Shown: positions 1-64,000 of the stretch, piece after piece
Numbering within the stretch: the stretch's first letter is position 1
Layout of the letters: each line of letters begins with the position of its first letter
Assembly: GCA_964513995.1 (NCBI GenBank)
Contig: CAZEOQ010000007.1
Span: 6,891 to 70,890, forward strand
Source: an uncultured Desulfobacterales bacterium
Lineage (GTDB): Bacteria; Desulfobacterota; DSM-4660; Desulfatiglandales; JALVZP01
Reading direction: 5' to 3'
Length of the DNA: 64,000 bases
Position numbers and translations under genes: made by a program
The notes under the pieces: generated by a model
Seen by the model: the letters and a program-made list of their open reading frames with translations, nothing else
Told to the model about the DNA's origin: nothing
The model's database searches: none

Positions 1-651
1 AACCCCATATGTTATTTTTCTATATGGTTCATCAGATACGAGATATATAGGCTTTCCAAATTTTTTGCTGTAATAGTTAAGAAGTTCTGCAAGCTCTTTT
101 ATCTCTTTTTCTCTGTATACCCTTCCTGTAGGATTGTTTGGTGAATTTATAAGCACAGCTTTTGTATTTGATGTTATGGCAGCATCTATTGCTTCTATAT
201 CTAAGGAAAAGTCCTCCTTTGTCTTTACCTTTTTTGCTATTCCTCCATGATTACTTACATAATACTCATACTCCACAAAATATGGTTTTGGAAATATTAC
301 CTCTTCACCAGGATCAAGAATTGTCTTGAACACGACATTTAATCCTCCTCCAGCTCCAACTGTCATAATAATGTCATCAGCAGAAAATCTGTGTCCTCTT
401 TCCTCTTTCAGATAAGATGCAACTGCTTTTCTCGTCTCATAAAATCCTGCATTTGACATATATCTGTGTATTCCTGGTTTTTTTATTACCTGAACTATGA
501 TCTCTTTTAATTTATCTGGAGGTTCAATGTCAGGATTTCCAAGACTAAAATCAAAGATCTCTTTTTCTTTTTTTAAATCTTCAGCTTCTTCAAACATCTT
601 CCTGATCCAGGAAGAAGATTCTATTGCACGAATTATCTTTTTTGATATCAC
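1..651 (-). CDS. PLP-dependent aminotransferase, class I/II (aspartate aminotransferase-like); runs off the left window edge
   Basis: Manual translation from GTG at 651 (AAGGAG upstream): MISKKIIRAIESSSWIRKMFEEAE...FDFSLGNPDIEPP...YMSNAG...MTVGAGGGLNV...PYFVEY...INSPNNPTG. Absent from the ORF track because it has no stop in the window. Confidence 0.88.
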   Translation of the reverse strand, partial: MISKKIIRAIESSSWIRKMFEEAEDLKKEKEIFDFSLGNPDIEPPDKLKEIIVQVIKKPGIHRYMSNAGFYETRKAVASYLKEERGHRFSADDIIMTVGAGGGLNVVFKTILDPGEEVIFPKPYFVEYEYYVSNHGGIAKKVKTKEDFSLDIEAIDAAITSNTKAVLINSPNNPTGRVYREKEIKELAELLNYYSKKFGKPIYLVSDEPYRKITYGV

Positions 652-697
652 TTTTTTACTCCTTTTTATTTTTTTGGTATTATGCAAAACTGAAAAA

Positions 698-2134
698 ATG
701 GTCAACACAAGAAAAATAATATGGATTATCTTTTCATTTGCAATATTTCTTTTTACTGTCCTTTTTGCTGATCTTTCTCCTGAAAACCCAAAGATAACAA
801 GAACATTTTCAGTCTGTCTTCTCATGTCACTTCTCTGGATAACAGAAGCTGTTCCTCTTCCTGTTACTTCTCTTATCCCTGTCGTGCTTTTCCCTTTTTT
901 TGGAATAATGGATGGAAAAAAAACTGCTTCTCTTTATTTTAACAACATAATCTTCCTTTTTCTTGGTGGATTCATTATGGCACTTGCTATGGAAAAGTGG
1001 AATCTTCACAGAAGAATAGCTCTCAGGATTATCCTTACTTTTGGTTCTGAATACAGAAAGCTTCTTTTTGGTTTTATGCTTGCCACTGCGTTTCTTTCCA
1101 TGTGGATATCAAATACAGCAACAGTTATGCTTATGACTCCAATTGCTATGGCAGTAATATCCAGACTTGAAAAGGATGCTAAGAAATTTCCTGTAGCACT
1201 CCTTCTTGGTATAGCATATTCTGCATCAATTGGTGGAATTTCAACACTTGTAGGAACTCCTCCAAATGCTATATTTGTAAAGATCTTAGAGATATCTTTT
1301 CCAGAAATCCCAGAAGTAACATTTTCCTCATGGTTCATATTTGCATTTCCAATAAGCCTTATCCTTTTCCTTTTTACCTGGCTTCTTCTTTTTTTCCTAT
1401 ACTGTCCAAGAAATGAGAAAAAAATAGAAAAGAGGATATTTCTAGAGGAATATAAAAAACTTGGTCCTATGAGATATGAAGAAAAGGTTGTAGCTTTTCT
1501 TTTTTCTCTTCTTGCAGTTATGTGGCTTACAAGAGCAGATATAAAAATAGGAAATTTTACTTTTCCTGGATGGTCATCTCTTCTTCCACATCCAGAATTT
1601 ATTGATGATGGAACAGTAGCTATATCAGTTTCTATCCTGCTTTTTTTTATACCGTGCAGAAAAAAAAGAGAAACTGTCATGGATTGGGAAACAGCAAAAA
1701 GACTTCCATGGGGAATAGTCCTTCTTTTTGGAGGAGGTTTTGCCCTTGCAGAAGGTTTTAAACAATCAGGTCTTTCTTCCTGGATAACAGAAAGATTTTC
1801 TCATATAAACCTCCCTATTCCTCTTACAATAGTCCTTATATGTATTGGAGTAGCTATTCTTACTGAATTTGCATCAAATACTGCTTCTTCTCAGGTCGTC
1901 CTTCCTGTTATGGCAAGTCTTTCAAAAGCAATTGGAGTAAGTCCTTTTCTTACAATGGTTCCAGCAACGATTTCTGCATCATGTGCATTTATGCTTCCTG
2001 TTGCAACTCCACCAAATGCAATAATCTTTGGAACAAACAGACTAACCGTATGGGATATGTTTAAAACTGGTATATTTATTGATCTTGCAGCTGTATTTGT
2101 TATAACAGTTTTTAGTCTTATCTACTTTAGATAA
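698..2134 (+). CDS. SLC13/DASS family sodium:dicarboxylate or sulfate symporter
   Basis: Multi-TM protein with LSMWISNTAT, GTPPN, LTEFASNTAS and AFMLPVATPPNAI motifs. Start moved from 497 to ATG 698 because 497-651 overlaps the divergent aminotransferase. Confidence 0.9.
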   Translation: MVNTRKIIWIIFSFAIFLFTVLFADLSPENPKITRTFSVCLLMSLLWITEAVPLPVTSLIPVVLFPFFGIMDGKKTASLYFNNIIFLFLGGFIMALAMEKWNLHRRIALRIILTFGSEYRKLLFGFMLATAFLSMWISNTATVMLMTPIAMAVISRLEKDAKKFPVALLLGIAYSASIGGISTLVGTPPNAIFVKILEISFPEIPEVTFSSWFIFAFPISLILFLFTWLLLFFLYCPRNEKKIEKRIFLEEYKKLGPMRYEEKVVAFLFSLLAVMWLTRADIKIGNFTFPGWSSLLPHPEFIDDGTVAISVSILLFFIPCRKKRETVMDWETAKRLPWGIVLLFGGGFALAEGFKQSGLSSWITERFSHINLPIPLTIVLICIGVAILTEFASNTASSQVVLPVMASLSKAIGVSPFLTMVPATISASCAFMLPVATPPNAIIFGTNRLTVWDMFKTGIFIDLAAVFVITVFSLIYFR

Positions 2135-3683
2135 TCCAGTAGTATTTTGGATACTCTTTTTTTCTGCATCTTTTCATTGTTTCTGGAAGAAAGTCTGAAA
2201 TGTCTTTTGCTGTAATTCCATCTTCTCCTTTTTCTGAAGCTGCTATATCTCCTGAAAATCCATGTATGAATACTCCCATCCTTACAGAATCCTGAAAAGA
2301 CATTCCCTGACCAAAAAGTGCAGAAATCGTTCCTGTAAGGACATCACCAGAACCTGCTGTTGCCATACCAGGATTTCCTGTCATATTTATAAAGATCCTT
2401 CCAGAAGGAGTTCCTATAAGGGAATGTGCTCCTTTAAGGACTATTATTGCTTTAAGTTCTTTGCATGTATCTTTCAGGATCTCTATCTTTTTCAGATCTA
2501 TTTCAGAAACAGTCTTTTTTGTTATCCTTGACATCTCTCCTGGATGTGGAGTAAGAACTGTTTCTGCCTTCCTGTTTTTGACTACAGAAAGATCTTTTGA
2601 TATAGCTGTAAGACCATCACCGTCTATCAGTATAGGTTTTTCTATCTTTTCTACAAGCTCCATTACAAGCCTTTGTGTCTCTTCATTAAGAGAAAGACCA
2701 GGTCCAATTACTACCATGTCCACTCTTTCTGAAAGCTGAAGGAGTCTTTCTTTATTCTCTAAGGAAAGAGTCCCTTCTTTTGTTTCAGCCTGTGGATGAA
2801 ATACTATTTCTGGACCTAATGTTGCTATATATGGTGCAACAGACTGTGGACATGCAAGCCTGCTATATCCTCCTCCTGCTTTAAGAAATGAATAGGATGA
2901 AAGGAATGGTGCTCCAAAATAGTTTCTTGCCCCTGCAATAAAAAGCACTTCTCCAAATGTTCCTTTATGTCCTGTCTTTATCCTTTCTGGAATAGGAATC
3001 GGCTCATTTATCTCACACATTATACTTTCATCTTCATAAAGTGATGGAGGAAATGAGATATGTGTTACATAAAGCTTGCCACAGAGTTCATATCCTGGAT
3101 AAAGTATGTTTCCAATCTTTGGAAGACCAAAAGTTATCGTAAGATTTGCTTTTACAGCAATTCCCATAACTTTTCCTGTATCTCCTGAGACACCAGATGG
3201 AATGTCTATGCTTACAACATATTTTCCACTTTCATTTATAGCCCTTATTACATCTCTGTATATTCCTTCTACTTCTCTTGAAAGCCCTGTCCCAAATATT
3301 GCATCTATTATAACATCACATCCCTTGATCTCATCTTTTATGTCATCAACAAATGAAACTTTCTTTACTGAGATAGGCAATCTCTTTATTATCTCAAGAT
3401 TCATTCTTGCTGCACCTTTAAACTTTTCTGGATCACCGATAATAAAAATCCTTACATCTGAACCATTTGAGTGAATTTTTCTTGCAACAACAAATCCATC
3501 TCCTCCATTGTTTCCTATTCCACAAAATACAGCAAATCTTTTCCTTATATCCTTCAGTTCACTTAATATTGCAAAATATGAAGCCTGTCCTGCATTTTCC
3601 ATAAGTATCTCTTCTTTTATTCCAAATTCATCTGAAGCCCTTTTATCTAACCTCCTCATCTCTTCTACATTACAAACCTTCAT
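2127..3683 (-). CDS. nnr: Bifunctional NAD(P)H-hydrate epimerase/dehydratase (YjeF/Nnr)
   Basis: LMENAG, GNNGGDG, DAIFGTG, HKGTFG, LTPHPGE and GMATAGSGDVLTG motifs. Start ATG 3683 follows AGGAGG. Confidence 0.93.
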   Translation of the reverse strand: MKVCNVEEMRRLDKRASDEFGIKEEILMENAGQASYFAILSELKDIRKRFAVFCGIGNNGGDGFVVARKIHSNGSDVRIFIIGDPEKFKGAARMNLEIIKRLPISVKKVSFVDDIKDEIKGCDVIIDAIFGTGLSREVEGIYRDVIRAINESGKYVVSIDIPSGVSGDTGKVMGIAVKANLTITFGLPKIGNILYPGYELCGKLYVTHISFPPSLYEDESIMCEINEPIPIPERIKTGHKGTFGEVLFIAGARNYFGAPFLSSYSFLKAGGGYSRLACPQSVAPYIATLGPEIVFHPQAETKEGTLSLENKERLLQLSERVDMVVIGPGLSLNEETQRLVMELVEKIEKPILIDGDGLTAISKDLSVVKNRKAETVLTPHPGEMSRITKKTVSEIDLKKIEILKDTCKELKAIIVLKGAHSLIGTPSGRIFINMTGNPGMATAGSGDVLTGTISALFGQGMSFQDSVRMGVFIHGFSGDIAASEKGEDGITAKDISDFLPETMKRCRKKEYPKYYWII

Positions 3684-3763
3684 CCTTCCCCTCCTTTTTA
3701 GAGTCCTTGAAGTATAACAAAATAAACTTGACATAGAAAGACAGTTAAAGGATATTGAAAAAG

Positions 3764-4084
3764 ATGGAAAGATTTGGACCTTTTGATGAAGGCGTAATCC
3801 CTGTCCATTCAGTTGATATACCTGTAGTTGATCCTAATAATCCTGAAAATTTTAAGATACTCAGCTTTCCTGTCCAATCTCAGTCAGCAGATATAATAAC
3901 AATACTTGTTCCTGCTAAATACATAGGAACAATTCAGTCAATTTCAAAAAATAATAAAATTTCAGAAATAAGATTTTACTCTGATACCCTTCTCTTTATT
4001 GGAGAAGGGATAATCCTTTCTGCTTCAAGGATAAAAACAGGGCCTGAAAAAGGAAATTACCTTATAGAACTAAAGATCAAATAA
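3764..4084 (+). CDS. Hypothetical protein (about 106 aa, beta-rich)
   Basis: Only ORF filling the gap between nnr and the acyl-CoA ligase; TTGACA at 3728-3733 upstream; no family recognised. Confidence 0.55.
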   Translation: MERFGPFDEGVIPVHSVDIPVVDPNNPENFKILSFPVQSQSADIITILVPAKYIGTIQSISKNNKISEIRFYSDTLLFIGEGIILSASRIKTGPEKGNYLIELKIK

Positions 4085-6092
4085 TTATCTTTGCATCAAC
4101 GACCCAAATTCCATAAGGATTTAAAATAACAGGATTCAGATCCATCTCCTTTATTTCAGGAAATCTTATACAGAGAGAAGAAACTTTTATCATGAGTTCT
4201 ACGACTTTCTGGATCTCAGTCTCTTTTAAGTTATCTGATACCTTTGTCTTTCTGAAGACATAATATGCCTGATCCCTGTTAAAAGGAACAAGAATTTCTT
4301 CTATATCACCATATAACTCTACATCCTCTCCTCCTTTTCCAACCAGAAGTATATGACCAAACTTTTCATCTTTTTTTACTCCTATAAATATCTCCTCTCC
4401 TTCTTCTATCATTTTCTGAACAAGGACAGCCCTTACATCCTTTTTTATCATCTCCTTGTATGCTTCAAAAAGCTCTCTATAACTTTTTATCCAAACTTTT
4501 ATAAGTCCTTTTTTCTTTTTATGAATCCCTCCTTCTGCTTCTGCTTTTATGCAAACAGGAGGTCTTAGTCTCTCAAATGCATCTCTTAGTTCAGATTCAT
4601 CTTTTATTTTTACTGTTTCAGCAACAGGAATACCTGCAGCTTTTATAATCTCAAATGCATCCGAAAAGAGATAATCTTTCCCTTTTGAATTTTCTATTAT
4701 TTCCCTTATCTTTTCTTCCTTCTTTATTTCATAAATATCTGGTTCTTTTTTTGCCATCTCTCTTATGGCTTTATATTCCATACATAAACCAAGAGAACAA
4801 AAAGCCCTGTCAGGATGTTTAAAGACTGCTACAGGAGAATCCTTTGTAAAATTTTCTGCATCTTCTTCGTTATAATATCCTATAACCCAGGAAAGGACAG
4901 GTTTTTTTACAGATCTTTCCTTTACTACAGAACTTATTGTTTTCAGAGTAGGAATCCCATTTATACAAAATATTATATCCACTGAATCATCTTCAATCAT
5001 ACAGTTCAATGCTTCTGTATATACCTTTTTATATCCATGTCTGAAACTTGCTGACATAATGTCCACAGGATTTGAAGGACTGTAATATGGAGGATATATC
5101 TGAGAAATTCTTCGTAGGGTAGATTCAGAAAGTTCTGAAAGCTCAAAACCATACTTTTCAAGTGAATCAAGACAGATTATCCCTGCTCCTCCAGAAGGTG
5201 TTATGATTCCAACCCTCTTTTTGTCTGGTATGTGTATCTTTTTTGAAAGCATGTAGATCACATCTTCCAGCTTTTCTGTTGAGTCTGTTAGAATCAGACC
5301 TAAGCTAAAAAAGAAGGCTTTATATACTTTATAATCCTTTGCAATTGCTCCAGAATGAGAAACAACAGCTTTTTTTGCTTTTTCTTCCCTTCCTGATTTA
5401 AATATGACAATCGGTTTCTTATGTCCCTTTTCTTTTATTACCTTTTTAAACAATTCTGGTTCTTTTAGCTCTTCAATATGAACAGCTATAAGCTGTGTCT
5501 GATCATCTTCAAGAAGTTCTGAAAGAAGTTCAGGAAAGTCTATGTCACATCCATTCCCTATGTCTATTGCTTTTCCTATGGGAAGAGAAGAAAATCCTTG
5601 AACAAAAAGTCCTGATTGTCCAATAAATGAGACTGGCATAACTTTTGAGGATACAAAGACAAAGGAAGTCGTAAAATGAGAAAAATAATTTACGACTCCC
5701 ATAGAATTTGGTCCCAAGATCCTTATTCCATATTCCTTTGAAATATCCTCAAGCTCTTTCTGAAGTCTTTTTCCTTTTTCATCAGATTCTGCAAATCCAT
5801 CACTTATTATAACTGAAATCTTTATCCCTTTTTTTGCACACTGCTTCAGGATATCAGGAACAATTTCTCTTCTTACCATTATCACAGCAAGCTCAGGAAT
5901 ATCAGGAATTTCTTCTACTTTCCTGTAGCACTTGTATCCCAGTATCTCTTCTGCTGAGGGATTAACAGGATATATCTTCCCTTTATAACCAAAATCTATC
6001 AGAATCTTTAAAGGATTTAGTGTCTCAGTCCTTCTTGAAACACCAATAAGAGCTACAGAAGATGGAGAACAAAGAGATTTAAGCAAACTCAT
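4077..6092 (-). CDS. ADP-forming acyl-CoA synthetase (acetate-CoA ligase family), fused alpha/beta chain
   Basis: CoA-binding VALIGVS...YPVNP, GFAE, GPNSMG, catalytic SHSGA, SGGAGI, NPVD and C-terminal ATP-grasp EMDLNP; no GNAT domain. Confidence 0.88.
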   Translation of the reverse strand: MSLLKSLCSPSSVALIGVSRRTETLNPLKILIDFGYKGKIYPVNPSAEEILGYKCYRKVEEIPDIPELAVIMVRREIVPDILKQCAKKGIKISVIISDGFAESDEKGKRLQKELEDISKEYGIRILGPNSMGVVNYFSHFTTSFVFVSSKVMPVSFIGQSGLFVQGFSSLPIGKAIDIGNGCDIDFPELLSELLEDDQTQLIAVHIEELKEPELFKKVIKEKGHKKPIVIFKSGREEKAKKAVVSHSGAIAKDYKVYKAFFFSLGLILTDSTEKLEDVIYMLSKKIHIPDKKRVGIITPSGGAGIICLDSLEKYGFELSELSESTLRRISQIYPPYYSPSNPVDIMSASFRHGYKKVYTEALNCMIEDDSVDIIFCINGIPTLKTISSVVKERSVKKPVLSWVIGYYNEEDAENFTKDSPVAVFKHPDRAFCSLGLCMEYKAIREMAKKEPDIYEIKKEEKIREIIENSKGKDYLFSDAFEIIKAAGIPVAETVKIKDESELRDAFERLRPPVCIKAEAEGGIHKKKKGLIKVWIKSYRELFEAYKEMIKKDVRAVLVQKMIEEGEEIFIGVKKDEKFGHILLVGKGGEDVELYGDIEEILVPFNRDQAYYVFRKTKVSDNLKETEIQKVVELMIKVSSLCIRFPEIKEMDLNPVILNPYGIWVVDAKIII

Positions 6093-6093
6093 C

Positions 6094-6933
6094 TTATTCA
6101 GGTTCAAGACTTATAATCTTTGCTACTTTTTTTTCTAACTTCCCTACCTCTTCCACAATAATGTCCACATATTTCCTGTTAGGGTCTTCTTTTGGCATTT
6201 TTTTACTCAATCTTCTTGCAAATCCTCCTATAACCGTAAGAGAATTTCTGAGTTCATGAGCAACCCTGTTTGCCATCTTTCCCATTGCAGCGTGTCTTTC
6301 CATTTCTAAAAGTTTTCTATGTGTTTCTTCAAGCTGCCTAGTCCTTTCTTTTACTTTTTTTTCAAGCTCCTGCTGAGATATATATACCTCATCATAAAGC
6401 TGAGATATTTTTATAGCTATCCCTATCTCATTGGCAACTATATATATTGCATCGCTGTATCTTACATGAAAATAGTTTTTCCTTTTTGAAGCAGTTACCA
6501 AAATTCCTATTACTTTATCTTCTACCATTATAGGGGTAAAGGCAAAAGAGTTCATCGTATTTGGAACTATAAGGTGATCTTTATCCTGTATCTCGTCTAT
6601 GTCATTCACAATTACTATCCTTTTTTTTTCAAAACATCTGATTGCATATGGATCTTTAAGTTGTCGGTTTTCTATCTTTTCTATAAATCCTTTTTCTAAC
6701 CCAACACAGCTTTCTACTTTTACATGATTATTTGTGCTTATAAGGAGTATTGCACAAAGATCAAATTTATATTCTTTTATGAGGAGTCTGATGATCCCTT
6801 CTAAGACATTTTGAAGATGAAGGTGTGATGAAACAAGTTTTGTTATTTCAAATAATATTCTTAACTTCTTCCTGTTTTCTTTATACTTCCTTTCTAATTC
6901 ATCAATCTGGCTTAAGAGGCTTTTAAATACCAT
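6094..6933 (-). CDS. GAF + HisKA (DHp) protein lacking the HATPase domain
   Basis: GAF-like region (FTPIMVEDKVIGIL), coiled coil and H-box AHELRNSLTVIGGFARRL; protein ends about 40 aa later with no N/G1/G2 boxes. Confidence 0.8.
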   Translation of the reverse strand: MVFKSLLSQIDELERKYKENRKKLRILFEITKLVSSHLHLQNVLEGIIRLLIKEYKFDLCAILLISTNNHVKVESCVGLEKGFIEKIENRQLKDPYAIRCFEKKRIVIVNDIDEIQDKDHLIVPNTMNSFAFTPIMVEDKVIGILVTASKRKNYFHVRYSDAIYIVANEIGIAIKISQLYDEVYISQQELEKKVKERTRQLEETHRKLLEMERHAAMGKMANRVAHELRNSLTVIGGFARRLSKKMPKEDPNRKYVDIIVEEVGKLEKKVAKIISLEPE

Positions 6934-6970
6934 GTAAAATTAGTAACAATTTAGAGCAAATAAAGTCAAT

Positions 6971-7012
6971 AAAAAAAAAGAAGGGCTGATCTTAAAGATC
7001 AACCCTTCTTTT
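6971..7012 (-). terminator. Intrinsic terminator of the tRNA-Gly/tRNA-Cys transcript
   Basis: Inverted repeat AAGAAGGG-CTGATCT-TAA-AGATCAA-CCCTTCTT followed on the minus strand by a long T run. Confidence 0.8.
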
Positions 7013-7013
7013 A

Positions 7014-7086
7014 AGGCGGCACCCGGATTCGAACCGGGGAATAGCGGTTTTGCAGACCGCCGCCTTAACCACTTGGCTATGCCGCC
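7014..7086 (-). tRNA. tRNA-Cys (GCA)
   Basis: Minus strand GGCGGCATAGCCAAGTGGTTAAGGCGGCGGTCTGCAAAACCGCTATTCCCCGGTTCGAATCCGGGTGCCGCCT; cloverleaf, anticodon GCA, no encoded CCA. Confidence 0.96.
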
Positions 7087-7093
7087 TTTTTTA

Positions 7094-7166
7094 AGCGGGA
7101 AACGGGACTTGAACCCGCGACCACCACGTTGGCAACGTGGTGCTCTACCCCCTGAGCTATTCCCGC
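7094..7166 (-). tRNA. tRNA-Gly (GCC)
   Basis: Minus strand GCGGGAATAGCTCAGGGGGTAGAGCACCACGTTGCCAACGTGGTGGTCGCGGGTTCAAGTCCCGTTTCCCGCT; anticodon GCC. Confidence 0.96.
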
Positions 7167-7176
7167 TTTCACCTAT

Positions 7177-7206
7177 ATTTTACCTCAGAATCCTTTTTCC
7201 TGTCAA
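7177..7206 (-). promoter_or_regulatory. Sigma70-type promoter for the tRNA pair
   Basis: TTGACA (7206-7201), 18 nt, TAAAAT (7182-7177), about 10 nt upstream of tRNA-Gly. Confidence 0.6.
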
Positions 7207-7257
7207 ATAGTTTTTCCTCTTGCAAATACATGGAAAATTTTATAATTAAGAAAAACC

Positions 7258-7653
7258 ATGTTTTTTAGAATTGCAGAAAGGAGAATAAAAGAGGCACAGG
7301 AAGAGGGAGTCTTTGATAATCTTCCAGGAAAGTATAAACCACTTAAACTTGAAGACTGGAGTAATGTGCCTCAAGATCTAAGACTTGCTTATAAGATCCT
7401 CAAAAATGCTGGATTTCTTCCTCCTGAGCTTGAGCTGAAAAAAGAGATCTTAAGGATGGAAGATCTTTTAGAACAGCTAACAGATGAAAAAGAGGCATAC
7501 AGACTGGTAAAAGAGATAAATCTGAAGATAATGAAGTTAAACATGATGAAAAAGAAGTCTCCTCTTCTTGAAGAAAATCAGATTTACTACAAGAAGGTCC
7601 TGGAAAAGATAAGAGAAAGAAGAGAAAAAAGGAAAAAAGCTAATCAGGACTAG
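7258..7653 (+). CDS. DUF1992 (DnaJ-family-associated) domain protein
   Basis: IAERRIKEAQEEGVFDNLPGKYKPL...AYKILKNAGFLPPELEL signature. Confidence 0.85.
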   Translation: MFFRIAERRIKEAQEEGVFDNLPGKYKPLKLEDWSNVPQDLRLAYKILKNAGFLPPELELKKEILRMEDLLEQLTDEKEAYRLVKEINLKIMKLNMMKKKSPLLEENQIYYKKVLEKIRERREKRKKANQD

Positions 7654-10600
7654 CTTCACTCCATTTTTCCTGATATGAAATAAGACTTTCTTCTGGATAT
7701 TCCATAAATTCCTCTTCTTTTATGTAATTTCTTGCCTCATATGCCTTCCTTAATACTTCCTGATAATCAAGGTTTCCTTCTTCAATCATATCCATTGCTT
7801 CTTCAAGCTGTCTTGTAAGTGATTCATCAATATATCTTGGAAAATTCTGCTTCAGATACTTATATACTTCTCTTCCAAGTCTTGTAGGATAAAGTCTTCC
7901 ATTTGGAAGCACCTTTATGTAATTTCTATTTATAAGTGTTGTAACGATTTCTGCATAAGTAGAAGGTCTTCCAAGTCCTCTTTTTTTCATCTCCTGAACA
8001 AGTGTCCCTTCTGTATAAAGATCTGCTTTTGGAACTAATCTAAATGAAACATTTTCAACTTTTATTTCTTCTGATATAGAAGCTACAGAAAAAGTAGGAA
8101 AGACCTTCTCAAATCCTTCTTCTAAAATTTCAAAAATTGCTTCATCTTCCCAGCTGTATGAAGGAGTTTCAAACCTTAGTCTTTTTACTTTCAGTTTTGT
8201 CTGTCTCATCTGACTTGCTATAAATCTTCTAAATATAAGATCATACAGTCTTACTGAAATATTAGGATCTGAAAGACTTATAAAACCTGCTCCTATCATA
8301 AACCTTACCTGAGATTCATCTTGAGGTCTTGTAGGACGGATTCCTTCATGTGCTCCTTCTTCTGCCCATTCTCTTGGATAAAATAGCTCTTCACCGAACT
8401 TATCAGCAATATATCTTTTTGCTACCTGATATCTTCCAACCTCTGATATTCTTGTTGAATCTGTCCTGTGATAAGTAATAAGTCCTGATTCAAATAATTC
8501 TTGTAGAAGCTTCATTGTTTGATTTGTAGAAAGACCAAGCCTTTGACTTGCATCCTGAAGTATAGTATCTGTGGTATATGGTGGAGGAGGAATTTTTATC
8601 TGTTCTTTTTCTTCAATAAAAGATACAGAAAGCTTTCCCTGTTTTATTTCTTGAAAAAGATTTTTTGCTAAAGCAGTATCTTCAAGTTCAACTGAAAACA
8701 GGTATTTCCATAGCCTAAAACTTATTTTAGCCTTTTTCTTTTTTGCCTCTTCTGCCCTTTCAATTACCCATCCAAGAACAGGAGTTTGAACTCTTCCTGC
8801 AGAAAGCCTCGTTTTTTTAAATTCCTTCCATAGCCTCTGTGAAAGAGTAAAACCGACCCATCTGTCAACTACTCTTCTTGCAAGCTGAGCTTTTACTCTG
8901 TTTAAGTTAAATCTTACAGGATTCTTTAAAGCTTCTCTAAATGCACGAGGAGTAACTTCGTGAAATTCAAGTCTGTTTATGTTTTTATTAAAAGGAGAAA
9001 GCTGTATAAAAAGATCATAAGCTATCTTTTCTCCTTCTGCATCTGGATCACTTCCAATGAATACTTCCTTTATTTCATAAGCAAGTCTTTGAAAGCTTTT
9101 TATAAGATCCTGTTTGTCAAAAATAGGTCCTTTTTCTTTTTTCTGTTCAACTTCTTCTGGATCTACAAGCTGCTGTCCAGTTGATTTCACTATCTTTATG
9201 GTATCAAATACTGGGATAAAATAAGAATCTTCCTTAAATACTCCAAAAAATCCCTTCTTTCTTGAAAGATTAAACACATGACCTAAGGATGCCGTTATCA
9301 TGAGAATCCTGTCCTCAGTTGGTATTTCATACACAAAAGCATCTCCTACTTTTCTTACAGTTGGCTTTCCAAAGAAGGAAGCAATGGTCCTTGCTTTATT
9401 AGGAGATTCTACTATTACCAGAGCAGTAGAAATCTGGTTTGAGACATCTATTTTTCTTTCCTTTCTGATCCTTGTAAGTTCTTCTGATATAGCCGAAAGA
9501 TCTATCTCTGAGATGTGTCTAAAAGAAAATTCTTCACCCAGATGCAATTTGAGTCTTTTTGTAAGGCTTTTTAAAGATCTTTTGTCTTCAGGAATTACTA
9601 TAGAAAGACCTTTAAGAAGACCTGAAGCTGTAAGTCTTGAAACCCTTCCAGATGCCTGAAGATATGTAGCAGAATCTCCTACTACAAGATAAATCTCTCC
9701 ATCCTGTCTTATAAGAAACACATCTTCTGAATTTTCAAGTCTTTCAATAAATTCCTTTTCCTTGAACTTCTTCTCTATGAATTCCTTTATCTTTTCGCAC
9801 TTCTGTTTTATTCTTGGATACCTTTCAAGGTCTTCTTCTTTTAAGTTCAAATACTTCTTCAGATACTGAATATCTTGAAATCTCCTTATCCTTTCCTCAT
9901 CTTCCAAGATAGAGATAACATTGACAAGTATATTGTAAAGACTTCTTGGAACTGCTGAAACCTTAGTAGGAAAAACATGTTTTGGCACTCCTAAAAATAT
10001 TGCATAACGAAGGACATAAGGAAGATCTATTCCCCTGACGAGAGGATTTCCTATGTGAGAAAGACCTACTGCTATGTCAAATTCACCTCTTTTCATTTCT
10101 TCCATAAGGGTTTCAGGATCAAGTTCCAGATAACTCAATACCTTAAATCCTTCCTTTCTCAAATTCTTTACAACTTCTTCTACCCCATTTTTTCCAAATA
10201 TAGATGAGACAAATAAAAGCCCACCCTTTCCAAGGATCTTTAAAAGAGAAGCTATTCTTTTACATGCTTTATCAATTTCAGGATATGTTTCGTCTGTTAT
10301 ATCTATTACATTTCTGAGATTTGAAACAGCTTGATAGATGTCAAAACCAAGTAAAAATCTAAAAAGCATTACTCTGTTTCCACGAGGTTTAAGTGTTGCA
10401 GATGAAAGAAGGAGGATCTTTTTTCCAGAATGTCTTTTTCTTATTTCCTCAAGTTTTTCAAAGTCTTCTTCTTTCTTATCATGTTTCAAAGCAAGGGCTA
10501 TTTCTTCTTCTGAAAAACCTAAAAGTTTAAAAAGTGAGTCAATGTGTGAAGATCTTTTAAGGAAGGAGTCAACATCGTCAATGAAGATAAAGCTGAAGTT

Positions 10601-11161
10601 GATTTCATTAAGTTTTTCTAAATTGCGATAAAAAAAGTTTACTGTTGCTACTAATATGTCAAAGTTTTTTTGATTAAAATCCTCTTTTTCCTTTTTTCTT
10701 CCAAGATAAGCCAAGATGTTTCTTGATATACCTGCCTTTTTGCAAAATTCCTTAAGCCTTTCTTCTGTCTGCTGGACAAGGAGTCTTGTAGGAACAAGGA
10801 TAAGAACCTTCTGGGAATCAAAACTCAGTGCAGAAATAAGACCAAATGTAGTTTTTCCTGTTCCTGTTGGTGCAACAATTGCAAATGATTCTCTAAAAAG
10901 CAGTCTTTTTATCCATGTCTCTTGAATTGGAAGAGGAGGATATCCTAAAGCTTTTTTAAAAAATTCAACAAATCTTTTAAACTCACTTTCAACTTTACAA
11001 AAATTCAAAAGATTTTTCAGTCTTCCACTTTCTTCAAGCTCTTTACAGACATCTTCCTTAGGTTCAGGAAGACAGCTCCTGCAAGGAAGTCCTTTTAACA
11101 AGCGATCATCACTTATTATACCACCACAGTTTGGACAGGCTCTTGCAACTAAGAAAATCAT
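7640..11161 (-). CDS. rgy: Reverse gyrase
   Basis: N-terminal CPNC...CRSC Zn finger, helicase motifs APTGTGKTTF, DDVD, SSAT, QASGRVSR; topo IA motifs IVESPNKA, DPDAEGE, SAGRVQ, catalytic ITYHRTDS, GLGRPSTY. ATG 11161 overlaps the smpB stop (ATGA). Confidence 0.97.
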   Translation of the reverse strand: MIFLVARACPNCGGIISDDRLLKGLPCRSCLPEPKEDVCKELEESGRLKNLLNFCKVESEFKRFVEFFKKALGYPPLPIQETWIKRLLFRESFAIVAPTGTGKTTFGLISALSFDSQKVLILVPTRLLVQQTEERLKEFCKKAGISRNILAYLGRKKEKEDFNQKNFDILVATVNFFYRNLEKLNEINFSFIFIDDVDSFLKRSSHIDSLFKLLGFSEEEIALALKHDKKEEDFEKLEEIRKRHSGKKILLLSSATLKPRGNRVMLFRFLLGFDIYQAVSNLRNVIDITDETYPEIDKACKRIASLLKILGKGGLLFVSSIFGKNGVEEVVKNLRKEGFKVLSYLELDPETLMEEMKRGEFDIAVGLSHIGNPLVRGIDLPYVLRYAIFLGVPKHVFPTKVSAVPRSLYNILVNVISILEDEERIRRFQDIQYLKKYLNLKEEDLERYPRIKQKCEKIKEFIEKKFKEKEFIERLENSEDVFLIRQDGEIYLVVGDSATYLQASGRVSRLTASGLLKGLSIVIPEDKRSLKSLTKRLKLHLGEEFSFRHISEIDLSAISEELTRIRKERKIDVSNQISTALVIVESPNKARTIASFFGKPTVRKVGDAFVYEIPTEDRILMITASLGHVFNLSRKKGFFGVFKEDSYFIPVFDTIKIVKSTGQQLVDPEEVEQKKEKGPIFDKQDLIKSFQRLAYEIKEVFIGSDPDAEGEKIAYDLFIQLSPFNKNINRLEFHEVTPRAFREALKNPVRFNLNRVKAQLARRVVDRWVGFTLSQRLWKEFKKTRLSAGRVQTPVLGWVIERAEEAKKKKAKISFRLWKYLFSVELEDTALAKNLFQEIKQGKLSVSFIEEKEQIKIPPPPYTTDTILQDASQRLGLSTNQTMKLLQELFESGLITYHRTDSTRISEVGRYQVAKRYIADKFGEELFYPREWAEEGAHEGIRPTRPQDESQVRFMIGAGFISLSDPNISVRLYDLIFRRFIASQMRQTKLKVKRLRFETPSYSWEDEAIFEILEEGFEKVFPTFSVASISEEIKVENVSFRLVPKADLYTEGTLVQEMKKRGLGRPSTYAEIVTTLINRNYIKVLPNGRLYPTRLGREVYKYLKQNFPRYIDESLTRQLEEAMDMIEEGNLDYQEVLRKAYEARNYIKEEEFMEYPEESLISYQEKWSEASPD

Positions 11162-11625
11162 ATTTTCCACCTTTTCCTTATACTTTCAAGTTCTCTTTTC
11201 AACTCTTTCTCCTTCAATTCCTTTCTTTTATCATACTTCTTTTTTCCTTTAGCTAAAGCAAGTTGAACTTTTGCCCATCCTCTTGGAGAAAAATATATCT
11301 TTATAGGAATAAGTGTATAACCTTTTTCTTCTGTCTTTCCTATAAGCCTGTTTATCTCTTTTTTATGTAAAAGAAGTTTTCTTGGTCTGTTTGGATCAAT
11401 AGATGTATGTCCAGCATATGGATATGGTTTTATATACATGTTATATAAGAAGACTTCTCCTTTTTTTATCTTTGCATAACTGTCCTTTATACTTACCCAT
11501 CCCTCTCTGAGAGATTTTACTTCTGGTCCTAAAAGGACTATCCCTGCTTCGTATACCTCATCTATAAAGTAATCATGTGCAGCCCTTCTGTTATAACAGA
11601 CTACCTTTATCTTTTCTTCATCCAT
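11158..11625 (-). CDS. smpB: SsrA-binding protein SmpB
   Basis: NRRAAHDY...EAGIVLLGPEVKSLR...RKLLLHKKEI...GKKKYDKR. Confidence 0.97.
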   Translation of the reverse strand: MDEEKIKVVCYNRRAAHDYFIDEVYEAGIVLLGPEVKSLREGWVSIKDSYAKIKKGEVFLYNMYIKPYPYAGHTSIDPNRPRKLLLHKKEINRLIGKTEEKGYTLIPIKIYFSPRGWAKVQLALAKGKKKYDKRKELKEKELKRELESIRKRWKI

Positions 11626-11627
11626 TC

Positions 11628-13394
11628 CTATAACCCCGTAAAGTATTGTTCTAAGTCAGGAAGAAGCCTCTTCATCCTTTCTGTGACATATGTCTTTATC
11701 TGCTTTGAAGTAGAGAATTCCAATATCTTTTCTGCATCCTTTTTCAATTCCTCTGCTGAAATAGATCTTATGATCCTTTTTATCAAAGGAATCACCCTGG
11801 GATTCATACTAAGTTTCTTAAGACCTAATCCTATAAGCAGTGGTACACATAAAGGATCACCAGCCATTTCACCACATAGAGATACAGGTATCCTGTTTTT
11901 CTCTGCTGATAGGATTACACTTTTTATCATCCTAAGTATTGCAGGATGGAAAGGTTCATAGAGATAAGCTACCTCCTTGTTTATCCTGTCTATGGCAAGC
12001 GTATATTGAATAAGATCATTTGTTCCTATGCTGAAAAAGTCTACATGCCTTGCTAAGGTGTCTGCTATTATTACAGTAGAAGGAACTTCTATTATTATTC
12101 CTATCTTTATGTTTCTGTTATATGGAATTCCTTCTGTGTCAAGTTCTTTTTTTACATCTTCTATCAGCTTCTTTGTTTCCAATATCTCTTCAAGACTTGA
12201 AATCATAGGAAGCATTATCTGAACATTCCCATAAGCACTTGCTCTTAGTATTGCTCTTAACTGAATCCTGAATATATCAGGATGTTTAAGACAGAATCTT
12301 ATTGCTCTAAGTCCAAGAGCAGGGTTTGTCTCTTCAACAGCTGTTATTTTTTCCTTTAGCTTATCAGCTCCTATATCCAGGGTTCTTATTATTATAGGAT
12401 CAGGAGCTATTGCCTCAGCAGCTTTTTTATAATCCTCAAAAAGCTCCTCTTCTTTTGGAAGCTCTTTATGGCTTAAATAGAGAAACTCTGTTCTGTAAAG
12501 TCCTATTCCTTCTGCCCCTTGTTCTTTTACGCTGAAAACCTCCTGAAGGAATTCTGTATTTGCCATAACAGAGATCCTGTGTCCATCCAGGGTTACCGCA
12601 GGAAGATATGCTTCCTTTAATATAGAATTCTTTACTTTTTCTCTCTGTCTTCTCCTTTCTTCATAATAAGATATGTCATCCTCATCTGGATTTACTATTA
12701 CCCTTCCTGTATCCCCATCTACTATCAGGATCGTTCCATCTTCTACTTTGTCTGTAACTGAACAAAGCCCCATAACAGCAGGAAGCTTCAAAGCCCTTGC
12801 TAATATAGCTGTATGAGAGGTCCTTCCTCCTCCATTTGTAACAAATCCAAGAACCTTGTCTGAATCAAGTTCTGCAGTATCTGCAGGAGAAAGATCGTGG
12901 GCAACAATTATAGCCCTTTCTTCCATATTGGATATATCTTCCTTTTTTTTTCCTGTAAGAATTCTCAGTATCCTTTGAACCACATTTTCCACATCACTTA
13001 TCCTTTCACTGATATAGCTGTCTTCTATTTGAGAAAAAAGCTTTTTTATCTCATCAAAAGCCCTTTTAAGAGCCCATTCTGCATTTATCTTCTCTTCCTT
13101 TATCCTCTCTACTGTGGCATCATAAAGCATACTGTCATTTAGGATCATAAGATGGCTGTCAAGGATAAATGCGTGTTCTTTAAGTTTATCTGGGAGTCTG
13201 TTTTTTAGATCTGAAAGCTGTCTTTTTACTTCTTCAACAGCTTTTTTAAACCTTTCTATTTCATACTGAACAAAACTTTCGTCTATCTTCCTTAAAGGAA
13301 CTTTAACTTTTTCCCTGTCAATAAGCCGTGCTTTTCCTATTATAATACCAGAAGATACAGGAATTCCTTGCATTTCTATTCTTTTTGAGACCAT
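11628..13394 (-). CDS. ptsI: PTS enzyme I (PEP-protein phosphotransferase)
   Basis: GGRTSHTAILAR phospho-His, GIGLYRTEF, RTLDIGADK, NPALGLRAIR, SIGTNDLIQY, CGEMAG. Confidence 0.95.
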   Translation of the reverse strand: MVSKRIEMQGIPVSSGIIIGKARLIDREKVKVPLRKIDESFVQYEIERFKKAVEEVKRQLSDLKNRLPDKLKEHAFILDSHLMILNDSMLYDATVERIKEEKINAEWALKRAFDEIKKLFSQIEDSYISERISDVENVVQRILRILTGKKKEDISNMEERAIIVAHDLSPADTAELDSDKVLGFVTNGGGRTSHTAILARALKLPAVMGLCSVTDKVEDGTILIVDGDTGRVIVNPDEDDISYYEERRRQREKVKNSILKEAYLPAVTLDGHRISVMANTEFLQEVFSVKEQGAEGIGLYRTEFLYLSHKELPKEEELFEDYKKAAEAIAPDPIIIRTLDIGADKLKEKITAVEETNPALGLRAIRFCLKHPDIFRIQLRAILRASAYGNVQIMLPMISSLEEILETKKLIEDVKKELDTEGIPYNRNIKIGIIIEVPSTVIIADTLARHVDFFSIGTNDLIQYTLAIDRINKEVAYLYEPFHPAILRMIKSVILSAEKNRIPVSLCGEMAGDPLCVPLLIGLGLKKLSMNPRVIPLIKRIIRSISAEELKKDAEKILEFSTSKQIKTYVTERMKRLLPDLEQYFTGL

Positions 13395-13666
13395 CAGAGC
13401 TCTCCGAATCCTTTTTCAAAAAGCTCTGTAATCTTCTCTATAAGATCTTCTGCATCCTCTCCAACAACTTTTACCTCAAGTTCTGTCCCTTTGGGACAGT
13501 TCAGTGTAAGTATTGAAAGTATGCTGTCTCCTTCTACAGTCTGATTCCCTTTTCTAAAATATACCTTTGACTTGTGTTTCCTTATAAGATTCACAATCTG
13601 TGCAGCACTTCTTGCATGAAGTCCAAGTTCATTTTTTACCCTAAGCTTTTTCACAAACTCCATCAA
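13394..13666 (-). CDS. ptsH: HPr phosphocarrier protein
   Basis: NELGLHARSAA (His15) and DSILSILTL (Ser46 region). Confidence 0.93.
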   Translation of the reverse strand: MMEFVKKLRVKNELGLHARSAAQIVNLIRKHKSKVYFRKGNQTVEGDSILSILTLNCPKGTELEVKVVGEDAEDLIEKITELFEKGFGEL

Positions 13667-14519
13667 ATATCCTTTTTCTTTCCAGACACTTTTTGTATAT
13701 CTTTCTATAAGAAATGCCTTTCTTTTTTGAAATAGTTTCAGCTATATCTTTTGTACTTAAACCTTCTTTTATCAATTCGTCTATTTCTTTTATCGTATCT
13801 TCATCAAAAGAAACCTCTTTTTTCCTCTCTTTTGGAAAAAGAATGATTATATATTCTCCTTTTATCTCCTTTTCAGAAATCTCATCTATGATCTCATCTA
13901 AGTATCCTCTTTTTATCTCCTCGTGTATCTTTGTAAGTTCTTTCAAAAGGACGATCTTTCTGTTATCAAATACCTTTCTTATGTCTTCAAGTGTATCCAA
14001 AAGTCTGTGTGGTGCTTCAAAAAATATAATAGGAACTTCTTCTTCTTTCAACAGATTTAACTTCTTTATTCTTGCACTGGACTTTGAAGGAAGAAAGCCT
14101 ACAAAGAGAAAGCCAGAGGATGAAATCCCTGATACAGAAATTGCTGCTGTTACAGAAGAAGGACCTGGAACAGGGATTACCTGAATTCCTGAGTCAAGAG
14201 CATTACTTACAAGATAAGCTCCAGGATCAGATACTGAAGGAGTTCCTGCATCAGATATAAGAGCTATGTTATATCCTGAATTTAATTTCTCTATTATCTT
14301 TGGTGTTACTTTTTTTTGATTTTCTCTCCTGTAACTTATAAGCTTTCTTTCATCTATTCCATAATGTTTCAAAAGGACTTTTGCCCTTCTCATATTTTCT
14401 GCTGCTATAAAGTCCACTTCTTTCAAGATCCTTATAGCTCTAAGAGTTATGTCTTCTAAGTTCCCTATGGGAGTTGCTACGACATAAAGACAGCCTTTTT
14501 TAACTGATTTCAAAGGCAT
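13641..14519 (-). CDS. rsmI: 16S rRNA C1402 2'-O-methyltransferase RsmI
   Basis: LYVVATPIGNLEDITLRA, SDAGTPSVSDPG, FFEAPHR, KELTKIHEE. Confidence 0.95.
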   Translation of the reverse strand: MPLKSVKKGCLYVVATPIGNLEDITLRAIRILKEVDFIAAENMRRAKVLLKHYGIDERKLISYRRENQKKVTPKIIEKLNSGYNIALISDAGTPSVSDPGAYLVSNALDSGIQVIPVPGPSSVTAAISVSGISSSGFLFVGFLPSKSSARIKKLNLLKEEEVPIIFFEAPHRLLDTLEDIRKVFDNRKIVLLKELTKIHEEIKRGYLDEIIDEISEKEIKGEYIIILFPKERKKEVSFDEDTIKEIDELIKEGLSTKDIAETISKKKGISYRKIYKKCLERKRIFDGVCEKA

Positions 14520-14853
14520 TTCTTATAAGTTCAACTTTAATCCCATTTTCCATAGATATCGCAACGACATCAAATCTTGCTTTATTCCCAATAAACCCTC
14601 TTTTTTTCATATAAGCTAATGCCAACTGATAAAGCTTCTTCTTTTTCCTTCTGTCAACAGCCTCTTTTGCAGCAACTATGGACTTTCTTCTCGTTTTTAC
14701 TTCTATAAATACCAGAACATCACCATCTTTTGCTATTATGTCAACCTCTCCTAAACTTGTCTTATAATTCCTTTCAAGGACCTTATAACCCCTTTTCTTT
14801 ATCTCTCTTAAAGCAATCTCTTCTCCTTTTAATCCAAGATCAATCCTTGACAA
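14500..14853 (-). CDS. yraN: YraN family (UPF0102) putative endonuclease
   Basis: GLKGEEIA...GYKVLERNY...GEVDIIAKDGDVLVFIEVKTR...RFDVVAI. Start probably TTG 14853 or GTG 14859 after AAGGAG. Confidence 0.9.
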   Translation of the reverse strand: MSRIDLGLKGEEIALREIKKRGYKVLERNYKTSLGEVDIIAKDGDVLVFIEVKTRRKSIVAAKEAVDRRKKKKLYQLALAYMKKRGFIGNKARFDVVAISMENGIKVELIRNAFEIS

Positions 14854-15406
14854 ATTCACGAACTCCTTTGAATGAATAGCGATGAAGAGGACAGGGACCA
14901 TAGATTCTTATCTTTTTCAAATGCTCTTTTGTAGGATAGCCTTTATTTTTTGAAAGATTATACATAGGATAATCTCTGTGATATGCATTTAGTATCCTGT
15001 CTCTGTATACTTTTGCTACAATAGAAGCTGCTGAGATTATCTTATTTAACTTATCCCCTTTCTTTATACACTTCTGAGGTATAGGAACAGGAATCTTGTG
15101 AATACCGTCTACGAGGATAAGATCAGGCATTTTAGAAAGACCTAAAACAGCTTTTTTCATAGCTTCTAAGGTTGCATTGTGTATATTATATTTGTCAATG
15201 AAACGGTGAGATACAACACCTACAGAAACAGAAATAGCATATTTGCATATAAGTGAAAAAGCCTTCTCTCTTGAGACTGGACTCATGGATTTGGAATCTT
15301 TTATATGTGAAAAAAGCTCCTCATCTTCTGGAATAATAACAGCTCCTGCTACTACTGGTCCTAAAAGAGAACCTCTTCCTGCTTCATCCACTCCTGCAAT
15401 AATTAT
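14840..15406 (-). CDS. rnhB: Ribonuclease HII; start codon uncertain, possibly ATA/ATT
   Basis: IIAGVDEAGRGSLLGPVVA, KDSK, VDG, KGD, ISAASIVAKVYRD, KGYPTKEH, HRYSF. Confidence 0.93.
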   Translation of the reverse strand: MIIAGVDEAGRGSLLGPVVAGAVIIPEDEELFSHIKDSKSMSPVSREKAFSLICKYAISVSVGVVSHRFIDKYNIHNATLEAMKKAVLGLSKMPDLILVDGIHKIPVPIPQKCIKKGDKLNKIISAASIVAKVYRDRILNAYHRDYPMYNLSKNKGYPTKEHLKKIRIYGPCPLHRYSFKGVREFVKD

Positions 15407-15411
15407 AGCTT

Positions 15412-15756
15412 TTACCTCCTTTCTTTTATCCTGGCAGCTTTTCCACTCAGTTCTCTGAGATAATAAAGTCTTGCCCTTCTTACTTTTCCTCTCCTTACAA
15501 CCTCTATCTTTTCTATAAGAGGTGAATGAAGAGGAAATATCCTTTCTACTCCAACTCCGTATGATACTTTTCTTACAGTAAATGTTGCTCCAAGATTCCC
15601 TCTCCTTTTTCTTATTACAACTCCTTCAAAGACCTGAATCCTTTCTCTATCTCCTTCCTTTATCTTCATATAAACCCTTACGGTATCACCTGGTCTAAAG
15701 TCAGGTATGTCCTTTCTCATCTGCTCTTTTTCTAACATGTCTATAATTTTGTCCAT
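15412..15756 (-). CDS. rplS: 50S ribosomal protein L19
   Basis: FRPGDTVRV...[10 protein letters not shown]...[22 protein letters not shown]...[12 protein letters not shown]. Confidence 0.98.
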
Positions 15757-15759
15757 CCT

Positions 15760-16311
15760 TTATCCCTCCCCAATCAATCTATCTATAATTATAGCAGCTG
15801 CTGTTCTTACTGAAAGATGTCTGTAATCTCCTCTGCCATATATAGGTTCCAATACAAAGTCCACATTTTCAAGAACTTCTTTGTGCAATCCCCATGCTGT
15901 TCCAAAAAGTATAAAGACTGTCTTTTTTTCTAAGATCTTTCTTGCATCTTCAAAGGATATAAACCTTTTCTGCCTTTTTGCATCAGTAGCAATTATAACA
16001 GGTCTTTCTTTTTCTCTTTCTTCTATCTTCCTCACTGCTTCCTCTATTGACTCAACAACATCTACTAGCCTTATTGCTTCTTTTCTGTCAGGATTATATT
16101 TGGCTCCATATCCTTTTGTCCAGTGATCTATTATGGCTTTTACAATTCTTTGTTGATCTATAAGAGGAGTAATTACATAAAATCTCTTTACTTCGTATGT
16201 CCTGGAAAGCCTTGCTATATCGTGAATGTCCAATGTCGTTATAGAAGAAGCTATCTTTTCCATGTTCTTATTGTATACTGGATAATGAACAAGTCCTACA
16301 TATGTCCTCAT
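15760..16311 (-). CDS. SPOUT-type RNA methyltransferase (DUF2168-like partner of TrmD)
   Basis: LVHYPVYNK...[15 protein letters not shown]...[14 protein letters not shown]...FGTAWGL...[17 protein letters not shown]; typical position after trmD. Confidence 0.88.
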
Positions 16312-17039
16312 TCTTTCTTGAGACTTTTTAAAATTTCAAGATCTTCAGCAGTAAGTTTTGCTTTTTTCAGAAGATCAGGTCTTCTTTCAAGTGTCCTTCT
16401 TAATGCCTCTTTTCTTCTCCACTTCCTTATCTTTTCATGATCTCCTGAAAGAAGGACATCTGGGACTTTTAATCCCTGAAACTCTCTTGGTCTTGTATAC
16501 TGAGGATATTCCAAAAGTCCATTACAGAAAGATTCTTCAACATTTGATCTTTCTCCTCCTAAAACCCCTGGAATAAGCCTGCTTACAGTGTCAATAATAA
16601 CCAATGCTGCAAGCTCTCCTCCACTGAGTATATAATCTCCTATGGATATCTCCATATCTGCACAGAGTATCCTTATCCTTTCGTCTATTCCTTCATATCT
16701 TCCACAGATAAATATAAGCTGATCATATTCTTTTGCAAATTCCCATGCCATTTCCTGATTAAAGAGAGATCCTTGAGGTGAAAGTAATATCACTTTACTT
16801 TTTTTTAGTCTTTCTACAGACTGAATAGCTTTAAAAATAGGCTCTGGCTTCATTACCATTCCATCTCCACCACCATAAGGTCTATCATCTATAAGCTTTT
16901 TCCTTTTTCCTTCTGCAAACTCTTTTATGTCCACTATGTTTACCTTTATTAAACCTTTCTCTATGGCTTTTCCTAAGACACCATGTTTGAGATAAGCAGG
17001 AAAGATTTCAGGAAAGATGGTGAGTATGTCAAATCTCAT
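16308..17039 (-). CDS. trmD: tRNA (guanine37-N1)-methyltransferase
   Basis: [52 protein letters not shown]. Confidence 0.97.
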
Positions 17040-17584
17040 CTCCTTTTTTTCTTTTTTTCTCCAAGTTCAAGAAGCCCATCAAGAGGATTTATTATCATTT
17101 TTTGATCTTCTAAGTTTATCTCTTTTATCACATCATCTATGGCTGGAATAAGATACTCCCTGTCTTTTTCTTCTACTACATAAACATCATTGCTTCCTGT
17201 CTGAAGTATCTCTGTTACTTTACCAATATATCTTCCATCAACAAGATATACCTTTAATCCTATTATTTCAAACCAGAAAAATTCATCTTCTTCTTTCTCT
17301 AAGATACTTTTGTCTATATATAAATCAATCCCTCTAAACTCTTCTGCATCATTTCTTGTCGTAATTCCTTCAAGCTTAAGTAAAAGATAGTCCTCTTTTA
17401 GAGGCTTAACAAAAATAAGTCTTCTTTCTTCTAATTTCCCTTTGACATAAAAATAAACTTTTCCTGCTTTTGAGAAGGTGGCAGGAGAGCTTGCATAAGA
17501 TTTTATCTTAAGAGCTCCCCTTATACCATGAGGTCTTACCACCTTCCCAATAAGAAGCAGGTTTTCAGAAATTGTTCTGCTCAA
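17036..17584 (-). CDS. rimM: Ribosome maturation factor RimM
   Basis: [36 protein letters not shown]. Confidence 0.95.
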
Positions 17585-17595
17585 GGTCTTTCTTT

Positions 17596-17826
17596 CTATT
17601 CTATAATTTCTAATACTGCCCTTTTCCCAATCTTAGTGGATGCAGCATTTAAAAGAGTCCTTATTGCCCTTGCTGTTCTTCCCTGCTTTCCTATTACCTT
17701 TCCAAGATCCTCCTTAGCTACTTTAAGCTCAATTACAGCTGTCTGTTCTCCTTGTATCTCTTTTACCTGAACCTGATCTGGTCTGTCTACCAATGCCTTT
17801 GCAATGTATTCAACCAACTCCTTCAT
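17596..17826 (-). CDS. khpA: KH-domain RNA-binding protein KhpA
   Basis: [14 protein letters not shown]...[17 protein letters not shown]; lies between rpsP and rimM. Confidence 0.93.
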
Positions 17827-17857
17827 AAGCTCCCTCCGTTTCTTTTTTCACTCCATG

Positions 17858-18115
17858 TCAGTTAGAAGACTTTTTAAGAATGCCTTCTTTTTTAAGAAGT
17901 GCCCTTGCTGCTTCTGTTACAAGGGCACCTTTTTCTAACCAATATTTCACCTTTTCTTTGTTTATCTTTATCTCAGCAGGATCTTTTAATGGATCATAAT
18001 AGCCTAAGATGTCCAAAAATTTTCCATCTCTAGGAGATTCTGAATCTGCTGCAACGATTCTATAAAAAGGTCTGTTCCTTGCTCCCATCCTCATGAGCCG
18101 GATCCTTACAGCCAT
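17858..18115 (-). CDS. rpsP: 30S ribosomal protein S16
   Basis: [33 protein letters not shown]...GYYDP; start at ATG 18115 after GGAGG. Confidence 0.97.
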
Positions 18116-18168
18116 CTTTTCTGCCTCCACTTTTGTTAGTTTCTTATATCAGATTTTTCAAAATATAT

Positions 18169-19491
18169 CTACTTAAATATTGAATCAAAATCTGCAAGTC
18201 CTTTCTTAGAAAGCTGTTCAAGCATCTTTTTCATTCTATCAAAGTTTTTTAAAAGTCTGTTTACATCCTGAACAGTCGTTCCACTTCCTTTTGCTATCCT
18301 CCTCTTTCTACTTCCTTTTATTATCTTATAATTCCTCCTTTCTTCCTTTGTCATTGAATTTATAATTGCTTCTATCTTTACAAGCTCTTTTTCATCTATC
18401 TGAAGCTTCTTCATGTGTTTCAGATGCTCCATACCAGGAATCATACTTATAAGCTGATCCAAAGGACCAAGTTTTCTTATAAGTTTCAGGTGATACAGAA
18501 AGTCTTCTAAATCAAACTCCTTCTCTTTTATCTTCTTCTGAATCCTTTGTATCTCATCCTGAGAGATCTGTTCCTGAGCCTTTTCAATTAAGGTAAGTAT
18601 ATCTCCCATTCCCAGGATCTTTGAAGCAATCCTATCAGGATGAAATACCTCCAAGGCATCTATCTTTTCACCTGTTCCAATAAACTTTATAGGCTTTCCT
18701 ACTGTAGCTTTTATAGAAAGTGCTGCTCCTCCTCTTGCATCTCCTTCCATCTTTGTAAGAATGACCCCTGTAATCTCAAGTGCTTCATTAAACTCCTTAG
18801 CTATATTTACAGCATCTTGTCCTGTCATAGCATCTGCAACCAAAAGTATTTCACAAGGTTCAATACTTTCTTTTATTTTCACAAGCTCATCCATAAGTTC
18901 TCTGTCTATATGAAGACGTCCAGCAGTGTCAACAATAAGGATATCAGAACCATTTTTTAAGGCTTCTTTTTTTGCATTGATACAGATCTTTTCAGCATCT
19001 TTTTGCTGATGATCATATATAGGGACATTTATCTGGCTGGCTAATTTCTTTAGCTGTTCCAGTGCAGCAGGTCTATATGGATCAGCAGAGACGAGATATG
19101 GATTCCTTCCTTTCTTTTTCAGAAATAGGGCAAGTTTTGCTGCTGTGGTCGTCTTTCCAGAACCTTGAAGTCCAACCAGCATGATGACATAAGGAGGATT
19201 TCCTCTTAGGTTAAGTTCTGTAGCAGTTTCTCCCATAAGTCTTTTCAGTTCTTCATAGACTATTTTTATTACCTGCTGTCCAGGAGTAAGACTTTCTAAT
19301 ACTTCCTGCCCAATTGCTCTTTTTTTTACATCTTCTATAAACTTCTTCACAACCCTGTAATTTACATCAGCTTCAAGAAGGGCTATCCTGACTTCCTTAA
19401 GAGCTTCTTTGATGTTTTCTTCTGTAAGGACTCCTCTTCCTTTTATCTTCCTGAATACCTTAGATAACTTCTCTGTTAAACTCTCAAACAT
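18169..19491 (-). CDS. ffh: Signal recognition particle protein Ffh
   Basis: ALLEADV, GLQGSGKTT, DTAGR, TKMEGDARGGAALS, M domain (GSRKRRIAKGSG). Confidence 0.98.
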   Translation of the reverse strand: MFESLTEKLSKVFRKIKGRGVLTEENIKEALKEVRIALLEADVNYRVVKKFIEDVKKRAIGQEVLESLTPGQQVIKIVYEELKRLMGETATELNLRGNPPYVIMLVGLQGSGKTTTAAKLALFLKKKGRNPYLVSADPYRPAALEQLKKLASQINVPIYDHQQKDAEKICINAKKEALKNGSDILIVDTAGRLHIDRELMDELVKIKESIEPCEILLVADAMTGQDAVNIAKEFNEALEITGVILTKMEGDARGGAALSIKATVGKPIKFIGTGEKIDALEVFHPDRIASKILGMGDILTLIEKAQEQISQDEIQRIQKKIKEKEFDLEDFLYHLKLIRKLGPLDQLISMIPGMEHLKHMKKLQIDEKELVKIEAIINSMTKEERRNYKIIKGSRKRRIAKGSGTTVQDVNRLLKNFDRMKKMLEQLSKKGLADFDSIFK

Positions 19492-19616
19492 CTTTCATTC
19501 CTCTTTTTTCATTATATTACACAAAAAAATCCAAAATTAAAACCAATAATTATTACTTGAATCATCACTACTATTATGATATGGAAAAACAGAAATTTTT
19601 AAACAGGAGGAAAAAA

Positions 19617-19892
19617 ATGGCAATTCTTGGAGGCGGAATAATTGCTCTTATTCTTGGAATTATAGGACTTATAGCATGGTGGTCTGATTTTCTTGTGATA
19701 ATTAAAGGAGGAATTCCATTAATGCTCATATTAGGAGGAGCACTTGCTTCATATTTGGGATATGAAGAATATAAGGATAAGAAGGCTATGGAGTCAATCT
19801 CAGAGTCAGAAGAAGATCTGAAGCAGGAAGTTGAAAGACTGAAAAAGGAGATAGAGGAATTGAGAGAAAAGAAAGAGGAGAAGAAAGAATAA
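19617..19892 (+). CDS. Hypothetical small membrane protein (2 TM helices plus charged coiled-coil tail)
   Basis: ATG 19617 preceded by AGGAGG; hydrophobic N-half and E/K-rich C-tail. Confidence 0.75.
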   Translation: MAILGGGIIALILGIIGLIAWWSDFLVIIKGGIPLMLILGGALASYLGYEEYKDKKAMESISESEEDLKQEVERLKKEIEELREKKEEKKE

Positions 19893-19893
19893 G

Positions 19894-20310
19894 CTATTTT
19901 ATGATCTCAAGTTCACTAAAAAAATATCTTATCTCAAAATCAGCACTTTCTTTAGAATCTGAACCGTGAACAGCATTCTTTTCTATGTCTGTCCCAAACT
20001 CTCTTCTTATTGTCCCTGGCTTTGCCTTCTTTGAATCTGTTTCTCCCATAAGCCTTCTGTATCTTTCTATTACATCTTCTCCCTCAAGAACCATTACTAT
20101 ACAAGGACCTGAAGACATAAAATCTGTAAGACTTTCAAAAAAGGGTTTTTCTTTATGAACATGATAAAAACCTTTTGCCTGCTCTTTTGTCATTTTTATC
20201 ATCTTCATAGCCACAATCTTTATTCCCTCTTCTTCAATCCTCTGAATAATCTTTCCAACAACTTTTTTTGAAACTGCATCAGGTTTTATAATAGCAAGTG
20301 TTCTTTCCAT
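19894..20310 (-). CDS. ndk: Nucleoside diphosphate kinase
   Basis: MERTLAIIKPDAV...FMSSGP...PGTIR...NAVHGSDS. Confidence 0.97.
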   Translation of the reverse strand: MERTLAIIKPDAVSKKVVGKIIQRIEEEGIKIVAMKMIKMTKEQAKGFYHVHKEKPFFESLTDFMSSGPCIVMVLEGEDVIERYRRLMGETDSKKAKPGTIRREFGTDIEKNAVHGSDSKESADFEIRYFFSELEIIK

Positions 20311-20354
20311 ATTTATTCCCCCTTTTTTATAGTTTAACTTTTTGATATAAGGCA

Positions 20355-20380
20355 ATAATACTTTTAGAGTCAAGTATTAT
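20355..20380. promoter_or_regulatory. 9-8-9 inverted repeat, candidate operator between ndk and the YkgJ pair
   Basis: ATAATACTT-ttagagtc-AAGTATTAT; overlaps a minus-strand TTGACT and the plus-strand ATG at 20379. Confidence 0.4.
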
Positions 20381-21089
20381 GGAAAGACTTTTAGGTCCAG
20401 AGGACAAGATAAAGTTTGACTGCAATCCTTCCCTTTCTTGCTTTACTAAATGTTGTTCAGATGTGAATATTATACTGAATCCATATGATGTTTTAAGGAT
20501 GAAAAATGCTCTTAAGATAACCTCTACCAAGTTCTTAGAAAAATACACTCATGTCCTCTACAAAGAGAAAGGACTTATTCCTGTTGTGATTTTGAAGATG
20601 AGAGAAGACAAAAGATGTCCTTTTGTCTCAAAATATGGATGCATCATCTATCATGACAGACCATGGGCATGCAGGATGTTTCCTCTTGATCCTGTAGAAG
20701 AAGGAAGATTCAGGTTACTTGTTGGACCTGAAAGGTGTTTTGGATTAAGAGAAAAAAAAGAATGGAAGGTAGAAGAATGGTTAAAAAGTCAAGGCATAGA
20801 AGAGTATGAAGAAATGAATAGGGGTTTCTTTGAAATAACAAAAAAAATAAAAGCATTGGAGACAGAAGTAGATGATCCTAAGGTAAGGGAGATGATATTT
20901 ATGTCTTTATACGATATAGACAGATTCAGGGAATTTATATTAAAAACCAGTTTCTTTGAAAGATTTGAGTTAAATCAGGAAATAGTAAAAGAAAATGATA
21001 AAGAACTTCTGAAATTAGGTTACAATTGGATAAAATTTGGGCTATTTGGAGAAATGACATTAAAGTTAAGGAGGTATAGGAATGACTAA
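20379..21089 (+). CDS. YkgJ family cysteine-cluster (CxxCxxCC) protein
   Basis: FDCNPSLSCFTKCC...LNPYDVLR...CPFV...GCIIYHDRPWACRMFPL. Confidence 0.88.
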   Translation: MERLLGPEDKIKFDCNPSLSCFTKCCSDVNIILNPYDVLRMKNALKITSTKFLEKYTHVLYKEKGLIPVVILKMREDKRCPFVSKYGCIIYHDRPWACRMFPLDPVEEGRFRLLVGPERCFGLREKKEWKVEEWLKSQGIEEYEEMNRGFFEITKKIKALETEVDDPKVREMIFMSLYDIDRFREFILKTSFFERFELNQEIVKENDKELLKLGYNWIKFGLFGEMTLKLRRYRND

Positions 21090-21828
21090 GCTTATACCTG
21101 TTGAAGGAAACAAGTTTAAATTCAGATGTCACAAAGATATACCATGTTTTACAAAATGTTGTGCAAAGTTAAATCTCATGTTAACTCCTTATGATGTCCT
21201 GAGGATTAAAAGAAGGCTGGGAATAAGTTCTGATGAATTTATAGAAAGATATACTGACATAGACCCTGAAGAATACCCACCTTTTCCTATTTTGAAGTTA
21301 AAGATGAACATTGATGGAAGGTGTCCTTTTGTAACAGAAAAAGGTTGCAGTATATATGAAGATAGACCAAGTGCTTGTAGACTCTATCCATTGGCAAGGG
21401 CATCTGCAATTGTGAAAGAGGATAAAATAGACAAGTTTTTTATTATAAAAGAAAAACACTGCTTAGGATTTAATGAAGATAAAACCTGGACCATAGAGGA
21501 GTGGTTGGAACATGAAGGTGTTTTGACCTATGACAAGTTCAATCTTCCTTGGTTTAAAATAGTAACTTCTTATGAAAATAATGTTCAAAGAGAAAAAAAT
21601 GAGAATGTCCTTTTTAAAAAAATGCAAGTTTTTTTTATGAGTTCATACAACCTGGATAAATTCAGGGAATTTTTATTTAAAAGCAGTTTCTTTGAAAAAT
21701 ATCATGTTCCTGAATCTGTTAAAGAAAAGATCTATAAAGAAGACGAAGAGCTTCTTAAATTTGCATATGAATGGATAAATTTTTACCTTTATGGAAAAAA
21801 ATCTTCCTTGATAAAACCTAAGTCTTAA
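21082..21828 (+). CDS. YkgJ family cysteine-cluster protein, tandem paralogue
   Basis: FRCHKDIPCFTKCC...LTPYDVLR...CPFV...GCSIYEDRPSACRLYPL; colinear with the upstream paralogue. Confidence 0.88.
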   Translation: MTKLIPVEGNKFKFRCHKDIPCFTKCCAKLNLMLTPYDVLRIKRRLGISSDEFIERYTDIDPEEYPPFPILKLKMNIDGRCPFVTEKGCSIYEDRPSACRLYPLARASAIVKEDKIDKFFIIKEKHCLGFNEDKTWTIEEWLEHEGVLTYDKFNLPWFKIVTSYENNVQREKNENVLFKKMQVFFMSSYNLDKFREFLFKSSFFEKYHVPESVKEKIYKEDEELLKFAYEWINFYLYGKKSSLIKPKS

Positions 21829-22886
21829 GGATAATTACCAGAGAAAAGAAGCCCTGCATCTTCATCTATCCCAAACATTATATTCATGTTTTGCACGGCA
21901 TTCCCTGCTTGTCCTTTTACCAGATTATCAATTGCTGTTAAAATAATGAGCTTCCTTGTTCTTTTATCAAACTCCATACATATATTACAGAAGTTGCTTC
22001 CTCTTACATAAGCTGTCTGAAGCAAAGTTCCAGGCTCAAACAATCTTATAAATCTTTCATTTTTGTAAAATTCTCTATATGCATCAAATACATCATCTAA
22101 GGTAAAGCCTTCCTTTAAATTTGCATAAATAGTGCTGAGGATTCCTCTGCACATAGGAACAACATGAGGGGTAAAAGTTATCTTTAGTTCTTTATTTGCA
22201 AGTCTGCTAAGCTCTTTTTCTATTTCAAATACATGCTGATGAGCCGCAACCTTATAAGCATTCATTGAATCATATCTTGCTGGATAATGGAAATTAGGAG
22301 AAGGTTTTTTTCCTGCTCCAGATACACCTGTCTTTGAGTCACATATGATTGATTCAAATTCTATAAGTTTGTATTTTACAGCAGGTGCAAGTCCAAGAAT
22401 ACAGCTTATTGCAAAACATCCTGGATTTCCTACAATAGAAGCCTTTTTTATCTTTTCTCTGTGAAGTTCTGGTAATCCATATACAGCTTTTTTTAAAAGT
22501 TCTGGAGACTTATGTGGTTCTTTTTTCCCTATCCTCTCTGCATAACTTTTATATGTCTCCGGATCATTAAAACGAAAATCCCCACTGTAATCTATAATCC
22601 TCACACCTCTTTTTAGCCACCTTTTTGCCTCTGATTGACCTACTCCATCAGGTGTTGCAAAAAATACTATGTCTAAGTCTGTGTTTTCTAAAACAGGATC
22701 ATCTGGTGAGATAATAGGAAGATCACAGAAACCTTTAAGATGAGGATATATCTCACTTATGAGTCTTCCAGTATCTTGTATATCTACAAGGCATTTGATT
22801 TCTGCATAAGGATGCCTGCTCAAGATCTCAATGGCTCCACATCCACCATATCCTCCAGCACCTATTATCCCTACCTTTACCTTCAT
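21825..22886 (-). CDS. argC: N-acetyl-gamma-glutamyl-phosphate reductase
   Basis: GIIGAGGYGG, SGDFR, AVYGLPE, GNPGCF, GVSGAG, IDNLVKGQAGNAVQNMN. Confidence 0.96.
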   Translation of the reverse strand: MKVKVGIIGAGGYGGCGAIEILSRHPYAEIKCLVDIQDTGRLISEIYPHLKGFCDLPIISPDDPVLENTDLDIVFFATPDGVGQSEAKRWLKRGVRIIDYSGDFRFNDPETYKSYAERIGKKEPHKSPELLKKAVYGLPELHREKIKKASIVGNPGCFAISCILGLAPAVKYKLIEFESIICDSKTGVSGAGKKPSPNFHYPARYDSMNAYKVAAHQHVFEIEKELSRLANKELKITFTPHVVPMCRGILSTIYANLKEGFTLDDVFDAYREFYKNERFIRLFEPGTLLQTAYVRGSNFCNICMEFDKRTRKLIILTAIDNLVKGQAGNAVQNMNIMFGIDEDAGLLFSGNYP

Positions 22887-23323
22887 CTTACCTCTACCTT
22901 TATTGTCCTAGGAATAGGCTTGTATTTCCTCATTCTTATCATAAGGAAACCATCTTTCCATATTGCATCTATGCTTTCTCTGTCTACAGCTGCTGGAATC
23001 TTAAAAGCTCTTTCAAATTCTCCATATTCTATCTCAAGCTTGTGATATTTCAGTATGTCTTCTACTGGCTGATTTCTTATTCCCCTTATGTATATATACT
23101 CATCGTATAAAAAGACTTCTATGTCATCCTTATTCACTCCTGCAAGATTCACTACAATTACTACCTCTTCTTCTGTCTCATATATATCTGCTTCAGGAAT
23201 CCATCTTGAAGGTCTGGTTAATATAAAAGGTCTTCTCAGATCAAACACTTCATCCATAAGCCTTTCTATGTCCCTCTGGATCTCCTTTATATCTGTTCCA
23301 AATTTTATCTTTATGAAATCCAT
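22883..23323 (-). CDS. Hsp20/alpha-crystallin small heat-shock protein
   Basis: PEADIYETEE...LAGVNKDDI...EIEYGEFERAF...DGFLMI. Confidence 0.9.
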   Translation of the reverse strand: MDFIKIKFGTDIKEIQRDIERLMDEVFDLRRPFILTRPSRWIPEADIYETEEEVVIVVNLAGVNKDDIEVFLYDEYIYIRGIRNQPVEDILKYHKLEIEYGEFERAFKIPAAVDRESIDAIWKDGFLMIRMRKYKPIPRTIKVEVR

Positions 23324-23336
23324 TAAAATTCCTCCA

Positions 23337-24359
23337 CTAAAATGATCTTTCCTGAATATCCAAGTCTTTCTTATATGCTATTCCCAGATGCATATATGCT
23401 TTTTTTGTAGCTACTCTTCCCTTTGGTGTCCTTTTTATGAACCCTTGCTGTATAAGGAATGGCTCATATACATCTTCTATCGTATCCTTTTCCTCTCCCA
23501 CTGCAGCAGATATAGTATTTATCCCTACAGGCCCTCCATCAAACTTTTCAATTATAGTAAGAAGTATCTGTTTGTCCATCTTATCAAGTCCTTCCTCATC
23601 CACTTCAAGTCTGTCAAGAGCTTTCCTTGCTATCTCTGCATCTATGACCCCATTTGCCTCTACTTGAGCAAAGTCCCTTACCCTTTTAAGCAATCTGTTT
23701 GCTACTCTTGGAGTCCCTCTTGATCTCTTAGCTATTTCAAAAGCTCCTTCTTCTTCTATCTTTATGTTTAATATCCTTGCTGATCTCAGTATAATCTTTT
23801 TTAGATCTTCTACAGAATAAAAGTCCAGCCTAAATATAACTCCAAATCTCTCTCTTAAAGGAGGAGTAAGAAGACCTATTCTTGTCGTAGCTCCTATGAG
23901 GGTAAATGGAGGAAGGGGTATCTTCATTGTCTTTGCTGAAGGTCCTTGTCCTATTATTATATCAAGTTTAAAGTCCTCCATTGCAGAATATAAGATCTCT
24001 TCTACTGTCCTGCTTAGTCTGTGTATTTCATCTATGAAAAGGATGTCTCTTGGTCTTAAATTTGTGAGAATTGCTGCAAGATCTCCTGGCTTTTCTATAA
24101 CAGGTCCAGAAGTTGTTTTTATGTTCACATTAAGTTCATTTGCAAGGACATAGGCAAGTGTTGTTTTACCAAGACCAGGACCTCCATAAAGAAGAACATG
24201 ATCTAAGGCTTCTTTTCTTGCTTTTGCAGCTTCAATAAATACTTTTAGATTCCTCTTCAGCTCCTCTTGACCTATATACTCATCCAGTGTTTTTGGTCTA
24301 AGGTTCAGTTCATTTTGATCCTCAAATAATACCTTTGGATCTATAATCCTTTCTTTCAT
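23337..24359 (-). CDS. ruvB: Holliday junction helicase RuvB
   Basis: [47 protein letters not shown]. Confidence 0.98.
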
Positions 24360-24949
24360 ACTTGTCTTGAAAGTCTCTTTAATGATTCTCTAATAACTGT
24401 TTCTAAGTCAAGTTCTTTTTTTGATAAAATCTCACTTACTACCTTTTCTGCTGTCTTTTCAGGATATCCAAGATTTACTAAAGCTGAGATTGCATCAGAT
24501 TTTATTGAGTAAAACCTATCTTTTGCCATCAAATCCTCAGAAATAATTCCTTTAGATTTTTCCTTCAGTTCTAAAATGATCCTTTGAGCAATCTTTTTAC
24601 CAATTCCAGGAATCATACAAAGCCTTGCAGTATTTCCATTCAGGATTGCTTCCAGAAGATCCTGAGCACCTATTCCTGAAAGTATATTCAGAGCAAGTCT
24701 TGGTCCTATTCCTGGTATAGATGTAAGCATTAAGAAGAGCTTTTTTTCTAAAAGTGTTGAAAAGCCAAAAAGCATTATATTTTCATCCTTTATGTAAGGA
24801 CATACATATAGAGTTACCTCTTCATCTTTTTCAGGAAGATTATACAAGGTAGAAAGAGGGATAAATATCTCATATCCTATTCCATTGTTTTCTATAACAA
24901 CAGAAGACGAATCTTTACTTGCAAGTCTTCCTCTTATATAAGCTATCAT
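24356..24949 (-). CDS. ruvA: Holliday junction DNA-binding protein RuvA
   Basis: [43 protein letters not shown]. Confidence 0.97.
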
Positions 24950-25413
24950 CTCCTAGAATTTGCGTGACATATAGCAACAGCAAGTGCATCAGAACTGTCA
25001 AAACTTATATCTTCATTCAGCTTAAGTATAATGCTTACCATACTTTTTACCTGTTCCTTTGTTGCAGCTCCATATCCAACAACAGCTTTTTTTATTTCAA
25101 GAGGAGTATATTCAAAAATAGGCAGATCTTTTAGAAGGATTGCACTTATTATTGCTCCTCTTACATGTCCAAGCTTAAGAGAGCTTTTTGCATTCTTTGA
25201 ATGAAAAAGGTCTTCAACAGCAACCTCATCTGGTTTATATTCTTCCAAGATCCTGCTTATTCCAGTAAATATCTCAAATATCCTCTTAGCAAAAGGAAGC
25301 TTCCCTGAAGGACGAATGTTTCCACAGGCTATGAATCTTATTTCATCAGCTTTTTTTTCTACAATCCCGTATCCAGTGCTTTTAGAACCAGGATCTATTC
25401 CAATTATTATCAC
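24946..25413 (-). CDS. ruvC: Crossover junction endodeoxyribonuclease RuvC
   Basis: [44 protein letters not shown]. Confidence 0.97.
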
Positions 25414-26159
25414 TTAGCCATAGCCTCCATGATCTCATCAGGTATGTCAAAGTTTGCATATACATGACTTACATCATCCATATCTTCAAGTGCTTGCATA
25501 AGGGTAAGCATCTGTTCTGCTTCCTTTCCTTCAAGTCTTACAGTAGTCTTTGGAATCATGGTTATTTCTGCTGTATTGTATTTTATTCCTTCAGCCTCTA
25601 TAGCCTTCTTTACATCTTCAAAATCTTCTACTGCTGTAATTACTTCAAACTGCTTTCCAGATCTTTTTACATCCTCTGCTCCTGCTTCAAGAGCTATTTC
25701 AATAAGTCTGTCCTCATCTATCTTATCCACATCTATTGTTATAAGACCTTTTTTTTCAAATATCCATGAAACACATCCTGGTTCTCCAAGACTTCCTCCG
25801 TATTTTTCAAATGTATGCTTTAGTTCTGCTACTGTCCTGTTTTTATTGTCAGTAAGACAGTCAACAAGTATTGCCACTCCTCCTGGCCCATATCCTTCAT
25901 AGCTTACTTCCTCGTAGTTTTCTCCTTCAATCTCTCCAAGTCCTCTCTTTATACTTCTTTCTATGTTTTCCTTTGGCATGTTATGAGCCTTTGCTGCTTC
26001 AATAGCTGCTCTTAGTCTTGGATTTGTATCAGGATTTCCTCCTCCAAGCCTTGCAGCAACAGTTATCTCCCTTATAAGCTTTGTAAATATCTTTCCTTTC
26101 TTTGCATCCATAATCTTTTTTTTGTGTTTTATCTGACTCCATCTTGAATGTCCTGACAT
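25410..26159 (-). CDS. yebC: YebC/PmpR family protein
   Basis: [14 protein letters not shown]...NPRLR...YEGYGPGG...TDNKNRT. Confidence 0.96.
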
Positions 26160-26177
26160 AAACCAAACCTCCTTTTT

Positions 26178-26756
26178 TTATTTTTTTCCAATTCCTATTA
26201 TAAATATCTCCCTGCTGTTTTTTCTAGTGCTTTTTGGCTTAATCAATCTCGTTTTATCAAAATATAATGAAACTTTTTTCCTAAAATCAATAAATCCTTC
26301 CCCCTCAAAAACCTTACATACAAAATTTCCTCCTTTTTTCAGAAGATAAAAGACAAACTCAAAAGCCCTATTTGCCAAAGCCAAGGAACGAATGACATCT
26401 ACATTATCAATTCCTGTAGTATTTGGTGCCATATCACTTAGCAGGACATCCTGTATCCCTATTTTTTCTTTTAGCCACACAGGATCTAACTTAAATATAT
26501 CAGCTTTTATAAAAAGGAAGTTTTCTGCTTTCAGTCTTTCTGGCTCTTTTACATCTATTCCCGTTACAAAACCTTTTTTCCCTACTTTTTTCAGACAGTA
26601 TTGAGACCATGATCCAGGATAGCATCCCATGTCAAGGACTTTGTCCCCTTTTTTTATAAGATTTACCCTTTTGTCTATCTCCTGTAGTTTATAAACAGAG
26701 CGAGCAAGCCAATTTTCTTCTTTTGCTTTTCTTGTATAATAATCAGCCCATCTCAT
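26178..26756 (-). CDS. rlmE: 23S rRNA U2552 2'-O-methyltransferase RlmE (FtsJ family)
   Basis: ARSVYKLQEID, DMGCYPGSWSQ, SDMAP, KVFEG, KPKSTR..SRE. Confidence 0.92.
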   Translation of the reverse strand: MRWADYYTRKAKEENWLARSVYKLQEIDKRVNLIKKGDKVLDMGCYPGSWSQYCLKKVGKKGFVTGIDVKEPERLKAENFLFIKADIFKLDPVWLKEKIGIQDVLLSDMAPNTTGIDNVDVIRSLALANRAFEFVFYLLKKGGNFVCKVFEGEGFIDFRKKVSLYFDKTRLIKPKSTRKNSREIFIIGIGKK

Positions 26757-26765
26757 GCTGGTTTT

Positions 26766-26794
26766 ATTATACTTATAAGCTTATAATGACTCAA
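26766..26794 (-). promoter_or_regulatory. Internal sigma70 promoter for rlmE with a perfect 14-bp palindrome in the spacer
   Basis: TTGAGT (26794-26789), 17 nt, TATAAT (26771-26766); TTATAAGCTTATAA at 26773-26786; ATG 9 nt after the -10. Confidence 0.55.
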
Positions 26795-28436
26795 GATATC
26801 TTTCTCCAATCCTTATAGGGAAAAATATTGCAAATAAAAAGAGGAAAAAAGAGACAGAAAAAAGGATAAATGAGATAATACATCTTGAAAAAGAAGGTTT
26901 TTTATACAGAAAGAGCCAATAAGAAGGAATAGCCTGGACAGAGAGTATAATAAGCAAAAAGACAGAAAAAGAGATCATATACAGAAGTCCTCCAAGACTT
27001 GTAGAAACCTGGGCAATTTTTTCGCAGTTAAAATCAGGACAAGAAGCTCCAAAACCAATAGCCATAGAAACAGAAGATGCTGTTATAAAGAATGTATCAA
27101 CTATGGCAATGACTAAAATAGGTGTCTTTGCTTCAAGTAAATGGCTTGTAAATATAACAGAAAATTCTCCAAGAAATACAAGAAGTGGGAAATAAAAGAG
27201 GAATTTTGCCCAGAGAAACTTTTTTATTGAAATAGGACCTGACCTTATTATCCAAAATGCCCTTCCTTCTCCACTTACAGAAGAAAAGACAAACCTTGCT
27301 GAAATAGCAGATATTATAAAACCACAAAATCCTATGTTTAAATAAGCTATCTGGTTTTTTAAAAAAAGAAGTTCTCCTTTTGTTAAAGGAAGCACTTTGA
27401 AGTTATATATGTAAACAACTATAAGAGCAAAAAGAAAAAGGAGCTGACTCCACTGGGTGTTATCTCTAAAAAAGACCTTAAACTCCTTGTCCATTATGTT
27501 TCCCATTTCCCTTCCAAATATCCTGAGAAATAAGATTCTTATGATCTGAGAAATTTTTCGTGTTATCTTTAACTTTCTTTTTGCTTCAGCTGCATTGGAA
27601 TATGCTTTAAAATAAGTAAGTTCACATACCCAGATGTTTATTACTGTAAGTGCAATTGGGGTAAAAAGAAGAAGTAAGAAGTAAATAGTTTTGGGTCTTT
27701 CTCCAATAAGATCTTTCCATAGAACAGAACACATCCAATAAGAAGGAAGATATGGAGAATCTGAGGATTTAAGAAATTCTATATACTGAATTGCTGAAAG
27801 AAATAATTCTGGATTTACGAGTCTTTCTGGTCTTGAAAATCTAAGGATCAGGTATAATGAAACAAAGAAGACAGAAGATAAGAAAAGAAAGATATCTCTT
27901 AATTTTTTAGCAGGAATTAAACTTGCAAAGATAAAGACAATAAGTATTCCTAAGTTAGATGAGATAAATAAGACAGAAAGAGTTGAATAAAAAAGGTCTA
28001 AAAAAAATCTAAAAGAAGCTTTATAGATAAAACCATATGCAAGCATTAAAGGAGAACCAAATGTTATAAGCATCCAAGAACTTGTAGCTGTAATAAATAA
28101 AAGTCTGCTTAAGAATATTTCTTCTATGGAGAATGGACTGGAATAGAGAAGTTCTAAATCATCTGAGAGAAAGAGGTATGATAAGGCTGATATTGTGTTA
28201 CTTAAAGTGAGTAAGATAAAAAATGTAAGGAGAATCAGAGAGAGGAACTTATAAAGTAAAAGGTTACCTATGATTTCAGTCTTTTTAAAGAAGCATAGAA
28301 GTCTTAGGGAGATAAATAGTGTAAGAAACCAAAAGGAAATTCCAACTGGAAATACAAATACGAACTTCCATTTCTCTTTTTTTAGTCTGTTTTTAAAAGA
28401 AACTATCTTTGGTTTGATAAGAAGAAAGATCCTCAT
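26781..28436 (-). CDS. ABC exporter permease (putative ABC-2 type, many TM helices)
   Basis: Highly hydrophobic; LSDDLELL..SP, KEFKVFFRD, SGEG.AFW; follows an ABC ATPase. Confidence 0.82.
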   Translation of the reverse strand: MRIFLLIKPKIVSFKNRLKKEKWKFVFVFPVGISFWFLTLFISLRLLCFFKKTEIIGNLLLYKFLSLILLTFFILLTLSNTISALSYLFLSDDLELLYSSPFSIEEIFLSRLLFITATSSWMLITFGSPLMLAYGFIYKASFRFFLDLFYSTLSVLFISSNLGILIVFIFASLIPAKKLRDIFLFLSSVFFVSLYLILRFSRPERLVNPELFLSAIQYIEFLKSSDSPYLPSYWMCSVLWKDLIGERPKTIYFLLLLFTPIALTVINIWVCELTYFKAYSNAAEAKRKLKITRKISQIIRILFLRIFGREMGNIMDKEFKVFFRDNTQWSQLLFLFALIVVYIYNFKVLPLTKGELLFLKNQIAYLNIGFCGFIISAISARFVFSSVSGEGRAFWIIRSGPISIKKFLWAKFLFYFPLLVFLGEFSVIFTSHLLEAKTPILVIAIVDTFFITASSVSMAIGFGASCPDFNCEKIAQVSTSLGGLLYMISFSVFLLIILSVQAIPSYWLFLYKKPSFSRCIISFILFSVSFFLFLFAIFFPIRIGERYLESL

Positions 28437-29142
28437 GTGTTAGCTTCAAAAAGACATTCTCTAAGTCTCCATCTATTCCAGCTTTTTTCTTAAGCTGATC
28501 CAAGGTCCCTTTTGCTATAAGCTTTCCTGAATTGATTATAGCAACTTCATCAGCTATCTCTTCTGCAAAACTTAAAGAATGTGTAGAAACAAAGATTGTT
28601 TTTCCTCTTTTTGCCAATCCTTTGAAAACATCTTTTATCATCCTTATTCCTTTTGGATCAAGACCAACTGTTGGTTCGTCTACTATCAGGATTTCTGGAT
28701 CATGAATCAAAGCAGCACAGAATGCAATTCTCTGTTTCATTCCATGAGAATAACTCTCTATTAGCTCATCTTTGAAATCTTCTAATTCAAACTTCCTTAA
28801 CATTTCATCTATCTTTTTCTCAGGATTTTCAACAAAATACATCTCTGAAACAAATTCTAAAAATTCCTTTCCTGTAAGTCTTTCATAAAGGAATGGTCTG
28901 TCAGGTATAAATCCTGTTATCTTCTTTGCTTTTTCTGGCTCTTTTAAGAGATCTATTCCATTAAGGATTATCCTTCCTTTTGTTGGTTTTAATATCCCTG
29001 CTATCATCTTTATAGTGGTTGTTTTTCCTGCACCATTTGGTCCTAAAAACCCCATTATAGAACCAGTTTTTACTTCAAGATTTATATGATCCACAGCAAT
29101 GGTTTTATTATATACTTTTGTCAAATCAATCAGCCTTATCAT
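28393..29142 (-). CDS. ABC transporter ATP-binding protein
   Basis: GPNGAGKTT, YSHGMKQR, LIVDEPTVGLDP, STH. Confidence 0.95.
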   Translation of the reverse strand: MIRLIDLTKVYNKTIAVDHINLEVKTGSIMGFLGPNGAGKTTTIKMIAGILKPTKGRIILNGIDLLKEPEKAKKITGFIPDRPFLYERLTGKEFLEFVSEMYFVENPEKKIDEMLRKFELEDFKDELIESYSHGMKQRIAFCAALIHDPEILIVDEPTVGLDPKGIRMIKDVFKGLAKRGKTIFVSTHSLSFAEEIADEVAIINSGKLIAKGTLDQLKKKAGIDGDLENVFLKLTHEDLSSYQTKDSFF

Positions 29143-30499
29143 AAGAGTAATCCACGACTTCTATTTTTAATCTTCCTATCTTTCCTGTTATCTTAGCCTG
29201 ATCTGCTATGTTTCCACAAAAAAGCATTATATGAGTTGCATCAACAGGAACTTGATTCAATGTAGAATCTACCTGTATCCATTTTCCCAAATAAACCATA
29301 TTCCAGGCATGATAAAAAAATTTCCCTTCAAGATATATCAAACCAATACAAATCCTGTTAGGTATTCCAACAGCCCTGAGGAGAGCAGCAGTAAGAACAG
29401 CATGTTCATTACAGTCTCCAACCTTCTTTTTTAATGTCTCAAGGGCACTTGGAAAAGAAAAAGTTGGTCTTTTTTCTAAATTCCTGTATACCCAATTTAC
29501 GATCTTTTTTGTCACTTTTACAGGATCCCTCTCTTTTTGTATAATCCTTTCCGCTGTTTTTCTTATAAGCTCTGAGTTAGACTCAATGTTAAACTCAGGA
29601 AGAAGATATTCTCTTAGTCCGTCTTTGTAAGGAATAAGATAAGGAGGGTTTTCAGGAAGCTTTTCTTTTCTTATCTCTATTATCCTCTGATTTATTTTTA
29701 CTTTCAGATAAGAGACTTTCCTTGGATCAGGTATTTTTCTGTTTGTTTCAATAGCTATCATTTTATAGACATCTGAAGCTACTATGTTTTTCATTGCTGA
29801 TTCAGGATCTGATCTTATTATAGAAAAAGCTTTTGCTTTTATCTTTAATATCCTTCCTTTTTCATCTACCCATATATCCAAAGGATTTCCTAAAAGTTCT
29901 GTCCTGAGTTTATACGCCTTATATTCTGCATCCTTTATCTTTACATCCTCTTTTGAAACCACCTTTACAGTTATATTTCTCTGAGCCATAGAAGCAGGAT
30001 CAAAAAAGGATAGATTGAAGCTTTTTTTTATATCCAGATCTTTAACAGCTATAAAAGAGAATCCAGCATATGGTTTTTCTTTCAAGAATAAGACATAAGA
30101 AAATACTTTTTTTCCAATTCTTCTTTTAAGAATTAACCTTTTTCCTTTAACCTCTCCAAACACATGAAAACTCATCCTTTTACACGAAAAAAGGATGTCT
30201 ATCTTCTTCAGGGAAAAATCCTTTTCTGTCTCACAGATTATCCTCAAATCTACCTTATCAGGATGTCCCATAAAAGAGATGTTATCTCTGATTATGTAAC
30301 CAGAATCTTCAGGTATTATAGTATCCACGAGATATCCTATTTTTTTGTCTTTGAGAAATATTGAAAACCATGAAGTTTCAGCTGACTTTATTCTAAAAAA
30401 ATGCTTTTCTTGTTTGTTTTCTCTGTAAAGAGAAAAAAGTAAAAAGATCCAGAACAAGACGATAAAGCTTCCCAGGAGGTGAAAAGTAATCTTCTTCAC
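29126..30499 (-). CDS. Membrane-anchored transglutaminase-like protein
   Basis: N-terminal TM helix; Cys-His-Asp triad motifs GDCNEHA, YHAWN, QVDST. Confidence 0.87.
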   Translation of the reverse strand: MKKITFHLLGSFIVLFWIFLLFSLYRENKQEKHFFRIKSAETSWFSIFLKDKKIGYLVDTIIPEDSGYIIRDNISFMGHPDKVDLRIICETEKDFSLKKIDILFSCKRMSFHVFGEVKGKRLILKRRIGKKVFSYVLFLKEKPYAGFSFIAVKDLDIKKSFNLSFFDPASMAQRNITVKVVSKEDVKIKDAEYKAYKLRTELLGNPLDIWVDEKGRILKIKAKAFSIIRSDPESAMKNIVASDVYKMIAIETNRKIPDPRKVSYLKVKINQRIIEIRKEKLPENPPYLIPYKDGLREYLLPEFNIESNSELIRKTAERIIQKERDPVKVTKKIVNWVYRNLEKRPTFSFPSALETLKKKVGDCNEHAVLTAALLRAVGIPNRICIGLIYLEGKFFYHAWNMVYLGKWIQVDSTLNQVPVDATHIMLFCGNIADQAKITGKIGRLKIEVVDYSYDKAD

Positions 30500-30502
30500 T
30501 GT

Positions 30503-32017
30503 TTAGAAGAATTTTCTATCAAGAACTCTATACTGGATTGCTTCTGCTATATGATCTATTTTTATCTGTTCAGATTCATCCAGATCTGCAATAGTTCTTG
30601 CAACCTTAAGTATTCTTGAATATGCCCTTGCACTTATTCCAAGATTATCTATAGCATCTTTTAGAAGACTTTTAGATTCTTTATCAAGTCTGCAGAATTT
30701 CTTTATATGAGCCTGTTCCATCTCTGAATTTGTCCTTATTTTAAAATTCTTAAATCTTTCAGCCTGTATCTCTCTTGCTCTTACTACTTTTTCCCTTATC
30801 TTTTTTGAAGAAGTCCCTTCTTTATTTTCAATAAGTTCTCCATAAGATAAGGAAGGAACTTCTACATGTATGTCTATCCTATCCAAAATAGGTCCAGATA
30901 TCTTGGATCTGTATCTCTGGATCTGAAGAACAGAACAATTGCAGACATGTCTTCTGTCTCCTAAATAACCACAGGGACAGGGATTCATGGCAGCAACAAG
31001 CATAAACTTTGCAGGATATGTAACAGTTATATTTGCTCTTGTTATTGTCACGACTTTATCTTCCATAGGCTGTCTTAAGACCTCAAGCACATTTCTTCTG
31101 AATTCTGGAAGCTCATCCAAAAAAAGAACACCATTATTAGCCAGACTTACTTCTCCTGGTTTTGGAGGATTTCCTCCTCCTATCATCCCTATGTCAGAAA
31201 TTGTATGATGAGGAGATCTAAAAGGTCTTTTCCTTAGAAGTCCTGTTTCTGGAAGAAGCCCCATGATACTATATATTTTTGAAGTCTCAATTGATTCTTC
31301 AAAACTTAAAGGAGGAAGAATAGTAGGGATCCTTTTTGCTAACATTGTCTTTCCAGATCCTGGAGGTCCTATCATAAGAAGATTGTGTCCTCCTGCTGCA
31401 GCAATTTCTAAAGCCCTTTTTACATTCTCCTGTCCTTTTACTTCCTTAAAATCTACATCAAATTCTTCCTCTTCTAAGGTATTGTTTTCATCCTTAAAAG
31501 GACTTATATTTTTTATACCCTTAAAGAATTCAACCACATCAGAAAGACTGCTTATGGGATATATGTCTATGCCCTTTACGACAGCTGCTTCCTTTGCATT
31601 CTGTTTTGGAAGGAATATACCTTTAAGTCCAAACTGTTTTGCACTTATTACAATAGGAAGGACTCCTTTTATTGGTCTTATTGTTCCATCAAGTGAGAGT
31701 TCTCCAAGAAACATATATCCTTCACAGCTTTCTATAAGACCTGTTGCACAAAGGATCCCTACTGCAATTGGGAGATCAAAAGCTGTTCCTGTTTTCCTTA
31801 CATCTGCAGGAGCAAGATTTACAGTAATTCGGTCAGCTGGAAAATGGTAACCGGAATTGTTAATAGCAGCTTTTACTCTTTCTTTGCTTTCCTTTACTGC
31901 AGCTTCAGGAAGACCAACAGTTGAAAAGGAGGGAAGTCCATGAGAAATGTCAACTTCTACTTCAACTATATATCCGTCTATTCCAAATGTTGCTCCACTT
32001 ATTACCTTTGCTAGCAT
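30503..32017 (-). CDS. comM: ComM/YifB Mg-chelatase-like AAA+ ATPase
   Basis: [72 protein letters not shown]. Start at ATG 32017; the longer ORF overlaps rpoZ. Confidence 0.94.
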
Positions 32018-32087
32018 CTTTTTGTCCCTTGTTTTTCTTTTACTTTTAGCATATAAGTTTATATATATCAATGAAAGGAGATTTGCC

Positions 32088-32423
32088 ATGGCAAGGATAA
32101 CTGTTGAGGATTGTTTAGAGAAGGTAAAAAGTAGATTTGAACTTATCCATCTTGCTATAAAAAGAGTAAAAGAACTGAGAAGAGGAGCACCTCCTCTTGT
32201 AGAATGTGACAATAAGGAGATTGTTACAGCATTAAGAGAAATTGCAGCTGGAAAGGTTTATCCTATAAAATATGAGGAGATACCTTCTGAACGAGTAGAA
32301 GAACTTCCTGAACCTGAAAAAGAGCTTGTTTCAAAAGAAGAACTTTATGATTCAATAAAAGAAGCTACAGCTTACCAAGGACCAGAAAAAGAAGAAACAG
32401 AGGAAGAGGAATCATATGAATAA
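32088..32423 (+). CDS. rpoZ: RNA polymerase omega subunit with acidic C-terminal extension
   Basis: [10 protein letters not shown]...SRFEL...[13 protein letters not shown]; AAGGAG before ATG 32088. Confidence 0.94.
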
Positions 32424-33507
32424 GAAGGATTATTATGAAATTTTAGGTGTTCCAAGAGATGCTACAGAAGAGGAGATAAAAAGAGCTTATAGGAAACTTG
32501 CACTTAAATATCATCCTGACAGAAATCCTGGTGATAAGGAAGCAGAAGAGAAGTTTAAGGAGATATCAGAGGCATATGAGGTATTAAGTGATCCTGAAAA
32601 AAGAAGGATATATGATACTTATGGACATGAAGGATTACAGGGAAGAGGATATTCTACGGGATTTACAGATGTTGAAGATATATTTGACAGATTTAATGAC
32701 ATATTTGAGGAATTTTTTGGATTTGGATTTAGAACAAGAAGAAGACAAAGACCAAGACAAGGAAGAAATATCAGATATGATCTTGAGATTACACTTGAAG
32801 AAGCTTTTACAGGATGTAATAAAGAGGTAATAATAGAAAGACTGGAAGTATGTCCTACTTGTAAAGGATCAGGTGGTATAGGAAAAGAGGTATGTCCTGA
32901 CTGTGGTGGAATGGGACAAATTACGAGATCTCATGGTTTCTTCCACATAACTACGACTTGCAGCAGATGTAAAGGAGAAGGTTATATCATTTCTAAGCCT
33001 TGTTTTGATTGTAGAGGGACCGGGACAGTAAAAGTAGAAAGAAGGATAAATATAAGGATACCTGCTGGAGTAGATACAGGATCTCAACTCAGGATACGTG
33101 GAGAAGGAGAACCAGGAGAATATGGAGGACCTCCAGGAGATCTCTTTATTGTTATAAAGGTCAAAAAACACGAATTTTTCTCAAGAAAAGATGATGATCT
33201 GTTCTGCGAAATTCCTATCTCATTTATTCAAGCAGCATTAGGTGATAAGATAAAGATTCAGGTATTTAATGAAGAAGTAGAGGTTGAGATTCCTCAAGGA
33301 ACTCAGCCTGGAGATGTTATAAGAGTTCCAGGAAAAGGAATGCCTTCTGTCAGATCAGGTAAAAGAGGAGATCTTTTTGTAAAGGTAAATGTCAAAATTC
33401 CAAAAGAACTTACAAAAAGACAAAGAGAACTTCTTGAAGAGTTTGCAAGGACAGAAGGATTGAAGATAGAAAGTCCTCAAAAAAGGAAGAGGAAGTTTTG
33501 GATATAG
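32416..33507 (+). CDS. dnaJ: Chaperone DnaJ
   Basis: J domain with HPD, four CxxCxGxG repeats, C-terminal PAGVD and GDL motifs. Confidence 0.96.
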
Positions 33508-33514
33508 TTCTTTT

Positions 33515-34474
33515 ATGACAGATCTTATAAGGGTTATTTTTTCAATAGTTACTTCTGCCTTTGTTTTTATTATATTCGGAAATTCCATAATAAATAGATT
33601 AAAAAGACTTAACATAGGTCAATACATACAACAAGATGGACCTCCTTCACACATAGTAAAGCAAGGAACTCCTACAATGGGAGGAATTCCTATTATCCTT
33701 ATAAGTATCCTTTCTACAGTTTTTTTTGCTAAGCTGACTCAGCATATCCTTATATGTATCTTAAGTCTTCTTCTTTTTGGAGCCATAGGTTTTGTTGATG
33801 ATTGGATTAAAATAAAAAGGAAAGAGAACAAGGGATTAACTGCAAAGCAGAAGTTTTTGCTTCAGACAATCTCAGCCTTTTTTATCTCTTGGCTTTTATA
33901 CAGAACAGTTGACCATACCTTATATGTCCCTTTTTTTAAGACTTATCTAAGGACAGGAATTTTTTACTTCCTTCTAACAGCTTTTATAATTGTAGCAACA
34001 TCTAATGCAGTAAATCTTACAGATGGACTTGATGGACTTGCTATAGTTCCAATATCCATAGCATTTGGATTTTATCTTATATTTTCCTATGTCTCTGGTA
34101 ATAAGGAATTAGCTGTATTCTGTGGAAGTATTGTAGGTTCAGGACTCGGTTTTTTGTGGTATAATACATATCCTGCTGAGTTATTTATGGGAGATGTGGG
34201 TTCACTTTCTCTGGGAGCAGCTCTTGCAACAGTATCTGTTATTACAAAACAAGAACTCCTGCTACTTCTTATAGGAGGAATATTTGTCATAGAAGCAATT
34301 TCTGTAATTGTTCAGGTAGGCTATTTTAAGCTTTCAGGAGGAAAAAGGGTATTTAGGATGGCTCCTATTCATCATCATTTTGAAATGAAAGGATTGCCTG
34401 AACCAAAGATAATAGTAAGGTTCTGGATAGTGTCAGTAATTTTAGCTATTATTGGAATTGGTGCTTTAAGATGA
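33515..34474 (+). CDS. mraY: Phospho-N-acetylmuramoyl-pentapeptide transferase
   Basis: KQGTPTMGG, GFVDD, SNAVNLTDGLDGLA, FMGDVGS, MAPIHHHFE. Confidence 0.96.
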   Translation: MTDLIRVIFSIVTSAFVFIIFGNSIINRLKRLNIGQYIQQDGPPSHIVKQGTPTMGGIPIILISILSTVFFAKLTQHILICILSLLLFGAIGFVDDWIKIKRKENKGLTAKQKFLLQTISAFFISWLLYRTVDHTLYVPFFKTYLRTGIFYFLLTAFIIVATSNAVNLTDGLDGLAIVPISIAFGFYLIFSYVSGNKELAVFCGSIVGSGLGFLWYNTYPAELFMGDVGSLSLGAALATVSVITKQELLLLLIGGIFVIEAISVIVQVGYFKLSGGKRVFRMAPIHHHFEMKGLPEPKIIVRFWIVSVILAIIGIGALR

Positions 34475-35805
34475 GGAAAAAAGTAACAGTGATAGGCTTA
34501 GGTGTTACAGGATTCTATAGCGCATCTTTTTTTGCAAAAAGAGGTCTGGATGTATCTGTAATGGACATAAAAAAAGAGGAAGAGCTGAGAAAGGATTATG
34601 TGGAAGGATTAAAAAGGATTGGAGTAGAGATAATTGCTGGAAGATATGATGAAAGATGTATCTTAGAGTCAGATATAGTAATACTTAGTCCTTCTGTCCC
34701 TGTTGATCTTCCTGTATTAGAAAAAGCAAGAGAAAAGGGTGTTTGTGTAATAGGGGAGTTAGAATTTGCTTCAAGGATGATAGAAAAACCTATTGTTGCA
34801 ATAACCGGAACAAATGGAAAATCTACTGTAACGACACTTATAGGGAATATTCTTAGAAGGGCTGGAAAGAAGGTATTTGTTGGAGGAAACATAGGAAGAC
34901 CTCTTATATCATATTTTGAGCAAGATGAAGAGGCAGAGATATTTGTGTTAGAAGTAAGCAGTTATCAGCTTGATTCAGTTGAGAAATTTTCCCCTTTCAT
35001 TTCTGTAATTCTGAATATAACTCCTGATCATCTTGATCACTATGGAAGGTTTGAAAGGTATGTTGAAAGTAAACTGAAGATATTCAGGAATCAAAAACCT
35101 GAAAGTTATCTTATCTTAAATGACGACGACAAGATCCTTTCTCAGATCTCTCCATCCAATGTAAAAGTCCTAAGATATGGGATTCAGAAAAGGTGGAACA
35201 GAGATGCTTATATAGAAGATGGAAAGATAAAGTGTTTGGGAATAGAATTTTCATTTGAAGACATAAAACTTATAGGCATGCACAATATAGTTAATCTTAT
35301 GCCGGTTATACTTTGCTGTCTTCTTTTAGATGTGGAAAAGGAGATAATAGAAAAGGAAATAAGGGAGTTTAAAGGACTTCCTCACAGATTAGAGTTTGTA
35401 TTAGAAAAGGAAGGAATTGCATTTTTTGATGATTCAAAAGCAACAAATGTAGATTCAGCAGTAAGTGCTATAAAAAGCATAGAAAGACCTATAATACTTA
35501 TTGCTGGAGGAAAGGATAAAGGAGGAGGATACAGACAACTTAAGGAGGCTGCAAAAGAAAAAGTGAAACATGCTGTTCTTTTAGGAGAAGCTTCAACTCT
35601 TATTGCAAAAGAGTTTGAAGGTGAAATCTCTTATGAGATGGCAAAAGACATGTATGATGCTGTTGAAAAGGCTTATTCTAAGGCAAAGAAGGGAGATGCT
35701 ATACTTCTTTCTCCAGCATGTTCAAGCTTTGATATGTTTAAGGATTATTCTCACAGAGGAGAAGTATTTAAAGATGCAATAAGGAGGATTGTAAGTGGTA
35801 AGTGA
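34471..35805 (+). CDS. murD: UDP-MurNAc-L-Ala:D-Glu ligase
   Basis: ITGTNGKSTVT, GGNIG, LEVSSYQL, DHLD, DDSKATN, LSPACSSFD. Confidence 0.96.
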   Translation: MRKKVTVIGLGVTGFYSASFFAKRGLDVSVMDIKKEEELRKDYVEGLKRIGVEIIAGRYDERCILESDIVILSPSVPVDLPVLEKAREKGVCVIGELEFASRMIEKPIVAITGTNGKSTVTTLIGNILRRAGKKVFVGGNIGRPLISYFEQDEEAEIFVLEVSSYQLDSVEKFSPFISVILNITPDHLDHYGRFERYVESKLKIFRNQKPESYLILNDDDKILSQISPSNVKVLRYGIQKRWNRDAYIEDGKIKCLGIEFSFEDIKLIGMHNIVNLMPVILCCLLLDVEKEIIEKEIREFKGLPHRLEFVLEKEGIAFFDDSKATNVDSAVSAIKSIERPIILIAGGKDKGGGYRQLKEAAKEKVKHAVLLGEASTLIAKEFEGEISYEMAKDMYDAVEKAYSKAKKGDAILLSPACSSFDMFKDYSHRGEVFKDAIRRIVSGK

Positions 35806-36892
35806 AGAGATTCCAAGTTATGATTACATCCTTCTTATTTCAACTTTCCTCCTTATTTCCTTAGGATTTATCTTTATATACAGTGCAAGCTCAAACATAG
35901 CACTTTACAAGTTCTCTAATCCTTACTTTTTTTTAAAAAAACAGGCTATTTCTCTCTTCATAGGCATCTTTTTTATGCTTATTTCAATGCATATACCATA
36001 CAGGATATACTCAAATCCAAAGTTCATATACGGACTTCTTCTTCTAAGCCTTACTTTTCTTCTGCTTCTTTTTTTCATAGGACATAAGATATCAGGAGCT
36101 GTAAGATGGATCAGGATAAAAGGATTCTCTTTTCAGCCAACAGAACTTGCAAAACTTTCTCTCTGTCTTTACATTGCTCATTTTATGACAAAAAACAGTG
36201 AAAAAATGAAGACATTTAAAATAGGTATTCTGCCTAACCTTCTTTTAGTAGGACTCTTTATTCTCCTCATAATGAAACAGCCAGATAAAGGAACAGCTTT
36301 GATGATAACTGTCTGGCTATTTATAATGCTTTTTGTAGGAGGATGTAAATTAGCTCATCTTTTTATGACTTCAGTATCTTTTTTCCTTCTTTTCATATTT
36401 TATCTTTCTCATTCAGAATATGTCATCCACAGATGGAAAGCCTTCCTGGATCCCTGGAAATACTATAACAGCTACGGATTCCAGATAATTCATTCTTTTT
36501 ATGCATTTGGCACAGGTGGTCTAACAGGAGTAGGTTTGGGTAGTGGAAAGCAAAAGTTGTTTTATCTTCCAGAACCATATACAGACTTTATACTTCCTGT
36601 TATAGGAGAAGAGTTGGGTTTTTTGGGAGTATTTTTTGTTATCTTCTTGTATTTTGTTATAGTTACAAGAGGGATAAGTATAGCTGTTAGCAGTAATAAT
36701 CTTTTTAACAGATACCTGGCATTTGCTATAACATCTATGTTTTGTTTACAGGTAATAATAAATATGGGTGTTTCCATGAATCTTCTTCCAGCAAAAGGAC
36801 TTACTCTTCCTCTTTTAAGTTATGGAGGTTCTTCTCTTCTTATTACCATGACAGAGATAGGGATTCTGCTTAATGTATCAGCAAAAAGATAA
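35795..36892 (+). CDS. ftsW: SEDS peptidoglycan polymerase FtsW
   Basis: GAVRWI, FQPTELAK, TDFI..VIGEELG, PAKGLTLPLLSYGGSS; dcw position. Confidence 0.93.
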   Translation: MVSEEIPSYDYILLISTFLLISLGFIFIYSASSNIALYKFSNPYFFLKKQAISLFIGIFFMLISMHIPYRIYSNPKFIYGLLLLSLTFLLLLFFIGHKISGAVRWIRIKGFSFQPTELAKLSLCLYIAHFMTKNSEKMKTFKIGILPNLLLVGLFILLIMKQPDKGTALMITVWLFIMLFVGGCKLAHLFMTSVSFFLLFIFYLSHSEYVIHRWKAFLDPWKYYNSYGFQIIHSFYAFGTGGLTGVGLGSGKQKLFYLPEPYTDFILPVIGEELGFLGVFFVIFLYFVIVTRGISIAVSSNNLFNRYLAFAITSMFCLQVIINMGVSMNLLPAKGLTLPLLSYGGSSLLITMTEIGILLNVSAKR

Positions 36893-37958
36893 AGAGATCA
36901 GATTACTTATAGCATCTTCTTGGACAGGAGGACATATCTTTCCAGGGATATCCATATGCCAGCAGTTAAGAAGGATTGAAAAGGTAGAAGTATTTTTTGT
37001 AATAAACAGAAGGAGTCCAGCAGAAGAAATCTTAAGGAAACAGGGCTATACTGTATTTATTTTGAAAATTGAAGGAATAAAAGGTAAAGGAATAAAAAGC
37101 CTTCTCTGTTTTTCTAAAATTCCCATTTACTTTTACCACTCTTTTAAACTCATAAAAAAAATCTCACCTTCATTTATACTTGGACTTGGAGGATCTGTTT
37201 GTGGTCCTATATGTATTCTTGGAAAGATATTGGGAATTCCTACAGCTATTCATGAGCAAAATCTTATTCCAGGACTTACTAACAGGATTTTGTCTTATTT
37301 TGTAGATAATGTTTTTGTCTCATTTGAGGAAACAAAAAAATACCTAAGAAATGCCTATTATACAGGGAATCCTGTAAGAGAAGAATTTTTCTGTATAAAT
37401 AGGAAAAAAGGAGAAAAGTTCAGGATATTGGTAACAGGAGGAAGTCAAGGAGCACATGCCATAAATGCTGTTTTCTTAGATGCTTTAAGACTTCTGGATT
37501 TAGACAAGATAAAGATAATCCATCAGACAGGAGAAAAGGATTTCTTTTATGTAAAAAAAAGATACGAAGACATGAAGATAGATGCTGAAGTTCTGCCTTT
37601 CATAGAAGACATGCCAGCTGTTTTAGAAAAAGTTGATCTCGTAATAAGCAGATCAGGAGCTTCTACCTTATTTGAACTTTCAGCATCAGGAACCCCTTCT
37701 ATCCTTATTCCATATCCTTATTCATCAGACAGTCATCAAGAAAAGAATGCCTTAGCTCTTGTAAAAAAAGGTGGAGCTGAAATGATTCTTCAAGATGAGC
37801 TTACTGCTGAAAGACTTGCAGCTGTTATAAAAAAGTATATGAAACAGCCTGAAAGATTAAAAGAGATGGGAAAAAAAGCAAAGATGCTGGCAAAAAAAGA
37901 TTCTGCTCTTCTTATTTCAGAAAAAATTCTGGAGATGCTGAAACATGGAAATACTTAA
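36873..37958 (+). CDS. murG: Undecaprenyl-PP-MurNAc-pentapeptide GlcNAc transferase
   Basis: TGGHIFP, HEQN, GNPVR, GGSQGA, SRSGAST, HQEKNA. Confidence 0.94.
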   Translation: MYQQKDKEIRLLIASSWTGGHIFPGISICQQLRRIEKVEVFFVINRRSPAEEILRKQGYTVFILKIEGIKGKGIKSLLCFSKIPIYFYHSFKLIKKISPSFILGLGGSVCGPICILGKILGIPTAIHEQNLIPGLTNRILSYFVDNVFVSFEETKKYLRNAYYTGNPVREEFFCINRKKGEKFRILVTGGSQGAHAINAVFLDALRLLDLDKIKIIHQTGEKDFFYVKKRYEDMKIDAEVLPFIEDMPAVLEKVDLVISRSGASTLFELSASGTPSILIPYPYSSDSHQEKNALALVKKGGAEMILQDELTAERLAAVIKKYMKQPERLKEMGKKAKMLAKKDSALLISEKILEMLKHGNT

Positions 37959-39342
37959 AAAGGTCAAAAGGATACATTTTGTTGGAATTGGTGGAATAGG
38001 AATGAGTGGAATAGCTGAGCTTCTTATAAATTTAGGCTATAAGATAACAGGTTCAGATATAAAGCAGACTTCTATAACAAAAAGATTAGAAAGATTGGGT
38101 GCAAAAATCTTTTATTTTCACGATAAAAAGAACATAAATGGAGCAGACATAGTAGTGTTTTCTTCTGCCATTCCTTCAGAAAATCCTGAAATAATGGAGG
38201 CAAAAAAGAGAAAGATTCCAGTAATTCCAAGGGCAGAAATTTTAGCAGAACTTATGAGATTCAAATACAGTATAGCTGTAACAGGAGCTCATGGAAAGAC
38301 GACAACGACCTGTATGATTGCAAGCATACTAAACAGTGCTCATATGGATCCTACAGTGATCATAGGAGGAAGACTTAAAGGATGGAATGGTTCAAATGCA
38401 AGACTTGGAAAGGGAGATATCCTGGTTGCAGAGGCTGATGAAAGTGATGGTTCTTTTCTGAGGCTCTCATATGAAATGGCAGTAGTTACAAATATAGATT
38501 ATGAACACATGGATTATTACAAAGATATGGAAAACTTAAGAAAGGCTTTTATAGAGTTCATAAATAAGCTTCCATTTTATGGAAAAGCTATAATCTGCCT
38601 TGATAATGAAGAAATAAAAAAGATAATTCCTTATCTAAGAAGAAGGTTCATCACATATGGGATAAGAGAAAAAGGAGCAGATCTTAGGGCTGAGAATATA
38701 AAAAAAGAAGAATTTGGGACGAGTTTTGATGTAATATATAAAGGAAAAATCATAAGGAATGTAGAGGTAGGGATACCAGGAATACATAATGTATTAAATG
38801 CACTTTCTGCTATTGGAGTTGGTATTGAGTTAGGTATAGATATAGCCTCTATAAAGAAAGGACTAAAAAACTTAGGAGGGCTTGAAAGAAGATTTCAGAT
38901 AAAAGCCATAATAGATGATATCATAATAATGGATGACTATGGACATCATCCAACAGAAATAGCTGCTACATTGGAAACAATAAAGAATTGGTGGAAAGGA
39001 AGAAGACTTATTGTAGCTTTTCAACCTCACAGATACTCAAGGACAAAAGCACTTTTTGATCGCTTTGTAAGATGTTTCTATTGTGCAGATGTCCTTTATA
39101 TAAGCCCTATATATGCTGCTTCTGAAAAGCCAATAGAAGGTGTCTGTTCTGAAAAGCTTGTTAAGGCTATAAAAGAAAGTGGGTATAAAAATGTAGAATT
39201 TTGTGAGAGGTTTGAGGATATAGTAGAGAGAATTTTATCTATAGTAAGACCTGGAGACCTTATACTTACTCTTGGTGCAGGAAACATATATCAGGTAGGA
39301 AATAGACTTATAGAAGAGCTGAAGAATGTTAGAAGAATATAA
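37945..39342 (+). CDS. murC: UDP-MurNAc:L-Ala ligase
   Basis: HFVGIGGIGMSG, GAHGKTTTT, EADESD, DDYGHHPTE, FQPHRYSR. Confidence 0.97.
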   Translation: MEILKKVKRIHFVGIGGIGMSGIAELLINLGYKITGSDIKQTSITKRLERLGAKIFYFHDKKNINGADIVVFSSAIPSENPEIMEAKKRKIPVIPRAEILAELMRFKYSIAVTGAHGKTTTTCMIASILNSAHMDPTVIIGGRLKGWNGSNARLGKGDILVAEADESDGSFLRLSYEMAVVTNIDYEHMDYYKDMENLRKAFIEFINKLPFYGKAIICLDNEEIKKIIPYLRRRFITYGIREKGADLRAENIKKEEFGTSFDVIYKGKIIRNVEVGIPGIHNVLNALSAIGVGIELGIDIASIKKGLKNLGGLERRFQIKAIIDDIIIMDDYGHHPTEIAATLETIKNWWKGRRLIVAFQPHRYSRTKALFDRFVRCFYCADVLYISPIYAASEKPIEGVCSEKLVKAIKESGYKNVEFCERFEDIVERILSIVRPGDLILTLGAGNIYQVGNRLIEELKNVRRI

Positions 39343-40237
39343 AGAGAAGTTAAAAGAGATATGTGGGAATATACATTTTGGAGTCCCTGTCTCTCGTTAT
39401 ACTACTTTTAAAGTAGGAGGCAAGGTTTGGGCAGTTTGTGATGTAAGAGAGAGAAATATTCTTTATAGATTGCTTGGTTTTCTTTCTGAAAAAGGGATAT
39501 CTTATATGATTCTTGGAGGAGGAAGTAAGTTACTTGTAAGTGATTCTGGATTTAAAGGGGTTATGATAAGACTTAAAGGGGAATTTGAAAGGATAGAGAT
39601 TCAGGAAGGGAAAGATCTGCTCCTGAAAGTAGGAGCAGGTACACCGATATATAAGCTGATAGATTTCTGTGTAAAAAATAGGATTTCTGGACTTGAATTT
39701 CTTGTTGGAATTCCGGGAACAGCAGGTGGTGCAGTTGTGATGAATGCAGGAGCATTTGGAGAAGAGATAGGGGGAAAGGTAAGGAAGGTCAGTATAGTTA
39801 ACTCAAAGGGAGAGTCATTTATAAAGAAAAGAGAAAAGCTAAGGTTTTCATATAGGTATGCAGATATAAAAAAAGATGAAGTCATAACAGATATATGGAT
39901 AGATGGGATTTGTTTTTCTGAGAAGGGATTAATAAAGGAGAAGATAGAAACTTACATGTATATCCGAAAAAAAAGGCAGCCTTTAGAATTTCCAAATGCA
40001 GGCTGTATATTTAAAAATCCAGATAAGATAAAGGCAGGAAGGGTCATAGAAGAGATTGGATTAAAAGGGAAAAAGATAGGAGGTGCTATGGTTTCAGAAA
40101 AACATGCAAATTTTATAATAAATACTGGAAATGCAAAAGCAAAAGATATATTTGAGCTTATACAGTTTATAAAAAAAGAGGTAAAAGAGAAAAGAGGTAT
40201 AGAACTTGAAGAAGAAATAAAGATAGTTGGTTTCTGA
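39326..40237 (+). CDS. murB: UDP-N-acetylenolpyruvoylglucosamine reductase
   Basis: TTFKVGG, GIPGTAGGAVVMNAGA, FSYR, NAGCIFKNP, SEKHANF, LEEEI. Confidence 0.95.
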   Translation: MLEEYKEKLKEICGNIHFGVPVSRYTTFKVGGKVWAVCDVRERNILYRLLGFLSEKGISYMILGGGSKLLVSDSGFKGVMIRLKGEFERIEIQEGKDLLLKVGAGTPIYKLIDFCVKNRISGLEFLVGIPGTAGGAVVMNAGAFGEEIGGKVRKVSIVNSKGESFIKKREKLRFSYRYADIKKDEVITDIWIDGICFSEKGLIKEKIETYMYIRKKRQPLEFPNAGCIFKNPDKIKAGRVIEEIGLKGKKIGGAMVSEKHANFIINTGNAKAKDIFELIQFIKKEVKEKRGIELEEEIKIVGF

Positions 40238-40967
40238 TGTCTAAGATAAATCATTTTCTTTTGGGAATCCTTATATTCATAATTTCAGCTTTCTTAGTAA
40301 CAGGAGGCCTTCTTAAACTTTCAGCTTACCTTAAAAGATTTCTTAGAATAAAGAGGATAAAGATAGAAGGAGCTGATGAGAAGTTAAAAAAAAAGATCCT
40401 TATGATATGTAACCTAAAAAGCAATCCAAAAAGCCTTTTGTTTCTAAATACGAAAAGACTGAAAAAAATGATAGAAATGAATCCCTGGATAGAATCTGTA
40501 ACTGTAAAAAAGCTGTTTCCAGATACGGTTATAATAAAAGTAAAAAAAGAGGTTCCATGTGCAGTCCTTATTTATAAAGGAAATCTCTTTTATGTGAACA
40601 AAAAAGGTGAAGCCTTTAAAATCCCAGAGACTTACAGGGATCTGCCTGTCATAACAGGGATAAAGCAGGATATGAAAGACAGGATAAGAAAGGTTATAAG
40701 ACTGTTAGATAGAATAAATAACAGGAGATTAGAAGTTTCAGAGGTTCATGTAACAAAATATGGAACAGTTCATCTTTATTTTTGCAAAAATAGATTCGAT
40801 TTGGTTTTTTCTTATGATATAGATAGATTAAATGAGGAAGAGATAAAAAAAAACTTGAAAAATTAAAAAAGTTGTTGGATTATTTTGAAAAAAACGGGCA
40901 AATAAAAAAGGTTACATTTATAGATCTGGACTGCTTATCCAGAGGAGCTATAGTGAGCTTAAAATAA
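40237..40967 (+). CDS. ftsQ: Cell division protein FtsQ, frameshifted at an A9 run (40845-40853)
   Basis: TM + POTRA (PWIESVTVKKLFPDTVIIKV) between murB and ftsA. Frame 0 stops at 40866; one extra A gives ...KKKLEKLKKLLDYFEKNGQIKKVTFIDLDCLSRGAIVSLK, stopping at 40967, 3 nt before ftsA. Confidence 0.8.
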
Positions 40968-40970
40968 AAG

Positions 40971-42197
40971 ATGTCAAAGGATATCATTGTAGGGCTTGAT
41001 ATAGGAACGACAAAGATCTGTGCATTAGTAGGAAAAATACAGCCAGGAAATGTATTAGAGATCATAGGAGTTGGAACTTATCCATCACACGGTCTGAGAA
41101 AAGGAGTTGTTATAAATATAGATGATACTGTAGAGTCTATTCAAAAGGCAGTAGAAAAAGCAGAGGAGATGGCAGGCTGTGAGATAAATGCAGTATATAT
41201 AGGTATAGCAGGAGGGCACATAAAGAGCTTTAACAGTGAAGGAGCAATTCCTTTAAAACATAAAGAGATAACAAAGAAAGATATAGACAGAGTTATAGAG
41301 GCTGCAAGTGCTATATCTATCCCTATGGACAGAGAAATAATTCAGACAGTGGTTCAAGAATATATCGTAGATGACCAGGACGGAATAGTAAATCCTTTGG
41401 GAATGTCAGGAGTAAGATTAGGTGCAAGGGTTCACATTATAACAGCTGCAGTAACTTCTGCACAGAACATTATAAAATGTGCAAACAGAGCAGGTCTTGA
41501 TGTATGTGATATTATCCTTCAAGCAATTGCTTCAAGTGATGCCGTGCTTTCTAATGAAGAAAAGCAAGGAAATATAATTCTTATAGACCTTGGTGGTGGA
41601 ACAACTGATATGGCTGTATTTTCTAGAGGTGCTGTAAGACATACATTTGTTCTTCCTCTGGGTGGTAACAACCTTACATACGATCTCTCAGTCGGACTTA
41701 AGACATCAGAAAAAGAAGCAGAAGAGATAAAGAAAAAATATGGTTGTGGATGTGTAGAACTTGCTTCTGAAGAGGAAAACATAGAAGTAGTTGGAATTGC
41801 TGGTAAAAGATCAAGAAGGATCTCAAAAAGAACCATAGCAGAGATCTTAGAACCTAGAGTAGAAGAGATCTTTTCCCTTCTTTATGAGGATCTGATAAGA
41901 TCAAATGTTGATGTAAATCTCAACAGGGGTGTTGTAATTACTGGTGGTTCAGCAAAACTTGAAGGGATAGTAGAGGTTGCAGAAAGGATATTTGGAGTGC
42001 CTGTAAGGATAGGATATCCTAAAGGCATTACCGGAATATCAGAAGTTATAAATGATCCGATGTATTCAACAGCTGTTGGACTTGTAAAGTATGGAGCAAG
42101 AGAAGGAAGAAAGAAAAAGAAGTTCAGGATAAGAGATACGAATATCTTTTCTAGGATAATAAACACTATGAAAAAATGGTTTAGTGAAGTTTTTTAA
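40971..42197 (+). CDS. ftsA: Cell division protein FtsA
   Basis: GLDIGTTKI, GLRKGVVINI, DLGGGTTD, AEEIKKKYG, TGGSA, C-terminal amphipathic WFSEVF. Confidence 0.97.
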   Translation: MSKDIIVGLDIGTTKICALVGKIQPGNVLEIIGVGTYPSHGLRKGVVINIDDTVESIQKAVEKAEEMAGCEINAVYIGIAGGHIKSFNSEGAIPLKHKEITKKDIDRVIEAASAISIPMDREIIQTVVQEYIVDDQDGIVNPLGMSGVRLGARVHIITAAVTSAQNIIKCANRAGLDVCDIILQAIASSDAVLSNEEKQGNIILIDLGGGTTDMAVFSRGAVRHTFVLPLGGNNLTYDLSVGLKTSEKEAEEIKKKYGCGCVELASEEENIEVVGIAGKRSRRISKRTIAEILEPRVEEIFSLLYEDLIRSNVDVNLNRGVVITGGSAKLEGIVEVAERIFGVPVRIGYPKGITGISEVINDPMYSTAVGLVKYGAREGRKKKKFRIRDTNIFSRIINTMKKWFSEVF

Positions 42198-42219
42198 ATA
42201 AAAAAAAGGAGGATTTGTT

Positions 42220-43437
42220 ATGAAATTTCAGATAGTTGAAGAAAAGAAGGTATATGCTTCAAAAGCAAGGATTAAGGTAATAGGAGTAGGAGGAGCAGGA
42301 GGAAATGCTGTAAACAACATGATAAGTGCAGGACTTCAGGGAGTGGAATTCATTGTTGCAAATACTGATGTTCAGGATCTTGAAAGATCTCTTTCTCCAG
42401 TAAAGATCCAGTTAGGTCCTGAAGTAACAATGGGTCTTGGTGCAGGAGGAGATCCAGAAGTTGGTAAGATGGCAGCAGAGGAAAGTATAGAAGAGATAAG
42501 GGAAGCTCTTGATGAGCCTGATATGGTATTCATTACTGCTGGGATGGGAGGAGGGACAGGAACAGGAGCAGCACCAATAATAGCAAGGGAATGTAAATCT
42601 ATTGGTGCACTTACAGTAGGAGTTGTGACAAAGCCATTTGAGTTTGAAGGTGAAAGAAGGATGAAAAGGGCTCTTGAAGGAATAGAGAATCTCAGAAAGG
42701 AAGTAGACAGTCTTATTGTAATTCCGAATGAGAGGCTAAAGTCCATAGGGACAAAAGCTGCTGGATTTAAAGAACTTCTTGCAAGAGCAGATGAAGTCCT
42801 TCTTAATGCAGTAAGAGGTATTTCTGATCTTATTACAAGCCAGGGATTTATAAACCTTGACTTTGCTGATGTAAAAAAGGTTATGCAGATGAAAGGAACA
42901 GCTCTTATGGGAAGGGGAAGTGCAAGTGGTGATAAAAGGGCACTTGAAGCAGCAGAGGCAGCAATAAAAAGTCCTCTTCTGGAAGATATCTCTATAAAAG
43001 GAGCAAAAGGTCTTCTTATGAACATAACAGGTCCTTCTAACATGAGTATGGAAGAGATAGATGCAGCTTGCACTTTCTTAAAGAACGAAGTAAGTGAGGA
43101 TGCAGAAATCTACTGGGGAGTAGTATTTGACGATAGTCTTGGAGATGAAGTTCAGATTACAGTTATTGCTACAGGAATAGAATCAGAAGAAGTCATGAAG
43201 AAAGAAGAAGAAGAAAGGTCTAAGTATAAAAATGTAGTGGAGTTTAGGACAGGAAAGCTGAGAGATGCAACACCTGAAGACATGAAAGAACCCTGGACTG
43301 TAAGAAGAAAAAGTAAAGAAGAAAAAAGGGTTTCACAGAATGAAGAAAAAAGGGAAAGCTTTTTTGAAAGACTTAATAAAAAGATAAACCTGGATTATCC
43401 GACATTTTTAAGGCTAAAGACAGAAGAAAATAAATGA
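42220..43437 (+). CDS. ftsZ: Cell division protein FtsZ
   Basis: GVGGAGGNAVN, GMGGGTGTG, INLDFADV, C-terminal LDYPTFLR. Confidence 0.98.
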   Translation: MKFQIVEEKKVYASKARIKVIGVGGAGGNAVNNMISAGLQGVEFIVANTDVQDLERSLSPVKIQLGPEVTMGLGAGGDPEVGKMAAEESIEEIREALDEPDMVFITAGMGGGTGTGAAPIIARECKSIGALTVGVVTKPFEFEGERRMKRALEGIENLRKEVDSLIVIPNERLKSIGTKAAGFKELLARADEVLLNAVRGISDLITSQGFINLDFADVKKVMQMKGTALMGRGSASGDKRALEAAEAAIKSPLLEDISIKGAKGLLMNITGPSNMSMEEIDAACTFLKNEVSEDAEIYWGVVFDDSLGDEVQITVIATGIESEEVMKKEEEERSKYKNVVEFRTGKLRDATPEDMKEPWTVRRKSKEEKRVSQNEEKRESFFERLNKKINLDYPTFLRLKTEENK

Positions 43438-45125
43438 AAAAAGAAAAAGGAGGGATAAGAAAAAAGAAAAAAGGAAGATTGAGCTTTGCACTTGTATATC
43501 CAAACCTTTATCATGTCGGAATGTCAAGTTTAGGATTTCAGCTCGTTTACAGTATCTTAAACAGAAGGGATGAAGTTGTTGCTGAAAGATTCTTCCTTCC
43601 TGAAGAAGGTGAAAAGTTGAGATCTGTTGAATCAAATCTTCCCTTAGATAAATTTCATGTTATTGCTTTTTCCATCTCTTTTGAAAATGATTATATAAAT
43701 GTTCTGAAAATTCTAAATTTAGGAGGAATTCCTCTTTTTTCAAAAGAAAGACAGAATGTTCCTCCTCTTGTAATAGCAGGAGGAATAACGACTTTTCTAA
43801 ATCCAGAGCCTCTTTCTCCATTTATAGACTTCTTTATACTAGGAGAAGCTGAAAAATGTCTTGATAATGTCGTTGATCTTCTTATTGATTCACTTGGAAA
43901 GTTCTCAAAAAAAGAAGATCTTCTACTTTTTCTTGCAAAGAATGAGGAAAGTATATATGTCCCTTCTTTTTATGATGTGGAATACAATGCAGATGGGACA
44001 ATTAGGTCATTTTATCCAAATAAGAAAGACCTACCTGAAAGGATAAAAGTAGCAAAAGATGTTCCATTAAGAAGTGTTGCTTCATCTGTAATTATCTCCC
44101 ATGATACAGAATTTTCTGACAGGATCCTTATTGAACTTTCAAGAGGATGCAAAAGATCTTGTAGATTCTGTGCAGCAGGATATGTTTATAGACCTCCTCG
44201 TTTTCACAATTCTTCTGATCTTCTAAATTCAATAGAAGAATCATTAAAAAAGACAGATAATCTTGGTCTTCTCAGTGCATCTGTTTGTGATGTTCCAAAT
44301 ATAAAAGAGATACTTGGGTTTATTTGTGAAAAAGGAGCAAAGTTTTCTATATCTTCTATAAGAGCTGATTTTGTTGATCTTGAATTTCTCAGTTATTTAA
44401 AAAAATCAGGGCAAAAAAAGGTTACACTTGGAATTGAGGCAGGTTCAGAAAGGCTTAGAAGTCTTATAAATAAACATCTAAAAGAAGACCAAATTATAAA
44501 TACTGCTATACTTGTTGCAAAAGCAGAGCTTTCTATAAAGCTCTACTTTATGATAGGACTGCCTAAGGAGGAATGGCAAGACATAGAGGAGATCTTAAGG
44601 CTTATAAAGCTTATAAAACACAACATGATAAGAGAAAGTGCGCCTAAGGGAAAAGTAAGTGGAATAAGGATAAATATAAGCTGTTTTGTTCCAAAACCTT
44701 TTACTCCTTTTCAATGGACAGCCATGGATGAGGTTGACAGTTTAAAGAAAAAGCAAAAATGGCTTTCAAAAGAGATTAGAAAACTTGGAGGAATAAGAGT
44801 AAGCTTTGATGTCCCAAAATGGGCTTACATTCAAGCCCTTCTTTCATTAGGAGACAGAAGAGTAGGAAATCTTCTTTTCCTTGCCTTCAGTTTTGATGGA
44901 AACTGGAAAAAGGCACTTAAGAATTCTGACATAAATCCTGACTTCTTTGTTTACAGAAACAGATCATATGATGAGATACTTCCATGGGATTTTATAAATC
45001 ATGGAATAAAAAAGGATTATTTGAAAAAAGAAGCAGACCTTGCATTTTCTTATAAACAGACAGAGATATGTCCTTTGATTAAAGGATGCAAGAAGTGTGG
45101 TGTATGTTATCTTTTTGAATACTGA
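43434..45125 (+). CDS. Radical SAM protein with B12-binding-like N-terminal domain (function unknown)
   Basis: YPNLYHVGMSSLGFQ, RGCKRSCRFC (CxxxCxxC), EAGSERLR, YFMIGLP, FVPKPFTPFQW, LPWDFI. Confidence 0.87.
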   Translation: MKKEKGGIRKKKKGRLSFALVYPNLYHVGMSSLGFQLVYSILNRRDEVVAERFFLPEEGEKLRSVESNLPLDKFHVIAFSISFENDYINVLKILNLGGIPLFSKERQNVPPLVIAGGITTFLNPEPLSPFIDFFILGEAEKCLDNVVDLLIDSLGKFSKKEDLLLFLAKNEESIYVPSFYDVEYNADGTIRSFYPNKKDLPERIKVAKDVPLRSVASSVIISHDTEFSDRILIELSRGCKRSCRFCAAGYVYRPPRFHNSSDLLNSIEESLKKTDNLGLLSASVCDVPNIKEILGFICEKGAKFSISSIRADFVDLEFLSYLKKSGQKKVTLGIEAGSERLRSLINKHLKEDQIINTAILVAKAELSIKLYFMIGLPKEEWQDIEEILRLIKLIKHNMIRESAPKGKVSGIRINISCFVPKPFTPFQWTAMDEVDSLKKKQKWLSKEIRKLGGIRVSFDVPKWAYIQALLSLGDRRVGNLLFLAFSFDGNWKKALKNSDINPDFFVYRNRSYDEILPWDFINHGIKKDYLKKEADLAFSYKQTEICPLIKGCKKCGVCYLFEY

Positions 45126-45502
45126 GGACTTTTTCTTGCCTTTTTCTTTCCGTATTTTTTCCTTTCCTTTTCTCTTGGATCTCTTGTAAGCATCCCAGCT
45201 TTTTTAAGAATAGGCTTCAGTTCAGGATTCATTTCAACAAGGGCTCTGCTTATTCCATGACGGAGAGCTCCTGCCTGACCAGAAATTCCTCCTCCTTTTA
45301 CAGTTGCTTTTACATCTACTTTTCCTAAAAGATTACAGAGTTTAAGAGGTTCAAGTGCGTGGAATCTATATCCTTCTTCAGGTAGATATTCTTCCAAAGG
45401 TTTTTTATTTACTTCAATATTTCCTGTTCCCTCTTTTATCCAGACTCTTGCTACTGCCCTTTTTCTCCTTCCTGTTGCATAAAAGATCTTTTCTGCAACC
45501 AT
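45107..45502 (-). CDS. rpsI: 30S ribosomal protein S9
   Basis: YATGRRKRAVARV...GGGISGQAGA...LTRDPR.KERKKYG...QYSKR. Confidence 0.98.
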   Translation of the reverse strand: MVAEKIFYATGRRKRAVARVWIKEGTGNIEVNKKPLEEYLPEEGYRFHALEPLKLCNLLGKVDVKATVKGGGISGQAGALRHGISRALVEMNPELKPILKKAGMLTRDPREKERKKYGKKKARKSPQYSKR

Positions 45503-45504
45503 CC

Positions 45505-45933
45505 CTAAATCTCCCATTTTATTGGTTTTTGTGCTTCATGAGGATGATTAGGTCCTGCATAAACTTTGAGCTTTTTCAGGAGCTTTCTTCCAAGCCTGTT
45601 CTTAGGAAGCATTCCTCTTACTGCGTGTCTTATAAGTTCTTCTGGCTTCTTTTTTAGAAGCTCTTTTGCAGATATCTTTTTAAGACCTCCCATGTATCCA
45701 CTGTGACGATAATAGAACTTGTTTTCCCACTTTTTTCCTGTAAGCCTTACCTTTTCTGCATTTATTACAATCACAAAATCACCTGTGTCTACATGTGGAG
45801 TAAAGATTGGTTTATCCTTTCCCCTGAGCTTTATAGCAATCTGAGATGCAAGCCTTCCCAAAACCTTTCCAGAAGCATCTACAAGATACCACTTTCTTTC
45901 AACCTCACCTTTTTTTGCCATATAGGTCTTCAT
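45505..45933 (-). CDS. rplM: 50S ribosomal protein L13
   Basis: [14 protein letters not shown]...[12 protein letters not shown]...YYRHSGY...GMLPKNRLG...HPHEAQ. Confidence 0.98.
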
Positions 45934-46046
45934 AATCTTCTCCTTGATTTTTTAGGTTTGATTTTTTATTAAACTCTAAAAGAGATGTCAAACTAAAATT
46001 TTTGGTTGAAAAATTGTTCTGAATAAATATAATAAAAATAGAAAAT

Positions 46047-46343
46047 ATGATCAAGGCGATACTGATAATAATTCACACGATACTCTGTGCATTGCTTGTA
46101 GCCGTGGTCATCCTTCAGAAGGGAAAAGGAGCTGATATTGGAGCTGTGTTTGGAAGCACAACGCAGACGCTTTTTGGAGTTGCAGGTCCAGGTTCTTTCT
46201 TACAAAAGATTACTGCTTTCTTAGCAGCAGCTTTCTTTCTGACTTCACTTGGACTTTCGGTATTTATGAGCAAAGCTCAGGTAAGGTCTGTAATGGATAA
46301 CGTAAAGGTAACTGTAACTGAGAAGACAAATGAAAGTAAATAA
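46047..46343 (+). CDS. secG: Preprotein translocase subunit SecG
   Basis: VILQKGKGADIGAVFG...FLQKITA; followed by tRNA-Leu (conserved synteny); TTGAAA-N16-TATAAT upstream. Confidence 0.94.
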   Translation: MIKAILIIIHTILCALLVAVVILQKGKGADIGAVFGSTTQTLFGVAGPGSFLQKITAFLAAAFFLTSLGLSVFMSKAQVRSVMDNVKVTVTEKTNESK

Positions 46344-46347
46344 AAGT

Positions 46348-46432
46348 GCCGAAGTGGTGGAATTGGTAGACACGCTATCTTGAGGGGGTAGTGGGCGTTA
46401 AGCCCGTGCGGGTTCGAGTCCCGCCTTCGGCA
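46348..46432 (+). tRNA. tRNA-Leu (GAG)
   Basis: GCCGAAGTGGTGGAATTGGTAGACACGCTATCTTGAGGGGGTAGTGGGCGTTAAGCCCGTGCGGGTTCGAGTCCCGCCTTCGGCA; long variable arm, anticodon GAG. Confidence 0.96.
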
Positions 46433-46442
46433 CTTAATTTAT

Positions 46443-47261
46443 ATGAAATTTCTTCAATACTACGAAGACGGAAAAATAAAGGTAGCAGTCAAAGAAAGAG
46501 ATTTTATTATCCCTTTTTTATTTTCTGGAGATCTAAAGGAGCTTCTCCTCAAAAAAGACCTTCCTGAACTTTCAAAGGAAAGAATTCCTATAAAAGAAGT
46601 AAAACTTGCTCCTCCTATAGTTAATCCAAGCAAGATAATAGCAATTGGTCTAAATTATAGAGGTCACATAAAAGAAAGTAAGGGAAAAATTCCTGAAGTT
46701 CCCATAATATTTTCCAAATTCCCAAACAGCATAATAGGACCAGATGACTATATTGTATGGAAAAGAAGCATTACAAAAAAAGTAGACTATGAAGCAGAAC
46801 TTGCAGTAGTTATAGGAAAAGAGATAAAAGAATGCTCTGAAGAAGAAGCAATAGATGCTATATTTGGATATACATGTGCAAATGATGTAAGTGCAAGAGA
46901 TCTTCAGTTTTCAGATGGACAGTGGACACGCGGAAAATCTCTTGATACATTCTGTCCAATTGGACCATGGATAGTTACAAAAGATGAGATTGATCCAGAT
47001 AGCTTAGAGATAAGATGCTATTTGAATGGAAGACTTATGCAAAAGAGCAATACAAAAGAAATGATCTTTTCTGTTCCATGGCTTATAAGCTTTCTTTCAA
47101 GGCATTTTACACTTCTTCCAGGTGATCTTATCCTTACAGGAACACCAGAAGGTGTTGGTGCTTTTAGAAATCCTTCTGTCTGGCTTAAGGATGGAGACGA
47201 AGTTGTTGTGGAAATAGAAGGAATAGGAAGGCTCGTAAACAGATGCAAGGAGCTTAGCTGA
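46443..47261 (+). CDS. Fumarylacetoacetate hydrolase family protein
   Basis: KIIAIGLNY, DYEAELAVVIG, GYTCANDVSARD, GKSLDTF, PGDLILTGTP. Confidence 0.93.
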   Translation: MKFLQYYEDGKIKVAVKERDFIIPFLFSGDLKELLLKKDLPELSKERIPIKEVKLAPPIVNPSKIIAIGLNYRGHIKESKGKIPEVPIIFSKFPNSIIGPDDYIVWKRSITKKVDYEAELAVVIGKEIKECSEEEAIDAIFGYTCANDVSARDLQFSDGQWTRGKSLDTFCPIGPWIVTKDEIDPDSLEIRCYLNGRLMQKSNTKEMIFSVPWLISFLSRHFTLLPGDLILTGTPEGVGAFRNPSVWLKDGDEVVVEIEGIGRLVNRCKELS

Positions 47262-47383
47262 AAGGTTTCCTTCAGTCTTTGCTATTTCAAAATCAATGTC
47301 ATTTATGAAGTTAGCTGTTGCAGCTTCCTCTTTCTCACGCATTCCAGTACTTTCCTGTTCCCTTTTCCAGGAATTTGTTTTTT

Positions 47384-48436
47384 TCACAAAAAAAACTCTC
47401 TTATTACTTGCTCATGTAAGATTGGTCTAAACAGTTTTATCTTTTCATTCCTTCTTGTTGGATGAATCCTGTTTGTAAGAAATATTACAATTGCTTTTTT
47501 TTCAAGATCTATCCAAACAGATGTCCCAGTAAAACCAAGATGTCCAACACTTTTTTCAGAAAAAAACCTACCACAGCTTGATCTATCTGTTGGTGTATCC
47601 CAGCCGAGTGTCCATCTTTTGTTCTGTTTTCTGAAGAATTCTTCCACAGTAGATCTTTTAAAAAAATCCTCCCTCTTTCCAGAATAATGATCAAGAAGAA
47701 GTTTGCTTAAAAGGAAAAGATCTTCTGCTGTGCTAAAAAGTCCTGAATGTCCAGATGAGCCACCAATAGCCCAAGCATTTTCATCATGAACTTCTCCTTG
47801 AATAATTCTTTTTCTCCATGGACAGAATTCTGTCGCAGCAAACCTGTCTCTGTGGATCTTTTTTTCTGGATATGAGAGAAATGTGTCCTTTAGAGGGACC
47901 TTTCTGTAGATGTCTTCTAAAAAAGACTTCATCTTTTTCTTAGAAACAGCTTCTACAGCTGCTTCAAGAAGAATAAAGCCAAGATCACTATATAAGATGT
48001 CTTTTCCAGGTGGAAATAGGAGCTCTTCTTTAAGGATCCACTCTAATGTAATCCTTTTTCTTTCTCTGAGTGGATATCTTTGAAGCTTAAGATAATATGG
48101 TCTCCATGAAGGAAGTCCTGATGAATGGCTTAAAAGCATCCTTATCGTAATTTTCCTTTTTTCTTTTGGAGTCGGTATTATTTCTGAAATTGGCATATCT
48201 AAATCAAGGATTCCATCATCTACAAGTTTCATAATAGAAAAAGCTGTTGCAAATGGCTTTGTAAGTGAAGCAAGATCAAATATCGTGTCTTCTTTTACAG
48301 AAACACAATAAGGGATCTTTTTTGAATATCCAACAGCACATCTAAAAAGAAGTTTTTCATCTTTTCCAACAAAAAGGCAAGCTCCAGGAAAGACTTTTTT
48401 TTTTAAGGCTTCTTTAAGAAGGTCTTCTGTATTCAT
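47384..48436 (-). CDS. Serine hydrolase, beta-lactamase class C/AmiE-like family
   Basis: FDLASLTK (SxxK), LLSHSSG, YSDLGF, GEVHDENA, GHLGFTGTS, LTNRIHP. Confidence 0.9.
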   Translation of the reverse strand: MNTEDLLKEALKKKVFPGACLFVGKDEKLLFRCAVGYSKKIPYCVSVKEDTIFDLASLTKPFATAFSIMKLVDDGILDLDMPISEIIPTPKEKRKITIRMLLSHSSGLPSWRPYYLKLQRYPLRERKRITLEWILKEELLFPPGKDILYSDLGFILLEAAVEAVSKKKMKSFLEDIYRKVPLKDTFLSYPEKKIHRDRFAATEFCPWRKRIIQGEVHDENAWAIGGSSGHSGLFSTAEDLFLLSKLLLDHYSGKREDFFKRSTVEEFFRKQNKRWTLGWDTPTDRSSCGRFFSEKSVGHLGFTGTSVWIDLEKKAIVIFLTNRIHPTRRNEKIKLFRPILHEQVIREFFL

Positions 48437-49617
48437 GTGGGAACAGAAGCTTTATATATAAGAGCATCTCCTTTAAGTTCATACTGCGGCATAGAGGAAG
48501 GGATAAGATAAGATTCACCTTTTTTTATCTCTATCAATTCATCTTCTACACTTATATATCCCTTTCCCTTAACTGCTATAATTATCTCAGCAGATCTTTC
48601 TTTTTCTGACATCCATCTTCCTTTTTTAAGATCAATAGAAGAAAGCTGAAATTCTTCAGCTGGAGTTACATAAATCTTTTCAGGTCCTTTTTGAACAGGG
48701 TTAATTATATCCTGAGAAACTGGTCTAAAGTTCACAACTTTTAAAAGCTCTTCTATATCTACATGCTTGTGTGTGAGTCCTCCTCTCAGGACATTATCAG
48801 AATTTGCCATAAGCTCAATACCAACTCCTTCTATGTATGCATGAAGCTCTCCTGGAGGAATGTATATTGCTTCTGATTCCTTAAGGATAAATCTTTTTAG
48901 GAAAAGAGGAGAAATGATTCCTATGTCATTTGGAAAAAGCTCATTGAGTTTTAAAACAAGAGAATATTCCTCTTCACTTCCCTTATACTTTTCAGCATTT
49001 TCAACAAGTTCACTGATTACAGCATCCTTTCTCCTTTCGTCCATCTTCATAATTGAGACAAAAAGATCTTTTAGTCTTTTTTCTGGATCTTCTTTAAAGA
49101 AAGATATCTCTTCTTTTAGGCTTTTTGGAACTGCTTTTTCTAAAAGATATAGAATCTCTTTTGGATTTTTAAATCCTTTAAGTGCTTCAAATCTGCTTAT
49201 AGCACAAAGAATTTCTGGCTTATGATTCCTGTCCTTATAATTCCTTTCTGGAGCAGAAATAGGAATTCCCTTTTTTTCTTCTTTTTCAAACCCTTCCTTT
49301 GCCTGTCTTTTATCTGGATGAACCTGAATAGAAAGTGGTCTTTCTGCAGCAATTATCTTAAAAAGAAAAGGAAGTTCTCTGAATCTTTCTGCTACTTTCT
49401 TTCCAAGTATAGATACAGGATCTTCCAGAATAAGCTTATCAAGAGACATCCATCTTCCATCTATCTTTACTTCTGAAGGTGCTTTTGGATGTGCTCCCAT
49501 CCAAAGCTCTGCAACAGGCCCACTTTCAGATATTCCAACAATAGACTGGATAGCACTCCTTGATCCCCAGTCATATTTCTGAATCTTATTTCTCAATTTA
49601 AGTGGTCTTTTAAACAT
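48433..49617 (-). CDS. manA: Mannose-6-phosphate isomerase, type I
   Basis: YDWGS, AELWMGAHP, LPFLFK, LSIQVHP, NYKDRNHKPE, HAYIEG, MANSDNVLRGGLT. Confidence 0.95.
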   Translation of the reverse strand: MFKRPLKLRNKIQKYDWGSRSAIQSIVGISESGPVAELWMGAHPKAPSEVKIDGRWMSLDKLILEDPVSILGKKVAERFRELPFLFKIIAAERPLSIQVHPDKRQAKEGFEKEEKKGIPISAPERNYKDRNHKPEILCAISRFEALKGFKNPKEILYLLEKAVPKSLKEEISFFKEDPEKRLKDLFVSIMKMDERRKDAVISELVENAEKYKGSEEEYSLVLKLNELFPNDIGIISPLFLKRFILKESEAIYIPPGELHAYIEGVGIELMANSDNVLRGGLTHKHVDIEELLKVVNFRPVSQDIINPVQKGPEKIYVTPAEEFQLSSIDLKKGRWMSEKERSAEIIIAVKGKGYISVEDELIEIKKGESYLIPSSMPQYELKGDALIYKASVPT

Positions 49618-50230
49618 CTTCTTTAAGGAATCTTTCTACTTCTTTTTCTATCCTTTTTGTCATTCCCCAATAAAAATGATCAGCTCCTTCTATTATACAC
49701 AGCTTAGCAGATGGATTCCATTCTTTTATCATCTCTTTTAGCATATCTGGTGGAGCTATATCATCATATGATCCTGTAATTATCAGTTTTATCTTTGGAT
49801 TGTATTTCAGAAAAGAAAAGTCAATCATTGAAACAGGAGGAGAAACAAAAAGAAAATGATCACTTAAGGAAAGCTCTTCTATGCAAGAGCATATTACCCA
49901 GGATCCAAATGAATAACCAGAAACAGCAACTTTTTCTTTTACAATATCCCTAAGATACCTAAATGCTGCCTTTAAATCTTCCCTTTCTCCTATTCCATTG
50001 CTGTATGAACCACTGCTTTTTCCTACTCCTCTAAAGTTAAATCTAAGTGTTGTCCATCCCATCCTGTAATATGCATTCCTTAAAGCTTCTACAACATTGT
50101 TATACATGCTTCCACCATAAAGTGGATGTGGATGTGCAATAAGGACTGCTTTTTCATCTGAGTTTTTCCAAAGAAGTCCTTCAAGGATAACATCTCCTTC
50201 TGACTTTATAAATACTTTTTCTTCACTCAT
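49610..50230 (-). CDS. Alpha/beta-fold hydrolase (COG2945-like)
   Basis: HPHPLYGGSMYNNVV, RFNFRGVG, GYSFG, GADHF; ATG 50230 after AGGAGG. Confidence 0.9.
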   Translation of the reverse strand: MSEEKVFIKSEGDVILEGLLWKNSDEKAVLIAHPHPLYGGSMYNNVVEALRNAYYRMGWTTLRFNFRGVGKSSGSYSNGIGEREDLKAAFRYLRDIVKEKVAVSGYSFGSWVICSCIEELSLSDHFLFVSPPVSMIDFSFLKYNPKIKLIITGSYDDIAPPDMLKEMIKEWNPSAKLCIIEGADHFYWGMTKRIEKEVERFLKEDV

Positions 50231-50469
50231 ACAACCTCCTCCTTTATACTTCCTTGTCTTATCCATATCCTATACATCCTTTTTCCTTTAAGACATCCTT
50301 CATCAAAGAAGACCTCCTCTACTTTTACTTCTCCTGCTATCTGCTTTATCTGATCCAGCCAGTTTTTAAAGTGCTCTCCATCTCCAAAATATACCTTCTT
50401 CCACTTTCTTCCTTCCCTGTCAGTCATTTCATATATCTTTTCCTCTTCTTCAAAAAAATGACACCTCAT
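50227..50469 (-). CDS. Hypothetical protein (about 80 aa)
   Basis: ATG 50469 overlaps the upstream stop (ATGA) and its stop overlaps the hydrolase start; sequence MRCHFFEEEEK...WKKVYFGDGEHFKNWLDQ...MYRIWIR. Confidence 0.7.
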   Translation of the reverse strand: MRCHFFEEEEKIYEMTDREGRKWKKVYFGDGEHFKNWLDQIKQIAGEVKVEEVFFDEGCLKGKRMYRIWIRQGSIKEEVV

Positions 50470-50690
50470 TTTCTTTCTGCTACATATACTCCATCCCAAT
50501 CTTTTGGAGGAGGTTCATCAAGATATCTCTTACATCTTTCTATAAACAAATCTGCTACTCTGTCATTATATTCCTCTTTTAGTATAAGAAAATAGCTTAG
50601 AGCTTTTTTGAATTCCCTATTTCTGTAAAGATAAAGAGCCTTGTGAAAAAGGTTTAATGCTTCTTCTTCCATCTTTTCTGTAACAAGCTC
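50466..50690 (-). pseudogene. Out-of-frame C-terminal (TPR-like) part of the CHASE2 adenylate cyclase
   Basis: ELVTEKMEEEALNLFHKALYLYRNREFKKA...RCKRYLDEPPPKDWDGVY is the typical tail of CHASE2 class III cyclases and joins the upstream ORF if one TA unit is restored. Confidence 0.75.
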
Positions 50691-52575
50691 ATATAGTCAC
50701 AGGCAACTCTTTTCCTTTTACCCTTATTCTGTCAAGCTCTCTAAATCTGAAACTATTATCCTTTATCATCTCTTTTGTATATTCACTTACTATGATATGT
50801 GTTCCATACTGTTTGTTCAGTGATTCAAGTCTTGATGCAAGATTTACTGTATCTCCTATTGCAGTATAGTCAAATCTTATATCTGTTCCCATATTACCTA
50901 CAATTGCATCTCCTGTATTTATCCCTATTCCTATGTCTATCTCAGGAAATCCAAGTTCTTTAAACTGTCTGTTTACTTCTTTAAGAGCTGATATCATCTC
51001 AACAGCACTCTTGCATGCAAGATATGCATGTTCTTCAACATCAACTGGTGCATTATATATTGCCATTATTGCATCACCTATGTATTTATCAAGTGTTCCT
51101 TTGTTTGAAAAAACTATATTTGTCATTGGATCCAGGTATCTGTTTAGCATCTTTACGATTGTTTCTGGTGGATATTTTTCTGAAAGACTCGTAAATCCTC
51201 TTATATCTGAAAAAAGAACTGTTATTTTTCTCTTTTCTCCTCCAAGTTTTAACATATCTGGATTTTTTACGATCTGTGAAACAAGTTCAGGTGAGACATA
51301 ACTGGAAAAAGCCTTTTCAAGAAATCTTCTCTTTTTTACTTCCACAAGATTCCTATAAGCCTCACATCCTGTATATGAAAGAAAAAGTGAGATGCAGGGA
51401 TAAATAAATCCAAGGTTTAATCCAAAACGAGAAAAAAGCCAGATATTCAGTAATCCGTATATTCCGAAAATTGCTAAGAAGAAAAATACAGAAATCAAAG
51501 CGTTCTTTATAAGAGAAAGAAAGACGAAAAGGATAAGGGGAAAGATGATTATAAAGATCACTTCAAGAGCAATAACTCTTCCATCTCTTATGAGGAATCT
51601 TTCTTGAATTATGTTTGAAAGGACAGTAGCATGAATAAATACTCCTGGAAAAGCAGGATCTATGGGTGTTGCTCTCATGTCATATATCCCTACTTCTGTT
51701 GCACCAACAAATACTATTTTGTCCTTCAAAGCCTTTTTTGGAACTTTTCTTTCTATTATGTCAACAGCAGAAAATACAGAAAACTGATCTCTGCTATAGT
51801 AATTTATGACAGCTCTTCCAAGTTCATCTACCTTTATTTTCTTTTTTCCTATAAGGATAGAGTCAATTCCATATTCTGCTATGGATATAACTGGCTCAGA
51901 AGAAAGAAATTCCTCTGCTGCAGAAAGTGAAAGTGATGGATAAAATCCTCCTTCATATAATGCTATAAGATTATAGTTTCTGCATATTCCATCTTTGTCA
52001 GGGAATATATTAAAAAAACCAAGATTTTTTGCACTTTTAGATATTTCAGGAATGTTTAGCTCAACAAAAGGAAATTCTGGAACAGGAATATCCTTTACCT
52101 TTCCAATAAATTTTATAAGTCCTATCTGTGTTTCTTTTAGCTTTCTTAGTGAATCAGGATGTGAGTTTTCTCTGTTATACCTGAAAAAATATCCAAGTAT
52201 AACATTTCCTGCTTTTCTTATAGATTCTGCTAAAAGTTGGTCAGACATAGGATCTGATTTTTCAGAAAAGACAATATCAAATACTATCTCTTTTACCTTA
52301 TAGTATCCTGAAAGACTGTCTATAAGGCTTGCCAAGATCTTTCTTGACCATGGCCATCTCCCTATCTTATTTATACTTTTCTGATCAATTGCAACAATTG
52401 CTATTCTTCTGTCAGGTTCAGCTCCTTTTCTAAGTCTAAACCTTACATCTGTTATCTTAAGATCAATTCCTTTTATCAGTTCTGGATCAATTCTGTATAA
52501 AAAAACAGTAGCAGCTGATGAGATAAGACAGATAAGGAGAAAAATAATTTTTGTTTCTTTCCATTTTCTTTTCAT
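50689..52575 (-). CDS. CHASE2-domain class III adenylate cyclase, prematurely terminated by a frameshift
   Basis: CHASE2 (IGRWPWSR, FDIVFSE, DKDG, PGVFIHA), TM helices, cyclase motifs FSDIRGFT, DKYIGDAIM, DYTAIGDTVNLASRLE, VKGK; K and D specificity residues indicate ATP as substrate. Confidence 0.9.
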   Translation of the reverse strand: MKRKWKETKIIFLLICLISSAATVFLYRIDPELIKGIDLKITDVRFRLRKGAEPDRRIAIVAIDQKSINKIGRWPWSRKILASLIDSLSGYYKVKEIVFDIVFSEKSDPMSDQLLAESIRKAGNVILGYFFRYNRENSHPDSLRKLKETQIGLIKFIGKVKDIPVPEFPFVELNIPEISKSAKNLGFFNIFPDKDGICRNYNLIALYEGGFYPSLSLSAAEEFLSSEPVISIAEYGIDSILIGKKKIKVDELGRAVINYYSRDQFSVFSAVDIIERKVPKKALKDKIVFVGATEVGIYDMRATPIDPAFPGVFIHATVLSNIIQERFLIRDGRVIALEVIFIIIFPLILFVFLSLIKNALISVFFFLAIFGIYGLLNIWLFSRFGLNLGFIYPCISLFLSYTGCEAYRNLVEVKKRRFLEKAFSSYVSPELVSQIVKNPDMLKLGGEKRKITVLFSDIRGFTSLSEKYPPETIVKMLNRYLDPMTNIVFSNKGTLDKYIGDAIMAIYNAPVDVEEHAYLACKSAVEMISALKEVNRQFKELGFPEIDIGIGINTGDAIVGNMGTDIRFDYTAIGDTVNLASRLESLNKQYGTHIIVSEYTKEMIKDNSFRFRELDRIRVKGKELPVTI

Positions 52576-52612
52576 CTGTTTTATGCTATTTTTTTAGCAA
52601 GATAAAATCAAG

Positions 52613-53203
52613 ATGAAGATAAGACTTCCTGAGCCAAAATTTAAAGGAATCCCTTTAGAAGAAGCTATAAGAAAAAGGAGAACTATAAGGTCATTTCTAA
52701 GAAAGCCTATTTCTCTGGATCATCTCTCACAGCTTCTTTGGGCAGGATATGGCTCTACAGAAGGATTCAGAAGGACTGTTCCATCTGCTGGTGCTCTTTA
52801 TCCAATGGATCTTTATGTTGCTATAGGTGAGGTAGAAGGAGTTGAAAAAGGAGTATATCATTATATTCCAGCTGAACACAGCTTAACCCTTATCCATAAA
52901 GAGGATGTAAGAGAAGATATAGCAAAGGCAAGTCTTTATCAGATGTGGATGGCAGATGCAGCAGTCTCATTTGTTATTACAGCAGAATATAGAAGGATTA
53001 CTGTAAAATATGGAGAAAGAGGGATAAGATATGCAATTATGGAAGCAGGGAATATATCACAGAATATATTTCTTCAAGCAGAATCTCTTGGACTTGGTGC
53101 AGGAATAGTTGGTGCATTTCATGATGATAAAATTATGCAGATTATGAGACTTCCAAAAAATCATCATCCTCTTCTTATCATGCCTGTTGGAAAAAAATTA
53201 TGA
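52613..53203 (+). CDS. SagB/ThcOx-like nitroreductase family protein
   Basis: RRTIRSF, LSQLLWA, RTVPSAGALYP, KYGERG.RY..MEAG, GIVGAF. Confidence 0.9.
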   Translation: MKIRLPEPKFKGIPLEEAIRKRRTIRSFLRKPISLDHLSQLLWAGYGSTEGFRRTVPSAGALYPMDLYVAIGEVEGVEKGVYHYIPAEHSLTLIHKEDVREDIAKASLYQMWMADAAVSFVITAEYRRITVKYGERGIRYAIMEAGNISQNIFLQAESLGLGAGIVGAFHDDKIMQIMRLPKNHHPLLIMPVGKKL

Positions 53204-53850
53204 GCTGCTGTCTTATACTGATATTACTTTTTAATTCCCTTTGTTTTGCAAAGATTTCTGCAATTCCTGAAGAAGCAGATATAGGAACTCTTATAGAAGG
53301 AAAAACAAAAGAAGTTGTATTTTTTTTAAAGAACTATGGAAAAAAGCCTGTTACTGTTGAAAACGTAATACCTGATTGTGATTGCACTTCTGTTATTTCA
53401 TATACAGCGAGGATAAGCCCAAAAGAAGAAGGAAAGGTAATAGTAAAAATAGATACAGCTGGTCTCAGTGGAAAGATCAGAAAAAAGATCCTTGTAATAA
53501 CAGATGATCCAGAAAGCTCAGAGATTCCTCTTTTTATAACAGGAAAAGTCATATCTCCAATAGATGTAACTCCTAAAAGGGTTTATCTTGTTGGAAAAAA
53601 GGATTCTCTTATAAAGGCAGAAGTAGAGATAAAAGGGAATTTTAGAAAGCTAAAAATAGAGCCAGCTTCTTCACTTGATATAAGGTCAATAAGGTTTTAT
53701 GTAAAAAAGGTAAATGAAAAGGAATACAGGATAAAGTTTTTAAAATTCCCTTCAGATGATGAATCGTATACAGGAACTTTAAAACTTAAAACAAACTATC
53801 CTGAAAAACCTTATATAATCATTCCCATAATCGGCATATTTTTTGACTAA
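53200..53850 (+). CDS. Exported DUF1573-like (Ig-fold) protein
   Basis: Signal-peptide-like N-terminus, F.LKNYG..PV, PDCDCT, TDDP motifs. Confidence 0.75.
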   Translation: MSCCLILILLFNSLCFAKISAIPEEADIGTLIEGKTKEVVFFLKNYGKKPVTVENVIPDCDCTSVISYTARISPKEEGKVIVKIDTAGLSGKIRKKILVITDDPESSEIPLFITGKVISPIDVTPKRVYLVGKKDSLIKAEVEIKGNFRKLKIEPASSLDIRSIRFYVKKVNEKEYRIKFLKFPSDDESYTGTLKLKTNYPEKPYIIIPIIGIFFD

Positions 53851-54674
53851 GCCTTCTTCCCTCTTACTATAACCCTTTCTTCTTCTGGAATAGGTGGTGG
53901 AACAGGTTCTCCAATGATCTTTCTTACTGCTTTGAACTTAGGTGGACATACCTCATAACATGTTCCACACTTTATACACTTTTCCTGATCAATCACATGT
54001 ATCTTATTCTTTTCACCAGTTATTGCACCTGCTGGACAGCGTCTTCTACATGTTCCACATGCCTGACATTTTTCAGGATCAATATAGTATGAAGGAACTT
54101 CTGTAAGGAGCTTTTCTATCTCTTCCTTTGTATAAAAATCCTTGTATTCCTCAATGCTTCCAAGGCGTTTCATAAGCTTTTCTCTTTTTGTTACCTTTAT
54201 GTAAGGAACAAGCTTTATTATTTCCTCAAGTCTTTTACTTATCTCTTCTTTGCTTATTCCTTCACTTCCAAGAGGACCTATCTGTCTTAGCTTTTCTGTA
54301 AAATCTCTTACTACTTCAGCAAAACGACCACCTTCAGCAGATGACATAAATTCTATCCTGAGTCTATCAGGATTTATTCCTACATATTCAAGAATCCTTT
54401 TACATAGATGAACCATATTCAGTGCAAAATAGTTTCCTTCTGTCACATAATTGCATTCTCCGAGTCTGCATCCTCCAACAAGAACACCATCTATTCCTTT
54501 GGAAAATGCCCTGAATATAAATGTCATATCAACTCTTCCACTGCACATAATACGGATTATCCTTATTTCTGGTGGATACTCCAACCTGGAGACCCCAGCA
54601 AGATCTGCTGCACCATATGCTCACCAGTAACAAAGGAATCCAATTATCCTTGGCTTAAAAGTAGTCTTTGCCAT
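53847..54674 (-). CDS. bamF: BamF: selenocysteine MvhD-like [2Fe-2S] subunit of class II benzoyl-CoA reductase with C-terminal 2x[4Fe-4S] domain (275 aa, Sec18)
   Basis: ATG 54674 after AAGGAGG reads MAKTTFKPRIIGFLCYW-UGA-AYGAADLAGVSRLEYPPE, in frame with ORF 53847-54584 (CSGRVD, GCRLGECNY); UGA at 54623-54621 is at the second Cys position of the MvhD CxxC. Confidence 0.9.
54596..54610 (-). promoter_or_regulatory. Candidate bacterial SECIS hairpin of bamF
   Basis: CAGCA-GATCT-TGCTG starting 10 nt after the in-frame UGA. Confidence 0.6.
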
Positions 54675-54685
54675 CCCTTTCCTCC

Positions 54686-57600
54686 TTAAGTTTCTGAAAG
54701 AAGTGCATCAATCTGACAAAGGATCTGTTCGTTCTTAAAGTGGTTCAGAGAAATTGCACCAGTTGGACATACTGAATTGCAAAGTCCATCTCCTTTACAT
54801 AGAACAGGATTTACTTTTGCCTTATTTTTCTTTATCTCTATAGCTCCATACTTGCAAAAAGAAGCACATATTCCACATCCCATACATCTCTTTTCATCTA
54901 CCTGTGCAACAGCACCAGGTGCTATTGCAACATCATGTGAAAGAAGCATGCTGCATCTTCCTGCTGCACCATATGCCTGGCTTATGGTTTCATTTATGTG
55001 CTTAGGATAGTGAGCAGTTCCACAAAGAAAGATTCCGTCTGTTGCAAAGTCAACTGGTCTAAGCTTTACATGTGCTTCCTTAAAGAATCCATCTACATCA
55101 AGAGGAACTTTATATAGCTGAGCAAGCCTTTTTGCATCTTCTCTTGGAACAACAGCAGCTGCAAGGCTGAGTATATCAGCATCTATTGCTATCCTTTGTC
55201 CAAGGATAGGATCAGTTACTGTTACCCTAAGCCTTCCTTCTACTTTTTCCACCTCAGGAACATTTTCTGGTGGCTCATATCTTATAAACCTTACTCCCAT
55301 GTCTGATGCCTTCCTATAGTAATCTTCTCTGAATCCATATGTCCTCATGTCTCTGAAAAGTATATATATCTCAGCTTGTGGATTTATCTCCTTTAGCTTA
55401 ATTGCATTCTTTATTGCATGTGAACAGCATACCCTGCTACAGTAATTTCTTTCTTCATTCCTTGATCCAACACACTGTATCATTACAACTGATCTTGCAT
55501 TCTGAATCCTTTCATCCTTTTTTGCTATAAGTTCTTCAAGTTCAAGATGCGTAAATACCCTTTCATCTTCTCCATAAAGGTATTCCTTTGGCTTGTATTC
55601 TTCTGCTCCTGTTGCAATTATCGTTGCTCCATGACGTATGATCCTTACAACATTTCCTGTCTCTACAGTAGTTATGAAGTTTCCAATGTATCCTGAAGCA
55701 TCCTTGATTTTTGCTTCAGTAAAGACATGGATGAGTGGATGTGCATATACCTTTTCTATAAGACCTTTCAGATAGCTTTGAACATCCTGACCATCTATCG
55801 TAAAATAAAGTCTTTTTGCAATTCCTCCAAGCTCTTTTTCTTTTTCTACAAGATATACCTCAAATCCCTGATTTGCCAGACTTAATGCAGATGTCATTCC
55901 AGCAACTCCACCACCTATGACAAGTATCCTTTTATCAAGAGGAATCTCTATCTCTTTCAGAGGCTCAAGACGGGCTGCTCTTGCAACAGCCATCCTTATA
56001 AGATCCTTTACCTTCCTTGTTGCCTCTTCCCTTTCCTTAGAATGAGCCCATGTGCAGTGTTCTCTTATGTTTACCATCTCAAGATAATACTGATTCAGAC
56101 CAGCTTCCTTCATCGTCTCACGAAATGTTGGTTCAAGATTTCTTGGAGTGCATGCAGCAATAACAACCCTGTTCAGTTTATGTTCGTGAATTGCATCAAT
56201 TATCTCTTTTATGTAGTTTGATGCACATGAAAATACCTGATTTGTTGCATATACGACATTTGGAAGTGTCTTTGCATATTCTGCCATCTCAACAGTATTT
56301 ATAACTCCTGCAATGTTGCTTCCACAATGACATACAAATACACCAATCCTTGGCTCTTCCTTTGATACATCCATTTCTTCTGGATATACCTTCTCTTTTG
56401 CAAGTAGTCCGCGACGATGAGAAAGAAGCTCTCCACATTTTGAACTCACACCACTTGCAGAAAATACAGACTCAGGAATGTCTACAGGACCCTGAAATGC
56501 ACCACTTACAAATATTCCCGGACGAGATGTCTGAAGTGGATCAAATGGACTTACTTTGCAGAATCCGTGTTCATTCAGCTCTATTCCAAACTTTTCTGCA
56601 AGCTCTTTTGCCTCAGAAGGTGGTCTAAGTCCTACAGAAAGAACGACAAGATCAAACTTCTCTTCTTTTACTCCTTCATCAGGCGTAGAATACCTTATGA
56701 TAACATTTCTTTCACTGTCTTCTCCAGCAACTGTCACATAGCTTCTTATGAACTTTACCTTATCAAGCTGTGCAGCCCTTTGATAATACCTTTCAAAGTC
56801 CTTTCCATATGCCCTTATGTCATTGTGAAAGATCCAGATCTCTGTATCTGGATCATGTTCTTTTGTAATAAGGACTTGCTTCTGTGTATATGTGCAACAT
56901 ACTGATGAGCAATAACTGCTGTATCCTTCAATTACCCTTCTTGATCCAACACACTGAATCCATGCAATCTTTTTTGGATGTTTCATATCTGATGGTCTTC
57001 TTATCTCACCACCATATGGTCCTGTTGCACTTGTTATTCTTTCAAAGTCAAGGCTTGTTACAACATTTGGATATATTCCATATCCAAAGTCGTTTCTTAT
57101 GGAAGGATCAAATATCTCAAATCCTGGACTGAGGACTATTGCTCCTACCTTCAGATTTATCTCTTCTGGCTTCTGACTGAAGTCTATTGCCTGATTTGGA
57201 CATACTGCAAGACATATTCCACATTTGTTTTCTTTAAGATAAAGGCAGTCCTTTTCTGTTACATAGCTTATAAGTGGAACTGCCAAGGAGAAGTAAATGT
57301 GGATTGCTTTACTGAATGAGAGATTCTGGTTGTATGGATCAGGAACAAGAACAGGGCAGTTTTCCTGACATGTCGTGCATCCTGTGCACTTTCCTTCAAG
57401 GACATATCTTGGTCTTTTTATAAGCCTTACCCTGAAATCTCCTACCTCTCCTTCTACTTTCTCAACCTCTGCATCTGTTATGATCTCTATATTTGGGTGC
57501 CGGCCGGCCTCGACCAGCTTTGGAGCAAGTATTCAGACAGAACATTCGTTTGTAGGAAAGGTCTTATCAAGCTGACCCATATGTCCGCCAATTGTAGGGA

Positions 57601-57745
57601 GCTTTTCTACAAGGTATACCTTGAATCCAGATGAAGCAAGATCAAGTGCTGCCTGTATTCCACTTACTCCTCCGCCAACAACCATCACATCAGCAAAATT
57701 TATTCCTTCTCTAAGTCTTAATAGCCTCTCTATTAAGGCTTCCAT
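54686..57745 (-). CDS. bamE: BamE: HdrA-like FAD/FeS subunit with an in-frame selenocysteine (1019 aa, Sec71)
   Basis: ORF 57533-57745 (VVGGGVSG...[12 protein letters not shown]) continues through UGA 57535-57533 as [16 protein letters not shown]...[11 protein letters not shown] with no further stop into ORF 54686-57286; two HdrA FAD modules ([31 protein letters not shown]). Confidence 0.9.
57503..57518 (-). promoter_or_regulatory. Candidate bacterial SECIS hairpin of bamE
   Basis: GCTGGT-CGAG-GCCGGC starting 14 nt after UGA; a conspicuous GC-rich patch (codons GCC GGC CGG) in otherwise AT-rich DNA. Confidence 0.6.
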
Positions 57746-57757
57746 TTTCTCATCTCC

Positions 57758-58924
57758 TTAGATAATTTCTTTTATTATCTCAGTTACATCCTTTATTTCT
57801 ATAAATCCCTCACCATATTTTTCTTCAAGTGTCTTTCTGCTGTCCTCAAGCATTGTAATACAGTATGGACAGAATGTTGCTATGACCTCTGCTCCAACCT
57901 GAACAGCCTGCTCTATCCTTATGTCAGAAAACCTTTCTCCTTTCCTCGTCTCCATCCATACCCTTCCTCCTCCACCTCCACAGCAAAGACTGTTTTCTCT
58001 TGATTCTGGAAGTTCAACAAACTCAATTCCTGGAATCATCTTGAGAATCTCTCTTGGTTCATCAAATATTCCGTTATGTCTTCCAAGATAGCATGGATCG
58101 TGATATGTAACCTTCTTTTTGTATTCCTTCTGTATCTTTATTCTTCCTTCTTTTAAAAGCCTTAAAAGCAGTTGTGACATGTGTATTACTTCAAAATTTA
58201 CGCTGAATTCTGGATATTCATTCTTAAATGTATGATAACAGTGAGGAGAGCTTACAATGATCTTTTTTACGCCACTGTCAATAAATGTCTTTATGTTTTC
58301 TTTTGCAAGCTTTCTGAAAAGCTCCTCATCTCCAGTCTTCCTTATACTTTCTCCACAGCAGTTTTCCTTTTCTCCAAGTATCCCAAAACTTACTCCTGCT
58401 TTATTTAGGATCTCAACTGTTGCCCTTGCTATTTTCTTTCCTCTTGGATCATAACACGGATAGCAGCACGGAAAATAAAGATATTCTGTCTGTTCTGTAA
58501 ATTCATTTACAGGAAGACCTTCAGCCCATTTTTTCCTTTCACTCCTTTTTTCACCAAGAGGATTTCCTTCAGCAACAAGACTTCCACTTGCTGTTTTTAC
58601 TGGCTGAACAGGCTCAGGAAATATTCCATATTCTGTAGCAACACTTCTAAGAAGCTTTACGACCTCTATCTGATTTACCTGTCTCGGACACTGAATCGTG
58701 CATCTTCCACAAGTTGTGCACCTCCATATATCTTCACTTTCAACCTCTGTAAGTCCAAATGTTGCCTGTCTTATTATCTTCCTCATACTGAACTGGATCA
58801 CCTTGTTCCATGGACATACAGAATCACAAAGACCACACTGAAAACATAGTCTAAAAGGTTCACCACCTTTTTCCCTAATAAGATCTACTATTTCCTTATA
58901 TTCTTCAAGTATTATAGCTTCCAC
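57758..58924 (-). CDS. bamD: BamD: HdrC/HdrD-like Fe-S protein with CCG domains
   Basis: CFQCGLCDSVCP, CTTCGRCTIQCP, ENCCG, YHDPCYLGRHN, CCGGGGG, CPYC; lies between bamC and bamE. Confidence 0.87.
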   Translation of the reverse strand: MEAIILEEYKEIVDLIREKGGEPFRLCFQCGLCDSVCPWNKVIQFSMRKIIRQATFGLTEVESEDIWRCTTCGRCTIQCPRQVNQIEVVKLLRSVATEYGIFPEPVQPVKTASGSLVAEGNPLGEKRSERKKWAEGLPVNEFTEQTEYLYFPCCYPCYDPRGKKIARATVEILNKAGVSFGILGEKENCCGESIRKTGDEELFRKLAKENIKTFIDSGVKKIIVSSPHCYHTFKNEYPEFSVNFEVIHMSQLLLRLLKEGRIKIQKEYKKKVTYHDPCYLGRHNGIFDEPREILKMIPGIEFVELPESRENSLCCGGGGGRVWMETRKGERFSDIRIEQAVQVGAEVIATFCPYCITMLEDSRKTLEEKYGEGFIEIKDVTEIIKEII

Positions 58925-58936
58925 CTTTCCCTCTCC

Positions 58937-59512
58937 TTATTTTCTAATTTCTTGTGCTTTCTTTGCTGTTGCCATCTGTATCACCATATCCACGACTTTG
59001 TCAAAACCAAATCTGTCTGCAAGTGCATTAAGTCCTACCTCAAGTTCATTCTCCTTTGGAGGCTCTTCTTCTACTTCCTCTTCCCTTTCTTCATATGTAA
59101 GTGCATCTACAAGACAGACCTGAACACACCAGGGTTCTTCAAGAGGGGGCTCATTCTCACATACATCACACTTTAAAGGAAGTCCTGAATCTGGATCCTT
59201 AAAAAGGTCTCTTGCAGGACATGCTGCACCACAGAAGCTACATACCACATAATCCTTTCCATATACACTCTGCATCTCTCCGTTTGCTATGTATATGCTC
59301 CTTCCTTCACATTCTGCCTTTGTATAAAATGTTGCACGAACAGGAACAAATACATTTCTCTGATCATCCCTAAATACCCTTATACGAGACTTTGAAGGAT
59401 TTACACTGCTGTATTTTGGATTTGCATGGAATGCAGAGCATGCAACCTCACATGCTCTACACCCCATGCATTTGTCAAGATCCATCTTTATTATCTTTAT
59501 CTTCCTTTTCAT
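58937..59512 (-). CDS. bamC: BamC: [4Fe-4S] ferredoxin-like subunit
   Basis: CMGCRACEVACSAFHANPKYSSVNP.KSRI...CSFCGAACP.RDLFKDPDSGLPLKCDVC...CVQVC; ATGA overlap with bamB. Confidence 0.9.
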   Translation of the reverse strand: MKRKIKIIKMDLDKCMGCRACEVACSAFHANPKYSSVNPSKSRIRVFRDDQRNVFVPVRATFYTKAECEGRSIYIANGEMQSVYGKDYVVCSFCGAACPARDLFKDPDSGLPLKCDVCENEPPLEEPWCVQVCLVDALTYEEREEEVEEEPPKENELEVGLNALADRFGFDKVVDMVIQMATAKKAQEIRK

Positions 59513-61497
59513 GACTTCTCTCCTTGTGCTTGATCTTCTTTCAGAATACCTCTTTTTACAAAGTCCTCATATACATATCCCAGATTTAGCTTCTCAAGTG
59601 TCTCTTTTGTAGGAATTCCATCCTTGTTCCATCCTCTGTATTTGTAATACTCATCCATAAGCTTTTCTTCATATTCAGGAAATCTCTTCTTCCAGTGATC
59701 TTCTGGTGGTTTGTCATCCTTCCTTCTCAGACCTCTTCTTACATTTATACACCTTACGAGATTCCTTACCCTTGTTGCTATTGTCCAAAGCTTGTCTTCA
59801 TCCATCTTAAGTCCTGATGCAGCTTCTATTATAAGTGGAAGATTGTGGATGTGATATGGTGGTTTGAGTGGGAATGAGGAAAGTCCTGCACAGATTCCAG
59901 TGCAGTCGTCAATATAGTGCATGATCTCCTGCCATTCTACAAGCTCACATACAAGGTCTGGTGGAGGATAATATGGGAATGTATAGCCTTCATCTCCCCA
60001 TTTCAGTATAAATTCCTTAAATCTTTCTTCCTTTCCAGTAGGAATCTGTATCCAGTCCTTTACAAATTCCTCTCTTATCTTTTTTGGAAGAGGTGCCTGT
60101 GGGATCTGTCCTTCAATCTGTGTTATGTTTATCTTTTCTCCTGTTGCCCACATAAGGAAGTAGATTGGATTTAGCATTCCAAGTTTTATTGGAACCTGCT
60201 CATGCTTCTTTATAGTATTGTGATCAAACTTTTCTGCTCCTCTTCCAATCTCTCTTGCTGCCCAGTATACTCCTTTTGCGAGAACATCTCCTATCCCTTC
60301 TCTTTTTACAACCTTTTCAAGAAGATAAATGAATCTTTCTTTGTTGTCTTTTGGAAAGTTTGGAAGATCTTTGTCAGTAAGGATTCCATTTTCATAAAGC
60401 TCTATTGCAAATGCAAGGACCTGTGGTGTCGTAAATCCATCAAGTCCGTAGTGCTGTGCAAGACCTGCACACTTAAGTCCAAACTCAAGATCATCAACCA
60501 TTGCAGCCATTGTATATGTAAGCTTTGTAAAGCATTTCATTACATATACAGGAACACCTGGAAGCTCAAGTATTGCAGAACATGCAACAGGACAGTTATA
60601 ACAGGCTATAAGGCGTTTTCTTGCATTCTCAAGTGTTCTCGTCCACTTTTCTTCTATCTCCTTTGTCCAGAATCCTTTCCTCCTTATCCTTGCATTTCCC
60701 CATGCAAAGCTTTCTGTATGCCATTTTTCATCGTGAAGTCTCATCTCCTGAGGTGATCCAATGTATGCAAGGATTCCTGGAATTCCTGGAAGAGGATTCT
60801 TGAGACGGTAGTCTATAAATTTCAGGACCTCTTTGTTAAGTTCCATAAGCCTTTCACCATCAGCAACATTCACATCCCTTGTTCCACGAACAGCTATTGC
60901 CTTAAGGTTCTTGTCTCCCATAATAGCGCCAAGACCAAGTCTGCTTGCACTGCTTTTTGAGCTTTCAATAGACGCAAAATAGACCCTGTTTTCTCCAGCA
61001 AGACCTATTGCAAGAACCTGTGCATCTGGCTGATTCAGCTCCTGCTGTATAGCTCTTATTGTCTCATATGTGCTTTTTCCTTTAAGGTGTGTTGCATCAC
61101 GTATCTCTACCTTGTCATCATGTATCCAGAGATAGACGAGCTTTGGTGCTTTTCCACGAATAATTATCTTATCATATCCAGCATGCTTTAGCTCTGGCGC
61201 CCAGAATCCTCCCATCATAGAGAATCCCATAAGGAGTGTCTGTGGGGAGATGGAAGAGATAATAGTTCTGTTTGCTCCTATGACTGGTGTTCCGCAAAGA
61301 AGACCTGCACTAAATATAAGAACATTATCTTCAGAAAATGGCTCTACTTCAGGAGGAACTCTGTCCCAAAGTATCTTTGCATTTGTTCCAAGTCCGCCAA
61401 GATAAAGTTCTGTATCCTGTGGATCTGTAGGGACTTTTTCAATGTTTCCTGTAGAAAGATCTATCTCTAAATTATATCCTGTCTCTGCGTATCTCAT
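59509..61497 (-). CDS. bamB: BamB: tungstopterin catalytic subunit of class II benzoyl-CoA reductase (AOR family)
   Basis: MRYAETGYNLEIDL...TELYLGGLGTNAKILWDRVPPEVEPFS; BamB-type motifs GSPQEMRLHDEKWHTE, CYNCPVAC, MKCFTKL (W-ligating Cys), TQIEGQ, GLSSFPLKPPYHIHN match my recollection of Geobacter BamB. Start ATG 61497 after GAGGTGG. Confidence 0.92.
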   Translation of the reverse strand: MRYAETGYNLEIDLSTGNIEKVPTDPQDTELYLGGLGTNAKILWDRVPPEVEPFSEDNVLIFSAGLLCGTPVIGANRTIISSISPQTLLMGFSMMGGFWAPELKHAGYDKIIIRGKAPKLVYLWIHDDKVEIRDATHLKGKSTYETIRAIQQELNQPDAQVLAIGLAGENRVYFASIESSKSSASRLGLGAIMGDKNLKAIAVRGTRDVNVADGERLMELNKEVLKFIDYRLKNPLPGIPGILAYIGSPQEMRLHDEKWHTESFAWGNARIRRKGFWTKEIEEKWTRTLENARKRLIACYNCPVACSAILELPGVPVYVMKCFTKLTYTMAAMVDDLEFGLKCAGLAQHYGLDGFTTPQVLAFAIELYENGILTDKDLPNFPKDNKERFIYLLEKVVKREGIGDVLAKGVYWAAREIGRGAEKFDHNTIKKHEQVPIKLGMLNPIYFLMWATGEKINITQIEGQIPQAPLPKKIREEFVKDWIQIPTGKEERFKEFILKWGDEGYTFPYYPPPDLVCELVEWQEIMHYIDDCTGICAGLSSFPLKPPYHIHNLPLIIEAASGLKMDEDKLWTIATRVRNLVRCINVRRGLRRKDDKPPEDHWKKRFPEYEEKLMDEYYKYRGWNKDGIPTKETLEKLNLGYVYEDFVKRGILKEDQAQGEKS

Positions 61498-61523
61498 AAC
61501 TCCACCTCTCTCAAAATAGTTCA

Positions 61524-61557
61524 ATGTTATATAAATCAAACATCTTTTTTCTGTCAA
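61524..61557 (-). promoter_or_regulatory. Candidate sigma70 promoter of bamB
   Basis: TTGACA (61557-61552), 18 nt, TATATA (61533-61528); short inverted repeat ATGTT-N10-AACAT (61524-61543) overlaps the -10. Confidence 0.5.
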
Positions 61558-61994
61558 GAAAGTCTTTTTTCAAGGTTTATAAAATCACTCCTGTCAAAGC
61601 CAACTGTTTTGAAAAATGAAAGAATATCAACTGAATCCCATCTTACTGATGTATAAAGAAACTTTATCCCTTTTTCTTTACATATCTCAAAAAGCACACT
61701 TGCAAGACTTCTTCCTATTCCCTGCCCCATATATCTCGGATCTACTCCAAAATTTGCAATCCATGCACCCCTGTCAACTCCAAATCCACCATATATGATG
61801 TAGCTTATCATATATCCGACTATCTTCCCGTTCAGCTCAGCAACGAGAGCAATAATATCAGAAGAGTCCTTTATTACATTGCTGAAGTCTGTTTTTATCC
61901 TGTGCTTAGTTATAGCCTGTTCAATCCTTTCAATCTCTTTTATGTCTTCCTTTTTGGCTTCTCTTATAGAAATCTTCTTCTTTAACTCTTCCAT
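61554..61994 (-). CDS. GNAT family acyl-CoA-binding protein
   Basis: IREAKKED, LVAELNGKIVGY, motif A FGVDPRYMGQGIGRSL, FFKTVGF. Confidence 0.9.
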   Translation of the reverse strand: MEELKKKISIREAKKEDIKEIERIEQAITKHRIKTDFSNVIKDSSDIIALVAELNGKIVGYMISYIIYGGFGVDRGAWIANFGVDPRYMGQGIGRSLASVLFEICKEKGIKFLYTSVRWDSVDILSFFKTVGFDRSDFINLEKRLS

Positions 61995-62180
61995 CTAATC
62001 TATCCTGATTATCTTTACTCTGTGTCCTATCCAGTCAGGAGGAAGATATACACGACCACTGTTTCCACTCTGTTTTACGACTTTTTCCACCATCTCCTCT
62101 CCATATACCTCAAACTTTACCTTTTCTCTGGATTTATTCTCTGTCTTTTTCTCTCCTTTTAGAGACTTTTTTCTTGGCAT
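61995..62180 (-). CDS. DUF2080-like small protein (probable AbrB/MazE-type swapped-hairpin DNA binder)
   Basis: FEVYGEEMVEKVVKQSGNSGRVYLPPDWIGHRVKIIR; its stop directly abuts the GNAT ATG. Confidence 0.8.
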   Translation of the reverse strand: MPRKKSLKGEKKTENKSREKVKFEVYGEEMVEKVVKQSGNSGRVYLPPDWIGHRVKIIRID

Positions 62181-62194
62181 ACAGCTTTTTCCAA

Positions 62195-62236
62195 AATTTT
62201 TAGCTAAAAATTAGCTACAAAATAACTACATGTCAA
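62195..62236 (-). promoter_or_regulatory. Sigma70 promoter of the DUF2080-GNAT pair with phased repeats
   Basis: TTGACA (62236-62231), 17 nt, TAATTT (62213-62208); TA(G/A)CTA repeats at 62201, 62212 and 62223; perfect palindrome AATTTTTAGCTAAAAATT at 62195-62212. Confidence 0.65.
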
Positions 62237-62345
62237 GAAAAAAGTAAACTGAGATTGTTCGAAAGATAAAAAGACAAAACTTGAACTGGAGGGAGGTTTT
62301 AGAATTATATCAGAAGCATTTTTTCGAATAGCCTTCCAAACCTAC

Positions 62346-62374
62346 TTGACAATCTTAAAAAAATCCTTTATCAT
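62346..62374 (+). promoter_or_regulatory. Near-consensus sigma70 promoter upstream of the hairpin RNA and NYN gene
   Basis: TTGACA (62346-62351), 17 nt, TATCAT (62369-62374). Confidence 0.75.
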
Positions 62375-62380
62375 TAAAAT

Positions 62381-62460
62381 AGGAAATTTTAAGTACTACT
62401 ACACTTCCTCCTGGGGCATTCTCCTTATCCACAACCCTTCCCCCAGGAGTCATTTTTTAT
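62381..62460 (+). ncRNA. Candidate leader/small RNA: 9-bp GC stem, 24-nt G-free loop, U-tract
   Basis: CTCCTGGGG (62408-62416) pairs with CCCCAGGAG (62441-62449); loop CATTCTCCTTATCCACAACCCTTC; followed by TCATTTTTTATT immediately before the NYN ATG. Confidence 0.5.
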
Positions 62461-62464
62461 TAAG

Positions 62465-63106
62465 ATGATCTACAAAGTAGCTCTTCTCATAGATTGGGAT
62501 AACATTAGATACAGAATTTTTAAAAACAGAAACCTTTTGAGAAAAGACACTCCAAGGTTTTCGTATTTTAAACATACAACCAAATTACCAGCCTTTTTTC
62601 TTAATTTTTTGGAGGAAGAAGAAAGACCTTACCGAATCTTTTTTTATCTTTCAGAAGGATACAGGGGTAAAGTAAAAGATCCAGAAGGGAAAGAGAGAGA
62701 TTTTTCTGAAACAGAAGAAGCTAGAGCAATGGGAAAGTTTATAAATACTCTTTCCATACTGGATCTGGTTGCAATAAGAAAGGGAAGGACAGCGTTTAGA
62801 GGATGGAAGCATGAAAATGGAAAATATGTTCCTATATTTGTCCAGAAAAAGGTGGATATTCTTTTAGCACTAGATATAGCTCATCTAACTTACAATAAGC
62901 TTGTGGATCGTATTCTGATCTTTAGTTATGATACAGACCTGCAACCTGCTCTTAAAACAGCACGAATTGGTGGAATTCAAGTCATTCTTCCTTTTTTTAA
63001 AGAAATGAAATGGGAAGATATTCCTTTGGAATTAAAAGCTCATTGTGATTTTATCAGAATAAAAAGTTATCACGAGATATGTTGTAAATTACTAAAGAAT
63101 GAGTAA
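62465..63106 (+). CDS. NYN (LabA/DUF88-like PIN-fold) ribonuclease
   Basis: Acidic catalytic motifs LLIDWDN, QKKVDILLALD and SYDTDL intact; L.AHCDF tail. Confidence 0.88.
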   Translation: MIYKVALLIDWDNIRYRIFKNRNLLRKDTPRFSYFKHTTKLPAFFLNFLEEEERPYRIFFYLSEGYRGKVKDPEGKERDFSETEEARAMGKFINTLSILDLVAIRKGRTAFRGWKHENGKYVPIFVQKKVDILLALDIAHLTYNKLVDRILIFSYDTDLQPALKTARIGGIQVILPFFKEMKWEDIPLELKAHCDFIRIKSYHEICCKLLKNE

Positions 63107-63211
63107 GTTTCTATTTCTTTTCTAAAGAACATGCAGATGGCCTGAGCAGTGAAAAGGAATTTCTGGCAATTTTAAAGCCATGAAACTTATGGCTCACTAT
63201 TCTGCTGGCCC

Positions 63212-63240
63212 TTGACACAGGATATAATATTCCCTAAATT
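63212..63240 (+). promoter_or_regulatory. Sigma70 promoter of fusA
   Basis: TTGACA (63212-63217), 17 nt, TAAATT (63235-63240), 10 nt before the ATG. Confidence 0.6.
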
Positions 63241-63250
63241 TTTTAGCAGT

Positions 63251-64000
63251 ATGAAAGGTTTGTCTTATCTGAAAAAGATAAGGAACATAGGGATAATAGC
63301 ACATATAGACGCAGGAAAGACTACTGTTACAGAAAGGATGCTTTATTATACAGGAAAAGTTCACAAGATGGGAGAGGTGCATGATGGTGAAGCAACAATG
63401 GACTGGATGCTTGAAGAGAAGGAAAGAGGAATAACGATTACATCTGCATGCACGACATGTCACTGGAAGGGATTTAGCATAAATATTATTGATACACCTG
63501 GTCATGTTGATTTTACTATAGAAGTGGAAAGATCATTAAGAGTCCTTGATGGTGCAATAGGTGTATTTTGTGCAGTAGGTGGAGTTGAACCACAGTCTGA
63601 AACTGTCTGGCATCAGGCAGACAGATACCGCGTTCCAAAGATAGCATTTGTAAACAAGATGGATAGAATTGGAGCAGATTTTTTCCGTGTCGTGGAGATG
63701 ATGAAAGAAAGACTTGGTGCACGCCCTCTTATCCTTCAGATCCCATGGGGAGCTGAAAGTGATTTTAAGGGAGTAATAGATCTTATAAAGCAGAAGGCTA
63801 TTATATGGGATGAGGAGTCACTTGGAGCTCGTTATGAAGAGATACCTATTCCTGAAGATATGAAAGACATAGCAAAGGAGTATAGGGAACTTCTTTTTGA
63901 AACTGTCTCAGAAGTGGATGATAAGATCCTTGAAAAGTATCTTTCTGAAGAAGAGATAACAGAGAAAGAACTGAAATCTGCTATAAGAAAGGCAACAATA
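63251..64000 (+). CDS. fusA: Elongation factor G; stand-alone copy, runs off the right window edge
   Basis: Manual translation from ATG 63251: [35 protein letters not shown]...ERGITITSA...[21 protein letters not shown]...[10 protein letters not shown]...NKMD. Confidence 0.95.

Follow-up and report, generated by a model that had tools for sequence, protein, structure and literature searches.

The bam locus and its catalytic subunit

The window, a stretch of 64,000 nucleotides from an uncultured Desulfobacterales bacterium, carries five class II benzoyl-CoA reductase (BCR) genes, bamB, C, D, E and F, at positions 53847-61497. All are encoded on the minus strand, in the same order as in related loci. 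The initial annotation had reported this cluster with two BamB motifs and a reverse gyrase gene (rgy) in the same window, and all five genes, their coordinates, the motifs and rgy were found. The features are as follows:

7640-11170, minus strand: reverse gyrase, 1176 aa
53847-54674, minus strand: bamF of the short-form type, 275 aa after TGA is read as selenocysteine (Sec); FlpD and two Fer4 domains
53850-54101, minus strand: C-terminal ferredoxin domain of BamF, approximately residues 192-275, a homologue of BamH's C-terminal domain
54686-57745, minus strand: bamE, 1019 aa after TGA is read as Sec; fused double HdrA
57758-58924, minus strand: bamD, 388 aa; HdrD-like subunit with two CCG domains and Fer4_8
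58937-59512, minus strand: bamC, 191 aa; Fe-S subunit with Fer4 domains
59509-61497, minus strand: bamB, 662 aa; tungsten-pterin catalytic subunit with AFOR_N and AFOR_C domains
61554-61994, minus strand: GNAT acetyltransferase with an Acetyltransf_1 domain, directly upstream of bamB

The start codon of bamB lies at the end coordinate given in the initial annotation (61497), and the protein begins MRYAETGY. BamC is 53-65% identical to the product of the gene 3' of bamB in relatives, BamD is 61-72% identical to the product of the co-linear gene in related loci, and BamE scored 995 bits against the HdrA2 model. In BamF, a helical linker connects the MvhD domain, which contains Sec18, to a 2x[4Fe-4S] ferredoxin domain at the C-terminus. 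The GNAT gene is located 5' of bamB on the same strand and is a possible member of the operon; going by its description, it can be likened to bamK of Geobacter metallireducens, which is listed as an N-acetyltransferase in a published table (PMC1924859). An NCBIfam search of the bam products returned AOR, Hdr and VhuD-type names only, none of them above cut-off, very much as had been anticipated for automated annotation.

BamB aligned with the solved G. metallireducens protein (PDB 4Z3W_A) over residues 1-653 versus 1-651 with 1018 bits, whereas the highest score among ordinary AORs was 227 bits (1aor); judged by these scores the similarity is far beyond chance. In an AOR-family tree, it was placed together with 81 further BamB sequences and separately from the AOR paralogues of this genome, which agrees with the placement proposed initially. 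It is 66-75% identical to all sequences compared. The motifs QEMRLHDEKWH and MKCFTK align opposite QEMKVHDEKWH and MKCFTK of 4Z3W_A, and the equivalents of Glu251, His255, Glu257, His260 and Cys322 are all kept (numbering counted from the printed alignment). Cys322 is the protein ligand of the tungsten and is shared by every predicted BamB protein, while the other four residues are invariant in BamB and belong to the zinc site and the proton relay (PMC12096430). BamB paralogues of approximately 64-66% identity with unclear roles are also known (PMC5109826). Tree position and residues both identify the gene cluster as a true core of a class II BCR.

Selenocysteine codons and the absence of bamGHI

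Both bamE and bamF were split at a TGA codon in the ORF listing. Read-through translation places Sec at residue 71 of BamE (TGA at 57533-57535, motif ECSVU) and at residue 18 of BamF (TGA at 54621-54623). Of 70 related loci, 58 have TGA at the first position and the other 12 have TGC or TGT; for the second, 53 of 59 loci have TGA and six have Cys codons. The genome encodes the Sec machinery, namely selA (635 bits), selB (390 bits) and a tRNA-Sec. Hairpins 3' of the UGA codons in bamE and bamF could not be told apart from those in shuffled sequence. Apart from the two Sec codons, which are retained, no stops interrupt the five bam genes, and each is intact.

Two observations go beyond the initial annotation: the cluster is a short form without bamGHI, and canonical BamA is missing (see below). 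No NuoF-like gene is located 3' of bamF, where convergent genes were found instead, an arrangement often seen directly 3' of short-form operons. A search of the whole genome for bamGHI, the genes of the HydBC-like NADH/ferredoxin input module, gave only scattered matches on three separate contigs: a stand-alone 624-aa HydB/BamH-like protein (contig C33), which is 54-57% identical to BamH of canonical loci and contains a Trx-like 2Fe-2S, an FMN/NADH and a C-terminal ferredoxin domain; a weaker BamG-like match (40%), where contig C11 ends; and a likewise weaker BamI-like match (34%) on contig C39. In the places examined, these genes are adjacent neither to each other nor to bam. The C-terminal domain of BamF is 62-75% identical over approximately 80 aa to the BamH C-terminus of canonical loci; its identity to the HydB-like protein of this genome is 47% across 49 aa. 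The BamF domain further aligns with the C-terminal ferredoxin domain of HydB (8a6t_B, residues 545-624 of 630).

To put this architecture into context, 80 loci were fetched, 50 of which showed, downstream of a bamB of full length, a match to BamF; in the remainder, the flank was not long enough (25) or the bamB match was incomplete (five). A long BamF without BamH was found in 24 of these 50 loci (short form), a short BamF together with BamH in 23 (canonical), and three fit neither class. The short form was defined by the long BamF and the missing BamH, so that this pairing holds in all 24. On trees of the labelled loci, the type changed twice for the BamF N-domain, seven times for BamE and 11 times for BamB. 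Since the BamE and BamB trees mix the two types more than the BamF N-domain does, the catalytic core is shared by both forms. We did not find a description of a short form of class II BCR in the literature. To our knowledge, none has been characterised.

The best-studied enzyme, Bam[(BC)2DEFGHI]2 of G. metallireducens (crystal structures of BamBC, 4Z3W-4Z40; cryo-EM in preprint 10.64898/2026.04.10.717634), shares with our locus the bamB-C-D-E-F order, a double-HdrA BamE and an HdrD-like BamD; its BamB aligns end to end with ours with the catalytic residues kept, and BamF Sec18 corresponds to the Sec19 position of the preprint. In contrast, our locus lacks BamG, H and I, and its BamF ends in the 2x[4Fe-4S] domain, whereas a winged-helix region contacting BamI is found there (preprint 10.64898/2026.04.10.717634). 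Moreover, BamE contains Sec where the preprint seems to have Cys62 (mapped by motif), and our host is a predicted thermophile. The complex was also isolated from Desulfosarcina cetonica. Both purified class II BCR complexes contain BamGHI, to which the 2026 preprint gives an input role (10.64898/2026.04.10.717634). The enzyme encoded in the window, as far as its genes tell, is thus a five-gene short form without the NADH input module and not the characterised Bam[(BC)2DEFGHI]2. A second point of reference is the bifurcating MvhD/HdrA module of methanogens (5ODC). The BamF N-domain matched MvhD (5odc_D) with 147 bits, BamE resembles HdrA2 as noted above, and both systems have a Sec/Cys site in a CxWC-type motif. 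The module is coupled here to a tungsten AOR-family reductase, not to heterodisulfide reductase and hydrogenase, and the NCBIfam Hdr and Vhu scores of our proteins are all below the cut-offs.

Growth temperature of the host and inheritance of the cluster

The genome comprises 1.74 Mb in 61 contigs, with a completeness of 97.6% and an estimated contamination of 1.05%; no 16S rRNA gene was found in it. The reverse gyrase, a fusion of helicase and topoisomerase IA, covers positions 6-1168 of the 1172 positions of TIGR01054 (1285 bits, cut-off 471.7); its gene is flanked by smpB, a ptsI-like gene, rsmI, rnhB, trmD, rimM and ffh, 42 kb from bam. The proteome has an IVYWREL fraction of 0.444, which translates into approximately 81 °C with the composition formula used, a value derived from roughly called ORFs of a genome with low GC content. 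This formula for growth temperature reportedly stems from Zeldovich and co-workers in 2007. For 58 other BamB loci, it yields 39 °C on average (sd 13). The IVYWREL fraction of BamB itself is 0.427, compared to a mean of 0.398 (sd 0.014), and the GC content of the tRNAs is 62% versus 36% for the largest contigs of the genome. With a possible source run left out, at least 78% of the sampled words of the stretch recur in each of six further runs from four studies; three of these runs are labelled as hydrothermal-vent metagenomes, which contain DNA nearly identical to the stretch, and three are unlabelled. By gene content and composition, the organism looks strongly thermophilic, in line with what had been assumed from rgy. 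The novelty of a thermophile with a class II BCR is weakened by the thermophilic Desulfatiglandales MAG 9, published in 2023 from a 70 °C enrichment in which benzene was degraded under sulfate reduction (Zehnle et al. 2023, PMC10570749). According to that paper, MAG 9 has BamA and a methylation-type benzene activation, whereas neither BamA nor a glycyl-radical enzyme was detected in our genome; the paper makes no mention of reverse gyrase, and its main text does not specify which Bam subunits MAG 9 lacks.

BamB is common in the order of this genome and is present in all four family relatives (70-75% identity). Three of them (G001, G003 and G004) have the full short-form cluster, while the contig of the fourth (G002) ends inside bamB. 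The presence of BamB and the short form in these relatives suggests that the bam cluster was inherited vertically. Reverse gyrase and BamB occur together in two families, in six of the 23 rgy-positive genomes sampled (G001, G003, G094, G130, G281 and G404), and an intact short form was also found in a second thermophilic family.

Lower pathway, alternative explanations and proposed mechanism

The downstream benzoyl-CoA pathway, which the initial annotation had named for checking, was recovered in part. BamQ/Had is encoded at C4:11964-13079 (TIGR03201, 477 bits, cut-off 338.65). BamR/Dch has TIGR03189 as its top match with 198 bits, below the curated cut-off of 292.5; its gene is 81-82% identical to that of the SDR-Had-BamA-Dch operon of relatives, with syntenic flanks, and by synteny it is orthologous to BamR. 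Canonical BamA is absent from the assembly, in which the best match reached 139 bits (172 on the whole protein) versus a cut-off of 464.45 at a completeness of 97.6%, and a tblastn search with the BamA of a relative gave at best 36% identity. In three of four family relatives, BamA is over the cut-off; in our genome it is missing cleanly between Had and Dch, where a 14-nt gap marks the place that BamA occupies in the relatives. A 343-aa crotonase (C4:10136-11167) matches the MenB, Oah and BadI models about equally well (approximately 172 bits each), below every curated cut-off, and is approximately 36% identical to the BamA of a relative over the N-terminal half only. Proteins of approximately 320 aa from bacteria and archaea make up the large, uncharacterised family to which it belongs. 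In five of ten other loci, its orthologue directly follows Had, which is BamA's place in relatives, and in two of these five it is followed by Dch, exactly as BamA would be. This gene context suggests that the MenB-like crotonase probably stands in for BamA.

Among the sel and dsrAB genes named initially, selA, selB, a tRNA-Sec gene, dsrA (574 bits) and the adjoining dsrB were found. No benzoate-CoA ligase in the genome reaches the cut-off (best 227 bits versus 375), and neither UbiD-type nor glycyl-radical activation enzymes were found. Therefore, of the anaerobic aromatic degrader that had been proposed, the BCR core is real, and aromatic degradation itself is something that we infer, since no recognised benzoyl-CoA-forming enzyme is encoded.

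We favour the reading that the window encodes a functional short-form class II BCR (tungsten/selenium-dependent and ATP-independent) in a thermophilic, sulfate-reducing, uncultured member of the Thermodesulfobacteriota (Desulfobacterota), and we consider this probable. The phylum name was taken from the public titles of related loci. Alternatively, the five-gene core might depend on a BamGHI-like NADH/ferredoxin module that has its genes elsewhere and feeds it in trans, that is, the canonical mechanism with scattered genes. The BamH-like protein on C33 and the weaker BamG- and BamI-like matches would fit, but their dispersal over three contigs does not, and the ferredoxin domain replaces the region by which canonical BamF contacts BamI (preprint 10.64898/2026.04.10.717634). 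Furthermore, the long BamF occurs without BamH in 24/24 short-form loci (by definition of the class), only 3/50 loci are unclassed, and the two types are almost cleanly separated in the tree of the BamF N-domain, which makes this explanation unlikely. We regard it as similarly improbable that the enzyme is real but does not serve aromatic catabolism, acting instead on another aryl- or cyclohexadienyl-CoA or in the reverse direction, as proposed for the formation of benzoate or cyclohexanecarboxylate in syntrophs. Such a role would suit the small genome, the missing BamA and the lack of a benzoyl-CoA-forming enzyme over cut-off; class II BCRs were called reversible (PMC5736913), and the paralogues mentioned above have unclear substrates (PMC5109826). 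Against it stand the fully conserved invariant residues of BamB, the BamQ and BamR orthologues, which are conserved and syntenic across the family, and the co-occurrence of Bam and downstream genes in Deltaproteobacteria MAGs from hydrothermal vents (Toth et al.).

Two further explanations would deprive the locus of its function or its host. The clean loss of BamA and, again, the small genome could be taken as signs of a decaying pathway, the bam genes being relics after the loss of BamA and BamGHI. But the genes are intact, the short form is likewise intact in three relatives and in a second thermophilic family, and independent metagenome contigs differ by scattered single-base changes, with all reported indels outside the bam genes; decay is therefore very unlikely. 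It is hardly credible that misassembly or misbinning joined the reverse gyrase of one organism to the bam operon of another. The genome is fragmented and slightly contaminated, the GC content of the bam region is 38-40% versus 34-35% nearby, and the contig flanks show no synteny to the bam or rgy contigs of relatives. However, both loci share a single contig, on which core genes (ruvABC, ffh, the dcw cluster and ftsZ) separate them, every 8-kb window of this contig has an ordinary tetranucleotide profile (10th-75th percentile of the genome), each operon end is bridged by contigs from three other runs, and the combination of reverse gyrase and BamB recurs in the six genomes named above. We thus saw no sign of the chimerism that would have undermined the link between rgy and bam.

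For the favoured short-form enzyme, we propose the following electron path. Reduced ferredoxin would dock on the C-terminal 2x[4Fe-4S] domain of BamF, the homologue of the ferredoxin-accepting domain that BamH carries in the canonical enzyme. Electrons would then run via the [2Fe-2S]/selenocysteine site of BamF to the bifurcating FAD of BamE. From there, the low-potential electron may reach BamB's tungsten cofactor via BamC, and benzoyl-CoA would be reduced at this cofactor to cyclohexa-1,5-diene-1-carbonyl-CoA, while the high-potential electron would exit via BamD. The probable acceptor of the latter is an electron-transferring flavoprotein, and the genome encodes an EtfBA pair. The dienoyl-CoA would be processed by BamR and BamQ (contig C4) and then, probably, by the MenB-like crotonase.

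More tentatively, BamBCDEF could be a complete, self-sufficient ring reductase driven by reduced ferredoxin alone, the docking domain having moved from BamH to BamF; in this lineage, its working temperature would be approximately 70-80 °C, and a MenB-like hydrolase, non-orthologous to BamA, would open the ring after it. If this is true, the coupled bifurcating modules proposed for the Geobacter enzyme would be no general requirement of the reaction, and the organism's route for anaerobic dearomatisation would be among the hottest and most minimal known from bacteria.

Bam genes of the window

The reaction of class II benzoyl-CoA reductases (BCRs) is among the most reducing in biology. In the window, five co-directional genes on the minus strand (53847-61497) encode BamB to BamF of such an enzyme. 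A reverse gyrase gene (rgy) lies in the same stretch.

Genes for the reductase and for reverse gyrase in the window
Reverse gyrase: 7640-11170, minus strand; TIGR01054 with 1285 bits against a cut-off of 471.7
bamB: start at position 61497, minus strand; 662 aa, AOR family, begins MRYAETGY, AFOR_N and AFOR_C domains
bamC: directly after bamB, minus strand; 191-aa Fe-S protein
bamD: after bamC, minus strand; 388 aa, two CCG domains and a ferredoxin domain
bamE: split at an in-frame TGA by ORF listing, minus strand; 1019-aa double HdrA when TGA is read as Sec (FPTNECSVU)
bamF: split at an in-frame TGA by ORF listing, minus strand; 275-aa MvhD/FlpD protein when TGA is read as Sec (FLCYWU), two Fer4 domains at the end

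We compared BamB with all PDB sequences. The top match was BamB of Geobacter metallireducens (4Z3W_A; 1018 bits, residues 1-653 against 1-651), followed by the AOR of P. furiosus with 227 bits. According to a 2025 review, Glu251, His255, Glu257, and His260 are invariant in BamB (PMC12096430). Together with Cys322, these are the five residues named there, and all five are kept in the protein from G000, the genome of the window, as seen in the printed alignment with 4Z3W_A (QEMRLHDEKWH; MKCFTK). For the predicted Bam proteins, the domain content is settled by Pfam and PDB sequence matches. The initial annotation had described the cluster correctly, including both BamB motifs it quoted. It had also foreseen that automated annotation would probably yield no more than AOR, Hdr, and hydrogenase labels; NCBIfam, which holds no Bam models, gave AOR, Hdr, and VhuD names alone, and every score was below cut-off.

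A gene for a GNAT acetyltransferase (61554-61994, minus strand) immediately precedes bamB on its strand; an earlier study lists bamK of G. metallireducens as an N-acetyltransferase (PMC1924859). In contigs from three independent metagenome runs, position 62248 is connected straight to 63211, and the 962 bases in between (62249-63210), which contain an NYN-domain gene (62465-63106), are missing. Therefore, this segment differs between strains.

Both Sec positions were compared in 89 related loci (80 public loci and nine from relatives). In BamE, TGA is the majority state, being present in 58 of the 70 loci covering the position (TGC or TGT in the remaining 12), so that Sec in this subunit is no novelty. 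In BamF, 53/59 loci have TGA at the position and six have a Cys codon. A pair of Sec codons is the normal state in the bam family. G000 encodes tRNA-Sec, and its selA (635 bits) and selB (390 bits) score over cut-off. In a search for SECIS elements by RNA folding, the 70 nt after each UGA formed hairpins whose stability did not exceed that of shuffled sequence (z = -0.31 and -0.21).

A bam form without bamGHI

The characterised, canonical enzyme of G. metallireducens has the composition Bam[(BC)2DEFGHI]2. In a 2026 cryo-EM preprint on this enzyme (10.64898/2026.04.10.717634), BamGHI is described as a HydBC-like module taking electrons from NADH and reduced ferredoxin; the ferredoxin-like domain at the BamH C-terminus (clusters H1 and H2) receives external ferredoxin. 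BamF serves as an adaptor that touches BamI through an extension, and the reaction is explained by the coupling of two bifurcating modules, BamGHI and BamDEF. In the window, the genes that come after bamF are convergent (DUF1573, nitroreductase). A search of G000 with BamG, H, and I of a canonical relative gave only scattered matches on three contigs, with 40%, 54%, and 34% identity.

The whole G000 genome contains two NuoF-like genes, one complex-I-like and the other a stand-alone gene for a 624-aa HydB-like protein on contig C33. The latter (C33:2778-4652, minus strand; locus L117) is a HydB/BamH-like flavoprotein with Trx-like 2Fe-2S, FMN/NADH, and C-terminal ferredoxin domains. With the BamH proteins of canonical bam operons it shares 54-57% identity; its gene is convergent to the adjoining NfnAB-like genes, and no NuoE-like or HydA-like partner was found beside it.

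The distribution of the two forms was analyzed in the 80 public loci with the most similar BamB, out of at least 593. A full-length bamB match was present in 75 of them, 25 of which gave no downstream BamF match because the flank was too short. Among the 50 loci typed by BamF, 24 were of the short form: BamF aligned to the very end of the G000 protein, ferredoxin domain included, and no BamH was found downstream. Another 23 were canonical, with BamF aligned only to residues 2-193 and BamH following, and three fitted neither class. The last ~80 residues of G000 BamF are 62-75% identical to the BamH C-terminus in canonical loci. In solved HydB proteins, they match the ferredoxin domain at the C-terminus; the identity to the HydB-like protein of G000 itself is only 47% over 49 aa. 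In many short-form loci, bamF is the last gene of the operon. The number of changes needed between short and canonical types is two in the tree of the BamF N-domain, seven in the BamE tree, and 11 in the BamB tree. There are thus two old BamF lineages, and the catalytic core is shared and exchanged between the forms. Our literature search, which covered sources other than subscription papers, found no paper describing a BamGHI-less bam form. The short form of class II BCR appears to be undescribed.

Reverse gyrase, thermophily, and descent of the bam genes

Between rgy and the bam genes lie smpB, rnhB, trmD, ffh, ruvABC, dnaJ, and a cluster from mraY to ftsZ. The tetranucleotide profiles of all 8-kb windows of the contig fall between the 10th and 75th percentile of the genome, and each operon boundary is bridged by contigs from three other runs. 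When the flanks of the window were compared with the bam and rgy contigs of relatives, matches were confined to the bam genes and to rgy.

A formula reportedly put forward by Zeldovich et al. in 2007 estimates growth temperature from the IVYWREL fraction (T = 937F - 335). The fraction of 0.444 in the G000 proteome corresponds to ~81 C by this formula. For 58 other loci that carry BamB, the mean is 39 C (sd 13); the loci of close relatives give 68-72 C. G000 BamB itself has an IVYWREL fraction ~2 sd above the mean of 82 compared BamB sequences. GC content averages 62% over the 44 tRNAs and the tmRNA of G000, versus ~36% for its largest contigs. Thermophile-like composition (68-72 C by the same formula) is also seen in loci of BamB-bearing relatives in which no rgy was found (L124, L126, and L127 of family f2; L125 and L130 of family f5), from samples of only 6-14 thousand residues. 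Six further runs of four studies (one possible source run excluded) contain at least 78% of the words sampled from the stretch; three of these runs are labelled as hydrothermal-vent metagenomes, and the other three carry no label. No RNA data set was among the runs listed for the stretch, and a search of the G000 assembly for a 16S rRNA gene found none.

BamB-like genes (E <= 1e-50) are present in 37 of the 41 genomes of the order, G000 included. All four family relatives encode BamB with 70-75% identity, and the whole short-form cluster was seen on the contigs fetched for three of them (G001, G003, and G004), while the G002 contig stops inside bamB. A horizontal transfer of bam into a thermophile was rejected, since the ~70% identity of the bam genes to those of the family relatives matches the ~66% of the housekeeping genes adjoining the Had cluster. 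These values fit vertical descent.

Only two of the four family relatives, and 0/36 other genomes of the order, yielded a reverse gyrase. A phylum sample of 401 genomes, including G000, contained reverse gyrase in 23, a close BamB in 106, and both in six: G000 and G001 (family f1) as well as G094, G130, G281, and G404 (family f52). All four f52 genomes carry bamBCDEF, three of them with a ferredoxin-fused BamF; the G130 contig ends before that domain. No BamH-like match was found in the fetched flanks of the four f52 loci, a result that is informative only for G281 (6.2 kb flank). The G000 reverse gyrase (window 7640-11170) is only 39-46% identical to those of the same family (G001:C34 and G003:C185), as opposed to ~66% for neighbouring housekeeping genes. 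Separate origins or rapid evolution may lie behind the rgy genes of this family.

Lower pathway and role of the reductase

Four genes, with candidates for the lower pathway among them, lie in a row on contig C4, outside the window.

Gene row on contig C4
SDR: first of the four genes
Had/BamQ: same row; 477 bits against a cut-off of 338.65
Dch/BamR-like hydratase: same row; 198 bits against a cut-off of 292.5
MenB/BadI/Oah-like crotonase: C4:10136-11167 (locus L023), minus strand, after Dch; 343 aa

The syntenic operon in relatives is SDR-Had-BamA-Dch. BamA is cleanly missing in G000, where only 14 nt separate Had and Dch; of the 41 genomes of the order, 24 have a canonical BamA scoring over cut-off, three of the four family relatives among them. 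The crotonase is one of a large, uncharacterised protein family and has an orthologue in 10 other genomes of the phylum sample. Five of these 10 lie directly after Had, and in two of the five Dch then follows, so that the gene occupies the place of BamA. In another family of small, reverse-gyrase-bearing genomes, the orthologues are 94-95% identical. We infer that the crotonase is a candidate alternative ring-opening hydrolase replacing BamA. An adjoining gene (C4:8705-9733, plus strand; 342 aa, no NCBIfam match) is kept beside it in the three genomes of genus g80, with 59-64% identity.

The initial annotation had proposed a thermophilic aromatic degrader with a class II BCR. What is well supported is a real class II BCR, of the short form, in a probable thermophile. 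A catabolic role of this enzyme is plausible. No benzoate-CoA ligase scored over cut-off in G000. A search of the genome for UbiD-type or glycyl-radical enzymes likewise found none; dsrAB and an EtfBA pair are present. The window also encodes a 676-aa ADP-forming acyl-CoA synthetase-like protein (4077-6107, minus strand), which reaches 385 bits, below cut-off, with the acetate-CoA ligase model and counts as an unassigned acid-CoA ligase.

The idea that a thermophile may have a class II BCR is not new: Zehnle et al. (2023, PMC10570749) used benzene to enrich a Desulfatiglandales bacterium at 70 C, and Bam and downstream genes occur in Deltaproteobacteria MAGs from hydrothermal vents (Toth et al. 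2026, PMC13101534). A literature search pairing 'reverse gyrase' with 'benzoyl-CoA reductase' found nothing. To our knowledge, no class II BCR enzyme from a thermophile has been studied. Built from five rather than eight subunits, and with the kind of composition usual in thermostable proteins, the short form of a thermophile would be a natural candidate for a sturdier structural or biochemical preparation. Since this form makes up about half of the BamF-typed loci and its catalytic core is interchangeable with that of the canonical form, it can be tested whether NADH/ferredoxin confurcation is needed at all. If BamA is swapped for another enzyme, surveys using bamA as marker gene would miss such organisms. 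The finding adds to the published evidence that sulfate reducers degrade aromatic compounds in hot, oil-rich vent sediments.

Follow-up and report, generated by a model that had tools for sequence, protein, structure and literature searches.

A DUF2080–GNAT gene pair preceding bamBCDEF as a candidate regulator of the benzoyl-CoA regulon in Desulfobacterota

Do two small genes at the head of a benzoyl-CoA reductase (bam) cluster encode the switch that controls it? The question is raised by a 64,000-nucleotide stretch of DNA from an uncultured Desulfobacterales bacterium (the window), where genes for a small basic protein and a GNAT-fold protein directly precede bamB. Class II benzoyl-CoA reductase, an ATP-independent tungsten/selenium enzyme, is the key enzyme of oxygen-free aromatic-pollutant breakdown and matters in sulfate reducers, syntrophs and hydrocarbon-seep communities. 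Among the regulators of anaerobic benzoate genes, BzdR responds to benzoyl-CoA. The sections of PMC6678401 drawn on here speak of “only a few” such regulators; BzdR, BgeR and BamVW are those described in Azoarcus and Geobacter, with BamVW and BgeR named only for Geobacter. Our literature search found no description of a BzdR/BgeR/BamVW-type regulator for Desulfatiglandales-type bacteria and no characterisation of a DUF2080–GNAT pair. The genes concerned are the following:

61995..62180, minus strand: DUF2080-family small basic protein, 61 amino acids, found by Pfam and NCBIfam profiles; candidate operator-binding repressor
61554..61994, minus strand: GNAT-fold protein, 146 amino acids (PF00583); candidate acyl-CoA-responsive partner
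59509..61497, minus strand: bamB, tungsten aldehyde-oxidoreductase-type benzoyl-CoA reductase active-site subunit, by profile and PDB match
58937..59512, minus strand: bamC-like Fe-S subunit, syntenic with bamB in related loci
57758..58924, minus strand: bamD (HdrD-like, CCG domains), by profile matches
54686..57745, minus strand: bamE (HdrA-like), read through one in-frame TGA, by profile matches
53847..54674, minus strand: bamF (MvhD-like with a C-terminal 2x[4Fe-4S] ferredoxin domain), read through one in-frame TGA

BamB matches the Geobacter metallireducens enzyme (PDB 4z3w_A) with 1018 bits over residues 1-653, compared with 227 bits for the aldehyde oxidoreductase 1aor_A. Judged by such comparisons, the window's BamB is a true BamB ortholog and the genes downstream are a genuine bamBCDEF cluster; within the window, no NuoE/F-like bamGHI genes were seen adjoining it. 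Alignments with homologues begin at residue ~17-21 of the longer open reading frame, which opens with TTG, so bamB probably starts at the ATG of position 61497, with GAGGTGGAG in front of it.

Is the pair a stable unit, and is it tied to bam genes? In the window the DUF2080 stop codon TAG (61997-61995) abuts the GNAT start codon ATG (61994-61992) on the minus strand, the coupling that the first-pass annotation had described. DUF2080 lies directly 5' of GNAT in 19/20 loci of a first set, in all 80 related loci of the order (the best 80 of 295 found) and in 19/20 loci from a separate set drawn from other families of the phylum. The gap is short in most of the best 80 loci, with ~449 nt in L108. 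The pair is single-copy in its own genome, 22/29 carrier relatives have one DUF2080 match, and one genome (L172) has two tandem pair copies. It keeps its position in more than 100 species-level genomes, and among cultured bacteria strain NaphS2 is a carrier (record ADZZ01000517.1, locus L078). Identity drops with taxonomic distance, from about 60% within the family to 50-57% in the order and 40-53% in other families, and these patterns suggest vertical inheritance of the pair.

Linkage to bam genes, which the first-pass annotation had put forward for checking, is seen in most loci. Among the best 80 of 295, nine have flanks too short for a decision; of the 71 decidable loci, 49 have bam genes at a distance of up to 10 kb, with the pair co-directional with bamB downstream in 35, convergent on the bam cluster in nine, divergent from bamB in two, and with bam genes elsewhere within 10 kb in three. 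In eight further loci of the 80 the pair is followed by two BcrAD/BadFG-type ATPases, and the 14 decidable loci with neither arrangement count against a regulator. Outside the order, the pair precedes bamBCDEF in 13/20 loci. Co-occurrence across Desulfobacterota was strongly borne out as well: in a 300-genome sample of the phylum BamB is found in 35/37 GNAT-positive and 56/263 GNAT-negative genomes (both 35, GNAT alone 2, BamB alone 56, neither 207), and in 40 relatives the corresponding counts are 25, 3, 5 and 7, both tables counting related genomes and so overstating independence. Of the phylum genomes sampled that carry BamB, about 40% have the pair, and in 25 of the 37 genomes with the GNAT its gene is no more than ~10 kb away from bamB. 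In one family (f23) the pair is kept away from bam genes in 5/6 genomes, which counts against a regulator. A homologous pair adjoining bamQ in a benzene-degrading culture was undetected in the proteome, and its authors thought it uninvolved, according to the part of that report used here (PMC13101534); this, too, counts against a regulator.

The string KVVKQSGNSGRVYLP, quoted in the first-pass annotation for a 61-amino-acid basic protein, is present in the reading frame 62180..61995 (minus strand). The protein (pI 9.9; 11 Lys and 5 Arg in 61 residues) is built of a variable Lys-rich tail (approximately 20 amino acids) and a nearly invariant core (approximately 40 amino acids). It matches NCBIfam NF033496 with 72.7 bits (cut-off 22) and Pfam DUF2080 (PF09853) with 26.8 bits (cut-off 21.5), and PF09853 is also carried by the Atlas clusters nearest to it. 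The earlier label “AbrB/MazE-like” appears to describe a resemblance at the motif level only: Pfam MazE_antitoxin scores E 0.068 and 13.6 bits, below its cut-off of 24.7, and hhalign against an alignment of 15 local MazE/AbrB domains gives a probability of 3.6% over 12 columns. The monomer model is all-beta with pLDDT 56, too poor to be usable for a fold search; a PDB profile search returned a chance-level match alone (E 1.2), and no PADLOC family matches. Elsewhere, DUF2080 has been validated by experiment as an antitoxin domain against nuclease toxins, as in the NetFlax antitoxin D146 (PMC10440598); in CalpT, a CRISPR-associated anti-sigma factor, it forms the C-terminal domain (bioRxiv 10.1101/2024.05.08.593097). 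These proteins share with ours the use of one Pfam family as a small partner-binding regulatory domain; what they bind, however, is nuclease toxins in the first case and an ECF sigma factor in the second, and the parts of the two sources used here hold no GNAT or catabolic-regulon link.

The second gene product matches PF00583 with an E-value of 1.5e-13 and 51.4 bits (cut-off 20.7). Its structure model (pLDDT 81) finds many GNAT structures with a Foldseek probability of 1.00, the nearest folds being small N-acetyltransferases, e.g., AAC(3)-I, Ard1, RimI and Naa50. GNATs bind the pyrophosphate through a Q/R-x-x-G-x-G/A loop, and their usual general acid, though not a universal one, is a Tyr in helix 4. 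Both earlier readings of the protein agree with the alignment of 26 GNAT orthologues. The CoA-binding motif is kept, with the QGIG(R/K)xLA loop invariant or nearly so in 26/26, and FF stands in place of FY, with S126-F127-F128-K129 (SFFK) invariant in 26/26. Since the usual Tyr is absent, transferase activity is uncertain. No GNAT toxin in PDB matches its sequence at E<=0.001, and the toxin AtaT comes at Foldseek rank 50 (TMq 0.56), behind many housekeeping GNATs. The corresponding Tyr position of AtaT, mutated in the AtaT-AtaR structure 6gtr (title: “mutant toxin”, Y144F), is Phe here by motif reading without residue alignment. PADLOC gives a weak generic match to PDC-M11A (3e-5).

If the pair regulates transcription, where would it act? 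Three elements are relevant:

62231..62236, minus strand: TTGACA, the -35 hexamer of the DUF2080–GNAT promoter, read directly
62201..62228, minus strand: operator-like element; its three TAGYTA hexamers are phased at 11 bp and span the promoter from the spacer through the -10 to the start region
61552..61557, minus strand: TTGACA into which the GNAT stop falls; may be an internal or vestigial -35 of bamB

The hexamers read, on the minus strand, TAGTTA (62228-62223), TAGCTA (62217-62212) and TAGCTA (62206-62201), and a weak -10, TAATTT (62213-62208), follows the -35 after a 17-nt spacer. Most orthologous loci keep the same register between the promoter TTGACA and the hexamer repeats. A consensus promoter scan called neither this promoter nor the bamB TTGACA. 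The operator-like element falls inside 62190-62240, the segment upstream of the small gene that had been proposed as an EMSA probe. The GNAT stop TGA (61556-61554) does lie inside a TTGACA (61557-61552), as stated earlier, at 56 nt before bamB, but no operator hexamers follow it, a point against the regulatory reading. Relatives in the same family have bamB promoters with TTGACA plus phased hexamers, and comparison with them suggests that the hexamers were lost at the promoter-like site of the window's bamB. As bamB begins 56 nt downstream of the pair, with no terminator-like site between them, the pair promoter probably also drives bamBCDEF.

In its own 1.74-Mb genome, two hexamer triples are observed where 3e-5 would be expected from hexamer frequencies, together with four doubles at 11 bp (0.13 expected). 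The element at the pair promoter is the top match genome-wide of a position weight matrix (PWM), with 28.7 bits, and the other triple (C4:13834) lies ahead of an SDR-had-dch-oah operon. A 99-amino-acid open reading frame that ends this had operon (Pfam MazE, E 0.005) was considered as another operator-binding candidate and rejected; it has no homologue in 40 relatives. In 65/96 loci the 400 nt preceding the DUF2080 core contain a homologous element, compared with about 3% of random windows; neither motif test succeeds for the remaining 31 of the 96 pair promoters, which counts against a regulator. With <=1 mismatch allowed, 41 genomes of the order contain 97 strand-matches to the triple pattern, as against four to its reversed-pattern control.

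In the phylum sample the motif is present in 24 of the 37 GNAT-positive genomes, 18 of them with a site away from the pair's own locus, compared with 8/263 GNAT-negative genomes and 1/56 genomes with BamB and no GNAT (the reversed-pattern control matches in 24/301 genomes). By this count the motif appears to track the pair rather than BamB. Two observations run the other way: the strict motif is absent from 13/37 GNAT-positive genomes, which counts against a regulator, and some genomes carry the motif with no pair detected in them (from the order, G012, G022 and G037; from the phylum sample, G210 and G268), several of them only 61-90% complete. A PWM built from pair promoters only finds a site of at least 10 bits upstream of bamB in 20/50 cases, as against 15/500 control windows, and G014 and G017 have motif sites ahead of bamB itself. 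Beside other sites stand SDR/Zn-ADH/enoyl-CoA-hydratase operons (in five further genomes), AMP-binding CoA ligases, an ABC transporter with a ligase, FAD-oxidase/CCG and HGD-D proteins, and carboxyltransferase, ETF and thiolase genes. These are benzoyl-CoA-pathway genes, including lower-pathway and glutaconyl-CoA-decarboxylase-type operons. The high conservation of the DUF2080 core parallels that of the TAGYTA motif and is counted in favour of a repressor: identity among DUF2080 orthologues is 57-74% with the variable tail included, compared with about 55-66% for the GNAT, and the core is more conserved.

On balance, we lean towards reading the pair as an autoregulated transcription-control module of the benzoyl-CoA regulon in Desulfatiglandales-type bacteria and several other Desulfobacterota lineages. 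We infer that the DUF2080 protein is the motif's binder, that the sign of regulation is repression and that the GNAT acts as the sensor. Oligomers of the small basic protein would bind the three TAGYTA hexamers, which are one helical turn apart; since they overlap both the -10 of target promoters and the spacer between it and the -35, binding would be repressive. Predicted targets in its own genome are the pair promoter and the SDR-had-dch-oah operon. The signal-sensing partner would be the GNAT, whose fold binds CoA thioesters; it would relieve repression upon build-up of aryl-CoA or acetyl-CoA, either by acylating its Lys-rich partner or by binding and releasing it. Such pathway-specific control of benzoyl-CoA pathway operons would resemble that by BzdR, BgeR and BamVW, which differ in being single-polypeptide repressors or a two-component system of unrelated families, none of them a DUF2080/GNAT pair. 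Two precedents count for this reading: the GNAT BadL, acting through BadM on class I reductase genes (PMC6191541), and the validated use of DUF2080 as an antitoxin domain (PMC10440598).

The same motif data can be read with other players. The pair might itself be a regulated member of the benzoyl-CoA regulon, with some other transcription factor binding TAGYTA; the GNAT would then be an enzyme that makes an acetylated small-molecule inducer (as BadL does), detoxifies aminoaromatics or acetylates lysines of CoA ligase or Bam, and the small protein its adaptor or inhibitor. The nearest precedent is the GNAT BadL with BadM, an Rrf2-type repressor. In Rhodopseudomonas palustris, BadL controls the class I reductase genes badDEFGAB through BadM, as related in the parts of PMC6191541 cited here. 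There, too, a small GNAT is encoded with benzoyl-CoA reductase genes and is needed for derepression, and the repressor sits on the reductase promoter (PMC6191541); the likeness draws on gene context and GNAT family. In contrast, BadL makes acetamidobenzoate effectors (PMC6191541), and BadM is a separate repressor of another family, whereas no BadM-type gene was noticed beside the pair, the partner here is a 61-amino-acid DUF2080 protein abutting the GNAT, the reductase is class II (Bam), and the putative operator consists of three phased TAGYTA hexamers. That BadL acts enzymatically and not through DNA binding (PMC6191541) speaks for the enzyme reading, as do the failure of the monomer model, the PDB profile search and hhalign to detect a DNA-binding fold in DUF2080 and the solo GNAT paralogue often found 3' of bamF; a motif ahead of many catabolic operons plus the pair is what any regulon member would show. 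A separate factor, however, would need the phyletic pattern of the pair, because the motif is at background level in BamB-positive genomes that lack it (1/56). No classical regulator family recurs among the approximately 110 neighbouring proteins scanned, the other small MazE-like reading frame by the had operon is without homologue in the 40 relatives, and a solo DUF2080 gene stands immediately before bamB in two genomes. We regard this reading as rather unlikely.

GNAT type II toxin-antitoxin (TA) systems include TacAT, AtaRT and KacAT, and the TacAT toxin acetylates its own antitoxin. They share with our locus a small upstream partner gene, a tightly coupled downstream GNAT and an operator over their own promoter (predicted here). 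Could the pair be an ordinary TA system, with a tRNA-acetylating toxin and an autoregulating DUF2080 antitoxin, that is located at bam loci by chance? Its gene order and abutting stop and start codons are typical of TA pairs, an operator-like element covers its own promoter, tandem copies occur in L172, and DUF2080 has its validated role against nuclease toxins (PMC10440598). We nevertheless consider this improbable. The partner is a DUF2080 and not an RHH/DUF1778 protein and matches no PADLOC family; the GNAT is not close to toxins, which are absent from its PDB sequence matches, with AtaT at the low Foldseek rank given above, and has Phe at the catalytic-Tyr position equivalent to AtaT Y144 (the motif reading without residue alignment). 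The pair is not patchy, mobile or multi-copy but single-copy and syntenic, with identity declining with taxonomic distance; its carriers are nearly all BamB-positive (35/37), and its motif recurs at catabolic promoters elsewhere in the genome. The earlier interpretation is supported in part. The bam co-occurrence, and a motif that tracks the pair and occurs at the promoters of the pair, bamB and other pathway genes, speak for its TA-like architecture used for catabolic regulation and against a plain mobile TA system. Very remote, in our judgement, is the idea that the two are transposon accessory genes, which derives from the NCBIfam, Pfam and JGI family names (“DUF2080 family transposase-associated protein”) and from the same label in the ORM2 paper (PMC13101534). 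Scans of the neighbours in the window and in related loci turned up no transposase family, and the neighbour that recurs throughout is the GNAT; the >100 species-level genomes keep the pair in place, and no repeats flank it. For the DUF2080 subfamily paired with a GNAT, the database label is misleading.

Returning to the regulatory module, the pair looks like a switch, not described before, that turns the whole aromatic-degradation pathway on and off in a large sulfate-reducing-type group. It comes with a defined putative operator and a predicted regulon of reductase, CoA ligases, uptake genes, lower pathway and glutaconyl-CoA decarboxylase-type genes, and the TAGYTA motif can be used for locating aromatic-degradation genes in metagenomes. 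A bolder version, tentative and one we would not expect to hold in full, makes a domesticated TA-like pair the master switch by which Desulfatiglandales and allied Desulfobacterota control anaerobic aromatic degradation: DUF2080 would repress a multi-operon regulon via TAGYTA, and the GNAT would read the aryl-CoA/acetyl-CoA pool and acylate (possibly benzoylate) tail or core Lys residues, releasing the repressor. Such release by acylation would, if true, amount to a histone-like acylation switch in bacterial catabolic control, and the pair would be the first class II benzoyl-CoA reductase regulator outside Geobacter. Members of the pair also occur singly in related loci: a second GNAT paralogue often lies 3' of bamF, and DUF2080 genes stand immediately before bamB in G029 and G033.

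The pair, its candidate operator and bamB-F all lie on the minus strand of the window.

Features of the pair, its promoter and the probable selenoprotein genes of the bam cluster
62236-62231, minus strand: TTGACA, -35 of the pair promoter
62228-62223, 62217-62212 and 62206-62201, minus strand: hexamers of the candidate operator, in 11-bp phase
62180..61995, minus strand: DUF2080-family small protein gene, 61 aa
61994..61554, minus strand: GNAT gene, 146 aa (PF00583, 1.5e-13)
54686-57745, minus strand: bamE, one in-frame TGA, motif ...CSVU...
53847-54674, minus strand: bamF, one in-frame TGA, motif ...CYWU...

The first-pass annotation described the two genes as coupled and the GNAT stop as overlapping a putative bamB -35, and both sequence statements are correct: the GNAT ATG follows the small-gene TAG without a gap, and a TTGACA (61557-61552, minus strand) encloses the stop at 61556-61554. 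The SFFK and QGIG features that it pointed out in the GNAT are invariant in 26/26 orthologues. Its label "AbrB/MazE-like" for the small protein is not substantiated (Pfam MazE E-value 0.068, under the cut-off; hhalign probability against MazE/AbrB domains 3.6%; monomer structure model of poor quality). The protein matches NCBIfam NF033496 (72.7 bits, cut-off 22) and Pfam DUF2080 (26.8 bits, cut-off 21.5); it has a pI of 9.9 and 16 K/R residues, nine of them among the first 20.

By homology, the ORF downstream of the GNAT is a true BamB: aligned along its full length, it scores 1018 bits against 4z3w_A, the structure from Geobacter metallireducens, and only 227 bits against an ordinary aldehyde oxidoreductase. 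The most likely bamB start is the ATG at 61497, after GAGGTGGAG and 56 nt from the GNAT stop. Then follow bamC, bamD, bamE and bamF, the last two given as truncated in the ORF list because of the in-frame TGA; BamE and BamF are probably selenoproteins in which this codon is read as selenocysteine. The cluster (53847-61557) has the short form bamBCDEF, with a two-cluster ferredoxin domain at the BamF C-terminus and no NuoE/F-like bamGHI adjacent to it.

The pair is a conserved unit. In a large protein collection the GNAT has 1252 homologues. Of 40 relatives in the same order, 28 carry an orthologue (49-62% identity). The order is of the Desulfatiglandales type; strain NaphS2, the Olavius symbiont Delta 1, Ca. 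Desulfacyla and Desulfatiglandaceae MAGs belong to it. The DUF2080 gene is directly upstream of the GNAT in 80/80 of the best 80 of 295 order-level loci, each with a GNAT alignment, and in 19/20 loci that belong to other families within the phylum, where the pair leads into bamBCDEF in 13/20.

Arrangement of the pair in the best 80 of 295 loci
35 loci: pair co-directional with and followed by bamB
8 loci: pair convergent on the bamF end
1 locus: pair convergent on bamCB
2 loci: pair divergent from bamB
3 loci: bam genes elsewhere within 10 kb of the pair
8 loci: pair followed by two BcrAD/BadFG-type ATPase genes
14 loci: none of these arrangements
9 loci: undecidable, flank too short

In the window's four same-family relatives the pair and the bam cluster are convergent, so the head-of-operon place in the window is one arrangement among several. 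Since the locus sets overlap the numbered genomes (G000, our own; G001 onward, relatives) and the loci are interrelated, these counts are descriptive.

How closely does the pair follow the reductase? Among the 40 relatives, 25 have GNAT and BamB, three GNAT only (one of these with a fragmentary BamB where a contig ends), five BamB only and seven neither. The first-pass annotation proposed a check of co-occurrence across the phylum, and the linkage holds there: in a single draw of 300 genomes, GNAT is found in 37 and BamB in 91, with both in 35, GNAT only in 2, BamB only in 56 and neither in 207. Thus the pair is nearly confined to BamB carriers, yet is present in only ~40% of them. In 25/37 GNAT-positive genomes no more than about 10 kb separates the two genes.

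At most loci, a TTGACA stands upstream of the small gene. After it come three TAGYTA-type hexamers, spaced at 11 bp, which occupy the spacer of the promoter and overlap its -10. Requiring a strict two-hexamer or relaxed three-hexamer match within 400 nt upstream, we find the motif at 65/96 loci; about 3% of random 450-nt windows are positive (59/2000 strict, 51/2000 relaxed). The element is kept in other families of differing G+C, sometimes moved just downstream of TATAAT.

The element also occurs at other promoters of the pathway. Our own genome (1.74 Mb) contains 470 copies of the three hexamer words, with four 11-bp pairs (0.13 expected) and two triples (3e-5 expected). One triple is the pair promoter; the other (C4:13834-13861, on contig C4) lies in the promoter region of an SDR-had-dch-oah operon and is kept in three same-family genomes. 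Within this lower-pathway cluster (G000:C4:10139-13801) had alone passes its NCBIfam cut-off (477 bits, TIGR03201); the dch-like (197 bits, cut-off 292) and oah-like (139 bits, cut-off 464) genes are divergent, so the enzymes of ring cleavage may not match the textbook ones. At the operon's end, a 99-aa ORF (G000:C4:9733-10029; fetched locus L005:741-1037, minus strand) has a sub-threshold MazE/AbrB match (E 0.005) and no homologues in the 40 relatives searched.

Across 41 genomes of the order, triples with at most one mismatch give 97 strand-matches in 31 genomes, versus 4 for a reversed-pattern control. A Pfam scan of 53 flanking proteins in 20 site regions places the sites next to the starts of SDR/Zn-dehydrogenase/enoyl-CoA-hydratase operons (five further genomes, five families), AMP-binding CoA ligases with a TPP enzyme, ABC transporter genes of the branched-chain type plus a ligase, ETF, a thiolase-like gene, FAD-oxidase/CCG fusion proteins accompanied by HGD-D (BcrB/C-like) subunits, glutaconyl-CoA-decarboxylase-type carboxyltransferases and, in two genomes with the pair on a different contig, bamB itself. 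With a PWM trained solely on pair promoters, a strong site is found in the GNAT-bamB gap or upstream of unlinked bamB in 20/50 cases versus 15/500 control windows. Scores at bamB are bimodal; bamB genes without their own site, that of the window included, lie 80-240 nt behind the GNAT. The TTGACA beside the window's GNAT stop no longer has the hexamers, which same-family relatives retain at their bamB promoters. No terminator-like site is found between pair and bamB in the window, and the two are likely co-transcribed there from the operator-bearing promoter.

The motif's distribution follows the pair, not BamB. Within the phylum sample, 24/37 GNAT-positive genomes have the triple, against 8/263 GNAT-negative genomes and just 1/56 BamB-positive genomes that lack the pair; the control with the pattern reversed matches in 24/301. 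Eighteen of the 24 have a site away from the pair's locus, so the association exceeds the pair's own promoter. Within the order, six well-assembled relatives without DUF2080 (G009, G011, G020, G021, G023, G032; 95-98% complete, four with BamB) have no site, and three further ones of good assembly, also without DUF2080 (G007, G024, G027), have a single one-mismatch site each. The exceptions are 13 GNAT-positive genomes without the strict motif and a few with the motif and no detected pair, several of these only 61-90% complete.

On the simplest account, the trans-acting factor of the TAGYTA motif is a product of the pair. That the pair is itself a regulon member and a different factor binds the repeats seems to us improbable, at perhaps one chance in a handful. 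A plain TA module would fit DUF2080 as a validated antitoxin domain, in passages of PMC10440598, and transposon genes would fit the public names of the small protein ("putative transposon-encoded protein," "transposase-associated protein," "cytoplasmic protein"). Both are disfavoured by the copy number and synteny of the pair, by sequence divergence that follows taxonomy and by operators outside the pair locus, and the public names do not fit the constant genomic context in these bacteria. The first-pass reading of a regulatory pair gains partial support from the bam linkage and the motif at pathway promoters, and is extended by a candidate operator and regulon.

If the pair is the regulator, the basic and extremely conserved small protein (61995-62180; 4276 homologues), with its core nearly invariant across the order and its tail variable, is the candidate DNA-binding part. 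Operators over the spacer and -10 imply repression, and the pair would repress its target promoters and autoregulate its own. The GNAT model is confident (pLDDT 81) and resembles small protein- and small-molecule N-acetyltransferases (AAC(3)-I, Ard1, RimI, Naa50) rather than GNAT toxins. Many GNATs have a catalytic Tyr; here Phe takes its place and the CoA-binding loop is retained, so the GNAT may have only weak enzymatic activity, or may solely sense a ligand. It could acylate its Lys-rich partner, or a ligand could control their association. TacT, which acetylates TacA, is one of two precedents for such logics. The other is BadL/BadM, in passages of PMC6191541. As read here, the pair is akin both to TA-like autoregulated pairs and to acyl-CoA-linked repressors of aromatic catabolism.

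In our literature search, passages of an ORM2 benzene-culture study (PMC13101534) mention the pair beside benzoyl-CoA genes; we found no other such paper, and no published characterisation of the pair or a TAGYTA operator. Passages of PMC6678401 list BadM, BamVW, BgeR and BzdR as regulators of anaerobic benzoate genes, and DUF2080 appears as the C-terminal domain of CalpT in part of bioRxiv 10.1101/2024.05.08.593097. For the anaerobic degradation of aromatics, the pair with its candidate operator and regulon is clearly of interest.

Several variants of the locus (L numbers, fetched loci) deserve mention. In one context, two BcrAD/BadFG-type ATPase genes follow the pair without adjacent BcrB/C genes (L092, L096, L099, L106, L113, L118, L124, L143; additionally L042, L045, L050, L055, L060). 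HGD-D (BcrB/C-like) genes elsewhere in some genomes bear the pair-type operator. This context hints at an ATP-dependent aryl-CoA reductase under common control with the pair regulon. In most genomes of the order a divergent transglutaminase-core protein and a small-molecule O-methyltransferase precede the pair by 0.4-3.8 kb (L067, L068, L070, L071, L078, many others); both are absent at the corresponding window position, where a divergent NYN-domain gene (62465-63106) lies instead. Solo DUF2080 genes stand immediately before bamB at G029:C3:4873-4974 and G033:C73:5719-5820, an extra one follows bamF at L129 (+8580), and the L172 genome has the whole pair in two tandem copies. A solo GNAT, a second paralogue with 28-35% identity to the pair GNAT, is often right after bamF (L044, L049, L074, L087, L090, L094, L097, L098, L114); ours is at G000:C8:70661-71095, on a different contig from the pair. 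In the window, a CHASE2-adenylate/guanylate cyclase gene (50689-52575, minus strand) lies 1.3 kb past bamF. At least one relative has a 612-aa cyclase-domain protein convergent to the pair (L043:8109-9944), and L078, L107, L116 and L133 have proteins at that position that are alike in size, the one property compared.

Follow-up and report, generated by a model that had tools for sequence, protein, structure and literature searches.

Features of the locus

The window is a 64,000-nucleotide stretch of a contig from an uncultured Desulfobacterales bacterium. At positions 62346-63106 of its forward strand a promoter, a large-loop hairpin, a U-rich tail and the gene of a NYN protein follow one another, as listed below.

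62346-62374, + strand: sigma-70-like promoter, TTGACA-17 nt-TATCAT, with 11 of 12 consensus matches
about 62381, + strand: predicted transcription start, about 7 nt past the -10 hexamer, from promoter geometry
62396-62457, + strand: region matched by covariance model R1 (38.3 bits, E 2.1e-5), a match that is by construction because the window was an R1 seed
62401-62407, + strand: 5' flank motif ACACTTC, abutting the 5' arm; first copy of a weak internal direct repeat, from sequence and repeat comparison
62408-62416, + strand: 5' hairpin arm CTCCTGGGG, from sequence and fold
62417-62440, + strand: 24-nt loop without G, from sequence; its 3' end ACAACCCTTC (62431-62440) is the second copy of the flank motif
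62441-62449, + strand: 3' hairpin arm CCCCAGGAG, from sequence; contains AGGAG at 62445-62449
62450-62461, + strand: U-rich, terminator-like tail TCATTTTTTATT, from sequence
62465-63106, + strand: gene of a stand-alone NYN (LabA-type) nuclease of 213 aa, from Pfam, fold and homologue alignment

The -35 hexamer (TTGACA, 62346-62351) and the -10 hexamer (TATCAT, 62369-62374), read directly, are separated by a 17-nt spacer. By itself the promoter match of the window is not unusual; sites with at most one mismatch number 2 per 64 kb, against 0.88 expected. A leader RNA starting near 62381 would, from the promoter geometry, be 78-81 nt (about 80) long. A leader peptide was rejected: the 40-aa open reading frame at 62346-62468 begins within the -35 box, and none of ATG, GTG and TTG occurs in the predicted RNA ahead of the loop.

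Seven G-C and two U-A pairs make up the stem, which is perfect over its 9 bp. With z -1.49, and with 11 of 200 shuffles folding equally well, the 81-nt leader has an ordinary fold energy. A stem of the window's quality arose in 2 of 300 shuffles of the 123 nt upstream, and the same test gave 0, 0, 1 and 0 of 300 for the four closest relatives; stems of such quality in these five loci are rare in shuffles. The window sequence by itself is weak evidence for an RNA element, and the comparative evidence given below is strong. As for the canonical features of an intrinsic terminator, the G+C-rich stem and the U-tract are present and the loop is longer than 3-8 nt; a consensus terminator scan of the window made no call at the stem and U-tract because the 24-nt loop exceeds 8 nt. 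A tandem repeat array was sought in 62346-62464 and none was found, the hairpin being a single unit. Flank and loop end share only ACA and CTTC (longest shared word 4), which makes the repeat a weak one in the window.

No Shine-Dalgarno (SD)-like word was found between the window hairpin and the ATG; the sole such word, the AGGAG inside the 3' arm, lies 15 nt before it. The original prediction had claimed a near-consensus promoter, an RNA of about 80 nt, a 24-nt loop without G, a U-tract just before the NYN gene and the lack of an SD sequence. These points were borne out, the RNA length on the premise that transcription starts about 7 nt after the -10 hexamer. The "perfect 9-bp GC stem" of the same prediction is indeed perfect over 9 bp, but not all of its pairs are G-C.

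NYN protein

The gene product matches Pfam family NYN (PF01936) over residues 4-196 (E 2.7e-8; 34.9 bits vs a cut-off of 24.2), and the Pfam search returned NYN only, with no toxin of the ToxN, CptN or TenpN kind. The predicted NYN fold has a mean pLDDT of 95. The best solved look-alikes found with Foldseek are NYN domains, namely 2qip (E 4.5e-7) and MARF1 (6fdl and 5yaa); the TM-score to the core domain is 0.51 by query length, with the query aligned over only about half its length. Across 32 homologues D137, D156 and D158 never vary, and conservation of D10 is at least 90%. By analogy, these acidic residues are assigned as a putative active or metal site. The Pfam match, the fold and the conserved aspartates all agree with the earlier claim of an intact NYN protein. 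The gene is present in a single copy in its own genome. A homodimer prediction for the protein scored 0.19, against a mark of 0.42.

With the LabA-like NYN proteins (PF01936, NYN.COG1432, 2qip) the protein shares the Pfam match, the NYN fold and the acidic residues; it differs in that its clade is, judged from sequence comparison, a small separate subfamily of them. Among 1.84 billion representative proteins, 667 match at E<=0.001, 162 at E<=1e-10 and 12 at E<=1e-30. In its available text, a 2017 classification of the PIN superfamily counts the LabA-type NYN proteins of bacteria as numerous and of unknown function (PMC5499597). The sole match in the PADLOC defence library was weak (HEC-09, E 0.0047), and the accessible part of the report on the HEC-09 candidate gives no protection against the phages tried (10.1101/2024.01.29.577857). 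In PHROGs one family of unknown function was matched.

Leader elements of related loci

Homologue loci were gathered with an alignment query; a single-protein query of genome contigs returned none. The window clade comprises five loci with upstream DNA, namely the window and L067, L084, L070 and L046, the last four encoding NYN proteins with 58-68% identity to that of the window. Each of the four combines a promoter-like site with a perfect stem of 9-10 bp, a loop of 19-28 nt and a T-run of at least 5; they share the layout of the window and have different arm sequences. The CCCCWGGGG-like arms of the window clade are individually near-palindromic. Outside this clade the arms pair with each other and are not self-palindromic, for example TTCGGGGGGC with GCCCCCCGAA.

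Covariance model R1, with the window among its seeds, was run on both strands of 520 kb, made up of the window and 97 loci. Of its 26 matches at E<0.01, 21 are seed sequences and five are not (L107, L078, L114, L021 and L087). All 26 lie on the gene strand, immediately before the NYN start. A promoter site with at least 10 of 12 consensus matches is found at most 90 nt upstream of the element in 16 of these 26 loci, vs none of 25 control coding-region segments. A T-run of at least 4 occurs within 12 nt past the stem in 23 of 25 related loci; between hairpin and start codon, which are 9-61 nt apart, 15 of the 25 have no SD-like word. Two explanations of the leader by translational blocking were discarded. 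The AGGAG of the 3' arm as a sequestered SD sequence holds for the window clade only, other clades having a purine-rich 5' arm, and a pairing of the loop with the SD sequence fits, by eye, the Helicobacter pylori locus and one Campylobacter locus and not the others.

Covariation was computed on a MAFFT alignment and compared with shuffles. Paired cells amount to 81.0% (68.3 +/- 1.8 in shuffles), changes on both sides occur in 9 of the 11 stem pairs, and the covariation score of 0.386 (0.184 shuffled) was reached by none of 500 shuffles. The values drop when the partner is slid by 1-3 columns, and an alignment fitted to the model gives the same picture. Within the five-locus window clade, RNAalifold found a compensatory change in only 2 of 9 pairs, and its covariation term (+0.48) gives no net support. 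Model R2 was built with this clade left out, from 16 sequences of the remaining clades. The hairpins of the window and of its four closest relatives escaped it, even at E up to 10 with the filters switched off; what ties the window hairpin to the larger class is therefore a common position and architecture and not a match to a model.

In most of the related loci a locus-specific motif of 5-10 nt starts 8-10 nt before each arm. Within a locus, the longest word common to 5' flank and loop end has a mean length of 5.19 nt, against 3.66 +/- 0.18 (maximum 4.23) in shuffles, and reaches at least 5 nt in 14 of 26 loci. All copies change together from locus to locus (AAACAC, AAATCCC, AAATAC, CAATCCGA). 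A reverse complement of the motif was sought nearby and none was found. The spacing from copy to copy is variable (22-38 nt) and the distance to each arm is fixed, which fits an RNA hairpin and not duplex DNA; with the motif 5' of both arms, the RNA is pseudo-symmetric.

The leaders vary beyond this common plan. Campylobacterota homologues have a longer three-helix leader with 25 predicted pairs, 17 of them with compensatory changes, and in some lineages elaborate two- or three-helix leaders carry conserved apical loops. In L064 the whole element is present in two exact 45-nt copies, 70 nt apart. Helicobacter pylori-type elements are without a U-tract, so that termination is not a function common to all. 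R1 gave no match on distant NYN paralogues (8 loci, a phylum sample); one such paralogue, L139, has by eye a two-helix hairpin with a U-rich tail.

Rfam release 15 gave no match at the window leader with E up to 10, and none on relatives in 20 loci (gathering score), 16 loci (E<=1) and 8 loci (E<=0.1). A near-match to RAGATH-18 in L115 (33.8 vs 44.9 bits) is unrelated; it falls within an insertion interrupting the NYN gene.

A promoter, a large-loop hairpin and a U-rich tail stand directly before this NYN clade across several phyla, on plasmids and in proviral contigs. The check proposed with the original prediction (homologues, upstream DNA, stem covariation) was positive: the layout recurs in many lineages and the stem co-varies. 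Its description of an RNA associated with a nuclease and belonging to no described family gains support from the covariation, the strict gene linkage and the absence of an Rfam match.

Distribution and genomic context

The NYN gene occurs in 2 of 61 related genomes, and R1 matches the same two at the same place. In the window's own genome (1.74 Mb) the window leader is the only R1 match with E<1, the other reported match having E 3.33, and three other genomes each have one R1 match, at the NYN gene. The RNA was found only where the gene is, and gene and leader are a stand-alone, rare unit.

The nearest upstream gene is divergent and encodes a 61-aa DUF2080/AbrB-type protein with a MazE-like match below the cut-off (E 0.068). 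A conserved neighbour beside the NYN homologues was sought and none was found; these results agree with the earlier claim that no protein antitoxin adjoins the gene. In Campylobacter helveticus pHELV-1 the module adjoins RelBE and AbiEii genes, and in H. pylori pHel5 it lies near ParA. Of the plasmid records with a match, 36 of 44 were typed as conjugative. The module is also present in three viral contigs, two of whose loci are matched by R1. Copies interrupted by insertions or split into two frames occur in L046, L115, L107, L021 and L111. An empty insertion site was sought by synteny and no clean one was found; the upstream neighbours of the EF-G-like gene differ in two family relatives. 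An argument for transfer from G+C content was dropped, the difference between the NYN gene (0.33-0.36) and its neighbours (0.38-0.43) being too small.

Interpretation

The reading preferred here, to which about an even chance is given, is that positions 62346-63106 are a self-contained unit of promoter, leader RNA of about 80 nt and gene of a stand-alone NYN (LabA-type, PIN-like) nuclease, in which NYN would recognise its cognate leader and expression of NYN would thereby be kept down. Most transcripts would end at the U-tract that follows the hairpin and would thus be short leader RNAs. Transcripts that read through would be poorly translated, since the stem end is 15 nt from the ATG with no SD sequence in between. 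NYN would bind or cut two half-sites, each a motif plus an arm, and might do so as a dimer, given that the two-fold symmetry of an RNA helix relates the half-sites. Binding might stabilise the large-loop terminator, or cutting might destabilise the mRNA; in either case the nuclease would restrain its own synthesis. That NYN itself reads the motif is something we infer purely from the pseudo-symmetric, locus-specific character of that motif. Against this explanation, a 24-nt loop is atypical of an intrinsic terminator.

Regnase-1, which is NYN/PIN-like, has a stem-loop of its own mRNA as target. The accessible texts of two reports describe autoregulation for RNase E and RNase Y (PMC11321048, PMC10303841). 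As in the autoregulatory RNase leaders (the rne 5' UTR, the rnc and rny transcripts, Regnase-1), the transcript of the nuclease itself carries a conserved structured element, which stays strictly linked to the gene across lineages. The enzymes just named are housekeeping or well-studied ones, whereas the window NYN is a rare accessory gene whose leader has a terminator-like tail and a repeated locus-specific motif. The role of autoregulatory target fits at least as well as that of RNA antitoxin. The role of guide, also raised in the original prediction, finds no support, because the RNA is single-copy and strictly cis-linked.

A type III-like toxin-antitoxin or abortive-infection system is possible but rather unlikely. 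Abundant terminated leader RNA would inhibit a NYN toxin, and once transcription stopped the labile RNA would decay and free the nuclease. Loci of the toxIN type consist of a promoter, a non-coding RNA, a terminator-like hairpin and an endoribonuclease gene, with an antitoxin array of 34-40-nt repeats. The order of elements at the present locus matches that of type III systems (toxIN, cptIN, tenpIN), and a stem and U-tract precede the NYN gene, with a 24-nt loop and no consensus terminator call. The unit likewise has one protein and no conserved neighbour; its patchy distribution, its presence on plasmids and on viral or prophage-like DNA, its broken or split copies and the doubled RNA unit of L064 also agree with such a system, and the locus-specific motif suggests cognate pairs. 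The nuclease fold, however, is NYN/PIN-like and not that of ToxN, CptN or TenpN, and the window has one hairpin unit in place of a tandem array. The RNA, 9-61 nt from the start codon and often in the place of the SD sequence, resembles a cis leader more, and the H. pylori-type copies are without a terminator. The furthest-reaching version of this proposal is likewise rather unlikely: the leader RNA would be the cognate antitoxin of a toxic, homodimeric PIN-like nuclease held on the pseudo-two-fold hairpin through the motif 5' of each arm, and would define a new RNA-protein class of toxin-antitoxin or abortive-infection system, carried by plasmids and proviruses in the Campylobacterota, Aquificota, Nitrospirota and Desulfobacterota.

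It is improbable that the leader answers to a factor other than NYN, be it as an RNA thermometer, as a riboswitch, as a constitutive attenuator or as the binding site of a different protein. Bacteria commonly have structured leaders that include a terminator, and the hairpin with U-tract in 23 of 25 loci and the multi-helix versions with conserved apical loops are in keeping with such a leader. The element nevertheless precedes a single gene family only, and it does so in unrelated contexts as well as on mobile DNA, which makes a host factor or metabolite common to all hosts less likely. Its motif varies between loci while the copies within a locus are identical, which argues for a partner travelling with the locus, and the loops in the window clade have no structure and vary too much to form a ligand pocket. 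Like the NYN leader, intrinsic terminators and promoter-proximal attenuators have a G+C-rich stem followed by a U-tract directly past a promoter; they differ in loop length (usually 3-8 nt, against 12-28 nt), and the NYN leader has conserved single-stranded motifs and, in some lineages, no U-tract.

A feature acting at the DNA level, such as transcription-factor operators, or a hairpin arising by chance in an AT-rich spacer is very improbable: the promoter match and fold energy of the window are not significant alone and its arms are near-palindromic, but the stem co-varies, the arms of other clades pair together and are not self-palindromic, such stems are rare in shuffles, and the flank motif is a one-strand direct repeat 5' of both arms, symmetric for a hairpin and not for duplex DNA.

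Significance

A literature search, mostly outside subscription journals, found no paper on an RNA element preceding NYN genes. As far as the available text of its report goes, a CRISPR-associated NYN protein of Bacteroides fragilis is a Mn2+-dependent single-strand RNase acting on its cognate small RNA (PMC11346440). It resembles the present case as a prokaryotic NYN protein with a cognate RNA, here a putative one, and differs, according to the same text, in cutting without sequence specificity and in belonging to a type III CRISPR locus (PMC11346440); no CRISPR genes were found among the neighbours examined of the NYN homologues. The sequence comparisons suggest that leader and NYN gene are an uncatalogued RNA-nuclease pair, and the leader element is a candidate new Rfam RNA family.

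A NYN clade with a conserved RNA of its own has in that RNA a concrete candidate substrate or partner, and one gene with about 80 nt makes a simple test system. Should the RNA turn out to be an autoregulatory target, it would show the sequence and structure that the nuclease recognises. If it is an inhibitor, a new nuclease fold would join the RNA-antitoxin systems, which would explain the presence of the module on plasmids, those of Campylobacter and Helicobacter included, and in proviruses.

Leader organization

The unit at 62346-63106 of the window comprises a promoter-like site, a leader hairpin and a stand-alone NYN nuclease gene (62465-63106, + strand), with the following features.

62346-62351 and 62369-62374, + strand: -35 TTGACA and -10 TATCAT with a 17-nt spacer, 11/12 consensus matches
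62408-62416, + strand: 5' arm CTCCTGGGG, about 34 nt past the -10
62417-62440, + strand: loop of 24 nt, G-free as read from the sequence
62441-62449, + strand: 3' arm CCCCAGGAG, containing AGGAG, 15 nt from the ATG
62450-62461, + strand: tail TCATTTTTTATT, U-tract
62465, + strand: ATG start of the NYN gene

Reading of 61500-64000 confirmed the near-consensus promoter, the G-free 24-nt loop and the U-tract before NYN that were described in the original prediction. The perfect 9-bp stem described there also stands, but not as an all-GC stem, as seven G-C and two U-A pairs make up the nine. The hairpin lies in a divergent spacer downstream of its own promoter-like site and is not the terminator of an upstream gene, since the genes upstream of the leader (57758-62180) are all on the opposite strand. 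No SD-like word is present between the stem and the ATG in the window.

Taken alone, the promoter, leader fold energy and terminator signals of the window are not remarkable. Promoter sites with at most one consensus mismatch number 2 in 64 kb (0.88 expected), the fold of the 81-nt leader has a z of -1.49, and a consensus terminator scan made no call at the hairpin because its loop is longer than 8 nt. Stem quality is the exception, being equalled by only 2 of 300 dinucleotide-shuffled versions of the upstream 123 nt.

Hairpins upstream of NYN homologues

Homologues were compiled at 106 loci and three viral loci, the source organisms being mostly MAGs; the analysis covered five loci of the window clade with upstream DNA. 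L067, L084, L070 and L046, the closest four loci with upstream DNA, all carry a site of the TTGACA type and a T-run of at least 5. The stem of each is perfect over 9-10 bp, with arms that vary by locus (ACCCCTGGGG/CCCCAGGGGT, CCCCTTGGGG/CCCCAAGGGG, CCTTGGGGC/GCCCCAAGG, CCCCTGGAGC/GCTCCAGGGG), and the loop is G-poor and 19-28 nt long. Their stems were matched in 0, 0, 1 and 0 of 300 shuffles, respectively. More distant homologues, with identities of about 40-50% and found in MAGs labelled Nitrospirota, Deltaproteobacteria, Pseudomonadota and other groups, are preceded by stems of the form GGGGGGC/GCCCCCC or GGGAGGC/GCCTCCC, often with a second inner helix. The hairpin of Campylobacterota homologues is longer, with three helices and an apical loop conserved around CUAAUCC, and H. 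pylori, Wolinella and some Campylobacter loci have a shorter stem with UAAUCC or UAUUCC in the loop and no U-tract. By eye, the element is absent at Methanocaldococcus, Muiribacteria, several Helicobacter species, Omnitrophota and some Nitrospirae loci.

At four Aquificota-type loci (L012, L013, L073 and L090) the hairpin ends 5-6 nt from the conserved KKVA N-terminus with no canonical start codon past it; an in-frame TTG or ATG lies within the loop in three of the four. The Brevinematales MAG locus L064 contains the hairpin unit twice (2863-2977, exact 45-nt copies 70 nt apart, upstream of the NYN gene), with additional TAAATCC words surrounding the copies.

Covariation and model searches

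The hairpin at the 5' end of the predicted NYN transcript is conserved, co-varies and is strictly linked to the gene. The upstream alignment and stem covariation analysis called for by the original prediction were run on 21 sequences, using an 11-pair stem and a MAFFT alignment unfitted to structure. Paired cells amounted to 81.0% (68.3 +/- 1.8 in shuffles), two-sided changes occurred in 9 of the 11 pairs, and the covariation score of 0.386 (vs 0.184) was reached by none of 500 shuffles. Every covariation measure falls once the pairing partner is shifted 1-3 columns. A Campylobacterota set of 12 sequences has 25 predicted pairs, 17 of them with compensatory change.

The covariance model R1, built from the 21-sequence alignment, was searched against the window and 97 of the 106 loci, nine duplicates being omitted. 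It gave 26 matches at E <0.01, all on the strand of the gene and immediately before the NYN start; 21 are its own seeds and five are new (L107, L078, L114, L021 and L087). Those of L107 and L021 are seemingly displaced and actually adjoin the true N-terminal fragment of an insertion-split NYN. Two of the three viral-contig loci were matched. The sole R1 match with E <1 in the window's own genome is the window leader, whose score is high by construction, as the window is among the seeds; in three other genomes the only match is at the NYN gene. Among the window genome and 60 relatives, the protein occurs in two and the RNA in the same two, at the same place. Model R2, built from the 16 seeds outside the window clade, missed the hairpins of the window and its four closest relatives, even with filters off at E <=10. 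What links the window element to the larger class is thus its position and architecture and no match to a model. RNAalifold found compensatory change in 2 of 9 pairs and no net covariation bonus for the five-locus window clade.

A sigma-70-like site (at least 10/12) occurs within 90 nt upstream at 16 of the 26 R1-match loci, vs 0 of 25 control segments, the end of the -10 hexamer lying mostly 11-30 nt ahead of the model start. A T-run of at least 4 is present within the 12 nt past the stem at 23 of 25 loci, and the distance from stem end to start codon is 9-61 nt. The lack of an SD noted in the original prediction holds in the window and is a trait of the class, because an SD-like word is missing between stem and start at 15 of 25 loci. 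Many homologues (L067, L084, L077, L075, L080, L023 and others) share a CCGATAA or CCGATAT word located at the -10 position or close to it; we take it to resemble the -10 element of sigma-28 (flagellar) promoters.

NYN protein and genomic context

The 213-aa product has a Pfam NYN match above the cut-off and an AlphaFold model with a mean pLDDT of 95, for which the top Foldseek matches were the LabA-type NYN protein 2qip and the MARF1 NYN domains. D137, D156 and D158 never vary among 32 homologues, and D10 is almost invariant. The gene is present in one copy in the 1.74-Mb genome. Its subfamily is small, as of 1.84 billion representatives searched 667, 162 and 12 match at E <=0.001, 1e-10 and 1e-30. 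Bacterial LabA-type NYN proteins are of unknown function in the PIN-superfamily classification (PMC5499597), Mn2+-dependent RNase activity has been described for a CRISPR-linked NYN protein (PMC11346440), and HEC-09, a NYN candidate defence gene, gave no protection against the phages tried (10.1101/2024.01.29.577857).

No conserved neighbours were found among 102 flanking ORFs of 22 loci. Transposases, an integrase with a CI-like repressor, restriction-modification or Dnd genes, and type II antitoxins adjoin some loci. Transposase-like ORFs follow NYN residue 86 in L046, and NYN is split in two frames in L111. Insertions split NYN in L107 (2034-2405, the insert having a 123-aa ORF in the opposite orientation) and L021 (about 2790-3140), the leader hairpin being retained before the N-terminal fragment. 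In L115 (1215-1500) the NYN match ends at residue 119, and the insert has a sub-threshold match (33.8 vs 44.9 bits) to RAGATH-18, a type of RNA associated with IS607 TnpB nucleases according to PMC11061315. Plasmid records with a homologue number 44, of which 36 are typed conjugative. On C. helveticus pHELV-1 the homologue adjoins RelBE and an AbiEii-family gene, and on H. pylori pHel5 it is near ParA, both with an AAUCC-loop hairpin; on C. jejuni conjugative plasmids it lies between an SNF2-related gene and the relaxase region. Phage records contain distant relatives only. A c-di-GMP-I riboswitch (47 bits, gathering score 35) is located at 2795-2878 of L093, about 0.9 kb downstream of a Campylobacterota NYN homologue.

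In the window, 61554-62180 (- strand) encodes a 61-aa DUF2080 'transposase-associated' protein (NCBIfam E 1.3e-20; weak MazE-like Pfam match, E 0.068), then a 146-aa GNAT acetyltransferase, upstream of an aldehyde:ferredoxin oxidoreductase-like ORF. The AbrB-like DUF2080 protein and the GNAT protein are a possible toxin-antitoxin-style pair. A 26-nt inverted repeat (62165-62245, 81% complementary, 29 nt apart) spans the DUF2080 gene start, contains an 11-nt tandem repeat (62200-62230) and gives spurious microRNA-family matches on both strands, far under gathering scores. At 63212-64000 an EF-G-like gene is next, with its own TTGACA-17-TAAATT site (10/12), an ATG at 63251 and no evident SD before it; family relatives have two EF-G-like genes, about 80% and about 55% identical to that of the window.

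Repeated motif and proposed function

At many loci the 5-10 nt directly before the 5' arm reappear where the loop ends, directly before the 3' arm, and in some a third copy directly follows the 3' arm. Examples are AAACAC, AAATCCC, AAATAC, CAATCCGA and ACAACCC. The longest word shared by flank and loop has a mean of 5.19 within a locus vs 3.75 between loci (3.66 +/- 0.18 after shuffling, maximum 4.23), and at least 5 nt are shared in 14 of 26 loci. The copies begin 8-10 nt ahead of their own arm at most loci and are spaced 22-38 nt apart. The motif differs between loci with about 50% protein identity over the first 75 residues, and all of its copies change together. The repeat is weak in the window (ACA and CTTC, longest shared word 4 nt). 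No reverse complement of the motif is found nearby, and a direct repeat 5' of both arms is symmetric on the two-fold axis of an RNA helix, not of duplex DNA; a site acting at the DNA level, or chance, is very improbable. Such symmetry is the view that would be presented to a dimeric RNA-binding protein, which we infer to be NYN.

An autoregulatory leader is the reading to which we give the most weight, with evenly balanced confidence. The majority of transcripts would end at the U-tract, and read-through RNA would be translated poorly because the stem abuts an SD-less start. By reading the two motif-arm half-sites, NYN would feed back on its own synthesis; the unstructured 24-nt loop would be a poor terminator unless held, and a bound protein would hold it. 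It is doubtful that the leader RNA is instead the antitoxin of NYN in a type III-like system. Such a role is suggested by the order of the genes, a distribution that is patchy and includes mobile DNA, copies that are interrupted or split, and the duplication of the hairpin in tandem in L064. Known type III systems, though, are defined by their own toxin family and repeat array, and the NYN unit has neither. That the leader senses something other than NYN is less probable still.

Comparison with Rfam 15 gave no family match at the leader, neither in the window nor in 44 locus scans, and a literature search lying mostly outside subscription journals found no description of an RNA element that precedes NYN genes. 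The RNA class preceding NYN genes appears to be uncatalogued, either a structured leader or an RNA partner of a ribonuclease gene.
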